Source: Podarcis liolepis (Eukaryota). From it: DNA of 64,000 nucleotides. A model generated the notes under the pieces. The model was given only the letters and a program-made list of their open reading frames with translations. It had not been told where the DNA came from and made no database searches. Location of the stretch: NCBI GenBank assembly GCA_965112155.1, contig OZ218107.1, one strand, 5' to 3'. Positions 1 through 64,000 of the stretch are shown here, in pieces. The first letter of the stretch is position 1. Each line of letters begins with the position of its first letter. The translations under genes were made by a program, and so were the position numbers.

Positions 1-239
1 CACACCAGCATCTTCCTAGTCTACATGCAGAGAGGACTGTTTTGCTAGAAGTTGCAGACAATGCAGCTTATTAGCAGTATAAGAACACAACCATACTTTA
101 TCAGACTTGTGTATAACCCATTTCCACACAGCAAGATCTCATACCACTTTATGCCACATGTATTTTCCATTTCAGTATCACACCATTAGCATGGGAAGTA
201 ACATCATTTGTGGCATCCTTGTGATTATTTCCTGTACAT

Positions 240-509
240 CAGGGGTGGCCAACTCCCAAGAGACTGCAATGTATTCACAGAGTTAAAAACTGGCAGTGAT
301 CTACCCCATTTTTTGGGGTTCAGGTCAAAGTTGTTGAACTTTTTTGGGGGGGATGAGGAAAGCTCTATTTTTTGGGGGTGCAGAGCAAAAATGTTGAGCT
401 TCTTTTAGGGGAGCCAAAGTTGTTGAGTTTCTTTGGGGGGAGTCAGTGATCTACCACAGACGTCCAATGATCTACCATTAGGTCATGATCTACCTGTTGG
501 GCGTGCCTG
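240..509. mobile_element. Non-autonomous hAT-like MITE
   Basis: TIRs caggggtggccaac / gttgggcgtgcctg; near-perfect 8-bp TSD ctgtacat / ttgtacat. Confidence 0.75.
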
Positions 510-3500
510 TTGTACATGATGCCGAAAGGCGTAGGACACAACCGTGTGGAAATGGCTTCTGCACTCTACTGTTAATGTTATCAATCAGTCCTGAGATTAA
601 CTATGAACCTGGGTGAGATGTTTGTTGATGCTCTACGCCAGCGTTGTCTCTGCTTAAAATCTTATCATACCTCCCTACCCACTTTTATCATGCCCACTTC
701 TATCGTTGTCTACATGACTAACAGGGACTACCGCAGACTGTGCAGGTTTACCCTATTGTGTATCTAGCTGCTTGCTTGTGCCCATCTACAAGCACAGGGA
801 CTTTTCATACAGACATATCTATGGGCCACATTTGTGATTTTTGTGTGCAGAGCCACAGGTGTGCAGGGTATGAGGATTTCCCTTTCATTTGAAGTACCCA
901 TCCTGTATTCCTCCTTTGGCACAGCCCAGTATATCCACTGACAGCAAGGTTAGTTCCCTACTGCATCCAATCTCATCATTGCTTTGTCCTGCCACTATAA
1001 TCTGGTACTCCTCTGAGCCTTCTCTTGTAACCTCCTATTTCTTTTATGCCCATCTGTTATGCAAGGTTCAACTGTCTGGTTGAAGCATACAGTAAGCCCA
1101 TAGCTTATGCACATTTAACTTGTGTGCATTCAGCTTTACACACTTGGCAAAAAATATTTTTTTTGAAAGGGGACAGGCATTTGGGGGGGAAAATCCTACC
1201 TGCCACTGAACCCAATATGTTTTGACGATATGTGATTTTTGCTTTGAAGCAATTCCTGAAACATTACCCCACATAAGTTGCAGGCTTACTATAATGGAGA
1301 GGTATTGGGAATAGGACAACAGATGTGTTCTCTCTCTCTCTCTTTTTACAACAGAATGTTTAGACTACTCCAAACTCATCTCTACTTGCAGTGTTTGTGA
1401 AATCCTTTCTATCAAGATACATCATCTCATGAGTGAATTCTGCTGTTTCTTTTCTCTTAGGGGATATATCCTTGACCTTAAGATCTCAGACTCTGTTCAG
1501 ATAATCTCTCTCTTGCCTTCTACAAAGAGAAACTTCAGAGCTCCCTTCTGAATTTCCAGGTAGCAAAAGAATTATGCGTTCACTCAAGAGTTGTCAGATT
1601 CTAAATGTAGATCAAAATAATCCTTTGAATCTCACAATAAGCTGTTTGTGATGCATCTAGAAAGGAAATTTGGCAGGTTAGACTTTTGTCCCACAAAATA
1701 TCATTGTGTAGTAGAGGGGGGAAAGGTTATTTGAATCCATCTTAAGACATTCTATATTAGAGTGGACCATAAGATAATTTCCAACCAGTAACATACCAGG
1801 AACAAAACTGCATGCCTCTTCATATGACGCTGGAAAATCTCTTAAGATTCCCTTTTCCCAGTCTGACCATGGCACTACTTAACTGTTGGTGTCAAAGACT
1901 ACATATCTTACACATTCAATATGAATATTAACTGAAAAGTACCAAAGCGGTAAACCCATTTAATTTGAAGAGCCCCAAAAAACACTAATGGAGGCATGGG
2001 AAGAGAAAGCAGCATAACCCCAATTTGTTTACTCAGTTCAATAAAACTTACCCCCTATTAAGCATGTTGAGAATTGCAGATTGAATTTGGTGCAGAACAT
2101 CACATTATTATTACGGCTGCAAACTACTTGTTACAGCAGCTTGAAATAAATTGAGGAATATGAGTTTGTTTTGAATTTCTGAGCACACATCACAGCAAAT
2201 TCAGGAAAAAATGTTGATTTCTATTCAGGGAAGCACTATGGAGATTTCTTATTCAAGCTATGTATTGCAAGCTCAGATATGTGTCTTTCCCTTCCATTTT
2301 CTCCATTTATAACAACAACACTCTAATATATGCATTAGACAATACTGTATAATAAGATATAAGCTCCCACATTATAAAATCATGAAACCAGCTTTTCACT
2401 GCAATTATATGCATTTATATGCATCAAAATGATGATAGCCACAGTGGTTATTTTTAACACACTGGAAATGTGTTGCAAACAAAGATGGCTGTGTCCCTTG
2501 AATATTGACTTGTGTTTCCCCTCTGGCTTGGTTCTGCATTCCCTAGACTTGAGTGAACATTGTAGTTTCTTTCACTTATTGGAGTCCAGTGGATTTCCAA
2601 CTCTGTCTTCCATTACTTCCACATTTATTCTTCATTCCTAAAGGCTTGTTTCACACTATGCATTGGCTATCTTTGTAACAAAATGGATGTAATCTATAAA
2701 TATTATCCAAAGGAAACAATTATATCTTTTGAAATTTAAAGGAAATACAGTTAAACTAGAATATATCATTCTCCCACCAAGTTATAAAAAAAGACAACAA
2801 GTTACCTCTCATTGTATTGCATAAATAGGGTGAAATTACAATAGTTACACAGACAAATAGAAAACCAGCCATAGCTCTTATATATGTTTAAAATTAACTA
2901 TTTCCTTTAACTTATTTGACTTATCTAACATGCATGTTGCAAGAAACAACAAGAAGACACATATATTTATATAAAAAGTACACAATATTGAGTCTGTAGA
3001 GGGGGAAGATGGTATTTAAGTCATGCAAATGTAAATCAAGACACTCCATAGAAAATATCTAGAGTTAGTCCAAATTAAGCATTTTGAAATCCCATTTCAT
3101 TTTAATAGGAAGTTGAGTATGTGCCTCTACTAAAGTAATGGTCATCTGTATTGCCTTCCTAAGCAATGAAGAGAATATTAACTATTCCTCTGGATTTCTG
3201 ATCTGGTAAGATAGGCTGAACGAAAAGATGACAGGTTAGTTATGATAACGTGTTGGATCCAAAGTTTTAATTCATTGAAGGAAAGAACCACGCGTGGAAT
3301 GACACATTCTAGTGAACGTAGAATTGGTGCATTTTATGGTGACTTTTGGAAAACATGAAAGGATAAATAAATATATTAAACTAAGGCTGGGGGCCACTTT
3401 TAGCCAGAAGGCTTGATGAAAGTAGTTAACTCTTCACAGAGTGACCATTTGTCAATCCCCTGACCTCATTTGACATTAGGCACAGGAGAGATAAAGCTCT

Positions 3501-4012
3501 GGCTGTAAAGAAACAATCAAGAGTTCACTCCTGATTGTTTCTTTGAAGTGGCTTAACCTTCGGTGCAGTTTGAATTTGGTGTCTTCTCCTGTCATACTGT
3601 TGTCAGATCAGATACACTTGAGAGCAACTGGGATATCCAAGTGTATCTGATCCCTGCTGAAAGCAGTGCAACGTAAGGCACCACATTCAAATAGTGATGA
3701 ATTTAAGCTGCAAATGAATTCGATGTTTGTAGCTGTGGCTTTATCAGTCCTGAGCCTGATGTCAGGTGAGGGACATATGGGCATGGCTTGGCCAAAACAA
3801 TCTGGTGGTCCAAATGGGGCTTGATGGACCTAATTAGGCCTACAGGCTGGACATTCTCTACCATTATCTTAAACTAAATGTTAACATGATAGATTTCCTC
3901 AGAAGTAGAATTAACATGTTCACTATCATTTCTACCACTGTGATACAGGTCTGCATCAGTGAAGAGAAATTTCTAAATAGAATCACTCCTGTGATGAAAA
4001 GTCATGTGTATA

Positions 4013-4235
4013 CAGTGGTACCTCTGGTTACATATGCTTCAGGTTACATACGCTTCAGGTTACAGACTCCGCTAATCCAGAAAAGTATCTCGGGTTAAGA
4101 ACTTTGCTTCAGGATAGGAACAGAAATTGTGTGCCAGTGGCGTGGTGGCAGCAGGAGGCCCCATTAGCTAAAGTGGACCTCAGGTTAAGAACAGACCTCT
4201 GGAAAGAATTAAGTTCTTAACCCGAGGTACCACTG
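4013..4235. mobile_element. Tc1/mariner (Tigger/pogo-like) MITE
   Basis: TIR cagtggtacctc / gaggtaccactg, preceded by TA; same family as 40310-40524 in the opposite orientation. Confidence 0.8.
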
Positions 4236-7200
4236 TGACAAATTCACACTTGTGATTTATCCTCACTAATAATAAAAAAGGAACTCAAGTGAATACAACA
4301 AATTAAAATTAAAGAGTGATGTGCATAGGTAATCATACTTCGAGAATAACTAGTTAACTATCACCCAAAGTTTTGTATTATGCATTAAATACAAACATGC
4401 ACCTGTACACGCATTAACCACAAAATAGAAATGCCACCTGCGAAATAATCATATGCATTCACAGATCCAAATATTTCTGAGCTCTCCTTTTTTCTTTTGA
4501 ATACTATGAATATATCTTTTGATTTGTGTTTCAACGAAATTCACAATCACCCACCAAAGACAGATCTGGTTGGGTGGTATACCATGAATAAAGCACAAAG
4601 GGTTTGAAATACATAATACCTTTCATTGCATTGTTGTATCCTATGCTTTGTAGCACAAAATATTTGGATTTAACTGAAAAAAACTATACATACTCTTTTT
4701 TAAAAGGGGATCATAAGCAGTTTTCAAATCTTGTATATATTTCACACAAAATGTTTCAAAAGTAACGTGTAGTGGCACTAACTTCAGAAAGCAGTTTTAT
4801 TTATTACCGTAGAATACAGGACTTTTTTTTTAATTCAAGGAAATAAGTTCTTTTCATCAGTTTCTCTTTCATTCTTATTTCTTTTAGGTTTATTTTACAG
4901 TTATAATCTAAATAATGAAAAAATACTTACACAGCTGGTTGCATTGTTTCTGTGATTTTTCTATATGCTAGTAATGATGCAGAGTCTAATGTCTGTATAA
5001 TTAAAAAACAAACAAGAACAAAACTGCAGATTTACACGAGTGTGTGTACCTGCACGGAAGTGGACACTGGCGTGAGTGCACAGTTACAGCATATGCAAAA
5101 ATCAGATTTGGAAATTGGGTTCCCTTGGTGTTTTGCACACTAAAAAAGGAAGTGAAAACAATGTTCCCATAGGGATTGCAGCAAATATATAGCTCAGGAA
5201 CCAAGGGAGCCCCCTTTCAGTGAGTAAGGAACATGTTCAAAGCAGCACAACGTGTGTGTGTGTGTGTGTGTTTAGGGGGGCCAGATAAATAAATTCAAGA
5301 TTACTAGATGCTGAGAAACAGGAATGGTGGCAGAGGTCCCAATTGAAGAAGGCTGAGAACTAAGTTCTATTAATCCAATTGAATGAAGAGAGAATAGTAG
5401 CCATCTTGAGAGCAGATACCAGGAGTTAATTACCGCAGGCTAGCAATACGTTCCATAACTGGATCAATGGAATGAACGTTTATTACATCTGTCAAATATA
5501 ATGTCCAGATGTTAAAGAAGAACGGGAGATTATTCCTCTAACAATTGTGCAGAAGAGGAAATGTCGGCAGGTGAAGCTGCTTTCATACCTATATGCCGAA
5601 GCAACTCCCACTGAAATGCCTTCTTCTGCGTAACTAGTAGAAGGAGCAACTATCACATCTGTTTCTGGTCACCTGAGAAAAGTCAAATAGACTATGTGCA
5701 CTGGACTGACTTCTTCTATGAACACTAGCTACTTTAAGCTGCAGAGCTAAGATAGGGCTCTCAAGCATGTGAGATAGGGCTCACATGCAGTGGCAGGTTT
5801 CCCCCCCTGTGATGTCAGGGAGACATGCAAAGCTTGGGACAATGCAGGAGAATCCCCTTCGCACATAGTCATGAGCACCTGACATTCCATGGCAAAGCAG
5901 GAACAAGTGCTGCTAGAGCAGCTTCCCAATACTGCTGAATTAATCCAGCAGCCATCCAGCTATTGCCAGACTCCAGCTCCCACCAGCCTCAGCCAGCATG
6001 GCTCATAATCAGGGATGATGGGCGTTGTAGTCCAGCAACAACTCAAGGGGCTACAGATTCTCCATTCCTGCCCATACAAAGTCACTTGAAAGTAAGTTCC
6101 AATGAATGTTGACCACAAAAAAGGCATTCTGTATATGGTTAGGCGTCTTGCTGATCTTTTAAAACACTGCTTGAGTTGAAACTCTGCACACACTCAGAGG
6201 CACTCTATTCAAGGCACCTAAATACCTAAGGCACCTAAATACCTAAATGTATTTAGATGTCCTAATCTGTATCATTCACGAAAGAATGTGAAACACCTTT
6301 TGCCATGGCACAGACAGAAATAAGAGAATCACATTACCAAGATGAATATTTATTAGTCGCTTTACGCATAGAAATGACTCAAAGCGACTTACAAACACAA
6401 AAAAATACTAAAACCAATTGCAATTGGCACAATCAATAAAAAGCCTAAAGAACAAGCTTGTCTATACAAATAAAAGCAGATTCTGCCACACCAAAAGAGG
6501 CATGGAAGTAAATCCATTGTGCTCATGTGGTTAAGTAAAACATGTCTTCAAAATATTCTATAGATGGGAATTTAGCGGCTGAATTCTAGATTTTGCCTTT
6601 AACTCAAAAGGGATTCCTTCCAGGAATAACACAATATCACTTACTCAAGTATGATACATTGTACAAAAGAATGTTTTGCTCTCTACTTCAAGATGGCATA
6701 TTCTTTGCCCTTCAAATTTGTTAATGTAGATAACTGTTAATGTATATTGAAGATGCACAGAAAGGAAGATGTCTCCCAGATGTCTCCTGGGAGGAGAACC
6801 AAAGTCTTGATTCTTACTGGAAAATTAATGTTAATTTGTTGCTAAGAAATATACTTCAGAAGGAAGATTGATTGTGTTGTTGTGGACTTTAAAGAGCTCC
6901 ACATTAAGGGTTGTGGCTTTTTGGCATTTTTACAGCAGCGTTATTTCTAATGATGATTTAATATAATACCAGGAATGTTCTCTTTTCCTGCTTAGATAGC
7001 CTCAAAACCTATACAATTTTTTAAAAATTGACTTCCTTTGCAGATGAATACTTACATACTGAAATCTTTGAAATTAAGATCAACAACTGAAAAATATCCT
7101 TCAAAACTTAAAACAGAATGTTTTCCCCCTCCTCCAAGTATATCAGTAAGTAGCATGAATACTGGAACAATTACAAAGAAAATATGGATTGTAGGATATA

Positions 7201-8699
7201 TGAATTTTATTGTCAGATGAGGCATTACAATAGCAAGTTCGCTCCAATACTTGCTATTTACAAGTAGAAAGTCAGTTTTAATAAACTAATAAGTTGAGCA
7301 ACGTTTAAATGAAGTTTTATATTACATAAGAACATAATTCTAAAAGTTGTATTATAGAAGGTGATATCAGATGTTAGCTACACATCAGAGTAGAACTGAA
7401 ATTAATGGAATTAATGTTTATTTCAGGGGGGGTCTGTTCTGAATATATCACCTGTTACTCATGTTGTGATGTATTTAATTGTGGCCCTTCCCTGATGGAA
7501 GGTTCTTTGATTTAACAAAGGCTTCTGTGAATTAAAGAAGGTATTTTTCTGCCAATTTCCCCTTTCTCTTGCAGCCCCACACCCCAGCAGGACCTCCCAT
7601 GCTGCTCCAAAGAAATAAAAAATTAAAAAGTCTAGAATAGACTTGGCAACAGGGGACAGGAGGCAGAAGATCAAAAATCTGTTCCCTTGTTGTTCTGTTT
7701 ATGGAAGCCTCCACTGGATCAAAGTGCTTTCCTTCAGTGGAAGAACAGCTCTCTGGCCAAATTAGAACTTCCCTCTTTTTACTTATACATAACCATTTCC
7801 TCCCTTTACTGTTATGAGTTTTATGAAACAAATAGCAAACTTGAAGGTGATGGATGAGATACCGGTACATAACAAAGTGAGAAGATGGCTGTAAAGGGCA
7901 TAAGTAAACAGAAGCCAAATAATATTTGGGGGTGAAACAGAGCAGTAAAAGAAATGCATCAAAAAGTTTTACAAATTCTTAGTAAACTTTGTCACATCAT
8001 TCCTATGACATTGCATTCATCACCTGTTAATAATCTTTTCACTTCAGGGGCAGGCAGATGCAATAACGAGTCAAAAAGCAGAAGGCTGGTTTGTCTGTGC
8101 ATGCACCCATTGTGCAGATCAACATGCAAAATAACTCAAAATATGATTAGCACTATATTCAGCTAAAAAAATCACTGGAACAAGGAAGAATACAGTAAGA
8201 AAGGAACTTGGTAGGATATATTGAGTTGACTGGCAGCTTTTAATGGTGGCTCTGAGAGCACAACTGTCTCTCACTTCAGGGGGGAAATAGAGAGATACCC
8301 AAAATTATTCAGTATGCACTACTTTTTCCTAAATGCCTTGAAGAGAAAAAGATTAAACTGCTTTGATCTCATCCTAATTCTTAATATACAGAATCGGAAT
8401 CCGGATATGTTGGTATGCTTCCAATATCTACAAGATGCCTAAATCAATGGGACCAGAAGAGAAAGGAGATAAAGGACCAATTTTTGACATCCCAGAAGTA
8501 TAAATTTTATGCTATAAAACAATTTAAAAGGCCGTCAGGATAATTACAAATTTACCTTATCTCACTAGGGATTTTGTTTTGACAAATTGGCTTCAGTAGG
8601 CCTACATTATTTCAGTTACAATCGAATCACTTCCTATGAAATAAATCTCTGCATTGCTTAGTTTTTAGTAATATCTAGAATATGAAGTATATTGCAAAT

Positions 8700-9330
8700 G
8701 TTTTTACAAATGATTTCCCCATTGTTAAAACAAGTAATTTTAAAGGATAGCATTCAAAGTTTTTCAAAACTAAGGAAAAGTACCCCTTCCTGGATACTGA
8801 GACAGATACTAGGTTTTTGACTGTGAAGCTCAGGGTATCCTGGGGTATGTCATGTATAAAATTTGCATCAGTTTTACAGATAAAGACTATATAACTATTT
8901 GGCTCTTGAGAATGAAACTCCTAAAGGTGGAATTGCCAGAGTGCTGGTCAAACTCTGACATCACAGGGCCCCTATATTACTTGAGTGGCAGGAGAAGGAG
9001 CCATGCTGCACTGGTAATGTTTGAAATGCTAATAGAAGAATATGTTCAGGATTGCAGTGTTGATTTTCTTGTAAAGGTAGGATATGTTGAATTGGCTGGC
9101 AGGTGTTATTGGTTTAATTTTTTAGTAATGCACCACTTTGCGAAGATACCAATATGAAATGCATTTTCAAATCAGTCTAAAGAAGCAAGCGCATGTTAAA
9201 AATATTCTGTGGCAATGATGGAAGTCTGTCTGGATATGAAGCACTCTTAGATAATAAAATGGCCCAAGGGAATACAAGTCCCTCTGAATCAGTTTTACAA
9301 AGCTGTTGTATTATAGGAACGTAGGCACTG
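8700..9330 (-). pseudogene. Second, decayed DIRS1 gag-like segment (approximate ends)
   Basis: 8780-8878 translates CKTDANFIHDIPQDTLSFTVKN, versus CRIAANFIHDAAQDSLELTVKN in the first copy; weaker matches upstream. Confidence 0.65.
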
Positions 9331-9660
9331 CAGCCACTCCCACTGAGATGAAATAACTGGATTATCTGGACTAACAATACAGTATATGACCTAGGAACTT
9401 GAGTTTTCTTAAATGATATAGGAATGGTTGGTTAATTTCAGCCAGAACTGTTGGAGCTAAGAAGTGCTGGGGCTACTATTTTGAACACAATTTTAAAAAA
9501 CAGGGGCAGGGGACCCCTTTGTGAATTTTATGAAACCAGAAGTCAAACTCTACAGAGAGACTTTAAATATTGTGCTGGCTGAGCAAAACAGAAAGTACTA
9601 ATTAGATATTTATGATTATGGTATACATCCATCTTGTATACCTCAGTCTAGATCACTAAC

Positions 9661-9663
<3 letters not shown>

Positions 9664-9704
<41 letters not shown>
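9664..9704. repeat. (TG)n microsatellite
   Basis: Seen directly. Confidence 0.95.
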
Positions 9705-9707
<3 letters not shown>

Positions 9708-9948
9708 CCACTTTGAGACTCCTATATCCCCTTGTAAATCGGGGGGGGGGGAATGTATCCAGTATGGATAACAAATGAAACAGTTGGTTAAATAATCTAC
9801 TTATTCCCCTATTCCCCTAGTGAAAAGAAGGCAATCGACCAGAGGCAGCGAGAGTGATACAGAAAGAGTTTAAAACTGATACTGCATTTAAAATTGATCA
9901 AGACAAGAAACCATGTGAAATAGTTTCTCATTCCCCTTGTGTCAGCTT

Positions 9949-9954
9949 TTTATT
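9949..9954 (-). terminator. Candidate polyadenylation signal (AATAAA) after the gag-like stop codon
   Basis: AATAAA about 33 nt downstream of the TAA at 9987-9989. Confidence 0.45.
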
Positions 9955-9986
9955 GACTGAAACTATTTTTGCTTCCTGGAAAGCAT

Positions 9987-10833
9987 TTATGCCAGAAGTC
10001 TCCTCTTGGTACATTTGTGACTTCTTTGAATGTTATACCCTTTCATATTCATGAGATGTAAGGACCGCAAACCTTTCCCTCTTTTTAACCTAGTGGGGAA
10101 CTGATAGGCTGTGTGACACCTGTGAGGATAATAAAGAAAAGAAGTGGAACAGTGTATTTTCCTTTTCAGCTGTTGGAGGGATTTCTTCTGTTGGGCATAA
10201 TCTTTGAAAACCTGTCCCAAGCCGTCTCCAAACAAAGTTCCACCACAGTATGGTAGGGATAACAGCTGGTATTTCATGCCTAGGTCCAAGGGCCAATGAC
10301 GCAACCAGCTAGCCCTCCATGCCACTATGAGACATGCTATGTTTTTAACTGTGAGTTCGAGAGAATCCTGGGCAGCATCATGAATGAAATTAGCTGCAAT
10401 TCTACACAGAATACGTGTTCTCCACTTAGAATCATAGAATCATAGAGTTGGAATAGACCACAAGGGCCATCGAGTCCAACCCCCTGCCAAGCAGGAAACA
10501 CCATCAGAGCACTGCTGACATATGGTTGTCAAGCCTCTGCTTAAAGACCTCCAAAGAAGGAGACTCCACCACACTCCTTGGCAGCAAATTCCACTGTTGA
10601 ACAGCTCTTACTGTCAGGAAGTTCTTCCTAATGTTTAGGTGGAATCTTCTTTCTTGTAGTTTGGATCCATTGCTCCGTGTCCGCTTCTCTGGAGCAGCAG
10701 AAAACAACCTTTCTCCCTCCTCTATATGACATCCTTGCTTGAAGGTGACTTCAGTGTGCCTCCCCTTATTGCTTGCTCCTTTTTCCAGCCAGGCTAATAA
10801 AGCCCTAGACGCATAGGCAGAATAAAGGGATAC
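9987..10833 (-). pseudogene. C-terminal part of the DIRS1 gag-like ORF, displaced by a +1 frameshift and a CR1 insertion
   Basis: After the shift at ~10834 it reads SLYSAYASRALLAWLE. After the CR1 it reads AANFIHDAAQDSL...VAWRASWLRHW...LLSLPYCGGTLFG to a stop at 9987. Confidence 0.75.
10428..10737 (-). mobile_element. CR1 LINE, 5'-truncated 3' fragment (young)
   Basis: Intact ORF2 C-terminus (RTRSNGSKLQERRFHLNIRKNFLTVRAV...PSLEVFKQRLD), (ATTCTATG)n tail, flanked by a possible 3-bp direct repeat ctt. Confidence 0.92.
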
Positions 10834-12130
10834 GTACTCTAAGCTGGGCTGAAACTAAGCTGAATGATCTCTTGATCATAGCCTCAACCTTTTTATCAAG
10901 TGGATCTTTGGGTACATAGCCCGCAACTCCAGAGAAGCATGTCTTAGCATTTCCACTGGCTGCTGCAGTATCTATCTTGGGTATGGTCCCCCAAAACACA
11001 GCTTTGTCCACTGGAAGAGGATACAGTTCATATAGAATTGCTGGAGCTACATGTCTTACATTGGGTTTATTCCAGATTTTATGGATTAGCTTTTGAATAG
11101 CTGAATGAACCGGAAGGGATTTATCTATCATGCTACTTTCTGCAGACTGTTCAATTTTGTGGTGTTTTAACTGTAGTTCTTTCTGAATATGCTTGAATAA
11201 GTAGTTCTGAGTCTCCATTTTGAACCTACGTATGGGCTCACTATCCTTTTCTACTTCCAGTAAGGAAGCAAATGATACTTCTTCATTCTCAGGAGGCGAC
11301 TCATCCCCCAAGTCACTGTGAAATTTAGGCTTTTTTGTAGAAGCTGAATTTTTTCCCACACTGTCCACAGCTTCAGGTACCGATAACCGGCAGTGCTCTC
11401 TAGTTGCTTCATAGGAGGCCACAGTAATCACTGTGTGTAACGCCTCAGGGTCCATTATTGAAGAAGGTCCAGCCTGCATGGCAGAAGCTACAGCATTTTT
11501 GGCCACAGCATGGGTATCCTTCAAAATGGTAGTAGTTTTGGGTAATACTACAGACGCCATTAGTGAACTATTGTCATACTTGGAGCAACTACGAGCAATA
11601 CTAGGAGCACCAGAAGGTCTTGCCTTCTTGACTTGGCCCCTGTAGTTGTCTTCTGAATCTGAGTTGGGGCCTATTGTGTGGTTGAACCACTGTTGTGAAG
11701 AGGCTGGGCCCTTGGTGGACCTTTGCTGATATTGGGGACACTGTCCTACCTGAGAATCTGACCCTTCATCCAGGTCTGTTATTTGCTGCCGCAGAGTGTG
11801 GTATCTAGAAACACCCTCAGGCTGCCATTCCGTTGGTTTATTTTTCCTCTTACATAGTGAAGGGGAGATGGAATTTACTTTTAAATGCTTTGGAGAGTTC
11901 CTGACTCTCCTGTGAGAGGTCTCTGATCTGGTGATGAAGGATTGCTCTCCTGACCTTCTGGATAGGTTGGCTCTCTGAGACCACACAGACACTGCTTTGG
12001 TAAAGGCAGGGTCTGCTTCGGGAAAACGAGTGACATCGCTACATTCTCTCTTTCTTCCTTTGTCCGTTTTCTTTACTGTCCACGGAAACATGGACCTGAA
12101 GTGATGAAAAAAGTTCAAAATACTCGAATT
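10805..12130 (-). CDS. DIRS1 gag / LAP2alpha-like ORF; candidate alternative last exon of NRCAM
   Basis: Uninterrupted ORF of about 440 codons. A Ser/Pro/charged region is followed by DIRS1-ORF1-like motifs (LIHKIWNKP, YPLP, PKIDTA, PKDPLDKKVEAMIKRSF...LR). Acceptors at 12131/12132 (phase 0) and 12096/12097 (phase 2). The family call is by motif recognition, not a database search. Confidence 0.7.
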   Translation of the reverse strand, partial: NSSILNFFHHFRSMFPWTVKKTDKGRKRECSDVTRFPEADPAFTKAVSVWSQRANLSRRSGEQSFITRSETSHRRVRNSPKHLKVNSISPSLCKRKNKPTEWQPEGVSRYHTLRQQITDLDEGSDSQVGQCPQYQQRSTKGPASSQQWFNHTIGPNSDSEDNYRGQVKKARPSGAPSIARSCSKYDNSSLMASVVLPKTTTILKDTHAVAKNAVASAMQAGPSSIMDPEALHTVITVASYEATREHCRLSVPEAVDSVGKNSASTKKPKFHSDLGDESPPENEEVSFASLLEVEKDSEPIRRFKMETQNYLFKHIQKELQLKHHKIEQSAESSMIDKSLPVHSAIQKLIHKIWNKPNVRHVAPAILYELYPLPVDKAVFWGTIPKIDTAAASGNAKTCFSGVAGYVPKDPLDKKVEAMIKRSFSLVSAQLRVRIPLFCLCV

Positions 12131-14292
12131 CTTGGGGGGGAAATGAAACAAAAACAAAAAAAAGTTTCCCTCAAAGACACACTGAATCATATTTTAGAAC
12201 TGCCTGAGGCAGCATGAACCAGGAAAGTGATTAATGGTAGCAATGTTCGGCTGCACAAAAGTTACAAACACATATCCCGTGATTTGAATATTTGCTTGCA
12301 TCTGCTCTGTCTCTAAAGAGAAAAGGGAGCACATCCTATTACCTGTGAATGCCGCAGGAACTTGTGTCTAAAAGGAGATTTTTTAGCAAAATGAATTAGA
12401 TGAGTGACTTCTTAAAAATATATATAAAATCTGGTAGTAAAGGTTCATGCAATCATTTACTTAACCGTACAACTAACTGACGATGGCATAGATGATTTCA
12501 CACATTAACATGCTAGTTGTTTCAAGACATAGACTAAAATCCTGGCTTAGGTCCCACATGATAATAGATTTGATGATCACATCTAGAACTGAGTTGCCCA
12601 ACAAAAACTCACCAGAGAATTGGCATAATTCTGCATGACTATGAGGTAGTATGGGAACAGAAAGCTATCATAGGTACAAGTTAGCATTTGAATAACTTCC
12701 CTTTGCGAACAATTCTGTCAATACTTAATTGCTTTAGGCCAATATTATTAGCCCAAATCTTTTATAATTATTGTTACCCAGCAACAATGAAATACAAAAC
12801 CTAATCACCTTTAAAAGTTTCTGGATTGTAAGTGCCATAGAACAACACAGGACCTATTCTTTGGCATTCAGAATCATACAATACACAGCTTAGAACAATT
12901 AAATGAAAGACTAATTTCCTATAGATAGAAAGCTACAAAAATATACTGAACTCGTTAAAAATGACAATTAGAGCACTACAGTACATGACATACAAGAAAC
13001 AAAGTATTTAAAATGATACATAAACATATCTTAAAATATGATAGAACGCACAAACAAAACACAAAAGGCTAACCTTTTAAATAAATCATCCTTTCTTGTT
13101 TAAACCAACACATTGGATTAAAATGATAAAGCTTTCTTTGAATTATATTATATATTGTTATTAGTAGTTTGAATAGCATGCCTTTGTGAGGCAAGAAATA
13201 CAGCTAATTTATTATTCTTATTAGATAACAATGAACTGGCTTTGAACTTAACAAAGTTCAGCTAATTTGAAACTACCACCTAATTTTTATCCATTCAAGT
13301 TGATGATTTTTACCCTTCATATATCACTTAGCTATTTTTTTCCTACTGTTGAACAAGAAGCCTAGAATTCATCTATGTTTGATTATTACACTACCAAGAC
13401 AAAAAACAAAATCTGAGTACCGCTGAAGTCCATTATATTTTTTACTACTAAGCCTGGATTTAATACAGGACATTCATATATTTTGCTTTATTCCTGCTTT
13501 GAAAGGAATAAGGCAGAAAGATTAAATAATAAGTAAAAATAAAAATCACACATGCACAAAACTGCCCCAAAATCACAGTGAACACTGGAAGCAAATATAT
13601 GAGACATATGAATGAAGTAAAACCCTGGATCCAAATTTGTTTTAAGTATTCGGTTAGCAATACTGCAATTTGGATCTGTATTTTACATTTCTGGTTGATC
13701 ATAATGTATGATCTTAAGATTTTCCACATAGGTTGCAATCCTTGCACTCTTACCTGGGGGTAAGCCCCAATGAACACAATGGTACTTACTTCTGAGTAAA
13801 CATGCATAGGATTGCTCCGGTAGATTGTAATCCACAGAGGCTGTGTGGGAACAAGGCTACCAGAAGACGATGAGACACTGAGGGAACTTCCACAACTTCT
13901 TCTAGAAACATTCCTACAGCAGTGGAGATGCTGCCATGCCTTGCCATGCCTTATGTTATGCTTTGCCACAATTACTGCACCCACAGAATTTCAAATTCCC
14001 CTTACAGTCAAGTGGATCATTAACTATCAGCTATGTTGGTATCTATGCCTGTGAATTGCCTTGCAATGGTAATGGCAATGGGGCTATGGTCCTACATCAA
14101 TATATTTGTGGGTGACACCACATGATATTCTTAATGTTGGTGAGACATCATGTTTGAGGATGCTGAGCTGATGAAGCTACTAACACCTCCAGTATTAAAT
14201 ACTTCTGAACGGTGTGGAGCAAGTGTTAAAAATAAGTAGTACTCTTCAAAATCAAGCAGACATGACCCGTACGAATTAACCTAATTGCTTAC

Positions 14293-14371
14293 CTGTATTC
14301 GCCAAGTGTTCCGTCGTCTTCTTTCATAGGCTGTATTTCTGGGTCACCATGAGCATCCTCTTTTTCTTTCA
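14293..14371 (-). CDS. NRCAM: NRCAM first cytoplasmic exon (79 nt, ends in phase 2)
   Basis: ttttAG|TG AAA...TAC AG|GTAAGC; VKEKEDAHGDPEIQPMKEDDGTLGEY. Confidence 0.97.
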
Positions 14372-15319
14372 CTAAAACATACAAATGAAGGATAACAATT
14401 AGCAAGGACTGGAAGTGTGATGCATGCCAACCCCTAGTGGGGTGTGTGCTTTCTGAAGGACCCTGTGTGCTGCAGCAGCTGTTTGCCAGTCACCTAACCC
14501 TTGCAATCTCCATCTCCTACTGCAGTTATAAAAAGGGGAGGACTGCCTTGGTTCATGCTGGAATCACCCTGGAATCCAGGAGAGCATTACTGTTATTAAG
14601 GATAAACTGGGCTGCAACTATATCCATGGAACATAAAGATCTACAGACAGAATGCTGATCTTCATCATAACACACTGCAATTTTCTTTTGGGTTGCATTC
14701 CGCAAGAGCATTTTCTAAAGAAGCGTCTACTGCAGAAACAGCAGAAAAGAGGTATCTGGTATTATTTTAGGCTTTGTAACTTGCAGGAGTTATATCATAC
14801 TTTCTTTAGCTGATTTTTATGTTTATATTCAGTTTTAGTTGAAGTGTACTTGTATGTTTGATTTCCACGTAATTTGTTTTAAATCAAGTTGAATTGTCTT
14901 TAGACCAGTTTTATTATCATCACCAGTATGAAAGGAAGGAAAAGGTCTCACCCACCCTCAGATATGACTAATAAACCCAAATCTAAATAAAGTAAAAGAG
15001 ATCGTGTTGCTTGTGCAACACAGACCATGCCTGCCATTTATAATTCCAATAGTTAATAGGTTTGCATCTTTAGTGGACACTAATAGGTCATATCAGATCA
15101 CTAATGATACCAAGTCTCCAGAACAAAAAAATACAGAAGCTCCTTTGATGGATAACCCTCATTCAGAGCCCAATAAGTGTGGGATGCCTTTGCCCAGAGG
15201 TACGGTGGCCCATAGATTGCAGCAAACTACTCAGCGAGGTTTTGCCCAGTATCTTGTTTGTGTGGTGGGCTCATGGGAAAACGCTATAATACTGTCTGAG
15301 CAACCCTCTATAATTAACC

Positions 15320-15530
15320 AGTGTAAGAGTGAGAAGACTCCAGGGATTGACTATACCCCAAAAGACTTTATAAAAGTAAACCAGCACTGGTTGCCCTTCT
15401 TGTTACAATAAATAGTTCTGGTATGATCCCTTCCAGTTGGAAGAGAACAAGCTAATGACCCAGGAAACTATAGACTTAACTATTTTCTATTAACTATGGG
15501 GGAAGTTATATACTAGGTTCCTAACCAAGA
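15320..15530 (+). mobile_element. Highly decayed LINE reverse-transcriptase fragment
   Basis: KTPGID and DPGNYRL resemble the K(S/A)PGxD and DPxNYRPI motifs of non-LTR RT. Confidence 0.45.
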
Positions 15531-16299
15531 TTTAATGTTCTTCCATCCAAAATGCTTTGGGGAAGGTATGTTGGGAAACCTCTTTGCTCAAGGGTATGCC
15601 CTGTAATAATAGACTTTATAGAATATGCCCCTCTGCTTTGTGATTCCTACGCTGGAATTCAGCAGCATACAATTGGATCTTTACGGAGCAAACTACCAGG
15701 AATGTCAATTCAATTTTATGTTAAATATCCAATGGAAGATACAACCCCAAAGATGTCACTGATAGAAGCTAAATTTCTATCAGTAGCATGAGAAAATGAA
15801 AATTTCATTATTTGAAATTGGAAGGATTATTTTCAGGGTTGAACTCAAGATTACAATAGTTCTATATAATTGCATTTATGTCACACTTTTGAATCTGTAA
15901 TCGCTGCCAAGTTAAGTTGCTTCAAATTCTTAAGATTTCACAAAAATTCCAGAAATAAATCTGAATCAAATTACAGATCCAAAGAGCAGCACAAGTAGTT
16001 CTCTACTCCCAGTTTCTTCCCACACCATATGGCGAACTGTTTTATCTAATACTGCAGCTCTACCCACACGAAAGACTTCCATGCAGGCGACAAAACTTCT
16101 TTTTCCTCTCATGCTGCCTCTAGGCCTCAACATACCCTCAAAATCAGCCCCAGGCGGTTGGGAAACCCTCCAGATTTTGAGGAAATCAGGGGGAGGAGAC
16201 AGAAATCCCATTGAATCAGTAGAAGTCAGTTTGCTCAGCATGGATAAAACTGCCTTTCAAGGCAGTTTGCGATATGACCCAAGGAACTACTGTGAAAAG

Positions 16300-16358
16300 A
16301 TTTATTTTATTTTATTTTATTTTATTTTATTTTATTATTTATTTTATTTTATTTTATT
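16300..16358. repeat. (TTTTA)n repeat
   Basis: Seen directly. Confidence 0.9.
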
Positions 16359-16478
16359 AAAAACCCCAATCACTTGGGTTCCTTGATGTAGTAATCTGGA
16401 TTTGGGCAATTAAGAGTAGAGAATATATTAAATGTAAATAGAATTAAATATTTGAGCTCACAGTGCAACATATCGTAC

Positions 16479-16610
16479 CTGGATATTTTCCACCTTTATT
16501 TCTCCGTATGAAACAAACTATTAGCAAAATCAGGATGAGAAGAGCAACTGCGCACATAAGACCAATGAACCATCCTTGAGTAGCAATGTCAACCTGCCGG
16601 CTTGCCTTTG
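16479..16610 (-). CDS. NRCAM: NRCAM transmembrane exon (132 nt)
   Basis: AG/GT bounded; [42 protein letters not shown]. Confidence 0.98.
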
Positions 16611-19600
16611 CTAGAAAATGGAAAAGGATTAATTATTATTCCCAAATATCCATTACATTAGAGTAATTTCACTCACAACCATTCTGTAAAAACACTCTAT
16701 GTATTAATTTTGCATCAGAAGAATGACACTGAATGTGGTATCTAAGAACATTTGACCTCAGAATGGATTTGCAGCAAGGTTAATTAATGATGCTCAACAT
16801 TGTGATTTGATTTATTTAGCATGCTTCACATGTCATGGATCTGTAATATTTGCTTCTTTAGCATACTCTACTTATTTTGCTAACTGATACCTATATATGG
16901 AGGTGGCTATGGCTAATATTTTTATAATGCAAAATTTGGAGGAAAGTCATTGAGTCCATAGCTTTGTGCAGAAAGGATGCATAATTTTACCAGCGAGATT
17001 ATAGCACATTCCTAAAGCAGATTTTAAAGTCAACGATGACAGTCAAATTAGTTCAGTCAAGCAGGTTCCTACACTTGCTCATCAGTATATGAAATTAATT
17101 GATCTGTGGAATTAAGCAGCATGATCCACTTGAAGGCATTACTTATGCACAGTAGATTCACCTTTCTGCAAAAGGAAGTGCAACAAGATTTCTATGTAGA
17201 TATTTACAAGTTTCACAGTTGTACTCTACAGGATTACTGCACTGTGGTTTTGAAAATGCATTCTTTATAAAAATAAGAGGTGATTATGGTAAGGTCTGGG
17301 GTTCTTTTATAAAGTATCTGAAAAATAACCTTACGCACCAACATAGCTAGTGATTAAAATACATAAAACTTTGACTTTCCAATGAATATATTAACATTTT
17401 ATTATTTTTAAAAGTCCATTTTCTTAATAGAGAAACCTGAAATTTTCCAAACATGCAGTTATGAGGAATTAAGTTTAGGGTCAAACATTAAAGGAAGACA
17501 TGCACATATAACATTCAAATGTATTCTGAAATTTCATGCCAACTAAACGAAACACTCCATGCATAATGTACCAAATATGTAACAAGAAAAGACAGTAACT
17601 TACTTTTGCAGCTTCTGATATTCCTTGCATACCAGGATACTGTTTATCCTGCTAAGGAGTACGCATTTCTAAAACCCAGTTGATGGAATCTAACTGGTAC
17701 CCTTGTGCTTTTGATCCAGCAATGCCTCTGTTAATGGATGAGCTAGAGAGGAAATTGTAGCTGTTTCCTCCTTTCCTCTGCTCCTCTCTGGAGCCCATTT
17801 TTAGATGTACTGGAGGCTACAGGGATAAAATAACCACTATCACTTTTCTTCCATTAGCAGATACATCCACTGGATCAAAAACACTTCTGTGAGCACAAGG
17901 GTATCAACTGGATTCCTCCCAAGTTTTGTTTGTTTGTTTACATAAACTTTTGTAGTTGTGTTGCACAAATTGTTTTCTTTAAGCACACTGCTAATTTCCC
18001 CTGATGAATACAGAAGCTGCAAGTACATAGGAACGGGCCGTGCTACGCTTAATTAATATGAAATAATGTCTTATCATGAAGAACAAGAACTCTTTCAGAG
18101 ACCACAAACATGTTATGTAGATTTGAGTCTAATCTGGGGTTTCAGACCACCACCCTGCCTTGCCCCATTTTACCTCCTCATATTTATTGTCACTAAGCAA
18201 GAATTTAGATGCTGAATTATTCCATTTAGTTTGAGGAATGACAATTCGCTGCTACATTATGGCAATGTAATTATCTTGCCACGCTTCTCTTCAGTTTGGC
18301 TTTCTCTGCATTTCCTATAAATAAAACTCAGGAAAATGCAGAAGAATTGTACTAAGTCAATCCATGAGCATGGAAAGAAATTGTCCCCACTATCTTCCTG
18401 CTACTTTCTTGCCCCTCTTTAACTGTCCCCGGCACTATCCAAAACACATTTCCCCTTTCCCCTTCCCTTGGTGATGAAAGGAACAAGCAAGGCAGCTCCA
18501 CACCTTCTCTCCACTACTAACAGCATGAAAAGGTCCAAGGGGCTATAGGAGATGTTCTTCTAAACAAGGACTTCCCCTTGCATGTTCACTAGCATTCAGG
18601 GCCCTCTATAGGTTGCGTGTCCTGTGGTATGGGCTGTCTACACTGCATCAGAGCACCTATACCTCTTCAGGAAGGTTCTGACATTTAGTGTTCTTTAGGA
18701 CCATGAATTCTGGTAAAGCCACTGACCTGACCAACAAGGTCCTCTCCAATTATATGATTCAATGGTTTGCTATTTTTGTGTTTATCTGGTAGGTGAGCTA
18801 TTTTTGTGGAAATCTGCCGTCTAGTTTTAGCTTTGCAGGTGTGAAATCCCCACCCCCACCCATAATCAGTTGGCTTCTGCAGCAATAGTCACAAGAAAAG
18901 TGTCATCCTATTGCCAGAGTTTCATTAACTTCTACATAAAAAAGCTGTGAATGCTGCTGTTTAAATTTTATCAGCTTTGCTATAAACACAGAAGGAAACT
19001 GATAAAAGGTATTGTAGGGAATTGAATTAAGACCAGATCATATAATTTTACTATGACTATACTAAATACACTGACATCATAGTTTAAGAGTTTACCATAA
19101 TGCCATACAATTTTTCAAACAGCCATACATTGGAAATATATAATGTAAAAGAACATTATAGCCCCTTAACTAGACAGTACTGATTGCCTAGGGCAGTGGA
19201 GAAGAATGAAATGTGTGTCTAGAATTTAAGCTTATTGTCAGCTTGTACTTGCAGAATAGGTAGTGCTGACCATGTGTTATGAGTACAGGTGACTCCCTAC
19301 TTATGGGATGGTTACATTCCAGCACCCCATGTGCATAAGTGAAAATTGCGTAAGTGGGAAGCACCCTCTAAACACCTTTTAAATGCTCTTTCTGCCACGC
19401 TCTCTCCAATCCAGATCAAAAGGAGTGTACCAAAAATATCCACAAGTGGAACTGAGGCTTTGGGGCACCAAAGGTCAGGTTCCAAGGTCTTGCAAGGCCT
19501 CAAACAGCATCTCAGACGTGACTTTCAGTGCTTTGCAAGGCACTGAAAGTTGTGTAGGGGGCCCTGTAGTGTGGATGCTGAGCACCCACAAGATTTTTTT

Positions 19601-20518
19601 GTGGGTGCTCGGGCCCCAAGGTCCCCCTAGAGTTGGCACTCCTGGCAGTCACACGCGAGTTGATGACGCAGAAGTGGGGATTCGTCTGTACTGGCATTTT
19701 CCCAGACCCTTTCTGAACACATGGGGTTGCATGTAGAAGAGCACTTTGCATTCCTCCCATATATAATCAGAGAACATGATTTTAACTTTTTAAACTGGCC
19801 CTTTTTATCAGGTTCTTTGGTATCTTCCTAAGTGTTCCACGTTATAAAATTAACATTTGTTCTTAGCATTGCTATTGAAATATTGCAGAGTATATACAAT
19901 TTATGAAACACCTGTACCAACAGCACCCCCCTAAATACTTCCATAAAGAACATGATTATGCCACTCAACATGACATCAATATTGGTAACAGAAACTATTA
20001 TTTTCCTCTTTAAATTATTGCTGTTTTATAAAGATAAATGGAAAGAAGCTCTTTATCTCCCTTCTTACATTTGATTCAGTACAAAACATGCCAAATACTA
20101 TACTTATTCTGGTTTTAATACATTTGGTCTATCAGAACAACAAAGTTAATATATTTTTTATTGATCCTTAAGCTAGAAGGAACGAGTTTGATAATCTGAG
20201 TTCGATGTCCTTAGACTTAGTTATTCGCTAACACAAATGTACAATCCAGAAACAAAGCATTAAAAAGGGCCCCTCAAAAGGAGCCATGAAAAATGTATAC
20301 TTCCTTACAACAAATGGCAAAGTGATAAAAACAAATTCATGGAGCATACCAAAGACATGCTGGTGTGAGTATGAGACACACATTTTAGCTCTCCCTTGGA
20401 TAGAGCAGAAAAGGATAATTTTATATATAAATATACAAACATAGCACTACTTCAGATTCCCAGCACTTAACACATCACAATTCTGAATGCAGAGCAGAAT
20501 TGGTATGGTGTGCCTCAC

Positions 20519-20671
20519 CTGGACCTGTCTCAAACACAGCATCTGAACTCCTAAAACCAGAAAGACCCTCAGCACCAACCCGGACTTTATATGATGTTCC
20601 TGGTGTTAATCCTTTTAACATAAAGAAGTTCCGGGAACCATTAACATTTTCTTTTTTCAAATCTTCTTTGC
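20519..20671 (-). CDS. NRCAM: NRCAM exon, FN3-5 part 2 (153 nt, alternatively spliced block)
   Basis: AG/GT bounded; KENVNGSRNFFMLKGLTPGTSYKVRVGA...VFETGP. Confidence 0.95.
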
Positions 20672-21916
20672 CTACAAAATTTTTAGGAACACAACAATTG
20701 GAGTATTTAAATTCACTGTCTTGAATTCATGCTTACACTTCTTACTGCCATTTGGCAAAAGTTTAGATTTCTTTCTCAAAAATGTTTTGCAGTTATTTAC
20801 TAATATACAATATATAGGTAAACTGTAGGCTAAATGACAAAGAGTATTGTGGCACCTTAAAGCCTAATATTTTTTTATTATGGTACGTGCTTTAATGGAC
20901 ATCCTTAGTCAATGTGGTACCCCTCCAGAGGTTGTAAAATCACAATCCTCTTTGAATTTTGGTCAGGCTGGTTGGGGCTGATGGGGTTTGTAGTCGAACA
21001 ACTTCTAGAGGACACTGTGTGTGTGTGTGAATGTGCAAACAGTAAGGAGTGAGATTGGAAGGGAACGAGTTAAAAAAGACCTGAAGACTACAATAATTAT
21101 ATCCGACTTTAAATGGATGTAAAATAATTACAGCCTCTATTCACAAAGCAACATTAATAATTATGAATAGTATAGTCACAAATGATTTTATGTGCATTTA
21201 AGATATACTGTAATTGTCACAGTTTGTACTTTTAGCATTTCATTTCATAATGAAATATATACTGCTTATAACCCTGCTCCCAACCCTATGTGGGTGTATA
21301 CTTGTCAACTTAGAATAGTACTTCATGCATCTGATGAACTGGACTCCAGTTCACGAAAGCTTACGCTGTTAGATATTTATTAGCCTTTAAGGTGCCTTTA
21401 GCAGCAGCTATCAGCCTGGAAACAGTCACAATCTCATTTTTCATCTATTGTGAAAGATTCATTTTGATTAGTCTGCTAGTGGAAAGGAAATGTTGTTTTA
21501 ACTGTTAAAATGGCCACAAAGATGTGATTATAGTTTTGTTTTCTTGGAAAATGGTGTTAAAAGCCTAAATATTTTAGAGAGGCACATTTTCTACTTAGAT
21601 TTTTCTTTACATTTTCCTTAATTTCTCAGCAATCAAGCAAAGAAAAGGGGAGGAATTCATTCATAACCAGAATTTGTGTGGCTCATTGAACTGCCCACTT
21701 CTGCCTAGTTCATCTTTCTCAGAATTAAGAGTGAAAATCCTTCCATTCAGATATGATTCTCACATCTTTCTGTTCAGGATTTATTAAAAATCTGAAAGAT
21801 ACTCATTGTATAATTACAGAAGGCTTCTCTGAAACTGGATTTTACTGGGGACTGATGATGGCATTTTCCCTCTCATGTAATGGGGCAAGTATGCCCTGAC
21901 CACCAAAAAGTGACCT

Positions 21917-22036
21917 TTGGGGGATAGCTCAGTAGGTAGAGTGTGAGACTCTTAATATCAGGGTTTTGGGTTCAAGCCCCACATTGAGCAAAAGATTCCT
22001 GTATTGGTTGGTCCTTTCCGACTCTATTTTATTCTA
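21917..22036 (+). mobile_element. Short tRNA-head SINE (Squam3-like)
   Basis: gatagctcagtaggtagag...gggttcaagcccc; decayed CR1-like tail. Confidence 0.7.
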
Positions 22037-22951
22037 TTTTAACCTCATGGACATAATACAACTGAAGGAAAGCAAACAAGCAGACACCTTTTGCCAGCAA
22101 AACATCAAGCATTTAATTTTAGGGTTATAGTTGCATCAAATTGCTGCCCTGAAGATGTTTAGAAAACCAGGCTTTCTAGTTTTAATGAAGACTAATTGGC
22201 TACATATGAATTTAATGGCACAAAAAAAACCCAGTTTCAATATACTGTAGTTTAAAGCGTATTGTTAAAGACGTTTTTGCTTCTTAACCTTTCAGGTTAA
22301 GTGTCTCTGAAGCTGCATTGCATTAATGAGGTTTTAATAACAGAATTCCAAGCACAATAAATATGTATGTGCTTAATAAGACTGAATGTACTCCATGATG
22401 GGCTGCCTCATCAACTCTCACCAGAGTGAGGTGGGCAAAGAGGGGTAATTGAAGATGCAGAAGCAGCACGTCCTCACGTATATATGCTGCTTGGTGGGGA
22501 ACTACCAATTCACACAGTTTTACATGAGCTGTTCCCTCTGGGGCTGTGTGTGCTTTTCAAGACAATGCTAAAAATTCTGCTGAATTGCCCTTTGTGGGTG
22601 AGGGAAAGGGTTTGATTCAGTCACCACCTACTAAACAGCTGATCAACAGGAATTTAGTAGCTGTGATAGAAAACTCTATGTGCAGCTCCATGCATGTCCA
22701 TTTAGTTAGGGGCATTTTATTAAGTGCTGTTGGCTCTAATTCCTAAAAACAATACAATAAAATAACATTAATTCAAATGTGTGCGTGTACACACTTCTAT
22801 GCACTTCATATTGAAAAGTTTGCTGCAGTTTTTTAAAAGCAAAACTAGTTTTTGAAAACTTAAGTCGATTTTGGGCCATTTTCTTATTATTATTAAAATA
22901 TTTTGAAATATATTACAGCATTTGGAAGAATTCAATGAAATGTCTTCTTAC

Positions 22952-23077
22952 TGCCTGCCACACCATATTCAACATAAATGTTCTCATGAACTGGACCCTC
23001 ATACTCCCAACTGATATTGGCATAGGTCTCAGCAGCAGCTGCCGTAACATTTTTGATCCCTGGATACACTGGCGGCA
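22952..23077 (-). CDS. NRCAM: NRCAM exon, FN3-5 part 1 (126 nt, alternatively spliced block)
   Basis: AG/GT bounded; VTAAAAETYANISWEYEGPVHENIYVEYGVAG. Confidence 0.95.
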
Positions 23078-24069
23078 CTAAATACACAAGAAAAACAGAG
23101 CAAGATATGAAAGGCTGCATGCATCTCGTACAATCCAGTTTTAACTTCTTCCCTAACCTGAATCTTAAGAAATAGAATATTGATTTGTTTCTGTTTTCGG
23201 GAAAATGAAAAATGTGGACTTACCATGAATTCCCATTAGCAGCAATTCTCAGGTGGACCACTCTTCCGTTCAGTGAAAGCCCCTCCTCTTGGTTACCAGG
23301 CATGGTCCTCTTTAAGATGGAACCAAGGGGAGGAGCTTCCCTCAGCCCCTGGGCTGTGACAAGAGTTTGGATAAGCTTCTACCATGAACTTTACTCTGAC
23401 AGGAGGTCTACTAATAGTATTAGTAGATCTAATACAACAAGCATGAAAACACTGTAGCTAATGTACTGCTATGATTAACAAAGAAAAAGAACTTCCTACT
23501 AGAGTCAAACTATCTAAACCCACTACAGATACTGAATGGGCTTCCAAGAATATAACTGTTGCTTTTCTCTATATTTACCTATTTGCAAACTACCCCACCT
23601 TTGAATCACTGAGAATGGAAATAAACAATGTCAATATTTCCCTCTCTGCGGTGGGGTAACCTTTAATTCAGGTGTACCAAGTTTTCTTGTATCCAAACAG
23701 CAGGGAGATTCAATTGTTTTATCCCAAAGCCGCCTTCTTCTATGAAATGCAGCATTAGGATAACGCATCGTTACAAGTATGATCATTTGATAATGTCTAG
23801 CAAAGGTGTGCATGAATCTTGAGGGTGCATCTCTGCGCACAGTAGGCTTCTGTAGGCTGTGGAAACAGCAGTATTGCATTTATAGTGAGCTGGCATCTTA
23901 TCCTTATAGACTTTAAATATCGTCTTCTAACCAACGGGACATTGTGAGGATGGACAAATCTGTCCCCACTGAAGATTACTACAGAGGGTTGGACTTCCAA
24001 TTCCCTCCCAGCTCTACAATTCTATGATCAAATCTCTGTTCAGAAACAGTAAATGAATGACCATGAAAG

Positions 24070-24235
24070 GATAGGAACATAGGAAACTGTCTTATACTGA
24101 CTTGGACCACTGGGTTCATCTAGCTCAGTACTGACTGGCAGTAATTCTCCAGGATTCCAGGTGGAGGTCCTCCCCAACCCTACCTTGAAATGCTGGAGAC
24201 TGAACTGGGGATGTTCACATGCTCTATCACTGAGC
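24070..24235 (-). mobile_element. Decayed SINE with a CR1-like tail
   Basis: Minus-strand GCTCAGTGATAGAGCA head and (TTCCTATG)-type tail. Confidence 0.5.
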
Positions 24236-24926
24236 TGTTGCTCTTCCATGAAATCTGACCTCCCAATGAAAAGTGGAATGAAATACTCTAGTTCTCCTAG
24301 CTTCCATTGCTTTGCAGAAACCCCCATGTGTAGGTCATCCAAATACACCAGGGAGGGTTGCAGTGAAACTCAAACAGGAAAAGGTGGAAAAATCAGAGCC
24401 ATGAGAGCTATTCTTGTCCCCATTTCCTTCTCCTCATTTTGCTGCCACTATATCCACTATCGCTGCCACTATATCCTTGTGTTGTTTTTATGGTGGGACA
24501 AGGAGGACTCAATACCTCTCAAAGCCACCTGATAAGCTGGCACATTTAGAAAGACAGTAAATGTCTTACACCTGTTTGGACATAATGTATTTTACCAAAG
24601 TTATAAAAAAAATGGAGTGCTTTGGTGGCCCTGAGGTTGGGAAACTGGAAAGTAAGCAGTCTTCATATTTCCCCAAACTATATGAACAATCTCCATAAAT
24701 AGAAGTGGACAACAGGTTCACGTATCATTTTTTTCCTTCCCAAATTTGCTTTTTTGTCCTCCTACATATAATCCAAATTTCTAACTAAAAGGATTAGGGA
24801 AGGGAGGGGGGAATCTATTTTCAAAATTGTCACAAAGGTCTGTGATGCTCTGAACAACTGTCTTGCCTGCCAACAATGCAAGGCAGGCCTGGAAGCTGAA
24901 GAGAAGCCCTTCCTCATGGTGTTGTA

Positions 24927-24928
<2 letters not shown>

Positions 24929-24957
<29 letters not shown>
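24929..24957. repeat. (TTG)n microsatellite
   Basis: Seen directly. Confidence 0.95.
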
Positions 24958-26050
24958 ATTAAAGTGGATCCTGCCTGGTAACCCAGTGGAGGTGATTCCC
25001 CGAGTTCTGTTCCACTGTGGCACCATTGGAGAATTAGTGACTACAGGATTAGCAGACATTGCATATGACATGGTAGTAAGCATGCTATGTTAGTCTATTA
25101 TGAAGTACAACTAACTATATAACTGTTTAATTCTATGCAACTCATTTAAGAGTATGCCCCATTCAATTCAGTGTGACATTTCCAGATAAGTAGGCATGTT
25201 TATGAATTCTACTTCTCAGATAGCCACATCTAAAAGGCTAGCAAACATCTCAAAAGTGACAGTAATTCTACAGATTGATGGAAAACCATAAAGACACGCA
25301 GAAATATAACTTTCTATTTTCATATTGTTTTGGTAATTCTTGAATTTCTTTCCTGCAGTTTCTTTCTGTGGAACATTGCAGTTCAGCTGTTTTGATGGCA
25401 TTAAAATCCATAAGATAAATATCCTTCCCCTTATATGTTGGTAGGTACAGTCTGGGGTGGACCCTGGTAATATGGTGCCCTGTGTAAGGCCAAAGTTTGA
25501 TGCCCTCCCGGCCCTTGTAGCAGCTTCCCAAATTGGCTAAGTGAGGCACCGGACTTTGGGATGAAGGCACAAGGCTGGGTCCTGGAGCCCTACTTCACAG
25601 AGTTGGGCAAGCACTAACTAGGCTTTTGGAGGGATCCTCTCAAAGCCCTCGTGCCTCTTTCCTGAAGCAAGCACTTACTTAGGCTTTGGAGAGGAAGCGG
25701 GAAGGCGCCCCCTCGGCTTGGCGCCCTGTGCAGGGGAACCAGTCTTGCCACCCTAAATCTGTCTCTGGTACAGTATGCATAACAGGGAAGGTTTCAAAAA
25801 GGGGTTTCAAAAGGGTTCTCTGAATTTTCTTCATCAGAGAAAGCAGGAAAGAGGAAAACAAACAGTGAAAATATTTTTACAGAGTAAAAATGTTTCATAT
25901 ATCACAGCACCATCTTACCTGTTAAGTCAACACAACACATACATAAATGGACACCCATGCAGGTTCCTTTAAAACATTTTACTTGATACAATAGGAGAAT
26001 AAGTTGCAAAAGGAAAACAAGCACATAAAATCATTATTAAGATGCAGATC

Positions 26051-26095
<45 letters not shown>
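26051..26095. repeat. (AAT)n microsatellite
   Basis: Seen directly. Confidence 0.95.
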
Positions 26096-27195
26096 TGTTA
26101 TAGCTATCTTCAAAGGCTAATAATCATTCATTCATCACTCTGATGAACATAGGCTTTTATCACAAAGAGGCACCCATCAGGAACTGCAATGGTACAACCT
26201 GTGCCATCCCAGAGATGACCAAGTAAAGAAGGATTTTATAGCTGAAGTGCATGGTAGGTTGCGTTCGTTACTTTATTAATTATTTGTATTATTTTTTTAC
26301 CCACCCTTCACCTCGGGCAGGTTACAGCAATGTAATAAACAATAATAAACACAGATAAGCAGTAAAAATCATAAAACAGTTTCTGTCACAAAAGAACAGC
26401 AGAAATTCAGCATAAGAGGTGGGTTTCATAAAATGGAAACTTTAGCTGTTAAAAGGTAAGGTAAAGTGATTCCTCTTCAGCACCTCTGTGTGTTCTATGT
26501 GGTTAATTCACAACATGTTCTCAAACGTTATTCAGCATGCAAAACCATTTGAGGAATGAAATGCCATGCATTTCTTTCCCCCTGGAAACAATGCTGAAAA
26601 ACCTGTCAGGGGAAAGATCAGGGTTTTTTATTTTTAAGATTGTGCTAATCCACCCCCACAATGGTTCATCAACCAGCTTCTGGAACTGAAATCAACTTCC
26701 TGCTTTCTGTGGCAGCACATATTTACTGCTGATTGATCTAGAAAAGAAGGAAGCTCCCAGTTTGCATCTGTAAAACAAAATATAGAATCGCCCTACTTTG
26801 AGCCTGTGTAAGTTCTAGGTACTCAAAAATAGGAACCTTCCTTGACGAACTTGCAAAACAGATGCCTTTTAGTAATGCAACAGATATGCAAAATTAAAGG
26901 AAGTTGCAGCAAAACACAATTGGATATTATTCCTTCAAGAAAGAGGACTTAATTCTGACTGATTTCTTGAAAATGTCTGAAGACTAATCTTTGCTTCCCC
27001 CAAAATAACAGTTTACATGATGATGCAACACATTGTTACCAGTCAGTTAGCACTTTCAGGAACCATGCTCCACTCTGCAGAGATGCATTCAGAGCAAAAT
27101 CAAACATGAATCTGTTCATGCTCTGGGCACAGAGAGAAATTTATGGAGAACTGTGATTTTGGAAACGCTTCTCTTGGAGTAATCTAACAAAGCCG

Positions 27196-27485
27196 GTAAA
27201 GTCCAGCTCCAACGACCTTCTGCTGGTTCCCTCATTGCAAGAAGTAAAGTTACAGGGAACTAGGCAGAGGGCCTTCTCAGTAGCGGCACCCACCTTGTGT
27301 AATGCCCTTCAATCAGATTTTGAACAAATAATCAATTGTATGACTTTTAGAAGACAGCTGAAGGCAGCCCTGTATGTGGATTTTTTTTAAAGTTTGATGT
27401 TTTATTGTGTTTTTATATTTTGCTGGAAGCCACTTAGAGTGTCTGTGGCAACCCAGCCAGATGAGCGGCATATGGAATTATTTAT
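27196..27485 (+). mobile_element. L2-like LINE 3' fragment
   Basis: cagagggccttctc...aatgccct...gcagccctg...ccagccagatg plus a TTA-rich tail; near-duplicate at 27705-27975. Confidence 0.65.
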
Positions 27486-27704
27486 TTACTATAACTATTA
27501 TTCTTTTCAGGAAAACAAAGAATTGTCATCTTTGCCAATGTGGTTCCCCCCACCCCAGTACATAATCTGATTATTGTATTATGAACAGGGGAAATACCCC
27601 TGTATGATGGTAAGAACAGGAAGAAATGGGGAGTTCTAAAATTTTTGGATGATGAAATGCTAACATCCAGCCTAAAAGGCTTTGGCCCAGTATGCCTACA
27701 GAAG

Positions 27705-27975
27705 CATCTCCACCCCCATCGTTCAGCCTGGACACTGAGGTCCAGCTCTGAGTAAGTTTACAGGGAATTAGGCAAAGGGTCTTCTTGGTAGTGGTGCCTG
27801 CCCTGTGGAATGCCCTCCCATCAGATATCAAGGAAATGAACAACTATCTGACTTTTAGGCAGCCCTGTTTATGGAAGTTTTTAATGTTTGATGTTTTATC
27901 GTGTTTTTAATATTCTGTTGGGAGCCGCCCAGAGTGGCTGGGGAAACCCAGCCAGATGGGCGAGGTACTACTGCT
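27705..27975 (+). mobile_element. L2-like LINE 3' fragment (second copy)
   Basis: Homologous to 27196-27485. Confidence 0.65.
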
Positions 27976-29617
27976 ACTACTAAAAATTTATTACTATTAT
28001 TACCATTGTTGTTGTTATTGTTATTGTTATCCTCTGCTTCAGTTAATAAACAACATATCTATATAGCTTTATTTTTTTTATTAACCAAGTTAAATAGCCA
28101 GTTAATTCATATAAATAGGCAAAATACCAACAATGACAACCATCTATTTAAGTAAAAACAACAACATTAATTTATGGATGTACCAGAACAAGTATGTTGT
28201 GGTTGTAAGGTGTCAAACTGCTACATAACATGTCAGCACAATATACCAAATAATTTCTGTATGAAACTGTTTTGATATTTGTAAGCATATTTTGTTGAAG
28301 TGTTTCAACAAAACAAGTAAGGATAGGTGGGAATCTCATGTAGACCACATCTTTAAGCAAACTGACCTAATCAGGACTTCCTAGACCAATCCAAGAGTGG
28401 GAATGTAATTACCCTTCAGTTTTCAAGCTTTTCTGAATTTTGCGATATAGTTCTCACTTCAAGAAAGTATCCAGATTCATAAAACAATGCAAATTTTAGG
28501 CTAACATATACTTTATATGTATATTGTGTTTCATTATGTGTTTAAGAATTTTTTTATGTGGGATTTTAAAAAATAGAGAATAATGCAGTGGAATGAATTT
28601 ATGAATATATGCTTGGGGAAAACTGACATGAGCCAGAAATAGGCTGATGTGTCCAGATTCTCTGAAATTTTGATTTGAAATTCTACGGGAAGTAATCCAA
28701 CATTATGATGTTTTAATCCATGATGCTTTAATACAACATCACAGTTCTATACTACTCTTTAGATAGTAACACTGATTACCATTTCTCCAATTATTGTTTA
28801 TATTTCACTTTCTTATGCTAATAACAACAGCCATCTTAACTTACAGCTAATAAGTTCTATAACCTGTGAACCAAACAGCGCATTTAACAGGTCAGCCTAT
28901 GAACAGATAACATAAAACTCTCCAATAGAACAGTAGGTATTAGGAACCGAAATGGTCATGAAACTATCCTCTCTGTGTGTTTATTAAGGCCACACATATA
29001 AGGAGAAAGGAATACTGGAAATGAGTAAGCAAAAGATGGCATTCAATGAACTGACTGTACATGTCTGTGTGTCTGTGTATTTGAAAAGTGAACTTTATTT
29101 AATACCATCTTTGCTTCCACTTTATTTGCAATATACTAGCCCACTTTGCTTCTACAGGACACAGACATATAAAGCTCGGTGTGACCAATAAACACATGGC
29201 ACTAGATCTCACCAATGCTTGAATTAATTGGGGAGGGAAGCCTTTACTCCCCCCCCCCCCATTGCTAGCAGAGGCATTCTCAGAGGTTCTGAAGTAAGAG
29301 AAACCTGCAAGCTATCATTACTGCCACAAAACAGCCTTAGTGATAGAAAAATGAGCTCCTCCCTGTAGCACAAACTTGCCTCCTCCTCAGAGCCTGTCTA
29401 ATGGATTGTCATGAAAGACAGTACATACATGTATGCTTTTTGAAGCAATAAGACAGTACTATGTTAAAGAAATTGATGGATGTCCAATAAACATTCCCTC
29501 TATCAGCGCAACACTCTCCTTTAATGAATTGCATTGTTCCTTTCACTTATACAGGCTGATTTCTTTTTAAAGAAACTGAATTTAGAATTTGAAAAAATCC
29601 ATACAATTCATGCTCAT

Positions 29618-29653
29618 CTTTACCTGCACTTAGGTCAAGCGGAAGAATACCAA
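29618..29653 (-). pseudogene. NRCAM: Remnant of the NRCAM 12-aa cassette exon with non-canonical splice sites (pseudoexon)
   Basis: 36 nt encoding VGILPLDLSAGK (recalled human AGILPPDVGAGK), but flanked by ...tttaTG| and |ATgagc instead of AG and GT. Confidence 0.8.
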
Positions 29654-30178
29654 CATAAATGGAAGAAAATAAAAGGACACTACATAATTAGGTACAACAA
29701 AAGGAGCATATAGATCTATATATATACCTATCTATAGTATAAATCTACACATATATATTAAAGCACAAAGGCATGCAGTTAAAGTATTAGAAGAAGGGAA
29801 TAAGAAGTTAAACACTCACACTAAAGAGTGGTTTTAAAAACAAAGACTAATAATCATGCATTTGTTTCACCAACTATCATTTTTTTTAAAAAAACCCACA
29901 CCTTTCTTAACCACTTATCCTTTTGTCTTATAATTTATTAATGTGCAGTTAAGTTAAATCATAGGTGTGCTTGCATGTGCACACACACACTACAGCAGTT
30001 TTCCAGAATAAAGACACTTCCTTGTTCTGCCAAACTTAGGACAATTGTCGGTTGCTTGGTCCAAATAAAGGACTTGCTTGACAGCTTTTTCTTTTCTTTT
30101 CTAAGTGACCAGCATTACTTTCCTCTGTTTGCCAGTTTTTATGATACTTTTAGTCTGGCATTTTCAAAAACAGCAGTA

Positions 30179-30523
30179 CAGTGGTGCCCCGCAAGACGAA
30201 TGCCTTGCAAGACGGAAAACCCGCTAGACGAAAGGGTTTTCCGTTTTGGAGGTGCTTTGCAAAACGAATTTCCTATGGGCTTGCTTTGCAAGACGACAAT
30301 GTCTTGCGAGTTCCTGCTGGTTTTTTTCCCTCCCCCCCCCTTTATCTAAGCCGCTAAGCCGCTTATCGGCTGATCCAATCAGCAGATAAGCCGCTAAAAG
30401 CCGCTAATAGCGCTAATAGCGCTAATCCGCTAATCCGTCAATGGGCTTGCTTCGCAAGACGAAAAAACCGCTAGACGAAGAGAATCACAGAACGGATTCT
30501 TTTCGTCTTGCGAGGCACCACTG
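30179..30523. mobile_element. Tc1/mariner-like MITE, CpG-rich and probably young
   Basis: 22-bp TIR cagtggtgccccgcaagacgaa / ttcgtcttgcgaggcaccactg, TA TSD, internal gcaagacga and ccgcta repeats. Confidence 0.85.
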
Positions 30524-30698
30524 TACTTGTTTTCTGAGGGAAGGTCACTTTATAGTTTCTTTCACTTGTAACTTGCCCCTGCTTAGCATCTTACGTGTTC
30601 TGCTATGTTTGGTTTTGGCTTTATTCCCTGTTTTGGATACTATTAGATTTAGGGCAGTGATTCAGAGGAAAGTATTATACCTGCAGAACAGGCTTTAA

Positions 30699-31606
30699 TT
30701 AAGAATCCTAATGCAGCGGCCAAAACTATAAAACGGATACAAAACACAATGCATTATATTTAGGGTATAATACTGCTTAGACAGCTGCAGTATAGCGTGT
30801 TCTCCTTCATGGAGAGCACGTGTTGCGGTGGGGGCCGACAAGACACTCCAAAATTGTGGGGCGGGCCAATTGATCATTGGCCACTGTTGTGACTGGGCTT
30901 CCCTTGTTGTTGGGAAGAGGTTAATGTTGCCATTTTGTGATTGACAGCTAGAAACGTTAAAACTCCCTGCACGAAGCGTAGAGCTTCCTCTTTTCACTCC
31001 ATGCATCGGATTGCCTGTCCCCCCCTCACTATATTTAGGGTTGTTCGCATTGACCTTGCTATGCCTGTCATGGAGTCATCTGCTCTTGGGGCAGGGGCCC
31101 GGTAGGAATTTTGTCCATTTGGCTGATTGGCTGGTGCCATTTGGTTTTTGCCTACGGTGTAGCAAATCGTCACAACTTGTAAGATTGCGGTTAGGCATTG
31201 GTTTTTGGTTTGGTTGGTTGAGGGGCATGGACTGGCTGTGCCTGCCCCTCTAATGCTGCTGCTGCAAGGGTATTCCATTAAAGGAATACAGGGGCTCACT
31301 ATTGCTTTTGTCCGAACCCTGTCAAGGGGCTAGGGCCACGCAAGAGCCCCTGGTTGCATTTGGGGAGGGCTGAAGGCAGGTTCCCTGCTCCATCGCTACC
31401 CCCAAATGTATTCCCCTTTTCTGACTTTCACAGGCTTGCGAAATGTCAGTCTGTCCCCACCGGGGGCAGATAGTAGCAACCAATGCCTAAGCAACCACTC
31501 ACATTTTTTTGTATTTTAATAAAGTTGTGGCCAAATTATGCCAAAAACCTTAAACAAAAAATTCTGTGTGATGTGTGTTATTTGGGGTGGCTTGGGGACC
31601 TCGACA
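30699..31606 (+). mobile_element. Solo LTR-like repeat (left end approximate)
   Basis: Extensive similarity to 44012-44830 (ctatatttaggg...ttggctgattggctggtgccatttgg...aataaagttgtgg); AATAAA at 31518; ends ...GACA. Confidence 0.65.
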
Positions 31607-32390
31607 TGCAAACAGATGCTTTTACATGGCTTTCTGACTATTGTCTTCATGCTAATGATTCTGTGGAAGTATCTGTTCAAATATGTCCCAATCATTAAGC
31701 TATGAAAGCAAATGGCAGGCCCAAATGGCAACTTTCTGTGCACTTGGTTGAGTATTGTAGAGTATGCGTAAAAATATATATTTCAAGTAGAGATTTCTCC
31801 CCACAGGGTATATCTGTACTTGCAAAGAAAGAACGCTCACGTGGAACTGCACAATCCACAGTGGTTTAATGTAAGTCCCCATTCCATACTGGTGGGGAGG
31901 CAGCTCTGACTGAATCACTCAGGACTGCAGTAAGTATAAATGCCAAAAGTAGACAGTAAATCTTTAAAACAGTGCAATCCAGATATGACCTAAAATATTG
32001 TTTTCATTGGGCAGTGGGAAGCAAGGAAACCGTTTCATAAAATACATACAGCTGCAAGATGATCATATAGCCATTTTAGAGTGAATTTCGTGTGACCATA
32101 GCCCAACTATGGTGCCTGGAGAGCTATGTGACAATTTAAAAAGCATAGTTTAGCATGACACAATAGATATAAGTGACTATATGCATATGCAAGTCCCTTG
32201 TAAAACAATTATGCACAGCTTTTCTAGGGATAAACATTACAGCAGTTCTAAGAGCACCAAATTTTTGAAAACCAAAACCATAGAGACAATTCTCCAACTA
32301 CAGCCAGCCAAATTCACTTATTTTTAGAGAGAGCAAAATAGCACAATTATTCAAATGTAAGTGGACATTCTTTATACATACCCATCTTAC

Positions 32391-32567
32391 CTTCATCCAT
32401 AATTGTTACTGCCTCCTCTGTTATTTGACTTCCAGCTCCAACTGATGTCTGTGCGTAGAAGTAAAACTTGTATCGAGTGCTGTAATTTAAGTTGCTTAAT
32501 ATCAGGCTGGTCTCATTGGCTGGTATACTGATCTCTTCCAAGCGGCCTAATTCATGTGTGTTATTAA
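32391..32567 (-). CDS. NRCAM: NRCAM exon, FN3-4 part 2 (177 nt; an alternative donor would extend it to 32382)
   Basis: AG/GT bounded; INNTHELG...STRYKFYFYAQTSVGAGSQITEEAVTIMDE. Confidence 0.96.
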
Positions 32568-32694
32568 CTGTTGAAAGACAGCACAAATAATATAGTTAGT
32601 AGTTGTTTGGGAGCACATAACTGTTGCATCAAAAAGCATTGCACCAGATTTCACTACATATATCGAATTAGTAAACTCCCTTAATCACGTGACC

Positions 32695-32845
32695 ATGGAT
32701 GGCTCAGGTGGTTAGAGCGTGGTGCTGATAACACCAAGGTTGCAGGTTCAATCCCCATAAGGGACAGCTGCATATTCCTGCATTGCATGGCCCTGGACTA
32801 GATGATCCTCAGGGTCCCTTCCATCTCTACAATTCTAGGATTCTA
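32695..32845 (+). mobile_element. Short tRNA-head SINE with a CR1-like tail (Squam3-like)
   Basis: gctcaggtggttagagcg A box, ggttcaatccc B box, tail ggtcccttcc...attctaggattcta. Confidence 0.8.
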
Positions 32846-33367
32846 CGTAGCCATATGGCACACATGTTTTGGCACACTAAGCAGTATGCTTTTCAGCAGC
32901 CCTAGGTAAAAATTGAATTATGCAGCATTGCTCTCTGGTACTGTGGAAAGTCATGGATTTGTGTGTTATCTTCTTCATGTCTCTAAGGCTGTAGCCAAGG
33001 CAAACAGGGAGGAAAACAGAGGCTAAAATTGTTATTTAAAAAATTGGAGGGAGTCTGACAGATGCTGGAAAAGCAGAAAATGTTTGATGGGGCAAGCTGA
33101 AAGGGAATGGAGTGGGAAAGAACTTTATTATTATTTTTAAATGAAGAAGCACACCAACAGTTGTGGAGGGCTGGGCAAGGTTAACTCAGACAGACAGACC
33201 ATCCAAACATGGAAAACCTAAACCTGAAATAAGTATAGTGGAGTGCTTTGAAAAAAATAAACCAGCCATGAATCAAAACTGAAGGCTGATGGGAGGAGGT
33301 AGCGATTTTGAGCAGTGATTTTGCCTTCAACCATCAGGTGGCATTCCAAAACCACACGATGCCAGAT

Positions 33368-33370
<3 letters not shown>

Positions 33371-33418
<48 letters not shown>
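33371..33418. repeat. (GA)n microsatellite
   Basis: Seen directly. Confidence 0.95.
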
Positions 33419-33422
<4 letters not shown>

Positions 33423-33601
33423 TGCTATCATGCAACCTGCTTTCTATACGAATGGGACACCAAGAATGCAGAAGTGGAATACACTGGAAGTTTTAAAAGT
33501 TACCAGATTTGATTTAGCATTGCCCATTCCCATTTGAAGCATTTTTTATAAACTGTTCCCTACCAAATATATAAAACAATAATGAAAGTTTATACCAAGA
33601 A

Positions 33602-33633
33602 CAAACTTAGTTGGTCTCCAAGGCGCTACTGGA

Positions 33634-33682
<49 letters not shown>

Positions 33683-33722
33683 TTCGACTGCGTCAGACCA
33701 ACACGGCTACCTACCTGAATCT
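33602..33722 (+). mobile_element. Penelope-like element terminus with an internal (TTA)n expansion
   Basis: ttagttggtctccaaggcgctactgga...cagaccaacacggctacctacctgaa; related fragments at ~21321-21397 and ~20840-20900. Confidence 0.6.
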
Positions 33723-33816
33723 GTTCCCTACAAATATATATTATCAACTTAAGAAGCTGCTATTAACTATTCAGTAAGCATGTCTTTTGAGAAATGAAAA
33801 ACAACTGTTTACTCAC

Positions 33817-33939
33817 TTGGTTGAAACTTTAGTATATATCCTACCACAACACCATTTGGATGAGAAGGTGGTCCCCATTCCAAAGTGAGGGAATCCAGAT
33901 TTGGATTGGTAATCTTCAAAAAGGAGGGTGCGCTCGGAA
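33817..33939 (-). CDS. NRCAM: NRCAM exon, FN3-4 part 1 (123 nt)
   Basis: AG/GT bounded; VPSAPSFLKITNPNLDSLTLEWGPPSHPNG...LKFQP. Confidence 0.96.
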
Positions 33940-34244
33940 CTTTTAAGATGATAAAATGACACATGTTAAAGACAGTAAGTAGCAAACTTACCATCACCAC
34001 CACCATAATTAAATAAAATTCAAATACAAGCCAGTGTAAATGAGCCCTACATTTACTTCCACCTTTTACACAATGTAATACTGATTAGGCAGTGGAACAA
34101 TGTAAGACCCACATTCTAATCTGATTCATGTTTTACTCAAGAAATCCTAGTGATCACTGCTAGGATTATGATTTTCAGGAATGTAAAATGCATTTGAAAC
34201 ATTAAATGCAAATAGAGTAGCTTTATTGTTTTCTAACTGCATAC

Positions 34245-34449
34245 CTCCTTCGGGAGTTTTAAATGTTTCATCAGGGGTTGCTGGTCCTTCTCCTTTTCCA
34301 TTAACCACTCTAACATTCAATTTGTAAGTGCTATATGGCTCCAATCCTGGCAACATTCCATGCGTCTTATTTCCAGGAAAAGACAGTGCCTTTTTTTCGA
34401 CATGCTGGTTAATTCTTCCAGATAAACTTTCCACTTTCATATAGTAAAT
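34245..34449 (-). CDS. NRCAM: NRCAM exon, FN3-3 part 2 (205 nt)
   Basis: AG/GT bounded; IYYMKVESLSGRINQHVEKK...THGMLPGLEPYSTYKLNVRVVNGKGEGPA...TPEG. Confidence 0.96.
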
Positions 34450-35370
34450 CTAAAAATTAAAAATATTTTTCAAAAATATTTATCTACTGCTTCTCTGGTT
34501 TGCAACATACTATGATAAAGGTTTCTGACATGCAATTTAGGGTTCTGAGGCTCTTTTAGTGAGGCATACAAAATCCTAAACATGCTTATTTGGATTTATG
34601 CAGTCCTATGCATGTTTATTTGGACATAAAGCCCATAAGCCCCACCAACAGATCCTTTTAATCAAGTGCTTTTAAGACTGTTCATGTTCATCTGTGGTTA
34701 CAGGGTGTGATTTAATTTTTTTAGCCCAAGACAATTACAAGGCATATATGTTGCAGTAACCTTTATTTTTATTACTTTAAAAGGTTTATCAGAAACAAAT
34801 CTGAAGTTATTTAGTGGCACAGCAGGATGATAGTATTTGATAACACAGTACCTGCCAGGTTTATGCAGAACATTATTTATAAAGTGAATTGTTTTAAGTT
34901 TTATCTAATATGCTGGTATGAGAAGGTAGAATTCACAATTATTAGCAGTAGAAAAAAATAACTATTCAAGCCTGCTGATTTTTCCCCCTAATGCTAGTTG
35001 TACTAGAAAGAATAATCCCTGGTTGAGTCATGCTATATTAATTTTCAGAACCATTCACGTCACACTTTTCTGGAAGCACTTAAGGGTAAAGGATATCAGC
35101 AGTCAGGCTAAAAATCACTTTTGACAGAAATGAACTAATGGCCTTTCTTCTAGAAAGTGAAACACAATGGCTCAAGCAGTTACTTTAATCACATGGAAGC
35201 TGACAGAATAGCTATTTCAAACAAATACTGGCTGATGAAAATGAAACAGACTACTATAAAAAGAGATAAGCTTTAATATTTAGAGTTCAGAACTCATAGC
35301 TAGAAGTTCCCACCCCAAAAATATAAACAAAGAGTAAATATTATTTAAGAGGCTACAATGGTTAACTTAC

Positions 35371-35486
35371 TTTGTATCCCTGAAGATGACCTCGGACATA
35401 CTTTAACAGAACTGGATCCCATTGCACTTTTGCTAAGGTGCTGTTTACAACTTGAACCTGCAAATTGCCTGGAGCAACCATTGGTA
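35371..35486 (-). CDS. NRCAM: NRCAM exon, FN3-3 part 1 (116 nt)
   Basis: AG/GT bounded; PMVAPGNLQVQVVNSTLAKVQWDPVLLKYVRGHLQGYK. Confidence 0.96.
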
Positions 35487-35691
35487 CTGTTGGAGAAAAT
35501 TCAATAAATCTCAGGTTAGAGCAACTTACACACACTCATGACACTTTAAAGACTTCAGAAGTCTAGAAATTTGGTTGTGAATCTATATATTGCACCATAA
35601 TGTAATTACTGCCAAAGCTTCAGTGCATTGCGATAAATGTATAGCCCTCGCAGCAAGGATTATAAAAATAAAATAAAATAAATCAACTTAC

Positions 35692-35917
35692 AATCTTCCC
35701 CAGAATGTCCAATTGTTGTTGTTGGTTCTGGAGCAGGTCCCAAGTCATTTAACGCCTGCACTTTTATCTCGTAAGGAGCAAAGGTCGGTGTACCAGACAC
35801 AATATATTTGGATACATTTGCAACTGTAACAGATGTCCAATCATCATCGCCATCCTTCTGTCGCCAACTGACTTTGTACTGGAGCCCTGGACCGTTGAAC
35901 TGAAAATGCTTTAAGGG
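35692..35917 (-). CDS. NRCAM: NRCAM exon, FN3-2 part 2 (226 nt)
   Basis: AG/GT bounded; NGPGLQYKVSWRQKDGDDDWTSVTVANVSKYIVSGTPTF...GHSGED. Confidence 0.96.
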
Positions 35918-36759
35918 CTAAAATGGAAAGCGAAAAAGAAGAAGATATTTATAGTTAGCTACTGCATTTAAAGCAAATACAGAAAATAAGACAAGAATTT
36001 TATAAAACCAATGGCCTTGGTTTGAAGAATTCCACAATATGCCAGTTTAACCAGGTGCTTCCTGTGAAATGTATTAATCTTATTGCTTGCATAGTTAGAT
36101 ATTTCCAACCAAACCCTTTCAGAAATTTTGTAGTTCATGGGCAGTTTCATTGTTCCCCTTCTTATTTAATTTAGTGAAATTTTATTCGTATACAGGCAAC
36201 TCCCCACTTGTGTGTGATCTACTTGCATGCAACTGCACACATGTGCAACACCAGTAAACCGGAACTGGGGAGCACCCTGGAGAGTCCTTGTGGCTCATGA
36301 AGAGACCCTCCCAAGAGCCTGAAGAAAGCGTCCTCTCTGGGCTCTGGGGAGGGTCTCCTTGCAAGCCAGAGGTGTAGCGGGGCTATGGTGAGCTGCTCAG
36401 CTGATGCATGGGGAAGGTTTCCTGTGCAGCAGCTGAGCAGCCTAAGCAAACCTTCAGCACATGGGAAGATCCTCCCTAGAGCTCAAAGAGGACAGCTTCT
36501 TCAGGCATTGATGAGGCTCTCCTCATGAGCCAGAGGGGCAGTGGGGCTTTGTTGAGGCTGCTCAGCTGACACGTGGGTAAGCAACTGCTGCTATGCTACC
36601 CCACATGCCAGATGTTATGTGGGGAGGCTGAGCAGCCTCAACAAAGTCCCACTGCCCTACAGCTTGTGATGAGACCCTCCCTGGAGCCCAAGGAGGACAC
36701 CTTCTTTGGGTTCAAATTCTGAAAGGGTTCAAACTCTTAAAAAATGTATATATCCTTAC

Positions 36760-36830
36760 CTCCCACATGATCACCAAATTATCAGGTTCTGATCCAATCC
36801 CTTGAACCCCAGTAGGATTGTCATCCGGCT
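36760..36830 (-). CDS. NRCAM: NRCAM exon, FN3-2 part 1 (71 nt)
   Basis: AG/GT bounded; PDDNPTGVQGIGSEPDNLVIMWE. Confidence 0.95.
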
Positions 36831-36935
36831 CTAGAAGTTAAATATTTATATTTGAGTAAACTCTTTACCCATCCCAAATAATTCAGTACTATCTATGGTC
36901 TAAGCTGATAATTGTAAGTGATAGCGTTTATTTAC

Positions 36936-37133
36936 TTGCAGCTTTTGTAAAGTATTGTTCAGAGGCTTCACTTGGTTGGCTATTTCCAATGTCATTGACA
37001 GCTATTACACGAAATGAATAGTTAACATATGGTGACAGCTTTAACTGTACAGTTGTCAGGATCCCAGAGATTTCTGTCAGGTAGTTCCATATCCCTGGTT
37101 CACGCATGGCATCTTCATATTCAATGACAAACT
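36936..37133 (-). CDS. NRCAM: NRCAM exon, FN3-1 part 2 (198 nt)
   Basis: AG/GT bounded; [13 protein letters not shown]...[17 protein letters not shown]...[13 protein letters not shown]. Confidence 0.96.
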
Positions 37134-37300
37134 CTGCATATAAAATAAAAGAGGATTGCTTCAGAAACCAGAGAACTTTCTGTCATGCAACAAGCAAAAA
37201 GGAAATGTTTCAGATTATAATGAGCTGAGGACAATATCTATGTCAATATAATTTTATAAGAAATTGTCCTCTTTTAGTGTAGGAATGGCATGATAGCAAC

Positions 37301-37348
37301 ATGATGATGATGATGATGATGATTATTATTATTATTATTATTATTATA
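37301..37348. repeat. Compound (ATG)n(ATT)n microsatellite
   Basis: Seen directly. Confidence 0.9.
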
Positions 37349-38105
37349 GGTTTCACTATGTAATGATATGTTATCTCTGTATACTGAAAAATGGTTAGGA
37401 TGGAATGTAAACATTTTTTCTTAGAAATAAATATATTTTTAAAAATATGATAATTGTATAAAAAGAGGTTTTCATGTGCTTGAAAACAGGAATGCTATAG
37501 CCTTAAAAGTTGGCAGATTGTCCTAGAAATAGACTTCTCTAACCCAGCTTGTAGCATTTGTTTATGGCAGCAGCAGCTGCACACCATCAGGGCTGGTGCT
37601 GGTTAAAGGGAAGAGGAACAGAAAAGCCAGACCACAGAGAGACAAAGGAGATGAGAAGAAGACAACGAGCGAAGCAGCATTTGACTTCCAGTTCCTCTGA
37701 GATGAGCCATTACTATGGCCACATTTCAAGGCATTCTGTTCTCAGGAAAGAGAAGAACTTGATATCTGTGCTGGCAAAGCAAACAGAGGGGTAGGTGGCT
37801 GAGAAAAAAATGTGGATGGTTGAAAGAGAGCAAGCACATACACACAAGAGAAGTCACAGAAAAGGCCATGCCTCGTGATCTCCAGCTCTTAATGAAAAGA
37901 AAGGTTCCCACCCCTGCCTTAAAGAATTGTGCCTTTTTATTTTATTTAGTGTCCAATAATGGTACAAAAGTGTACAGCTAATAAGAAAATTGCAAATGAA
38001 AAATATAATTACTTAGAATCTGGGAACAAAACACACTCCCTTTTAAATGTAACACATTGTTCCCCTTTTAATTTAATTTAGTCAAATAGACATAGCAAAC
38101 CATAC

Positions 38106-38207
38106 TCGTAATAGGGCTATTATTGTCATTGCCCGGTATCCACGTGAGCTGAACAGTTCTGTCTTGATGATCTGTCAATTCCAAATCAAAAGGTGGATCA
38201 GGACGAT
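38106..38207 (-). CDS. NRCAM: NRCAM exon, FN3-1 part 1 (102 nt)
   Basis: AG/GT bounded; [34 protein letters not shown]. Confidence 0.96.
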
Positions 38208-40309
38208 CTGCAAGCCAAATAAGCGCAAAGGAAGATAAACACAAATTAGTTGCTATCCAGGAAAACAAAATCTAATCATAACTGCTTTCAACATGTACAA
38301 ATGATTTAGTGGTCACTAGCATGCAACTGCAATGAAAATGAATAACCGATTTTGCTGGGAAACAACGCAAAAAGAAGAAAAAGCAAGAATTGTTACAAGA
38401 ACTCCAGTGCCAGATTGCCTTTTAAGAAATAATGGTAACTGGAAAGTTGAGAAGTAGTATGGTTCACCAGCAGTTTCAGTTTATGATTAATGATGATGAG
38501 TAGAAAACTACTGTATATGAAAGCAAGTCTCTTCATACACAAAAAGGAAAATAAAAAGCATACATATTAACAAAACAAAAAAACTGTTTCAGAATTACAG
38601 TGATCAGAAGCGCTCTGATGCTCTTTTAGGAAGGTTCCAATAATAATAATAGTAATAATAATAACAATAATTTCACCTGGCAAAGCCAATTCAAAGCCAT
38701 TTAAAAGTAGAAGATGGCAGAGTGGGGCTATGCCACTTACCTGACCATCCTTCAACTGAGTTGCTCCTGTATACTGGGACAGAGAGGGGTGTGGTTGACA
38801 TGGTGAAATCCAATGTACCTGCCAGCACGTTTGCACTGCACCAACCTCTTCCTCCCCCTTCCTGTCTTAGTATGCAGCAACAACTCAGCTATTGACCATG
38901 CCCATAGTTTATCATCACCGCTGCTTCTTTCTTTTTTTCATCTGCAGTTATTCACTCTGGATAATATACATTTCGAATGGGCTTAACTGTGATGGTATCA
39001 CAACTTCCCCTCAAAATTGGTATGGGGTGGGTGGGGAAGGAGAGTAGGGATCTTAGAACAGCATTTCTAATTCATCCAAAACCACAATTGTCACCAATCC
39101 TTGGAGGAAGCCATGATGATAATATAATGAATTATGATATGTAGATTATTTGAAATGTGGTTTCAGCGGTCTCTACGTGAATAACTTGCTCTCCAGAGAG
39201 GTTCAGCTGATGCTGATTTGTTCTCCTGACATTTTTATTTTCCTGAACTTTTAAGATGATTTTAGGGGTCTGGGTGCATTTTAAGCTTTAGGTGCTAGAT
39301 TTATATGGTTTGAAGAACTAACGCTGTTTTGATGTACCACTATTTTATATATTTTTAATTATTTGAGGACCAAACTAGAAGATAAAGGCACAGATATGGA
39401 GCTGATATTATTGTTGTTGCTTCTGCTGCTGTTTTTACACAAATTGTCACCATGTAAGGCTCATTTTGAATCACCTTGGATGGTAGGGGAGTACTAACCC
39501 TTTGCTACTTCTGTGGTCCATATGCAATCCCTACCCACCCCCAAATTAAATAGAGAGTTCTCTCCTTTGTGCAAAAACTGATGGCTGAGACAGGAGTGGT
39601 TTGAATTGGGAAAATAGCAGGGGCAAAGGTTTTAAACCCCCTAAAGATCACATACCATTGCCAGTTTTGACCTTGAATTATTAGCCCTCCTGAGGATCCT
39701 TTGGGTGGAAGGGCAAAACATAAATATATTAAACTTAGGTGTTTTTTTAAGTTTGCATATGTGGTGTTTCTGGTGATTTGTGGAAATGGGACTTTGAATC
39801 ATTCCTGCAGCTTTGTTGAAGGATTTTTCTTACTTGTCTTATCTCACATCTGGAAGGGAAATGAAAACAGGCAGAGTCTTTCTCACCCTACATGGCAAGG
39901 ATCCTGCTGGTCGTTGGGTGAGATTTTAAGATCAAGACATTTACTTCCAAACAATATGTGTCCCCTAGCAGGTTATTCCCAGGGGATTTCTGAGAATTAA
40001 AATATGCTCTGCCCCCAGATGCAGCATCACCTCTGTGGGAATGAGGAGCGCCACTATCAAAACTTTGTGGTGGTGAAAATAGGTGAAAATCGCCCCCCTA
40101 AATTTTGAGCTGAAAGGTCTTGGAAGAGAACATTCAGACCACATTTAGACGTAATTGCTGAAACTCTGCCAAGCTCAGGAAAGGTGGACCTGTGAAACTC
40201 ATTGAAGATTCAGCAGCAAAACATCTTTAAAGTTTTGGGAGTAAAGAAAAGATGAGGGCAGAGTCTACCCAAGACTTGTGCTAGCCCTGGCCAAGGGTGA
40301 AAACAAGTA

Positions 40310-40524
40310 CAGTGGTACCTCTGGTTACGTATTTAATTCATTCCGGAGGTCCGTTCTTAACTTGAAACTGTTCTTAACCTGAAGCACCACTTTAGCTAAT
40401 GGGGCTTCCTGCCGCCGTTGCACGATTTCTGTTCTCATCCTGTAGCAAAGTTCTTAACCTGAGGTACTATTTCTGGGTTAGTGGAGTCTGTAACCTGAAG
40501 CGTATATAACCCAAGGTACCACTG
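40310..40524. mobile_element. Tc1/mariner (Tigger/pogo-like) MITE
   Basis: TIR cagtggtacct / aggtaccactg with TA TSD on both sides. Confidence 0.85.
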
Positions 40525-41067
40525 TAGTTAATTCCTGGCACAGCTCCATGTTTAATTTTAATCAGTCTAAGGCCTTGCACTTAGCTGTTGACTTAACTTC
40601 AGACTTGTATCCATTTTGCTGTTCTTCATATAACAGCGCAGGAATAAGCCAAACATATCCAAAAGCCCATAGAAAAGGTCAAAAGGAATATTAAACATTA
40701 TCTGGTGGAGAAACTGTAAATGATTTGTGGGGATGGAGAAGTATTAAGGCAAATTTTAATGATGAAAATATGTGTACTTAAAGAGGTATGTTGAACACAA
40801 TTTTGGATAAAATGTTTACTCGGTTATTAGAAATATTGGTCTTGATCACAGGCTGTATTAAATCATAATAATGAAACAGTTCAAGCATTTAGCTCAAAAG
40901 AATGGTAACACAATACTAAATTATCATCAGATCCAAAGTAAGTTTGTAAAATGTAATGAAACCGGGGGGGGGGGGGGAGAGAGAAAAAAAATCTTAGCTT
41001 GAAATAGGCAGAAAGGTTAGGAACATTTGGTGCATGACACAAACAAGACTTTTTTTTATTAGTTTAC

Positions 41068-41097
41068 CGTAAACAACAGGTGGGGCTGTTGGAGGAG
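41068..41097 (-). CDS. NRCAM: NRCAM 10-aa cassette microexon in the Ig6-FN1 linker (30 nt)
   Basis: ctttttcAG|CTCCTCCAACAGCCCCACCTGTTGTTTACG|GTAAAC; APPTAPPVVY, similar to the recalled human APTPTPAPVY; TACTAAC at 41134-41140. Confidence 0.92.
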
Positions 41098-42202
41098 CTG
41101 AAAAAGGATATTAATATAAAGTATATAGTCAGTGTTAGTAGCCGGAAAAGAAACTGAACTGTACAAGTAAGTTACTATTAAAATGGCTGAATATTATAAC
41201 ACATTGTTACTTCTATATGGATAAGTATTAATTTCTAATCATGCACTGATTAGGGGTCAAGCTGAAAACTGTAGCAAGTAAAACTGACGACATCCATTGT
41301 TCTGAGACATAAGCAACTTCTTGCAAACAGGTGATAAACTAAAACAAAGCCTGGATACCGTAGGGTTATTCATGAATAAGCCAATGACTAACAAAAAGGT
41401 CTTGCTTAACTTATATTGAAACATAAGGTAACTTCTTTACTAGCTCATTGTAACTTTCTTGTTTCCTTCCTAGTTCATTTCACAATCCAGGAAATCACAA
41501 CCATAACAGTAGCACACGTGTGTGTGTGTGTGTGTGTGTGTGTTTGTACACAGTACACCTTCCCTGCTTTGCTTGTAGCTTTGCAGAACAAGACTGCTTA
41601 GCAGGTGGATCTATGTGTATCACCCTACTGCTTGTATCAGTTTTATTTTCCCATGCAACAGGCAAATTAGCCCACATCCAGGTACACAGATAGGAATACG
41701 TGTTTCTGTGCAACTTGCTGATCCTTGTTAGCTATCTAAAATAATATAAGCTGTCAGGAAAGTAAATATACAATGGATTAAGGCAAAATTGGTTTCTACA
41801 GCCTCAACCCCAGTCCCTGAGATGGATTAAGGAAAGTTTTCCCCCCTTTTAACAGGCATAGGCAGACATTGATTTTTTTCTAATTCAACAAGCAGAAAAA
41901 GCTGGGATGTGAATGAGGTTATAGACAAAAGCCTAATATTGCTAGGGCAATCCATAGCAGAATCAGGCACAGAGGATCCATGTATGAAAACAGAGCTTCC
42001 AGAGAAAACCCACACACTGAACATTCAGAGCTGTGTATTTATCTGTGCTGGATCATGTCTCTGTGGCTGATACAGCCAGTTTTAAAAAACCTTTTCGATC
42101 ATGTGGGTACTAAATTTTGGGCCCCTCTTCCCTTCTCAAATATGTGTGCAGTGCTGCCAAAGCATCTGTAAAGTGTGCATGCTTATTACCTGTATAAACA
42201 AT

Positions 42203-42289
42203 AAAGGTAAAGGTAAAGGGACCCCTGACCATTAGGTCCAGTCGTGGCCGACTCTGGGGTTGCGGCGCTCATCTCGCTTTACTGGCCGA
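42203..42289 (-). mobile_element. Sauria SINE / Bov-B-related 3' end
   Basis: (ACCTTT)n tail on the minus strand adjoining the characteristic gggacccctgaccattaggtccagtcg...gcgctcatctc. Confidence 0.8.
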
Positions 42290-42841
42290 AAAAGGCATTA
42301 AAAATAAAGTTAATCTATAAATAAAATAGGTTGGATCCAGGTATGTCTGAGCATAAGGAGACTTACATTAGAAGGCTTTCCTACCCCTTTCCCCCACTGT
42401 GCTCACTTGTGGCATGAAGACCCTCAAGAGCAACTTATTATGGGTTGCAAGGAGCTCCAGTAGAGAGTTATGGAAACTGAGGACGATTGCCTTGTGCATG
42501 CAGAGTTTCTCTCCACATAAACCGAGTCTGTCTGATTTCCACTCATTTCCTCCTCTCACTGAAGCTCCTACATTCCATCCCACACCATACTCAAGGTTCC
42601 ATGACCTTCCGGCGTGGCTTTTCAGGAGTATATGTGGCAACATAAATCTATGCTCATGTTTCTCTGGATAGAGTCTTATAGGACAAGGCTAAAAGTTATC
42701 AAGAATGTAATGTGTGTGCGCACGTACACACACACACAAACACACACACATATATATGAAATCCAACTAAATTTGTGGAGAAATGAAGTAAATTAACTTA
42801 TTGTCTTCATTTTCCAGAACAATCTGCAGTATCCCATAAAC

Positions 42842-43047
42842 TAGGCTTGCCATATTCCCCAAAGTGAAAATCAAAGTTTTTTGCCTTTTTAAATTTTAAA
42901 ATGATTTCTTTTAAATTATTAATCCCCCTTACCATACATCCGGGTATATCCGGACATTTTGCCGATTTGATGAAAATCCGCCTGGACGACGCTTTCCAGC
43001 CTGATTCCCGGATGTGTCCGGGAAAATTCAGACATATGGCAACCCTA
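42842..43047. mobile_element. Non-autonomous DNA transposon (MITE)
   Basis: TIR taggcttgccata / tatggcaacccta; internal ccgga repeats. Confidence 0.7.
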
Positions 43048-43118
43048 CCATTAGCTGAAACTCAATAATAGATAATAGATTTATCATAGACGTAATCATA
43101 AGTTAAAATAAATCTTAC

Positions 43119-43243
43119 CAACAACAGTGAGCACAGCACTTGCAGAAACACTGTCCAGAGTAGTATTAGCTATGCAAGTATATGTTCCACCATCTTTATC
43201 AGTGACATTCATAATGGTCAAGTTGTGTTTACCGATAATAAAC
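43119..43243 (-). CDS. NRCAM: NRCAM exon, Ig6 part 2 (125 nt)
   Basis: AG/GT bounded; FIIGKHNLTIMNVTDKDGGTYTCIANTTLDSVSASAVLTVV. Confidence 0.96.
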
Positions 43244-44011
43244 CTGCAATTACAGTACATTTAGTCACTCCATTGGTGCATAGGACTATAAGATATATTG
43301 CAACAAAATACAGTTAAATCTTAATATCAGTACTGAAAAATACTTTGATATTATCTGATATTGAGAAAGCATCCTTCATGCAGTAAATAAACCACATTTA
43401 GGTCACATATCAACCCACTAAATATTGCCTGCATCTTCAAAAAATATAGTGTAGTAGAAGCAGGAACAAGAGTATAGTACTTCTTAAATATAATTAGTAT
43501 ATAATTACTGTGGTTGAAAAATGTATTACCTAATCCATCTATGCTAACTTTAAAATAATTAGCTAAGATTCAGTAGCTTCTAAAATTTACAGAACAGCCT
43601 CTAATGCATGTCTATTTAGAGCCACATAATGTTAGGCCAAATCAATCTCCTTTCCTTCAGGACAGGAGATCACAGACACTTTGCTCCTTCCGAAACATTT
43701 TGCAACTGCATTGAGCTAAGTCACAATTTGGCTTACATAGTCTGTTGCATTGTCTTAAACTGGATTCATGGTTCGGCTCTCTCCAGAATCTGCATACACC
43801 TAGTGGAGCGAGTGGAAGAGGGCATAGAAGTTCTGATATCTATATACGCAAAGCTGCCTGTTCACAATGGCACCACCTTTTTCAGTGAAGAGGAAAGCTC
43901 CATGAATGCAAAAGGGTAGGTCCAAACAATTCCATGTTCCACAAAGTGAACGGGGAATCTTGGTCGGAACTTGGGAATTTGAATTGGAACTCAAATATGC
44001 AGTTACAATTG

Positions 44012-44830
44012 TGTTAGGAGTCCCATTCTGCAATCTGATTTATATACGTTTTCAAACAGCTGTAATAAATCGGGTCCTTCCTTAAAGAGGGCACGTGCTG
44101 CGGTGGGACCTGGCAACAAAACCCTGTGTTGTGGGTGAGTTTGATTGAATAGCCACAACACCCAATTGGTAGGTCCCTTGATGCTGGGTTTAATCAGGCC
44201 AATGGGACGCAAGCTAAATGGATCAAGGGACCTATATATACCTATGCACGTGACCTAGAGCTTCTTCTTTCAGTGCGTGCATTGGAACACCCGCCCAACT
44301 CTCCCTATATTTAGGGCTGTGTGCTTGACCTTGCTATGCCATCGTGTGTCATCTGTCATTGGGACAGGGGCACGGCAGGGATTTTCCCCAGTTGGCTGAT
44401 TGGCTGGTGCCATTTGGGTTTCGCCTGCCATGTAGCAAATCATCACAACTTGTAAGGTTGCGGACAGGCTCTGGTTCAGTTGATAAGTTGATAGGGATGG
44501 GAGAATGCTCTCACCATCCCTATATGAAGTGTATTCCATTAAAGGAATCCAGGGACTTGATAGTTTGGTCAACCCCTGAGAGGGGGTTGTGCCCGTGCCT
44601 GAGTCCAGGGGGGCATTTGGGTAGCGGAGATAGCCTGTTCCTGGCTTTCCGCTTATCCAGATGTTCACCCTAGGCTGACCTATGCTGGTGCCCTGGGTCA
44701 GCGCTACCTGCAACGGTGCGGGGAGCTAGTTGAACCAGAGCCTATGCAACCACTCACTTGCTGTAATCAATAAAGTTGTGGCTTAAATTCTGCCAAAAAC
44801 CAAACCAAAATTTGAGTCTTGTCTGAATAA
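44012..44830 (+). mobile_element. Solo LTR-like repeat
   Basis: Starts TGTTAGG; TATA-like box at ~44233; AATAAA at 44769; homologous to 30699-31606. Confidence 0.65.
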
Positions 44831-45335
44831 GGACATGAAGATTGCAGATCATATAACTGCCTCTGTATGCATGTAGCAGACTACAAAGCTGTCAAACACC
44901 TGTTTGCATGCATTCCTATGACAGGGAAGGCAGCAACCGCATTTTCTTACATAGTCTACCCCTTTTATCTCTTCTCATTATGTCTTATTTTTCTGTGTCA
45001 GCCAAAGTCAGTCAACTTTCTGTTTTTGCCACCTTCCTTGAGCAACGGGAAAACCACAATACATGACTGGTGGCTTGTAAGTCACACAGGACTGAAATAA
45101 AGCCTATGGGAAACCCCTCCACAAAATGTGTGCACTTTGTGCACTACCTTGCAAATATACTAACCAAGTAATGCTAGAATGACCAAATCCCCTTAAGTCC
45201 TATAGGGCGCATTAAAGTATGTTGTCCCATTAGAAATATCATGTAAGGAAAATTGTACTTCTTCTATGAAATGCATAAATAACTGGGTTTTAATGCCTTG
45301 AAAAGAAATGGTGAAAGAGAAAATGATGTACATAC

Positions 45336-45483
45336 CTTTCGTCATTTGGCAATTCAGCGCCGTCCTTCAACCACGTAACTGTTGGTACTAAGGTTGCATC
45401 ATGTTTAATTGTACATTCAAAGGAAACCTGCCCAGTCCTTTGTACAACTTTGTATTCAGGCTGCTTAATAATCATTGTTGGCT
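45336..45483 (-). CDS. NRCAM: NRCAM exon, Ig6 part 1 (148 nt)
   Basis: AG/GT bounded; PTMIIKQPEYKVVQRTGQVSFECTIKHD...WLKDGAELPNDE. Confidence 0.96.
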
Positions 45484-45575
45484 CTGAAACATAAAATTAC
45501 TATTAAGATATTTAACAGCTGGAAATTCTTTAGGGAATTGTGATTAGAAGAGTGGTATGAGGCATGATTTCTTAC

Positions 45576-45742
45576 CCTTGATTTCTAATTGAACTTCGTT
45601 TTGTACCTTCCCTAGTTTATTTCTTGCAACACAGGTATACGTGCCAGCACTATCCTTCTGGGCTACAGGAATTTCCAAGGTTCCATTTTTATGGAAAACA
45701 TACTGATTTCCTTGGAGAATGCTACCTTTCACTCCTTTAAAC
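45576..45742 (-). CDS. NRCAM: NRCAM exon, Ig5 part 2 (167 nt)
   Basis: AG/GT bounded; FKGVKGSIL...NGTLEIPVAQKDSAGTYTCVARNKLG...EIK. Confidence 0.96.
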
Positions 45743-46020
45743 CTAAGTGTGGAAAACACAATCATGTTATGCATTTATTCAAACATCATTGGGTGAAAAT
45801 GAGTTCCTTTAATTAAATACATCTTTATACCTCAGACCAACACAGCTGTACCAGTAAGTTAATGGCTTGTAAATACTAGGGTTAGAATATACTAATATTC
45901 AACGAGGAGATTCTAAAGGCCAAAGTAGACAATGTGTGATCAATTTGACATAGCCTAGTTTTTACTTTTGGAAAACTGCTCCCACCAATTAGAAACAAGC
46001 CCATGTCTGCAGAGTGAAGT

Positions 46021-46149
46021 TAGATAGCTCAGCTGATAGAGAAAAAGGCTCTTGATCTTAGGGTTGTGGGTTTCAGCCCCACGTTGAGCAAAAGATTCCT
46101 GCATTGCAGGCAGTTGGACTAAATGGCCTTCAGTATTCTTTTCTGTATG
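46021..46149 (+). mobile_element. Short tRNA-head SINE (Squam3-like)
   Basis: Homologous to 21917-22036 (gatagctcag...gagcaaaagattcctg). Confidence 0.7.
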
Positions 46150-46547
46150 CCAGAGTTCCAAAAATAATAATAATCCCATAGGGACTAGCACTTGGGGGGT
46201 GGGGTGGGCAAATGGAGTATTGGGGGTGTGTGACAAGGGTTCCAAACCTTATCCCCATTCTGAAATGGGTATTTAAAAGGAAGAATACATTTTTAAATAC
46301 CCTGTTAAATACAATCATGCTTTTAACAGATCATTTAATTTTGTCCTGACTAGCGAAAGAAAGGATGCATTATATTGGAAAAAAAGCAAATGTACTAATG
46401 TTGCTTCCATAAGTAAGAAAATGATTTGCAAATGAAAATGAGAAAAAACAGTTTTCTATTTTACAAATTTCCAAAATTAATTGCTTAAAAAACTGTTGTG
46501 AATGGAACGGAACATCTTTGAAGCTTTTTACATCATAATTAACTTAC

Positions 46548-46659
46548 CATTCAATTTCAGGCACAGGTGATCCAAAAAAAGCACAGTCTAGAAGGGCAGG
46601 TTTGTTTGCAATGACTTGATAGAGTTCATTATGAGGAGTGAGTATTCTCGGTGGCTCAG
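46548..46659 (-). CDS. NRCAM: NRCAM exon, Ig5 part 1 (112 nt)
   Basis: AG/GT bounded; AEPPRILTPHNELYQVIANKPALLDCAFFGSPVPEIE. Confidence 0.96.
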
Positions 46660-47071
46660 CTAAAAGAAAGGCATTATTGAAACTGTTGTGAATTCCTTTG
46701 GATGCATTTGTTTAGAAAAACAGGAGACAAGCATTTTAAATAAAAATATCACATAAAGAACAATAAAAGCATTTCCCTCAATTTCTTCCCTCTCTTATTA
46801 TGTAGCAGTTTTGAACCAAAGAAGTTGCAAGACTTCAGCTAATAAATCCACATCCTGATTAACATTCTAGACCTGCTATTTATTACACTGTAGAAAGGAA
46901 ATACCTGTGATAAAAATACTGCTGCCTTCCCTAGCGTTTCTAATATTTGATAGCTTTAGCATGCTCAGGAATCAAAAGTTTTGCATCTCTTTGTAGGAAA
47001 TGCATACTTTTTGTGCATTCTGCAAGCTCCATTTTAAACTTTTTTGTAAATCGTATGTTATTTCATACTTA

Positions 47072-47480
47072 CCATATTTTTTGCTCCATAAGACACACTT
47101 TTTTCCTTTTAAAAAGTAAGGGGAGAGGTCTGTGCATCTTATGGAGCGAATGTGTGGTCCCTGGAGCCAAATTGCCGGAGTACGGCACGCTCCTGAGCTG
47201 CTCTTTGTTGGGAGGGGGGGTGGAGCTGCGCTGCTCTGCCAGCAGCCTCCACTTCCCCCTGCAGCCCCAGGAAGGTTTGGGAGCAGCAGGCAGGCTGTGC
47301 GCCGATGCCCCACGCTCCTGAGCTGTTCTTTGGTGGTGGTGGTGGGGAGCCACACTGCTCTGCCGGCAGCCTCCGCTTTCCCACTTACAACATTTGATTC
47401 AGAATATTTTTTTCTTGCTTTCCTCCTCTAAAAACTAGGTGCGTCTTATGGTCGGGTGTGTCTTATAGAGCGAAAAATGG
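47072..47480. mobile_element. pogo/mariner-like MITE
   Basis: TIR (ta)ccatattttttgctccataagac / gtcttatagagcgaaaaatgg; GC-rich internal duplicated block. Confidence 0.72.
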
Positions 47481-47608
47481 TTTCTCTCCTACGACACCTT
47501 TTCTTTTTATTTGTAACTGCTTGTTAGAAAAAATATAAAACCTAAGGTGAACAATTTTGTGTTTGCTTTTCAAACAAAAAAGAGGACCGAGATCAAAAAC
47601 TATGTATA

Positions 47609-47847
47609 CAGTGGTACCTCCAGTTACAAATTTAATTTGTTCCGGAGGTCCGTTCTCAACCCGAAACTGCTCGTAACAGGAGGCACACTTTCACTAATGG
47701 CACCTTCCGCTGCTGCCATGCTGCCGGCATGTGACTTCTCACATCCTGGGGCAAAGGTCTCAACTGGGAGCATCTACCTCCGGGTTAGCGGAGCTCGTAA
47801 CCTACAGCATTTGAAAGGGGGGCGGTACGTAACACGAGGTTCCAGTG
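47609..47847. mobile_element. Tc1/mariner (Tigger/pogo-like) MITE
   Basis: TIR cagtggtacctc / gaggttccagtg with TA TSD. Confidence 0.75.
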
Positions 47848-48134
47848 TACCAAATGTATGTGTGTACTAAATGTGTACTAAATGAATGTGATTTGGAGAG
47901 TTTCTGACACAACCTTATTAATTCATTCTCTCATTAGCTTAATTGAGATGAATAGCATTCTTAGAGCAGACATTTGCAGCTTTTATGAAACATATAATTA
48001 TCTCCAAGTTTTGAAAATTTGTATGACAAAAAAAGTGAAGTACGTATTGTACTGATTCTCCCGTGGATATATTTCTATGCAACCTGCACCTGTTATTCAG
48101 AGGTATACTGTCTCCAACAGCGGTTGGCCATCAT

Positions 48135-48362
48135 GACTAGCAGCCAATGATAACCCAATCCTCCAGTAATTTATCTAATCCTCTTTTAAATCATTTGGTG
48201 TCCCTCACTAGAGATACTGGGATGAAATACTGTAGTTTAACTGTGCACTGTGTGAATAAGTATTTCATTTTGTCCCAAATCTTCCAACATTCAGCTTCAT
48301 TGGTTGAGCCCGAATTCTAGTGTTATGAGAGGGGGTGAAAAATGTTTCCCTATCTACTTTCT
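48135..48362 (-). mobile_element. Old CR1 3' fragment
   Basis: Resembles the reverse complement of a CR1 ORF2 end (ttatctaatcctcttttaaa...ctgtgtgaataagta...ttctagtgttatgagag). Confidence 0.55.
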
Positions 48363-48664
48363 GGTATGAGTCTATCCTTACTGCAGCCACTGAACACACT
48401 GAGACATATCTCTTGAGTAAACATACATAGCATTGTGCTGTAAGACATTCTTATTTGGGCTTGTGTTAGGTATCGAGTTCAATCTAGTAGAAGATGGAAG
48501 TTTTATTTTAACTGATTTTTAATATACTAATTTATGTATGCTTTAATGAATGCTAAAATATTACTTCTGACTAAACACGTATAGGATTGCACAAATGGTA
48601 AATCACACAACTGCACAGCATTATTACTAGGGGACTTCCCCAAAAAAAGAAAATGTGGTCTTAC

Positions 48665-48808
48665 CTAAAACATTCACAAATGCATTTGCCAATAAATATC
48701 CATATTCATTAGAGGCGTTACATTGATAAACAGCACTTGACCTTTCTTGTACATCAGTGAAAATAACTGTATCACCGTCAACATTTCTGCTAGGATCTTC
48801 AGGAGCAA
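48665..48808 (-). CDS. NRCAM: NRCAM exon, Ig4 part 2 (144 nt)
   Basis: AG/GT bounded; [47 protein letters not shown]. Confidence 0.97.
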
Positions 48809-51519
48809 CTAGCAAAAATAGGAAGGAGATATTAAAAAATGTTCAGAGATGCCAAAATATTCCTGTTTATTTAGTTGTTATTAACAAAAAGTAATGAGAA
48901 GTTCAGAGATAGGATTGAAAATTCTTGTGAGATACAGTAATATACAGTAAAACATAATGGAAACTCAAGTTAGAGGCACATGTACCAAAAGAACAAAGAA
49001 TAAGTTATAGCAAAAAGGACCTGAAGAAAAGGAGAGAGTATGTAAAATGCAAATGCGACAAACAATAATATCCAAAGTTGACTGTAGATCTATCTGGAAT
49101 TACTTATTTTCCTTCCTTCCACAGTGAAAAACTGAGGTGAAATTATACATTAATGCTACCAATATAGCCCCTCCGCTGGAATATTTAAGAGGCAAAGTAT
49201 ACAAGAATGTGATAAAAATTCATATAATTTTACTCAAACATCCAAATGAACAACGCCCCCCCCCCAAAGAAAAGCATTTTTAAATTACAAATCAACTATA
49301 CTGAAACAACATGATGGCTAAGAATGCAATGCAAGCCGCCAGATCTCCTGGAGAAATGAGGATAAGAAACGAAGGAGATAGCCCTCTGCTGATGCCCAGG
49401 ACCTTTATGGGGGATGGAATATCCGTCATTGAAAGATCTGTGGGCACAGATCAGCGTTGTTTTCACCAGCAACTGCTAATGCTTGGCCTCGAAATAGGAT
49501 GTGAGAGGATCAGGGCAGAGGGGCCTTGGATGCACCAGGTTCAAAGCCCCTGCATTATTTCAGGACGCCACAGGATTGAGACCCTCAAGAACATCAGCTT
49601 GGAGCTAATTCCCTGGTTCTGGTCCTGATTGGCACAAACTGGCAGGATGTTGGAACAGGCAGATGATCAGCAACCTCACTCCCACCCATCATATAATTTA
49701 GCATTGTTCTGTATGTCTCATTTCCACAAGAGCAACAACACTGTAGATGTTAGTACAAGGTCATTCAATTCACAAATATATTATGTTGTCCAAAAAAGGG
49801 GGGGGGATGTTAACCCCATAATCTAAATAAAGTAAAGTCCTGAGCATTTCTAGTCTGCATTTTTTAAAGCTAGAAAATAAAAACAGATCATTGTTAGCAA
49901 GGCCTACAGGGAGTAAACATCTTTGAAATTCAAATCTTGATATTTTATTTGAAATTATTCCTTTGGTCTACATCTTCCTCCATTGAAGAAAAAAAGCCAC
50001 AAAAGTCACAAAAAATACTTTAATGCGTGTAAAATCAAAGGTAGCTGATCCCTATGCACTTCACTTCAAAGAACCTTGCCCTCATGGGAAGATAACGAAC
50101 ATTATTCCTGCCACAGAATACAAATAATAAAACTCTAAATGGTATTTTAACAAATTATTGTTCCACCATACCTCTTTCCAGAACTCCTGGCAAGGCCAAA
50201 ATATGACTCAGCATTTCTATATAGAAAGATAAGATTACAAATCCTCTTGTAGAGGCTCTACCTGTTCTGCAGGTTGTTAGGTTGGCTATGTGAGAAAGAG
50301 TGCAGAACAGGGCTTCTGCATGGACCTTTAATCATTGGGTAGGAGAGATATTGTTAAGTACTTCCTCCCGCCACCTGGCCAGCCTATTTCTTGTCCACTT
50401 TCTCTAATGAACTGTTTCACTTGAGGACTTTGGCTGTCTCCTTGCCTGGCACAAGTTAAAGCCACCTCATCCAGAGTTCCTGAATGATGTTGTTGCTTAG
50501 AAACTTGACAGGGAAAGGAATGGAATCTTCAGAAGGGATATTAATGGCAACCTACTTGAGTAGAGCGAAGGAACCTGTGCCACTTGGGGAAGGGAAATCC
50601 AGCCGCAGCTGAAAGCACCCCCTCTGCCTGGCCAACCATTCTCAACTTTAGAACTTGCTGCCACCTGATGATGAGGAATTCTTTCTACAAGGCTGCCAGT
50701 TATCAATCAGCCTAAAAACTTCCCTGGGTTTTTTCCTGCAAAGGTAGGGTAGTTTATTGCTCCTTGTCGTGGGAGCGTTAAAAACTAGGCTGCAACAGGT
50801 TTATGAAATGAAATCTAAAGTTTACCAAGACAAAAATAAGGAGTTCTTCTAGGAAAAGGCATTGCATGAGAAAGTTACTGAAAGACAACATATTCCCAGT
50901 GAAGCAAAAGAACAAACAAATGGCTAAACGCAATCCTCCTTTGCAGTCTCTAAATACATTCCCTAAGGTTACAAACTTACATTCTTCTATTCTACTCCAT
51001 AGAATTCCAGTATGTCCCCCCCTTGCTAATTTGATGTCTCCAGAGTCACACCTTGAAGTGCCTGCCCCAAAGGCAGTCCTCCAAGGAATATCCTCTGGCT
51101 ACCTGCCCCCTCCACAACATGGGCTCTGCCCAGCAGATTGCAGGTGACAGGAAATTTTGGGGTTTTTTTTTATTTCAGACAAGCCTTCTCTCACATACTC
51201 AGATAACTCTCCCACCTTCTCTTTTGAGCTAGTTAACGCTAGAGTTATAGAGATAACCATATAATCTCCAAACAAACAAGCAAGCAAAATTTGTATCCCC
51301 ATATAATACACAATTGTCTATAAAAGCAGAGTCCATGCATACAACCCACATAAACAAAGTCCAAGTCTTTATTCCTTGTTTATTTCCCTCTCTCCTTCCT
51401 TTCCCCTAAATGGAAGCCGAATCCTGCAAAGCTTTGGGGCTTTCACCTCTCCTGGAACAGAGACACCAGTTAAAAACTTTGCATCACATTGTTCTGAAGA
51501 GAGTAAAAACAGATCTTAC

Positions 51520-51651
51520 TTGCAATAGGAACTCCATTCGATAACCAGCTTATACTGGGTTTGGGTTTGCCATTAGCTCTGCAAATCAAGGAACCACTTT
51601 CTCCAGGAGACAATACAAGGTTTGTGGGCTCTCTTATCCAGTAAGGTGCAG
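51520..51651 (-). CDS. NRCAM: NRCAM exon, Ig4 part 1 (132 nt)
   Basis: AG/GT bounded; [43 protein letters not shown]. Confidence 0.96.
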
Positions 51652-53075
51652 CTGAATTTAAAGAGAACAAAACAACCATCTGTATATCTTTTATTGTGTG
51701 TGTGTGTGTGTGTGTGTGTGTGGTGGCATGCAATATTACACAGATTGACTCAAATAGTTATGGTGGAAAAATTCTGGCTGTCTAGGGAACAAAGTTGATA
51801 GAATGTTTGCAGTGCACATCCTGAGAGAGAAGGGAACATTGTCTATTTGGATGGGATAATTAAAACTTGCAGAGAACCTACAAACAAAAGTTTTTGGAGT
51901 ATTTTGTTAAGAGTACTGTAGCCCAAAAAGAAATCAGAAGGAGTAGAAAAGCCAAGAGTCAAGGAGCCCAGAGCAAAGGTAGCTGATGGAATTTAGGGAC
52001 AGCAACATGAGGAAAGGGTAGATGAAGCCAATACATTAAGATCAGGAAGGAGGTCTGAATGTCACATGGAAGTAAGCTAATCAGTAAAATCTTCACTTGC
52101 AGACTTCTTGTAACAAGTCTATTGGGCTGCATATTGCATATAATATCTTTATTCCACATTATATATTAACAAAGTACAGTATTTGATTGTATTCAGGGAA
52201 GTGCTGGTGAAATGGGGATGGGTTGGCAGAAGGTAATTTTCTCTGCCACCTCCAGAAAGCCCCTTCTGAGGATTGAGGTACCCTCTCTGAAAGGGGTAGG
52301 CTATGGCTAGGGGTGCCGAGGGAAATAATAAAAAATCAGCAGATGAATCTTCTGCTAATCCCCTCCCAACCATGAATATCTGCATCCAAGTGATTTTGTT
52401 ATTCATTTACTTAAATAGATGTGTTAGTTGCTTTTCAAAATGTTTTTTTTTCAAAGGCAGCATACAGTATACAATAAAATCAGTTAAAATATATTATGCA
52501 ATATTAAAACAATAATAATGAGGTAGAACAACAAGGGCCTTGGCAGAACTCTGAGAGAAAAATCCCCCCGAAAATTCAAGAAAGATTCTGGATCTATCAG
52601 GCTCTGAGAGGATTGTCCTCTACACATGCTGGGGCTACAAGTTGTCCAAAGATTAGACTGAATCAGGTACAATCTGCTCCACTACCCATTTGTCCTCATT
52701 GTACTGATTTTGGCAGACTTGAAATTCTGCTGAAGGAGAATTTTGGGTGATTAGACCTGAGACTGATCAGAATCTGCCTCAATTTATCCAGCGGATTCCA
52801 AAATGTCTTTAGGATATACAAGACATTTTCAGTGTGCAGGGAGGGCTTTACCACACTGTGTGAGGTCTATGGCATTACAGTATTGGCCACCATGAAGTGC
52901 TGTAAACATACCTAGCAAGGTATAGTTAATACACCATAGTATATTTCTCATTTCGACATGTGGGTGGGTTTCAGTGTAGAAATCTAGTTCAGACAAACCT
53001 TTCATGTAGTAAAACCCATCTGATGCCACCCCTCTGAACTAAAAAAATTACATGTTATGTTAAGAAAAGTTTTAC

Positions 53076-53260
53076 CTTTGACAGTGACTGTTATAACATG
53101 GTGAGCAGAACCCAAAAGATTTGATGCAATGCATTTATATTTTCCAGAGTCAGCTTCAGAAATGTCTATTATTTTCAGGGTTTTATGAAAATTATCCAAA
53201 AAAGTTCTGTTGGCAGGAAGCTCACCGCCTTCTTTAATCCAGCGAATAAGTGGCGTAGGT
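53076..53260 (-). CDS. NRCAM: NRCAM exon, Ig3 part 2 (185 nt)
   Basis: catcAG|A CCT...AAA G|GTAAAA; PTPLIRWIKEGGELPANRT...EADSGKYKCIASNLLGSAHHVITVTVK. Confidence 0.96.
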
Positions 53261-54230
53261 CTGATGAAAAACAAACAAAGCAACAGCAGTTGAGATTAAA
53301 GTGATTGGCAGAAGGAGCACAATGTTCCAACTCTCATGTGCTAACAGAAGTCTGTGCTAACAGAATTCCCTTCAAATTTCCACAGTGGGCTTTAGGTTGC
53401 TATGGACAGATAGGTAACCAGCAAATTTTACAGATACAGCCAAAAATAATACGTAACTTGAAAAAGAAAAAGACTAACTCATTCTTGGTAGATGGACAAT
53501 GGAAAAAAGAGGTAGAGATAAGCAGAATATGTACATTTAGAATATCTCTTTTATAAAAGGCTGAAATTTAGGATTCTTGCACTACAATTCACTACATGTC
53601 ACTGGTACAAAAGGAAAACAAATTTGCTAAATATTTGCTGAGCACAGCCCATGCTGATAGGGCAGGAAAGGAATGAGAGAAAGAGTGAATACTACAAGTG
53701 AATGACAGTTGTAGGAGGTAAAGAAGCGACCAGTGATCTATAAAAGCAAGCAAGTTCTGGAATTATCTCCTGCGCTTGCCAAAGTGTTGTTTGCCAGGTG
53801 TTGGACCTTTGAACTGATGGGTTTTACCCCAGAGTCTCTGCTATGACCCTTGTGTTGTGGGAAGAGGAAGAATGAAAACCTTACTGCTGCTTGAATGTCT
53901 GCTTTATGAAGACAAACTCAAGACAACTTGGCAAATTAGAGCAAAGAGGTACAGTATTCCCTTATAGAGTCTCTGGAAATTCTGGGGAAAGTCTGTCTTC
54001 TATTGGTTGGACCAGGAAACAACAAATTGTGAAATAGCTGTGAGAAAGAGAAGGGAAAGAGCAAGCATCTCAGCTGTCTCCCTTTCTCTGTGTGTGCACA
54101 CTGCCAAACTAATCAACAATCGAACATTTAAACATAATAATACTGCAAAAGGAAAACAGTGTAAAGATATAGAAGTGAGATGCGCTTAGCATTTCTGCAT
54201 TTACGTTGCATGTTTCAAATGTCAACTCAC

Positions 54231-54342
54231 AATCCTTCTGCAATGCACTCCAGCAAAAGGGTGTTTCCTCTTAGCTCTGTTTTGCTACTTGTACTTCCAG
54301 TGGGTAGCAGAAGAGTTGGGCGCCTTTCAGGAGATAACCTGT
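54231..54342 (-). CDS. NRCAM: NRCAM exon, Ig3 part 1 (112 nt)
   Basis: ttttAG|AC AGG...GGA TT|GTGAGT; ERRPTLLLPTGSTSSKTELRGNTLLLECIAEG. Confidence 0.94.
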
Positions 54343-56659
54343 CTAAAAGAAAAGAAAGATGTATTTAGAAGTATTAATAATTTGAATGTAATTTCAAGGC
54401 TACAGTAAAACTAATCCTTTCCATAAATGCATGCTGTATCTAATACTGACCGTCAATACTGTAATTCATACAAACTGGGATTTTTTAACCCTTCTTGCTC
54501 TGCCTCGTTTAACTACTTTGCAAAACTCTGCCTTAAGATTTGGAAAATTCCTGTAAGGGGTAAGCATTTCACTTAGGAACTAAAATCTTTTGAAAGAAAT
54601 CCACCCACCAAATAAATTAGTTCTTTATTTTTTTGACACTAAAGAATAACGTAAGTTTCCCTGGGAACATCATTGTTGGTGAAATAACAAATTCTTAAAT
54701 AAATAATAGTGCTGTGAAGAGCTACTGTAAGTGATCAGAGTTTTCCACTTGAAATGATGGAAGTAAATGATACGTTTTCTACTGAAATCTTTTCTGTTGG
54801 CTTAGAAGCTTATCTTGTGAATTCTATCCTTTTTTATTACCATTTCTGTTTGAAATTCTTCTGGGAAATTAGTTAACATTCATCTGTGTAGATATGAGCA
54901 ATATCTGGCTTACATTCAATGGGACTCCAAAAGGTTATAAGTAAACAGGAGTGGAATCAGGGTGTATTGTCATTGCAAATGAAAATGTTTTTAGGCAACT
55001 TTAACTGCTTTGGCTTTCCCAAAAGATCTTGGTCAAACTGCAGTTTGGTCCAGTGTTGAAAATTCTCTTAGAGATCCCCAACATACCATTTCTTCTCCCC
55101 AACCTTTTCACACACACCTGCACCTACCTATATCACAGAACTATGACCCTTACCATTCCCTGGGAACAGGAAATGACTATAAACTGGTTTAAGTTTGTAG
55201 TGTAGACAGGTCCAGGGAGACAGCGAGATCATAGAATAAGAAGTAAGCCATTAACTTTCAATGCATGGCTTTCAGTCCAGATCACCAGGTTCTCCCATGT
55301 GTGCACTGACTATTCCCTGTTCTCTTCAGTAGAACTCTGTGTGCTTAAAAGAGGTGCATTCATTGAATTTCCACTCTTATAATGGGGAAATCCTCAAGTG
55401 CACAAGGAGCCACTTCCATCTCCACATGCTTTCAAATAACTTGCAAATAGGATACAAAGCAAAAATATTCAAATTAATTCTTATTTTATGAAAAAATGAA
55501 GGACAAGGTCCATCAGCCAGTTACCTACTAGCATGTACCAATTACATTTTCCTGACCTTTAAATACATCAGAGTATGACTCTCTAGGACTAAATTGTCCT
55601 TGAAGGGTAGCATACTCAAACATGCAGCTCTTTCACCACCACCCTCCTTTTCACTCTACAGAAGCAGGATGCAACAGTAATGCACTCCTCAGCTCATCTT
55701 GGATCTGGGAGTTTCTCACATCCAAGCGATAAACAGCAGCAATACAGATGACCATGTCACTGCATAGATGTAGGCACTTGTTTTGCTAATGCTTACTTTG
55801 GTTTGGATATAGCACCAATTGATTTGCTCTCGGCTTCTACTGGGGTGGGTGGAGAGGTTGTGGCACTTAGGGGAAAAGGGCTGCTGCTGCTGCCTGCCTT
55901 GAATCTGAGCAATGGTAGGAGATGGTGGTACTTCACTTGCTTAAGTGAGAATAAAAAAGGGAAATACATCAGCCACTAGAATTATATTATGCTGATGGAC
56001 TGAGTCCCTGTAATATATGCCATTAGCCCTTGGAAAGTTTGTGTGAAGTGGATCATATATGCATCCTTGAGAAATTCAACAATGTGGTCAAATCCATAAT
56101 CATAAAGCCATGTTTATAGTTGATAAAATTGCTACCCCTGTGAAGGATTGAAAATAAAAAAAAATAAAAAGCAAATAGCAAATGCACATTAGGGCATGGA
56201 TGCTTCAAACATGCTAGACATGTATTCTTTCTAACACAGATGTATTAAGTGGTTAGCACTTAAACTGCATATTCAGTGAGATATTAAGCAGGATGAGCAA
56301 CAGTTAATTGTTTATGGCTTTTTCCTTAGTATACGGTGTGTGCTACGGACTGGTCTCAGTGATAACGAATTATCAGCTAACATAAAGGGGAAAGTTATAG
56401 AGTGCATGAACATTAACAAGCCTGCTATATTGATTCATTTGCCAAAAGGAAAAAAAATCATGTTTGCATGCAAATGTTCTGCCATTACTTCTAAATTATA
56501 ATCAATTAGAGCACTCATCCTGTGCGATTTATTTTATGGTCACCAGTAGATATAGATATTAGAATTGTAAGGGCAGTAAAGTTAAGCAGCCATGGAGTGG
56601 TTAGTTAACTAAATTCTACAATGAAAGGAGTAATGCAGGAGTGGATCTCTAAAACTCAC

Positions 56660-56716
56660 CACCATAAAAATCAGAGTCACTCATATTAGCAGTTATAGTT
56701 TCATTCAATGAATCCA
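56660..56716 (-). CDS. NRCAM: NRCAM 19-aa cassette exon in the Ig2-Ig3 linker (57 nt)
   Basis: tttcAG|TG GAT...GGT G|GTGAGT; VDSLNETITANMSDSDFYG, similar to the recalled human VDELNDTIAANLSDTEFYG. Confidence 0.93.
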
Positions 56717-57245
56717 CTGAAATAAATAGAATATCATGAAGAATGCAACCAGGAAGCAGTAAATATGGGCTTTAGAAGTTAATCTATCTATCTACTGAAG
56801 CTGATCAATTTGAACAGAAATAAACATTTATTTCATTGTAATATCCAGGTCTGCAATTGCTTTTGCATAAGACAGAAAATATTTGGTAATTGTCACACAG
56901 AAGCATCTGAGTGTGCAACATACAGAAAATCTTGTTACCAGGCTGTTTTCAAACTTAGGCTGTATTCCAGCAAACAGATTGTCTAAACTAGTATTGACTA
57001 GTTCAATGCAATTTAGGCACCCTAGGTACTTAACAGTACATATTTTTATTGCACCACATAATTTTACAAAGCTCTAGTAAAAATATACTGGAAGTCATTT
57101 TTAATGTTCTGAAGGTGTATTAATTTAAACCACGTGTTCTAAGAAAGGTACATTCCAGCAAGAAAAGTTTGTTATACACTTACGTAACATATACTTCTGT
57201 CATATGTAATTTAGCTATACAATAGCTTACAAAATTCACACCTAC

Positions 57246-57416
57246 CTGGTTCAACTTTTAAAGAAATGGGTTGCTTCTGTTGTATAGTTTGAGTGTGGTT
57301 AAATCTCGCATAGCATATGTAATCATCACGGCTATCTTCTGGCTTTACATTAGAAAAATAAAGGTCTCCATTTAGACTCTGGGAAACTCTATTATTTTGA
57401 GGCAGCTTTTGAAAAG
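57246..57416 (-). CDS. NRCAM: NRCAM exon, Ig2 part 2 (171 nt)
   Basis: ctacAG|...|GTAGGT; FQKLPQNNRVSQSLNGDLYFSNV...YARFNHTQTIQQKQPISLKVEP. Confidence 0.96.
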
Positions 57417-59279
57417 CTGTAGGGAAGAAAAGAAAAGAAATTGTGTCATTAAACAATGAAGGGCTACTTTAGGTACGTGAAGTAGACATTCTCCTGTTGC
57501 TGCCTGCCTCAGTGCCTCTGACAAAGATTCTAGTGTTCATATGAACCTGCCTTTCTAATGCCTGGGTCCCAATTCATAGAGGGCTTTAAAGATTAAAATC
57601 AGCACTCTGAATTGCATGCTGAAACGAATTTAGAAGCCCTTGAAAATGGTTTAAAACTGGTGGATGTGCCCCCTGTGGGAGAAAAACCAGTCAGTTTCCA
57701 TGTGTGAGCTAACTAATAAAGGAATGCCATTCTCTTATGTCCCTGAGAAAAATGTGAGAACCAGCATATTGGTGGAACCATTATATTTATTGCAATGTAA
57801 GAAGATCTCCGAATCAAGAGTGAATTAATAAGTGAGGGCAGGTGAGTGTATTTATTAAATAGAGGGGAGTGCCCCTCTTATCCCCTGTGCAAATCAGCCG
57901 CTGTACTTAGTGGCTTCCAAGCCAACAACTGGGTGTATTTCTGCTCCTCACACTAGATGAGCCTTATGGTATAAGGACTGGGCATGTACACTATGGCCCC
58001 ATGGCAGAATGTTTACCCAAGTGTACCTGCCCATCTTTTGCAAGCTTACAGCTATAAGCAATGACTCCCAGGTGCCCACAACTCTAATAATGCCTCAGGG
58101 TGGCATAGGATTATATCCTAATTTGCTTACCTGCCTGCACTAAACTCCAATGAGAGCAAAGTGACCAAATTCAACAGTAAACAATTGCCAGTCAAACCAG
58201 ATTGTGTACTTGTTTAAAACAAGCCACTGCCAGATAGACTAGATTAACTAAATAAGCGAACTCATGCCAATCGCATCTGATTCTTCTAGTTACGCAAGCA
58301 AATAACAATGAGACCAGATTCATCCAACAGGGAAATGAAAATATTGCCAATCAGCTGCGTCACAAAATAAATGAGCAAGCAAACACTATGTAGTGTGAAG
58401 TTGGCCAAAAAGGGAAGGCATCACCCATGATTGATCACCTTGCCCACTTTTGGGAAATCGCTTTCAGAGTCTCCTTCGGGTAAGGAGGTAGAACAAATTC
58501 ACTGCAACTAAGATCCACTCCACTGTGGATATTAAGTCTCCAAACGAGGTCATAAAACCAGATAAATCAATGTGAAATGGCTTTTTCCTGTCTTAAAAGT
58601 AGGACTGCCATGTTCTTCCCCCCCCCCAACAGTAGGTATAGTCCCAGCCATAGTTCCAAGAGACTATTCAACGTGTATTTACATACTATAGTCATTTCTA
58701 CTCTCTTCATACTGTTTTGCAAGGTCCATCTTTGTATCACCCCAGCCCTCCCCTGTTTTGGCCTCTCATGACTTGTAGAAAAAGCATGTCTCAGAGATAT
58801 TGAGGATGATTACCAAAATGTGGGTCATCTAGATAGGCTGTTCACAATGGTTGTGCAACTTTACTCACTGTCCCATCAAAGTGATGGGGAAAATGACATA
58901 CAATGACCATGTATGAACACTATGTAATAATTTGCAACAGTATTACAGGCCAACCTATATGTCATGCTGATTCAACCCAACTACCTTGCTTTAAAAAGAC
59001 AGTGGGACTGGCATATAACATCACAAGCAGAAAACTGCAACTTGAGTAGCATTATGATGTAATACAGAAATGTAGTGAACACACCCATGTCCCATCACAA
59101 AGAGCTAACTTACAAACCTAACATGAAACACTTTCCTGTTATCATGGGATTGCAAGTCATGTAGACAGTATGATGAATTTGTCCCCCTTGCCACATGAAG
59201 GTGTTCTAATTGCAGCACAGATGGAATTACTGAAATAATTTAGTGTGAGAGATATTTATGTATTTTAAAATAAACTTAC

Positions 59280-59402
59280 AGTTATCCATCCAAAATATTA
59301 TAGGCGGTGGTAATCCAATAGGAGGCCTGCACGGAAGTATTGCATATTGACCTTCAACTACTGTTTTGGGAACTAGTTTTTCTTTGGTCCATAAAGGAGA
59401 TC
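59280..59402 (-). CDS. NRCAM: NRCAM exon, Ig2 part 1 (123 nt)
   Basis: ctgcAG|GA TCT...AAC T|GTAAGT; SPLWTKEKL...LPCRPPIGLPPPIIFWMDN. Confidence 0.96.
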
Positions 59403-60468
59403 CTGCAGAAAAAGGAGGAAATCAGTGTCACATGGCCTGGGCAGTGAAAACAACACAGGGATTTCAAGAAGCAAGAGAAAACAAAGCTTCATAAGACATG
59501 AACCCAATAATACATGAAATTTACAAATTTTGCATGAACATCTTTTTTTACAGTATTCTTAGGGGGAAAGTTGTAAGGAACTTTATGATGTGATTTAGCT
59601 ATTTCAAGGAAAAAATTAATCTTCAAATGTTCAGCCACAGGAAGAGAAACTTGCACTTTCCTGAAATGTGCATAGGAAGTTCTCAGACTATGTAATGCTG
59701 GGTATCGTAGGAAAGCAAAGCAATTAAACACTAGGATAATGGACTCCTAATTACACATTACAGGAGTAGGTAGTTACAAAAATATAGATGAATGGGAGAG
59801 CAAATTAAGTATGCCATCTTCAGCACAGTTATATATCCTTACGTTTTATTGATTTCAATACTACTTTAGTACATGTAAAGTGAATCATATGTCGTTATGC
59901 AGCATTTTGAGGCATTTGCCTGCCATGCTAGAGTGAAATGAATTAGGATCATCTGTTTACCACCTCATCCTAAATGCTTAAGAGAACATATCTGAGATGA
60001 AGACATGACTGCTTAAGGAAACAAAATTCTAACCAGACTACTTCACTGATCTATATTCCAACCTCTTTGGTCTCATTTTTAAAAACGTGCATTTCAGCAA
60101 TATGTAATTGTTAAATACATATAATAAGTACAAAATATTTTGTTCTAATTGTGATGCTTTATACAATACCCAGTTCTAAACATACTGGAAAAAGAAGGGA
60201 AATCTTGCGTGCTTAACTTACTAAGAAAAACTTTGGAGAAGATGGGTAGTTTTTCATGCAGTACAGTGCTAAACTATAATATCAAATATCATTACCTTCT
60301 AATAAGATTGCTTTGATGATTAAAAAGATGTCTTTTTTAAGAAAAGAAGAAAGAAAATAATGTAATATTTATTATAAGGGTTCCTGAGAAAGAAAATTAA
60401 GTAAATAAATATGCTGACAACAAGTAGTAAGAGCTTCAAGTTTAAGAAATTTCTAATATTCAACTTAC

Positions 60469-60674
60469 TAGATGACCGTATAACAATATTATTGGAAATT
60501 GCTGCTCCAAGTTCATTTCTTGCTGTGCACTGATAAACTCCTTCATACGTTTCTGCCTTTCCTCCATTTTCGTCATTAATAATATTTATTATAAGGGTTC
60601 CTGAGTGAGGCTTCATTCTTACCCGTACATCTTTATCGATGTCAAAATGAGTTCCATTGCGTGTCCATGAGAAG
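60469..60674 (-). CDS. NRCAM: NRCAM exon, Ig1 part 2 (206 nt)
   Basis: tgatAG|C TTC TCA TGG...TCT A|GTAAGT; FSWTRNGTHFDIDKD...YEGVYQCTARNELGAAISNNIVIRSS. Confidence 0.96.
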
Positions 60675-61927
60675 CTATCAATTGGGGTGGAAAGTTGAAG
60701 AAGTTAGTTATTGGGGGGGGGGAGGACATTTGCTATCAGATAATGTATAATCTTTAGTGTATAATGTGTTCTTTCGGTGAAACAAAATGTTGACAATGTT
60801 AATAAATATCCAACTAGAAAATGTGAAAAATAAACAAGTGAGACACCTATTCCAGACAAAGTGTTGCCCCAAAAGTGTTGTAGCAATTTTCGTTACCTGC
60901 AATAACACTATGTCCACAGACCTCCACAGACTTCCAAAACCCCATGCCCAATGGATATCTGGATCACAGTTATGTTCTATAAGCTTTTCCTAGCCTCTGT
61001 TTAAGAGTAAAAGTCTACTAATACGGTATATGTGTAAAGATGCTATTTGTAAAACTTGTGTTTCTTCAAGTTGCATAAATAGTTGTGCCACCTTTTTAGA
61101 AAGTTCATCATCTTCTGTCTACAGCAGGTCTGCTAAATCTCATACTATCACATCTGACAGTATGACAGTATACATCTGACAAAAATAATGGGAATGCTTT
61201 CACCAAGCCTTGATGTTGTATAGTCAGCATACTGAGTTCTCTGCTGAGGCCAGGATCAAGTCCTTACCCCATACAGCAGAAGGCAGCATTTTGGCTGTAT
61301 TTCCTTCTGGTGGAAACTCACTGCTCCTCACGGAGATATATTCTGAAAATTTCCAAGCATGATGAGGCCTTTGGGGCAACTTCAATGGCCGCTCACTGCA
61401 TCCATGGGGGCAATGGTCACAGCCTGTGATGGCTTGTGTATGCTCTTCTCAATAAGAACCTCTGCTCACTCAGAGATATATACAGTTCTTTATTTTACAT
61501 ATGTACAGGCAGCACATTACAATCATGTGTCTGAATCCTTCAGTTCAGATTCTGGGAGTGGCTTTCACCGGCTTCTCCTCCAACAAAAATGGTGGGGAAG
61601 TTTCATGTGACGCCTTTCCCCTCTCCTCTTTAACTCTCCTCTCCAGACGGAACAGGCCGTGCTGGGGCTCTGCTTCAGCATTGGAGAGCCTTTCCGCCTC
61701 CTGGCTCTCTCCCCCTTCCCCATCCATCACTTCCTGTCCACCTCCCTCTGAATATTCCTCCTCTTCCCCGGCATTCTCTGGCAGTCCCATGACACAGCCC
61801 CTTCACACTCTGCCTTCGTCCCCAGCAACCAGGCCATGCTTGCTCGCTGGCCTCTTCTGAGTGAATTCCCCTTTGACAGCAGTATGGGGGAGGTGTCATC
61901 CTCTAGGTAGGACATACTTGAATAGAC

Positions 61928-62140
61928 CAGGCATGTCCAAAGTCCGTTTTGGGGGCCTAATCTGGCCCGCTAGTTGGTTTAATCCAGCCCCTGTGGCAGT
62001 TTATTCCCTGGGGTAAAATCCTAAAAAAAAGCTCAACAACTTCAATCCTAAAAACAACTTTGGTCAGCCCTTTGGTCGGCCCTCATGGCCATTCACTTCA
62101 TCAAATCTTGCCCTCTTTGAAAAAAGTTTGGACACCACTG
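61928..62140. mobile_element. Non-autonomous hAT-like MITE
   Basis: TIRs caggcatgtccaaa / tttggacaccactg; perfect 8-bp TSD gaatagac; shares the ctcaacaactt motif (reverse complement) with the 240-509 element. Confidence 0.82.
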
Positions 62141-62149
62141 GAATAGACA

Positions 62150-62832
62150 AATCATGGACCCCCTATGGAGGGTGGTGTCTTGCAGGCTGGCCAGGCATTG
62201 GCTGTTGGCCTGTCCGAGGCATTGGGTGGAATCCTAGTCTTCAGATGCTGGGTGAAGTGGTGCATCAGAAGAGTTTGAAGAAGAGTTTGGATTTGATATC
62301 CCGCCTTTCACTCCCTTTAAGGAGTCTCAAAGCGGCTAACATTATCCTTTCCCTTCCTCCCCCACAACAAACACTCTGTGAGGTGAGTGGGGCTGAGAGA
62401 CTTCAGAGAAGTGTGACTGGCCCAAGGTCACCCAGCAGCTGCATGTGGAGGAGCGGAGACGCAAACCTGGTTCACCAGATTACGAGTCCACTGCTCTTAA
62501 CCACTACACCACACTGGCTCTCAGTGGCATAGGCAAGGTACCCCATTAGAGGGGTCACAGTGGAAATTCCTGACCAGAAGCCAAGCATAGGGCAAATGGG
62601 CCACAGAGTTTCCAGCAGCAGCCTTGGGATGGCCAACTCAGTAGATCAACATCTTAGAGGGGCTATAATCCTGTCTTGTCCCTGCAGCAGTTCCATCCCT
62701 CCAGCAGGAGGCTGGAATGCATTTACACCCAATGCCTCAGCCAAAGTTACACCTACACTTGTAATCAATAAAGTTGTGACCAATTTTTATCCAGATCATT
62801 GTCTGCTTGCATTTGTTCTGTCACACTTCACA
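62150..62832 (+). mobile_element. Diverged LTR-like repeat interrupted by a SINE
   Basis: cacttg-taatcaataaagttgtg shared with the 44-kb copy; ends ...cttcaca. Confidence 0.5.
62289..62522 (-). mobile_element. tRNA-derived SINE (CORE/MIR-like)
   Basis: Minus strand starts GAGAGCCAGTGTGGTGTAGTGGTTAAGAGC (A box), then a B-box-like motif and a GTGACCTTGGGC core. Confidence 0.8.
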
Positions 62833-63098
62833 TAGTATTAGGCCAGGGAAGGGAGGCACTGTGACTGGGACCACAACTGGAAGTGCTCCACATACAAGAA
62901 CAATAGCACAATTAGCACTTTGGCACCTCACAAATGCTCTTTGCATTTTTTAATGATAGAACTATGTATATGATAAGCTATTTTGCAAAGACATATAATA
63001 ATAATCACAGGCATAGCATTATTTATTTTGCTGAGATTAAGTTTTTTTTAAAAAAAATTGGATGTATACAAAGTTAAGACAACAAAACCAGTACTTAC

Positions 63099-63204
63099 CT
63101 AGGGGGTGGCTTTCCTTTTGCTTCACACTGTATTACAATATTCTCCCTTGGATCAACAATATAGTCTTTTGGAGACTGTTGTGTTATTGTCGGAGGCTGT
63201 GGTA
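63099..63204 (-). CDS. NRCAM: NRCAM exon, Ig1 part 1 (106 nt)
   Basis: aaaAG|TA CCA CAG...CCT AG|GTAAGT; [34 protein letters not shown]. Confidence 0.95.
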
Positions 63205-63501
63205 CTTTTTATGAAATATAATTAAAAAGTAAAAGGAAATATTCAATTATATCTTCTAAAAGAAGCACAAAACCACTTTTGTTAAAAAAAAAAGTTTAAA
63301 AAGAAGCAAATCACAGAAATAGTGCTGTTAACCACAAACATCTAGTGTGCTGCAATCCTGTACAAATCTACAGGAGACTAAATTCACATGAGTTTAATGG
63401 CGAATGTTACCGTTGCATGCCTCTAGGACTACAGTTTGAGTTTATAAAACAAAATCTCTGACATTTCTTATTATAGGCAGTTGCATATGATCATCATTTC
63501 G

Positions 63502-63995
63502 CCAGTGTACCATGGCACCCTGGGGTGCCTTGAATGATGGTCAGGGGTGCCACAGACAACACTGGCCTCCATCCCTCTTCCCCCCTCCTCTGATGCGCTC
63601 TTGAGTCTCTGCCTCCCAAAGGCTTGCACAGCTGTTTGTTACAGCACCCTGGCTACAAGCTCCCTAGGCGAATGGCGCCTCTGGGGCTGGTCAAGGGGTG
63701 CTTCCCAGACCCCTTTGGGGCAGTGTGAGAAGACAGTTCTCTTTGGGGTGTAGGGGGGACAGCTCAGAGACCAGGGGCGGAAGCAGCAGCTGCCCAGAGG
63801 ACTCCCAAGGAGAGAGGAGAGGAGAAGAGGCTGAGGGAACACTCCACAATGGAGGGTGTTTGAAAAAGGGTGAGAGGCTGCCAGCTCTGCAGTCATGGGG
63901 TGACATAACTGGGCTCTTGAGCCCCACAGGGGTGCCACAGAAAGAATGTAGTTGGTCAAGGGAGCCATGGACACAGAAAGGTTGAAAACCTCTGC
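63502..63995. mobile_element. Non-autonomous DNA-transposon-like element
   Basis: Repeated ggggtgcc subterminal motifs at both ends and a hAT-like right end ggttgaaaacctctg. Confidence 0.5.
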
Positions 63996-64000
63996 CTTAC

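Follow-up and report, generated by a model that had tools for sequence, protein, structure and literature searches.

The question raised by this locus is whether a gag-type reading frame lying in an intron of NRCAM is a stray piece of a retrotransposon or a part of the host gene. We analysed a stretch of 64,000 nt from Podarcis liolepis, referred to here as the window. The gag ORF is a spliced alternative last exon of NRCAM, common to birds and this reptile lineage, and the copy in the window is broken by three recent insertions.

A tblastn search with the crane NRCAM protein (P0020) gave about 20 colinear minus-strand exon matches from 63283 to 14292 at 51–98% identity, and the Ig, FN3, membrane-span and juxtamembrane exons were colinear in the window. 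Canonical FIGQY exons of NRCAM were not found within the window. The cytoplasmic exon upstream of the gag ORF encodes (V)KEKEDAHGDPEIQPMKEDDGTLGEY plus AG and is followed by GTAAGC. The acceptor, a strong one, reads TTTTTTCATCACTTCAG|GTCCATG, with the exon starting at 12095, and the frame from 12094 runs to the TAG at 10807-10805, inside a mechanical ORF of 461 aa (10805..12190). The phase-2 donor at 14293, the acceptor and the uninterrupted codons to the stop, as described in the earlier note, were all borne out by the sequence. At the locus, a constitutive NRCAM exon is joined in frame to a single large 3′ exon.

At 59% identity to P0001 and 42% identity to the tail of the crane isoform, the open part of this exon includes the conserved N-terminal motifs but just the beginning of the LAP2alpha-like domain. 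The distal DIRS1 ORF1-type motifs, the stop at 9987 and the AATAAA are present as had been reported, the motifs occupying two other frames: VSLYSAYASRALLAWLE lies in frame 1, and WRTRILCRIAANFIHDAA...RASWLRHW...LPYCGGTLFG lies in frame 2, up to the ancestral stop. The piece 9987..10424 is 62% identical to P0001. The features are collected in the table.

Table. Features of the NRCAM gag-derived exon and its surroundings in the window; X1 and X5 are sequencing runs of related species.
Feature	Position	Strand	Remarks
NRCAM cytoplasmic exon (..VKEKEDAHGDPEIQPMKEDDGTLGEY + AG)	14371-14293	minus	phase-2 end, donor to the gag-derived exon
Intron, 2197 nt	12096..14292	minus	GT at 14292-14291, AG at 12097-12096; spliced out in the tail isoform
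Polypyrimidine tract and acceptor	12096..12140	minus	in-frame translation ..SILNFFHHF kept in bird contigs
Gag-derived terminal exon, open part	10805..12095	minus	429 codons + TAG
Lesion 1, 4-base gain compared with two related species	10831..10834	minus	reads of X1 and X5 without the 4
Lesion 2, A-run of five (minus strand), one base longer than in two related species	10780..10784	minus	X1 and X5 without the 1
Lesion 3, 309-nt 5′-truncated high-copy repeat, probably a CR1 LINE	10425-10733	minus	in the domain loop, separating codons K and W
LAP2alpha-like domain, back half and C-terminal end	9987..10424	minus	now out of frame; ancestral stop TAA 9989-9987
AATAAA	9954-9949	minus	33 nt past the ancestral stop; candidate only
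Probable 3′ UTR continuation	8764..9986 (lower bound approximate)	minus	X5 contig 9, of 1171 nt, has one end at 9934 and extends below 9850
Weak second, decayed gag-like fragment (..DANFIHD..FTVKN..)	8708..8884	minus	tblastn E 8e-6 to 4e-4 with P0003, P0001, P0002, P0020

Based on Pfam searches (LAP2alpha, PF11560, curated cut-off 25 bits), P0003 scored 81.4 bits (E 9e-23), P0001 65.3, P0004 52.7 and P0002 42.5. The out-of-frame window piece 9990-10433 reached 27.1 bits (E 3.5e-6) over profile positions 158-230 of 234. The LAP2alpha/DIRS match expected earlier was obtained with this piece and with the orthologues; the open 461-aa ORF alone gave no match in Pfam and PDB searches because only the front part of the domain lies inside it. 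Residues 120-331 of P0003 align to residues 19-230 of 235 in PDB 2V0X_A (E 3.9e-21).

The nearest relatives outside NRCAM are LAP2alpha-domain proteins of about 400–500 aa from frogs and a gecko. The polyproteins P0181 and P0185 combine LAP2alpha with RVT_1, and P0185 also has RNase H; the link of these retroelement relatives to a recombinase was read by eye from C-terminal motifs. Matches to retroelement proteins in a profile search span from about 163–200 to about 520–530 of the 581 profile positions, and the tail is 24–37% identical to retroelement gag proteins. The first ~160 aa of the tail found matches only within NRCAM. A tblastn search of the window with three retroelement polyproteins matched the gag part only, with no remnants of RT, RNase H or recombinase, which agrees with their earlier reported absence downstream.

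The same junction is modelled in the NCBI NRCAM isoforms of many birds (e.g., XP_075600621.1), where ...GEY is joined to RSM... and followed by a tail of ~610 aa with Pfam LAP2alpha. The crane model XP_075600621.1 (P0020, 1729 aa) reads ...DDGTFGEYRSMSAWTGKK... and contains Ig, FN3 and truncated Bravo_FIGEY domains and LAP2alpha at residues 1452-1657. The best 120 of 211 matches were all bird NRCAM isoforms with the tail fused at GEY|RSM, and annotated non-bird isoforms of this kind may exist beyond the matches listed. The RSM after the conserved Tyr of ...GEY is identical in birds and the window. Bird tails measure 611–613 aa, in keeping with the ancestral length of about 600 aa proposed earlier, and intact tail ORFs of 450–612 aa were found in some 80 named species of bird, among them Casuarius, Crypturellus, Anseranas and Penelope. 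The gag-tail isoform is already in bird RefSeq annotation, and our literature search found no paper on it.

Palaeognaths, Galloanserae and Neoaves all retain an intact tail ORF. In trees where the broken window exon was read through with X at each break, and which were sampled outside mammalian LAP2alpha and ZNF451, a single clade (100/100) unites the NRCAM tails. The window, P0001 and P0003 group together (100/100) as sister to birds, within which the order is Palaeognathae | (Galloanserae | Neoaves). The tail tree follows the species tree. The exon is a single old one, inherited vertically and present in one copy. Judged from these sequences, the insertion is older than the split from birds and is not private to this lineage. 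Omega between two close species was about 0.5 (N16:S9, a partial sample of substitutions) and not clearly different from neutral. Near-identical copies of the gag exon, which would have marked an ordinary recent transposon, were seen neither in the window (blastn) nor in read depth. Altogether, four of the five refutation tests set beforehand (family match, junction reads, orthologous presence, copy number and dN/dS) favour co-option, the dN/dS one being low in power.

The copy in the window differs from these intact tails by three insertions, and an earlier count of two is corrected here (4 nt near 10831, 1 nt at 10780 and the 309-nt repeat). The first shifts the frame into the TAG at 10805. 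Reads of two relatives (X1 and X5) lack the 4-nt and 1-nt insertions, and the X5 contig, which skips 10425-10733, lacks the 309-nt insertion too. The read depth over the repeat is in the thousands in all four runs; its ORF gave no match in the protein atlas, and blastn found no other copy of it in the window. From its read depth, its ORF2 end and its 3′ octamer repeats we take it to be probably CR1. Similarity to P0001 is 64–69% in the pieces after the lesions and 70% in those before, so the lesions are recent. The three insertions end translation at 10805, and the product would be a 430-aa tail without the predicted dimer core. The window copy is a shortened and probably decaying version.

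It is unlikely, in our view, that the three lesions arose as errors in the assembly or the reads, or belong to a private allele, and that full-length tails of ~600 aa are normal for the species. Two species that share about 0.7 of 31-letter words with the window (a rough estimate of ~1% and ~3% divergence) are indeed free of the 4-nt and 1-nt insertions, one lesion alters the length of a five-A run, three lesions within 110 nt are odd for independent events, and extra decay is absent from the downstream pieces. However, 1.00 and 0.99 of the 31-letter words sampled from the stretch occur in X15 and X16, two runs of the same organism, and their contigs therefore carry the same sequence; the only runs that confirm the lesions are possibly from the assembly's own sample. 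A 309-nt repeat and a 4-nt insertion are, moreover, atypical of sequencing errors.

The splicing of the exon to NRCAM was seen in X5, a run of a close relative which we guess to be RNA. Both exons were covered, with a depth of 26–41 over the NRCAM exon 14293..14371, and the unique intron sequence between them was at zero. Junction reads had been proposed at 14293->12095, and exactly this joint was found: one X5 contig, at a depth of 3.7 and with a short side of 26 letters (below the 31-letter bridging rule), joins 14293 to 12095 over a 2197-nt GT..AG gap. The joint was placed at 12093->14291 (cut +2) with a skip of 2197, and its ends read CT..AC in plus orientation, equivalent to GT..AG for the minus-strand gene. 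X1 was taken for sequence differences only because intron and exon were covered alike. Two true RNA-seq runs of a relative (X23 and X24) had zero reads on the gag exon, but this says nothing since NRCAM itself is almost silent there (depth of its own exon only 0–0.4).

These data also bear on the possibility that the ORF is mainly a separate intronic gene starting at the conserved Met of RSM, the fusion to NRCAM being minor or artefactual, to which we give little credence. The window retains this Met (ATG 12091-12089), the NCBI gull model LOC134510183 (P0298) is a stand-alone 611-aa protein starting MSAWTGKK, and the B10K annotation lists a separate ‘LAP2A protein’ in many birds. Against this, the best 120 of 211 matches are NCBI models with the fused tail, and the relative's contig spans the junction. 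About 40 nt of intron before the acceptor are conserved in translation between birds and the window, as expected of a used acceptor (counterparts of this flank read NRSILNFFHHFRSM in P0002 and MNFFHHFRSM in P0304). The B10K names presumably derive from homology projection and not from transcripts.

Very improbable is a decaying intronic transposon fragment that has no host role in this lineage and whose long ORF is a leftover: the domain is broken in the window, a third reptile-type lineage has only two separate ORF fragments (P0142 and P0143) with changes at otherwise invariant residues, and omega is weakly below 1, but an open frame of 429 codons that is still colinear with its bird orthologues (42% identity) could not last so long without selection, the junction residues and acceptor flank are conserved, X5 shows exon-like depth and NRCAM splicing, identity to retroelement gag is low, and no other copies were seen in the window or in read depth.

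We consider it highly probable that a gag ORF was captured before the split from birds, became an alternative last exon of NRCAM and was cut short in this genome; beyond the identity, orthology, junction and lesions of the exon, every functional step is one that we infer. The gag ORF of a DIRS-type retrotransposon (Pfam LAP2alpha family) would have landed in the NRCAM intron after the exon ending ...GEY and turned into a large alternative 3′-terminal exon. Joining 14293 to 12095 would then give ...GEY-RSM... and a tail of ~600 aa, with a short basic cluster, several conserved Ser/acidic motifs, a poorly conserved linker and the LAP2alpha-like helical domain. Such an isoform would keep the ectodomain, membrane span and juxtamembrane segment and would lack the ankyrin-binding FIGQY and PDZ-ligand exons, which may uncouple NrCAM from ankyrin and PDZ scaffolds. 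The tail may also supply a putative YRSM sorting signal of YxxPhi type, a pattern present in the tail and kept between birds and the window, and may pair receptors in cis through the LAP2alpha-like homodimer.

The LAP2alpha-like domain of the tail may, according to structure modelling, pair as a homodimer. Residues 100-345 of P0003 gave an ipSAE of 0.85 against 0.19 for the best control, with at least 95% of contacts in common between runs and a partner pLDDT of at least 82. Among 30 solved pairs of one chain, 21 came up to this mark, and among 23 single chains none did; the score may merely reflect the solved LAP2alpha dimer. The contacts of the core (202-245 with 256-317) fall where the window copy is broken.

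A conserved basic cluster, K-K-x-D-K-x-x-K-R, directly follows the junction and resembles a nuclear import signal. Given this cluster and a domain related to one that in mammals binds lamins and chromatin partners, the tail could make NrCAM a membrane-to-nucleus signalling receptor, with shedding, gamma-secretase release, nuclear entry and action like a LAP2alpha paralogue; we regard this as doubtful. If true, sauropsid NrCAM would have converged on what mammals gained on TMPO, and this lizard-type lineage, having lost the domain, would serve as a natural knockout.

Two captures of the same gag domain have been reported in mammals. LAP2alpha of TMPO is encoded by a single large 3′-terminal exon from a DIRS1-like gag ORF, alternative to the host's downstream exons, and in ZNF451-L2a an alternative large 3′ exon displaces the C-terminal domains of the host (PMC4495291). 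Abascal et al. found a non-mammalian case in neither TMPO nor ZNF451 and did not mention NRCAM (PMC4495291). The NRCAM tail resembles TMPO LAP2alpha as a gag-derived large 3′-terminal exon with PF11560 and a possible homodimer suggested by modelling, and P0003 aligns over the whole length of the solved C-terminal domain 2V0X. It differs in its host gene and in occurring in sauropsids, not mammals. Unlike the nucleoplasmic LEM protein, it places the domain on a cytoplasmic tail because the host is a plasma-membrane adhesion receptor. ZNF451-L2a likewise uses the domain as an alternative large 3′ exon, but its host is a nuclear zinc-finger SUMO ligase. DIRS-type retrotransposon ORF1 (gag) proteins of amphibians and reptiles share the domain with the NRCAM tail; unlike these, the tail is single-copy and has no RT, RNase H or recombinase nearby.

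In L1CAM, the YRSLE AP-2 motif comes from a neuronal 12-nt cassette exon (the RSLE mini-exon) and is followed by the canonical tail. The Y-R-S-M of NRCAM fits YxxPhi and is a near-match to YRSL by its letters, whereas here a terminal exon supplies RSM with its opening three codons.

The NRCAM tail would be the third known case of this DIRS-type gag domain captured as an alternative last exon, and the first from a non-mammal. It makes testable the idea that gag brings its own acceptor and end signals and hence colonises genes easily (PMC4495291). It also represents an undescribed, deeply conserved isoform of a heavily studied neural adhesion molecule, without the ankyrin and PDZ connections, the hallmark of L1-family function at axon initial segments and nodes. 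The intact bird copies and an apparently intact close relative beside the broken copy provide a natural comparison for tail function. Many bird records label the NRCAM tail exon ‘LAP2A protein’, which our analysis flags as a mis-annotation.

The AATAAA near 9950 had been proposed as the poly(A) signal, but the reads do not support it as the transcript end: X5 depth does not drop there, and the contig extends at least ~1.1 kb further. The decayed gag-like fragment at 8708..8884 sits inside this probable 3′ UTR continuation.

The gag-derived last exon of NRCAM (hereafter, the tail) is a third example, this time a sauropsid one, of a type of transposon co-option already known. In mammals, the TMPO-LAP2alpha and ZNF451-L2a exons were traced to a DIRS1-like gag and have the same layout as the NRCAM tail, a single large 3′ exon used to the exclusion of those downstream; NRCAM gets no mention in that work (Abascal et al. 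2015, PMC4495291). The co-option proposed in the earlier note was thus right in substance, but the isoform was already present in bird annotation, yet full-text literature searches returned no paper describing the tail or linking NRCAM with LAP2alpha or DIRS.

Based on tblastn of a crane NRCAM isoform, about 20 colinear exon matches run along the minus strand from 63283 down to 14292, followed by the tail at 12109-10005, and the window contains nearly the whole NRCAM gene. The canonical FIGQY exon was absent from the window. The chain of exon matches is interrupted for 16 kb between the fourth FN3 exons and the membrane-span exon, and optional exons may lie there, given that some bird isoforms are longer (1800-1856 aa) and carry the extra domain PF28033. 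About 2.2 kb downstream of the last of these NRCAM exons, a long pyrimidine tract leads to the acceptor CAG|G. The donor and acceptor phases agree as previously claimed (GAA TAC AG|G TCC ATG, read as E-Y-R-S-M), with 429 open codons following, and translation confirmed that the apparent N-terminus of the ORF (FFLFLFHFPP...FFHHF) is the pyrimidine tract. The distal gag motifs were also present, though in two frames other than that of the open ORF: three-frame translation placed VSLYSAYASRALLAWLE in frame 1 and WRTRILCRIAANFIHDAA...LPYCGGTLFG... in frame 2. The coordinates are collected in the table.

Features of the NRCAM tail region in the window
Feature	Position	Strand	Reading
Gap in tblastn exon chain	16612-32388	minus	
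Upstream NRCAM exon	14371-14293	minus	(V)KEKEDAHGDPEIQPMKEDDGTLGEY plus AG, then GTAAGC
Intronic repeat	13700-13853		
Mechanical ORF	10805..12190	minus	461 aa
Acceptor AG	12097-12096	minus	CAG|G
Open frame of tail	from 12094	minus	TAG at 10807-10805
4-nt insertion	near 10831		frameshift
1-nt insertion	10780		frameshift
309-nt insertion	10425-10733		repeat
Stop of frame 2	9989-9987	minus	TAA
AATAAA	9954-9949	minus	sequence
Run of about ten C	9739-9748	minus	
(CA)n microsatellite	9661-9708	minus	about 24 units
Second gag-like fragment	8708-8884	minus	..DANFIHDIPQDTLSFTVKNL..

The assignment to the LAP2alpha family was borne out by the Pfam profile, which scored 81 and 65 bits on the orthologous tails P0003 and P0001, respectively. 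Furthermore, P0003 aligned with residues 19-230 of the 235 in the mouse LAP2alpha structure 2V0X (E 3.9e-21). A profile search against 1.84 billion representatives returned 446 relatives, with a large score gap after a few NRCAM-tail sequences (789, 771, 251 and 154 bits, then 131 and below); the relatives sampled below the gap were frog and gecko LAP2alpha-domain proteins. Two retroelement polyproteins, P0181 and P0185, combined LAP2alpha with RVT_1, and P0185 also carried RNase H. The LAP2alpha proteins of retroelements were 24-37% identical to the window, and these polyproteins matched nothing in the window besides the gag part, in agreement with the claimed absence of reverse transcriptase, RNase H and recombinase.

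A search with the ORF found four relatives, each with Pfam LAP2alpha, and one cluster included XP_075600621.1, 'neuronal cell adhesion molecule isoform X8' of the crane Balearica (P0020, 1729 aa). Its junction sequence, ...KEDDGTFGEYRSMSAWTGKKLDKEKKRKGS..., matches the predicted GEY|RSM. In P0020, Pfam recognises Ig and FN3 domains, Bravo_FIGEY over just the first 40 of its 86 positions, and LAP2alpha at 1452-1657. The isoform retains all sequence as far as ...GEY, and the gag-derived tail replaces the remaining cytoplasmic domain. The best 120 of 211 proteins matching the P0020 tail were all bird NRCAM isoforms with PF11560. In addition, a search with P0001 found the tail ORF intact, at 450-612 aa, in about 80 bird species, including palaeognaths (among them Casuarius, Crypturellus, Eudromia, Nothoprocta and Nothocercus), Galloanserae (among them Anseranas, Chauna, Penelope and Alectura) and many Neoaves. 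These records are named 'LAP2A protein, partial', a label probably transferred in error from the name of the mammalian domain. One gull RefSeq model annotates the tail exon as a stand-alone, separate uncharacterised gene (LOC134510183).

In maximum-likelihood trees, the NRCAM tails formed a single clade (support 100/100), in which the window grouped with P0001 and P0003 (100/100) as sister to birds, and the bird tails split into Palaeognathae and (Galloanserae, Neoaves). The tail is therefore best read from these trees as one old orthologue, and not as scattered transposon copies. Given the sister position of the window, the insertion dates back at least to the divergence of birds from the window lineage, which for a lizard would be roughly 280 million years ago. 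The translated intron flank before the acceptor (..SILNFFHHF) was identical in the window, the galliform-like contig P0002 and the neoavian contig P0304, a pattern typical of a regulated acceptor. Between the window and crane, identity was 49% in the first 100 aa of the tail (motifs DKxxKR, EADPxFTKAxSV, RRSGxQ and RSETS), 29% in mid-tail and 52-56% in the LAP2alpha-like domain.

No run recorded as RNA contained the stretch, and four sequencing runs were aligned to window 9850-14450. In X5, a run of organism B (a relative of the window species), depth was 4-6 over 9851-12093 and 26-41 over the NRCAM exon, while the intron lacked cover except for one repeat, so X5 behaves as cDNA. The predicted junction 14293->12095 was seen in one 310-nt X5 contig, which joins 12093 to 14291 (12095 and 14293 with the cut at +2) and skips 2197 nt bounded on the minus strand by GT..AG. 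On its short side the joint has 26 letters, which is below the 31-letter rule for such joints and about what a 31-mer unitig can carry into an exon that another isoform also uses; this is good but single evidence. The AATAAA noted after the stop is present as a candidate end signal, but X5 depth did not drop there and a 1171-nt contig ran on below 9850. The true RNA-seq runs of organism A, another relative (X23 and X24), were uninformative on the tail because NRCAM was nearly silent in both. The intronic repeat of the table reached a depth of about 160 in contig runs and had reads in both RNA-seq runs, with little or no cover in the flanking intron. Just past the AATAAA, within the X5-covered stretch, lie the microsatellite and the C run. 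Within what X5 suggests is 3′ UTR, a weak second gag-like fragment was found about 1.1 kb beyond the ancestral stop (tblastn E 8e-6 to 4e-4); it may be what is left of a tandem copy or of a separate insertion.

Compared with the window, X5 lacked all three insertions, and X1, a run of organism A, also lacked both small ones. The frame arithmetic is consistent: a +4 shift, then +1, then an in-frame block of 103 codons bearing stops. With X placed at each break, the window pieces were colinear with both P0001 and the bird tails, and the repeat splits ...SSSK|WRT... precisely at the K|W boundary. The 309-nt block reached a depth of thousands in each of the four runs. It encodes ...RFHLNIRKNFLTVRAVQQWNLLPRSVVESPSLEVFKQRLD..., and ATTCTATG-type repeats close it off, which probably marks the 3′ end of a CR1 LINE. 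The pieces past the insertions were as similar to P0001 (64-69%) as those before them (70%), which indicates that the insertions are recent; the window copy is a recently truncated one. It should be noted that runs of the window's own organism contained all sampled words of the stretch, and these may be the assembly's own sample. In a partial sample of 25 differences between organism B and the window, 16 were non-synonymous and 9 synonymous (over 1318 and 374 sites), giving an omega of about 0.5 with little power. A third reptile-type lineage is seen only as two separate ORF fragments, P0142 (178 aa) and P0143 (125 aa), from Logan contigs 1194 and 1537 nt long; identity was 57-63% with the window and 58-60% with P0001. 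They break in the same loop region and have changes at residues invariant elsewhere (RIWN to RILN, WGT to WDT); the domain may thus have decayed here a second time, independently, with the fragments possibly from different species.

We suggest that the tail isoform would lose FIGQY-ankyrin and PDZ coupling, that YRSM may act as a sorting signal, and that the LAP2alpha-like domain could pair NrCAM in cis. Modelled as a homodimer, P0003 residues 100-345 gave an ipSAE of 0.85 against 0.19 for the best control; the dimer mark was reached by 21 of 30 solved one-chain pairs and by none of 23 single chains, and a pass may reflect memory of a solved relative, 2V0X being one. The runs had at least 95% of contacts in common, with a partner pLDDT of 82 or more. 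In the window, the frameshift and the repeat take away the part of the tail where the tightest contacts fall (residues 202-245 with 256-317), and the truncated product would thus not be expected to pair in the manner of the P0003 model.
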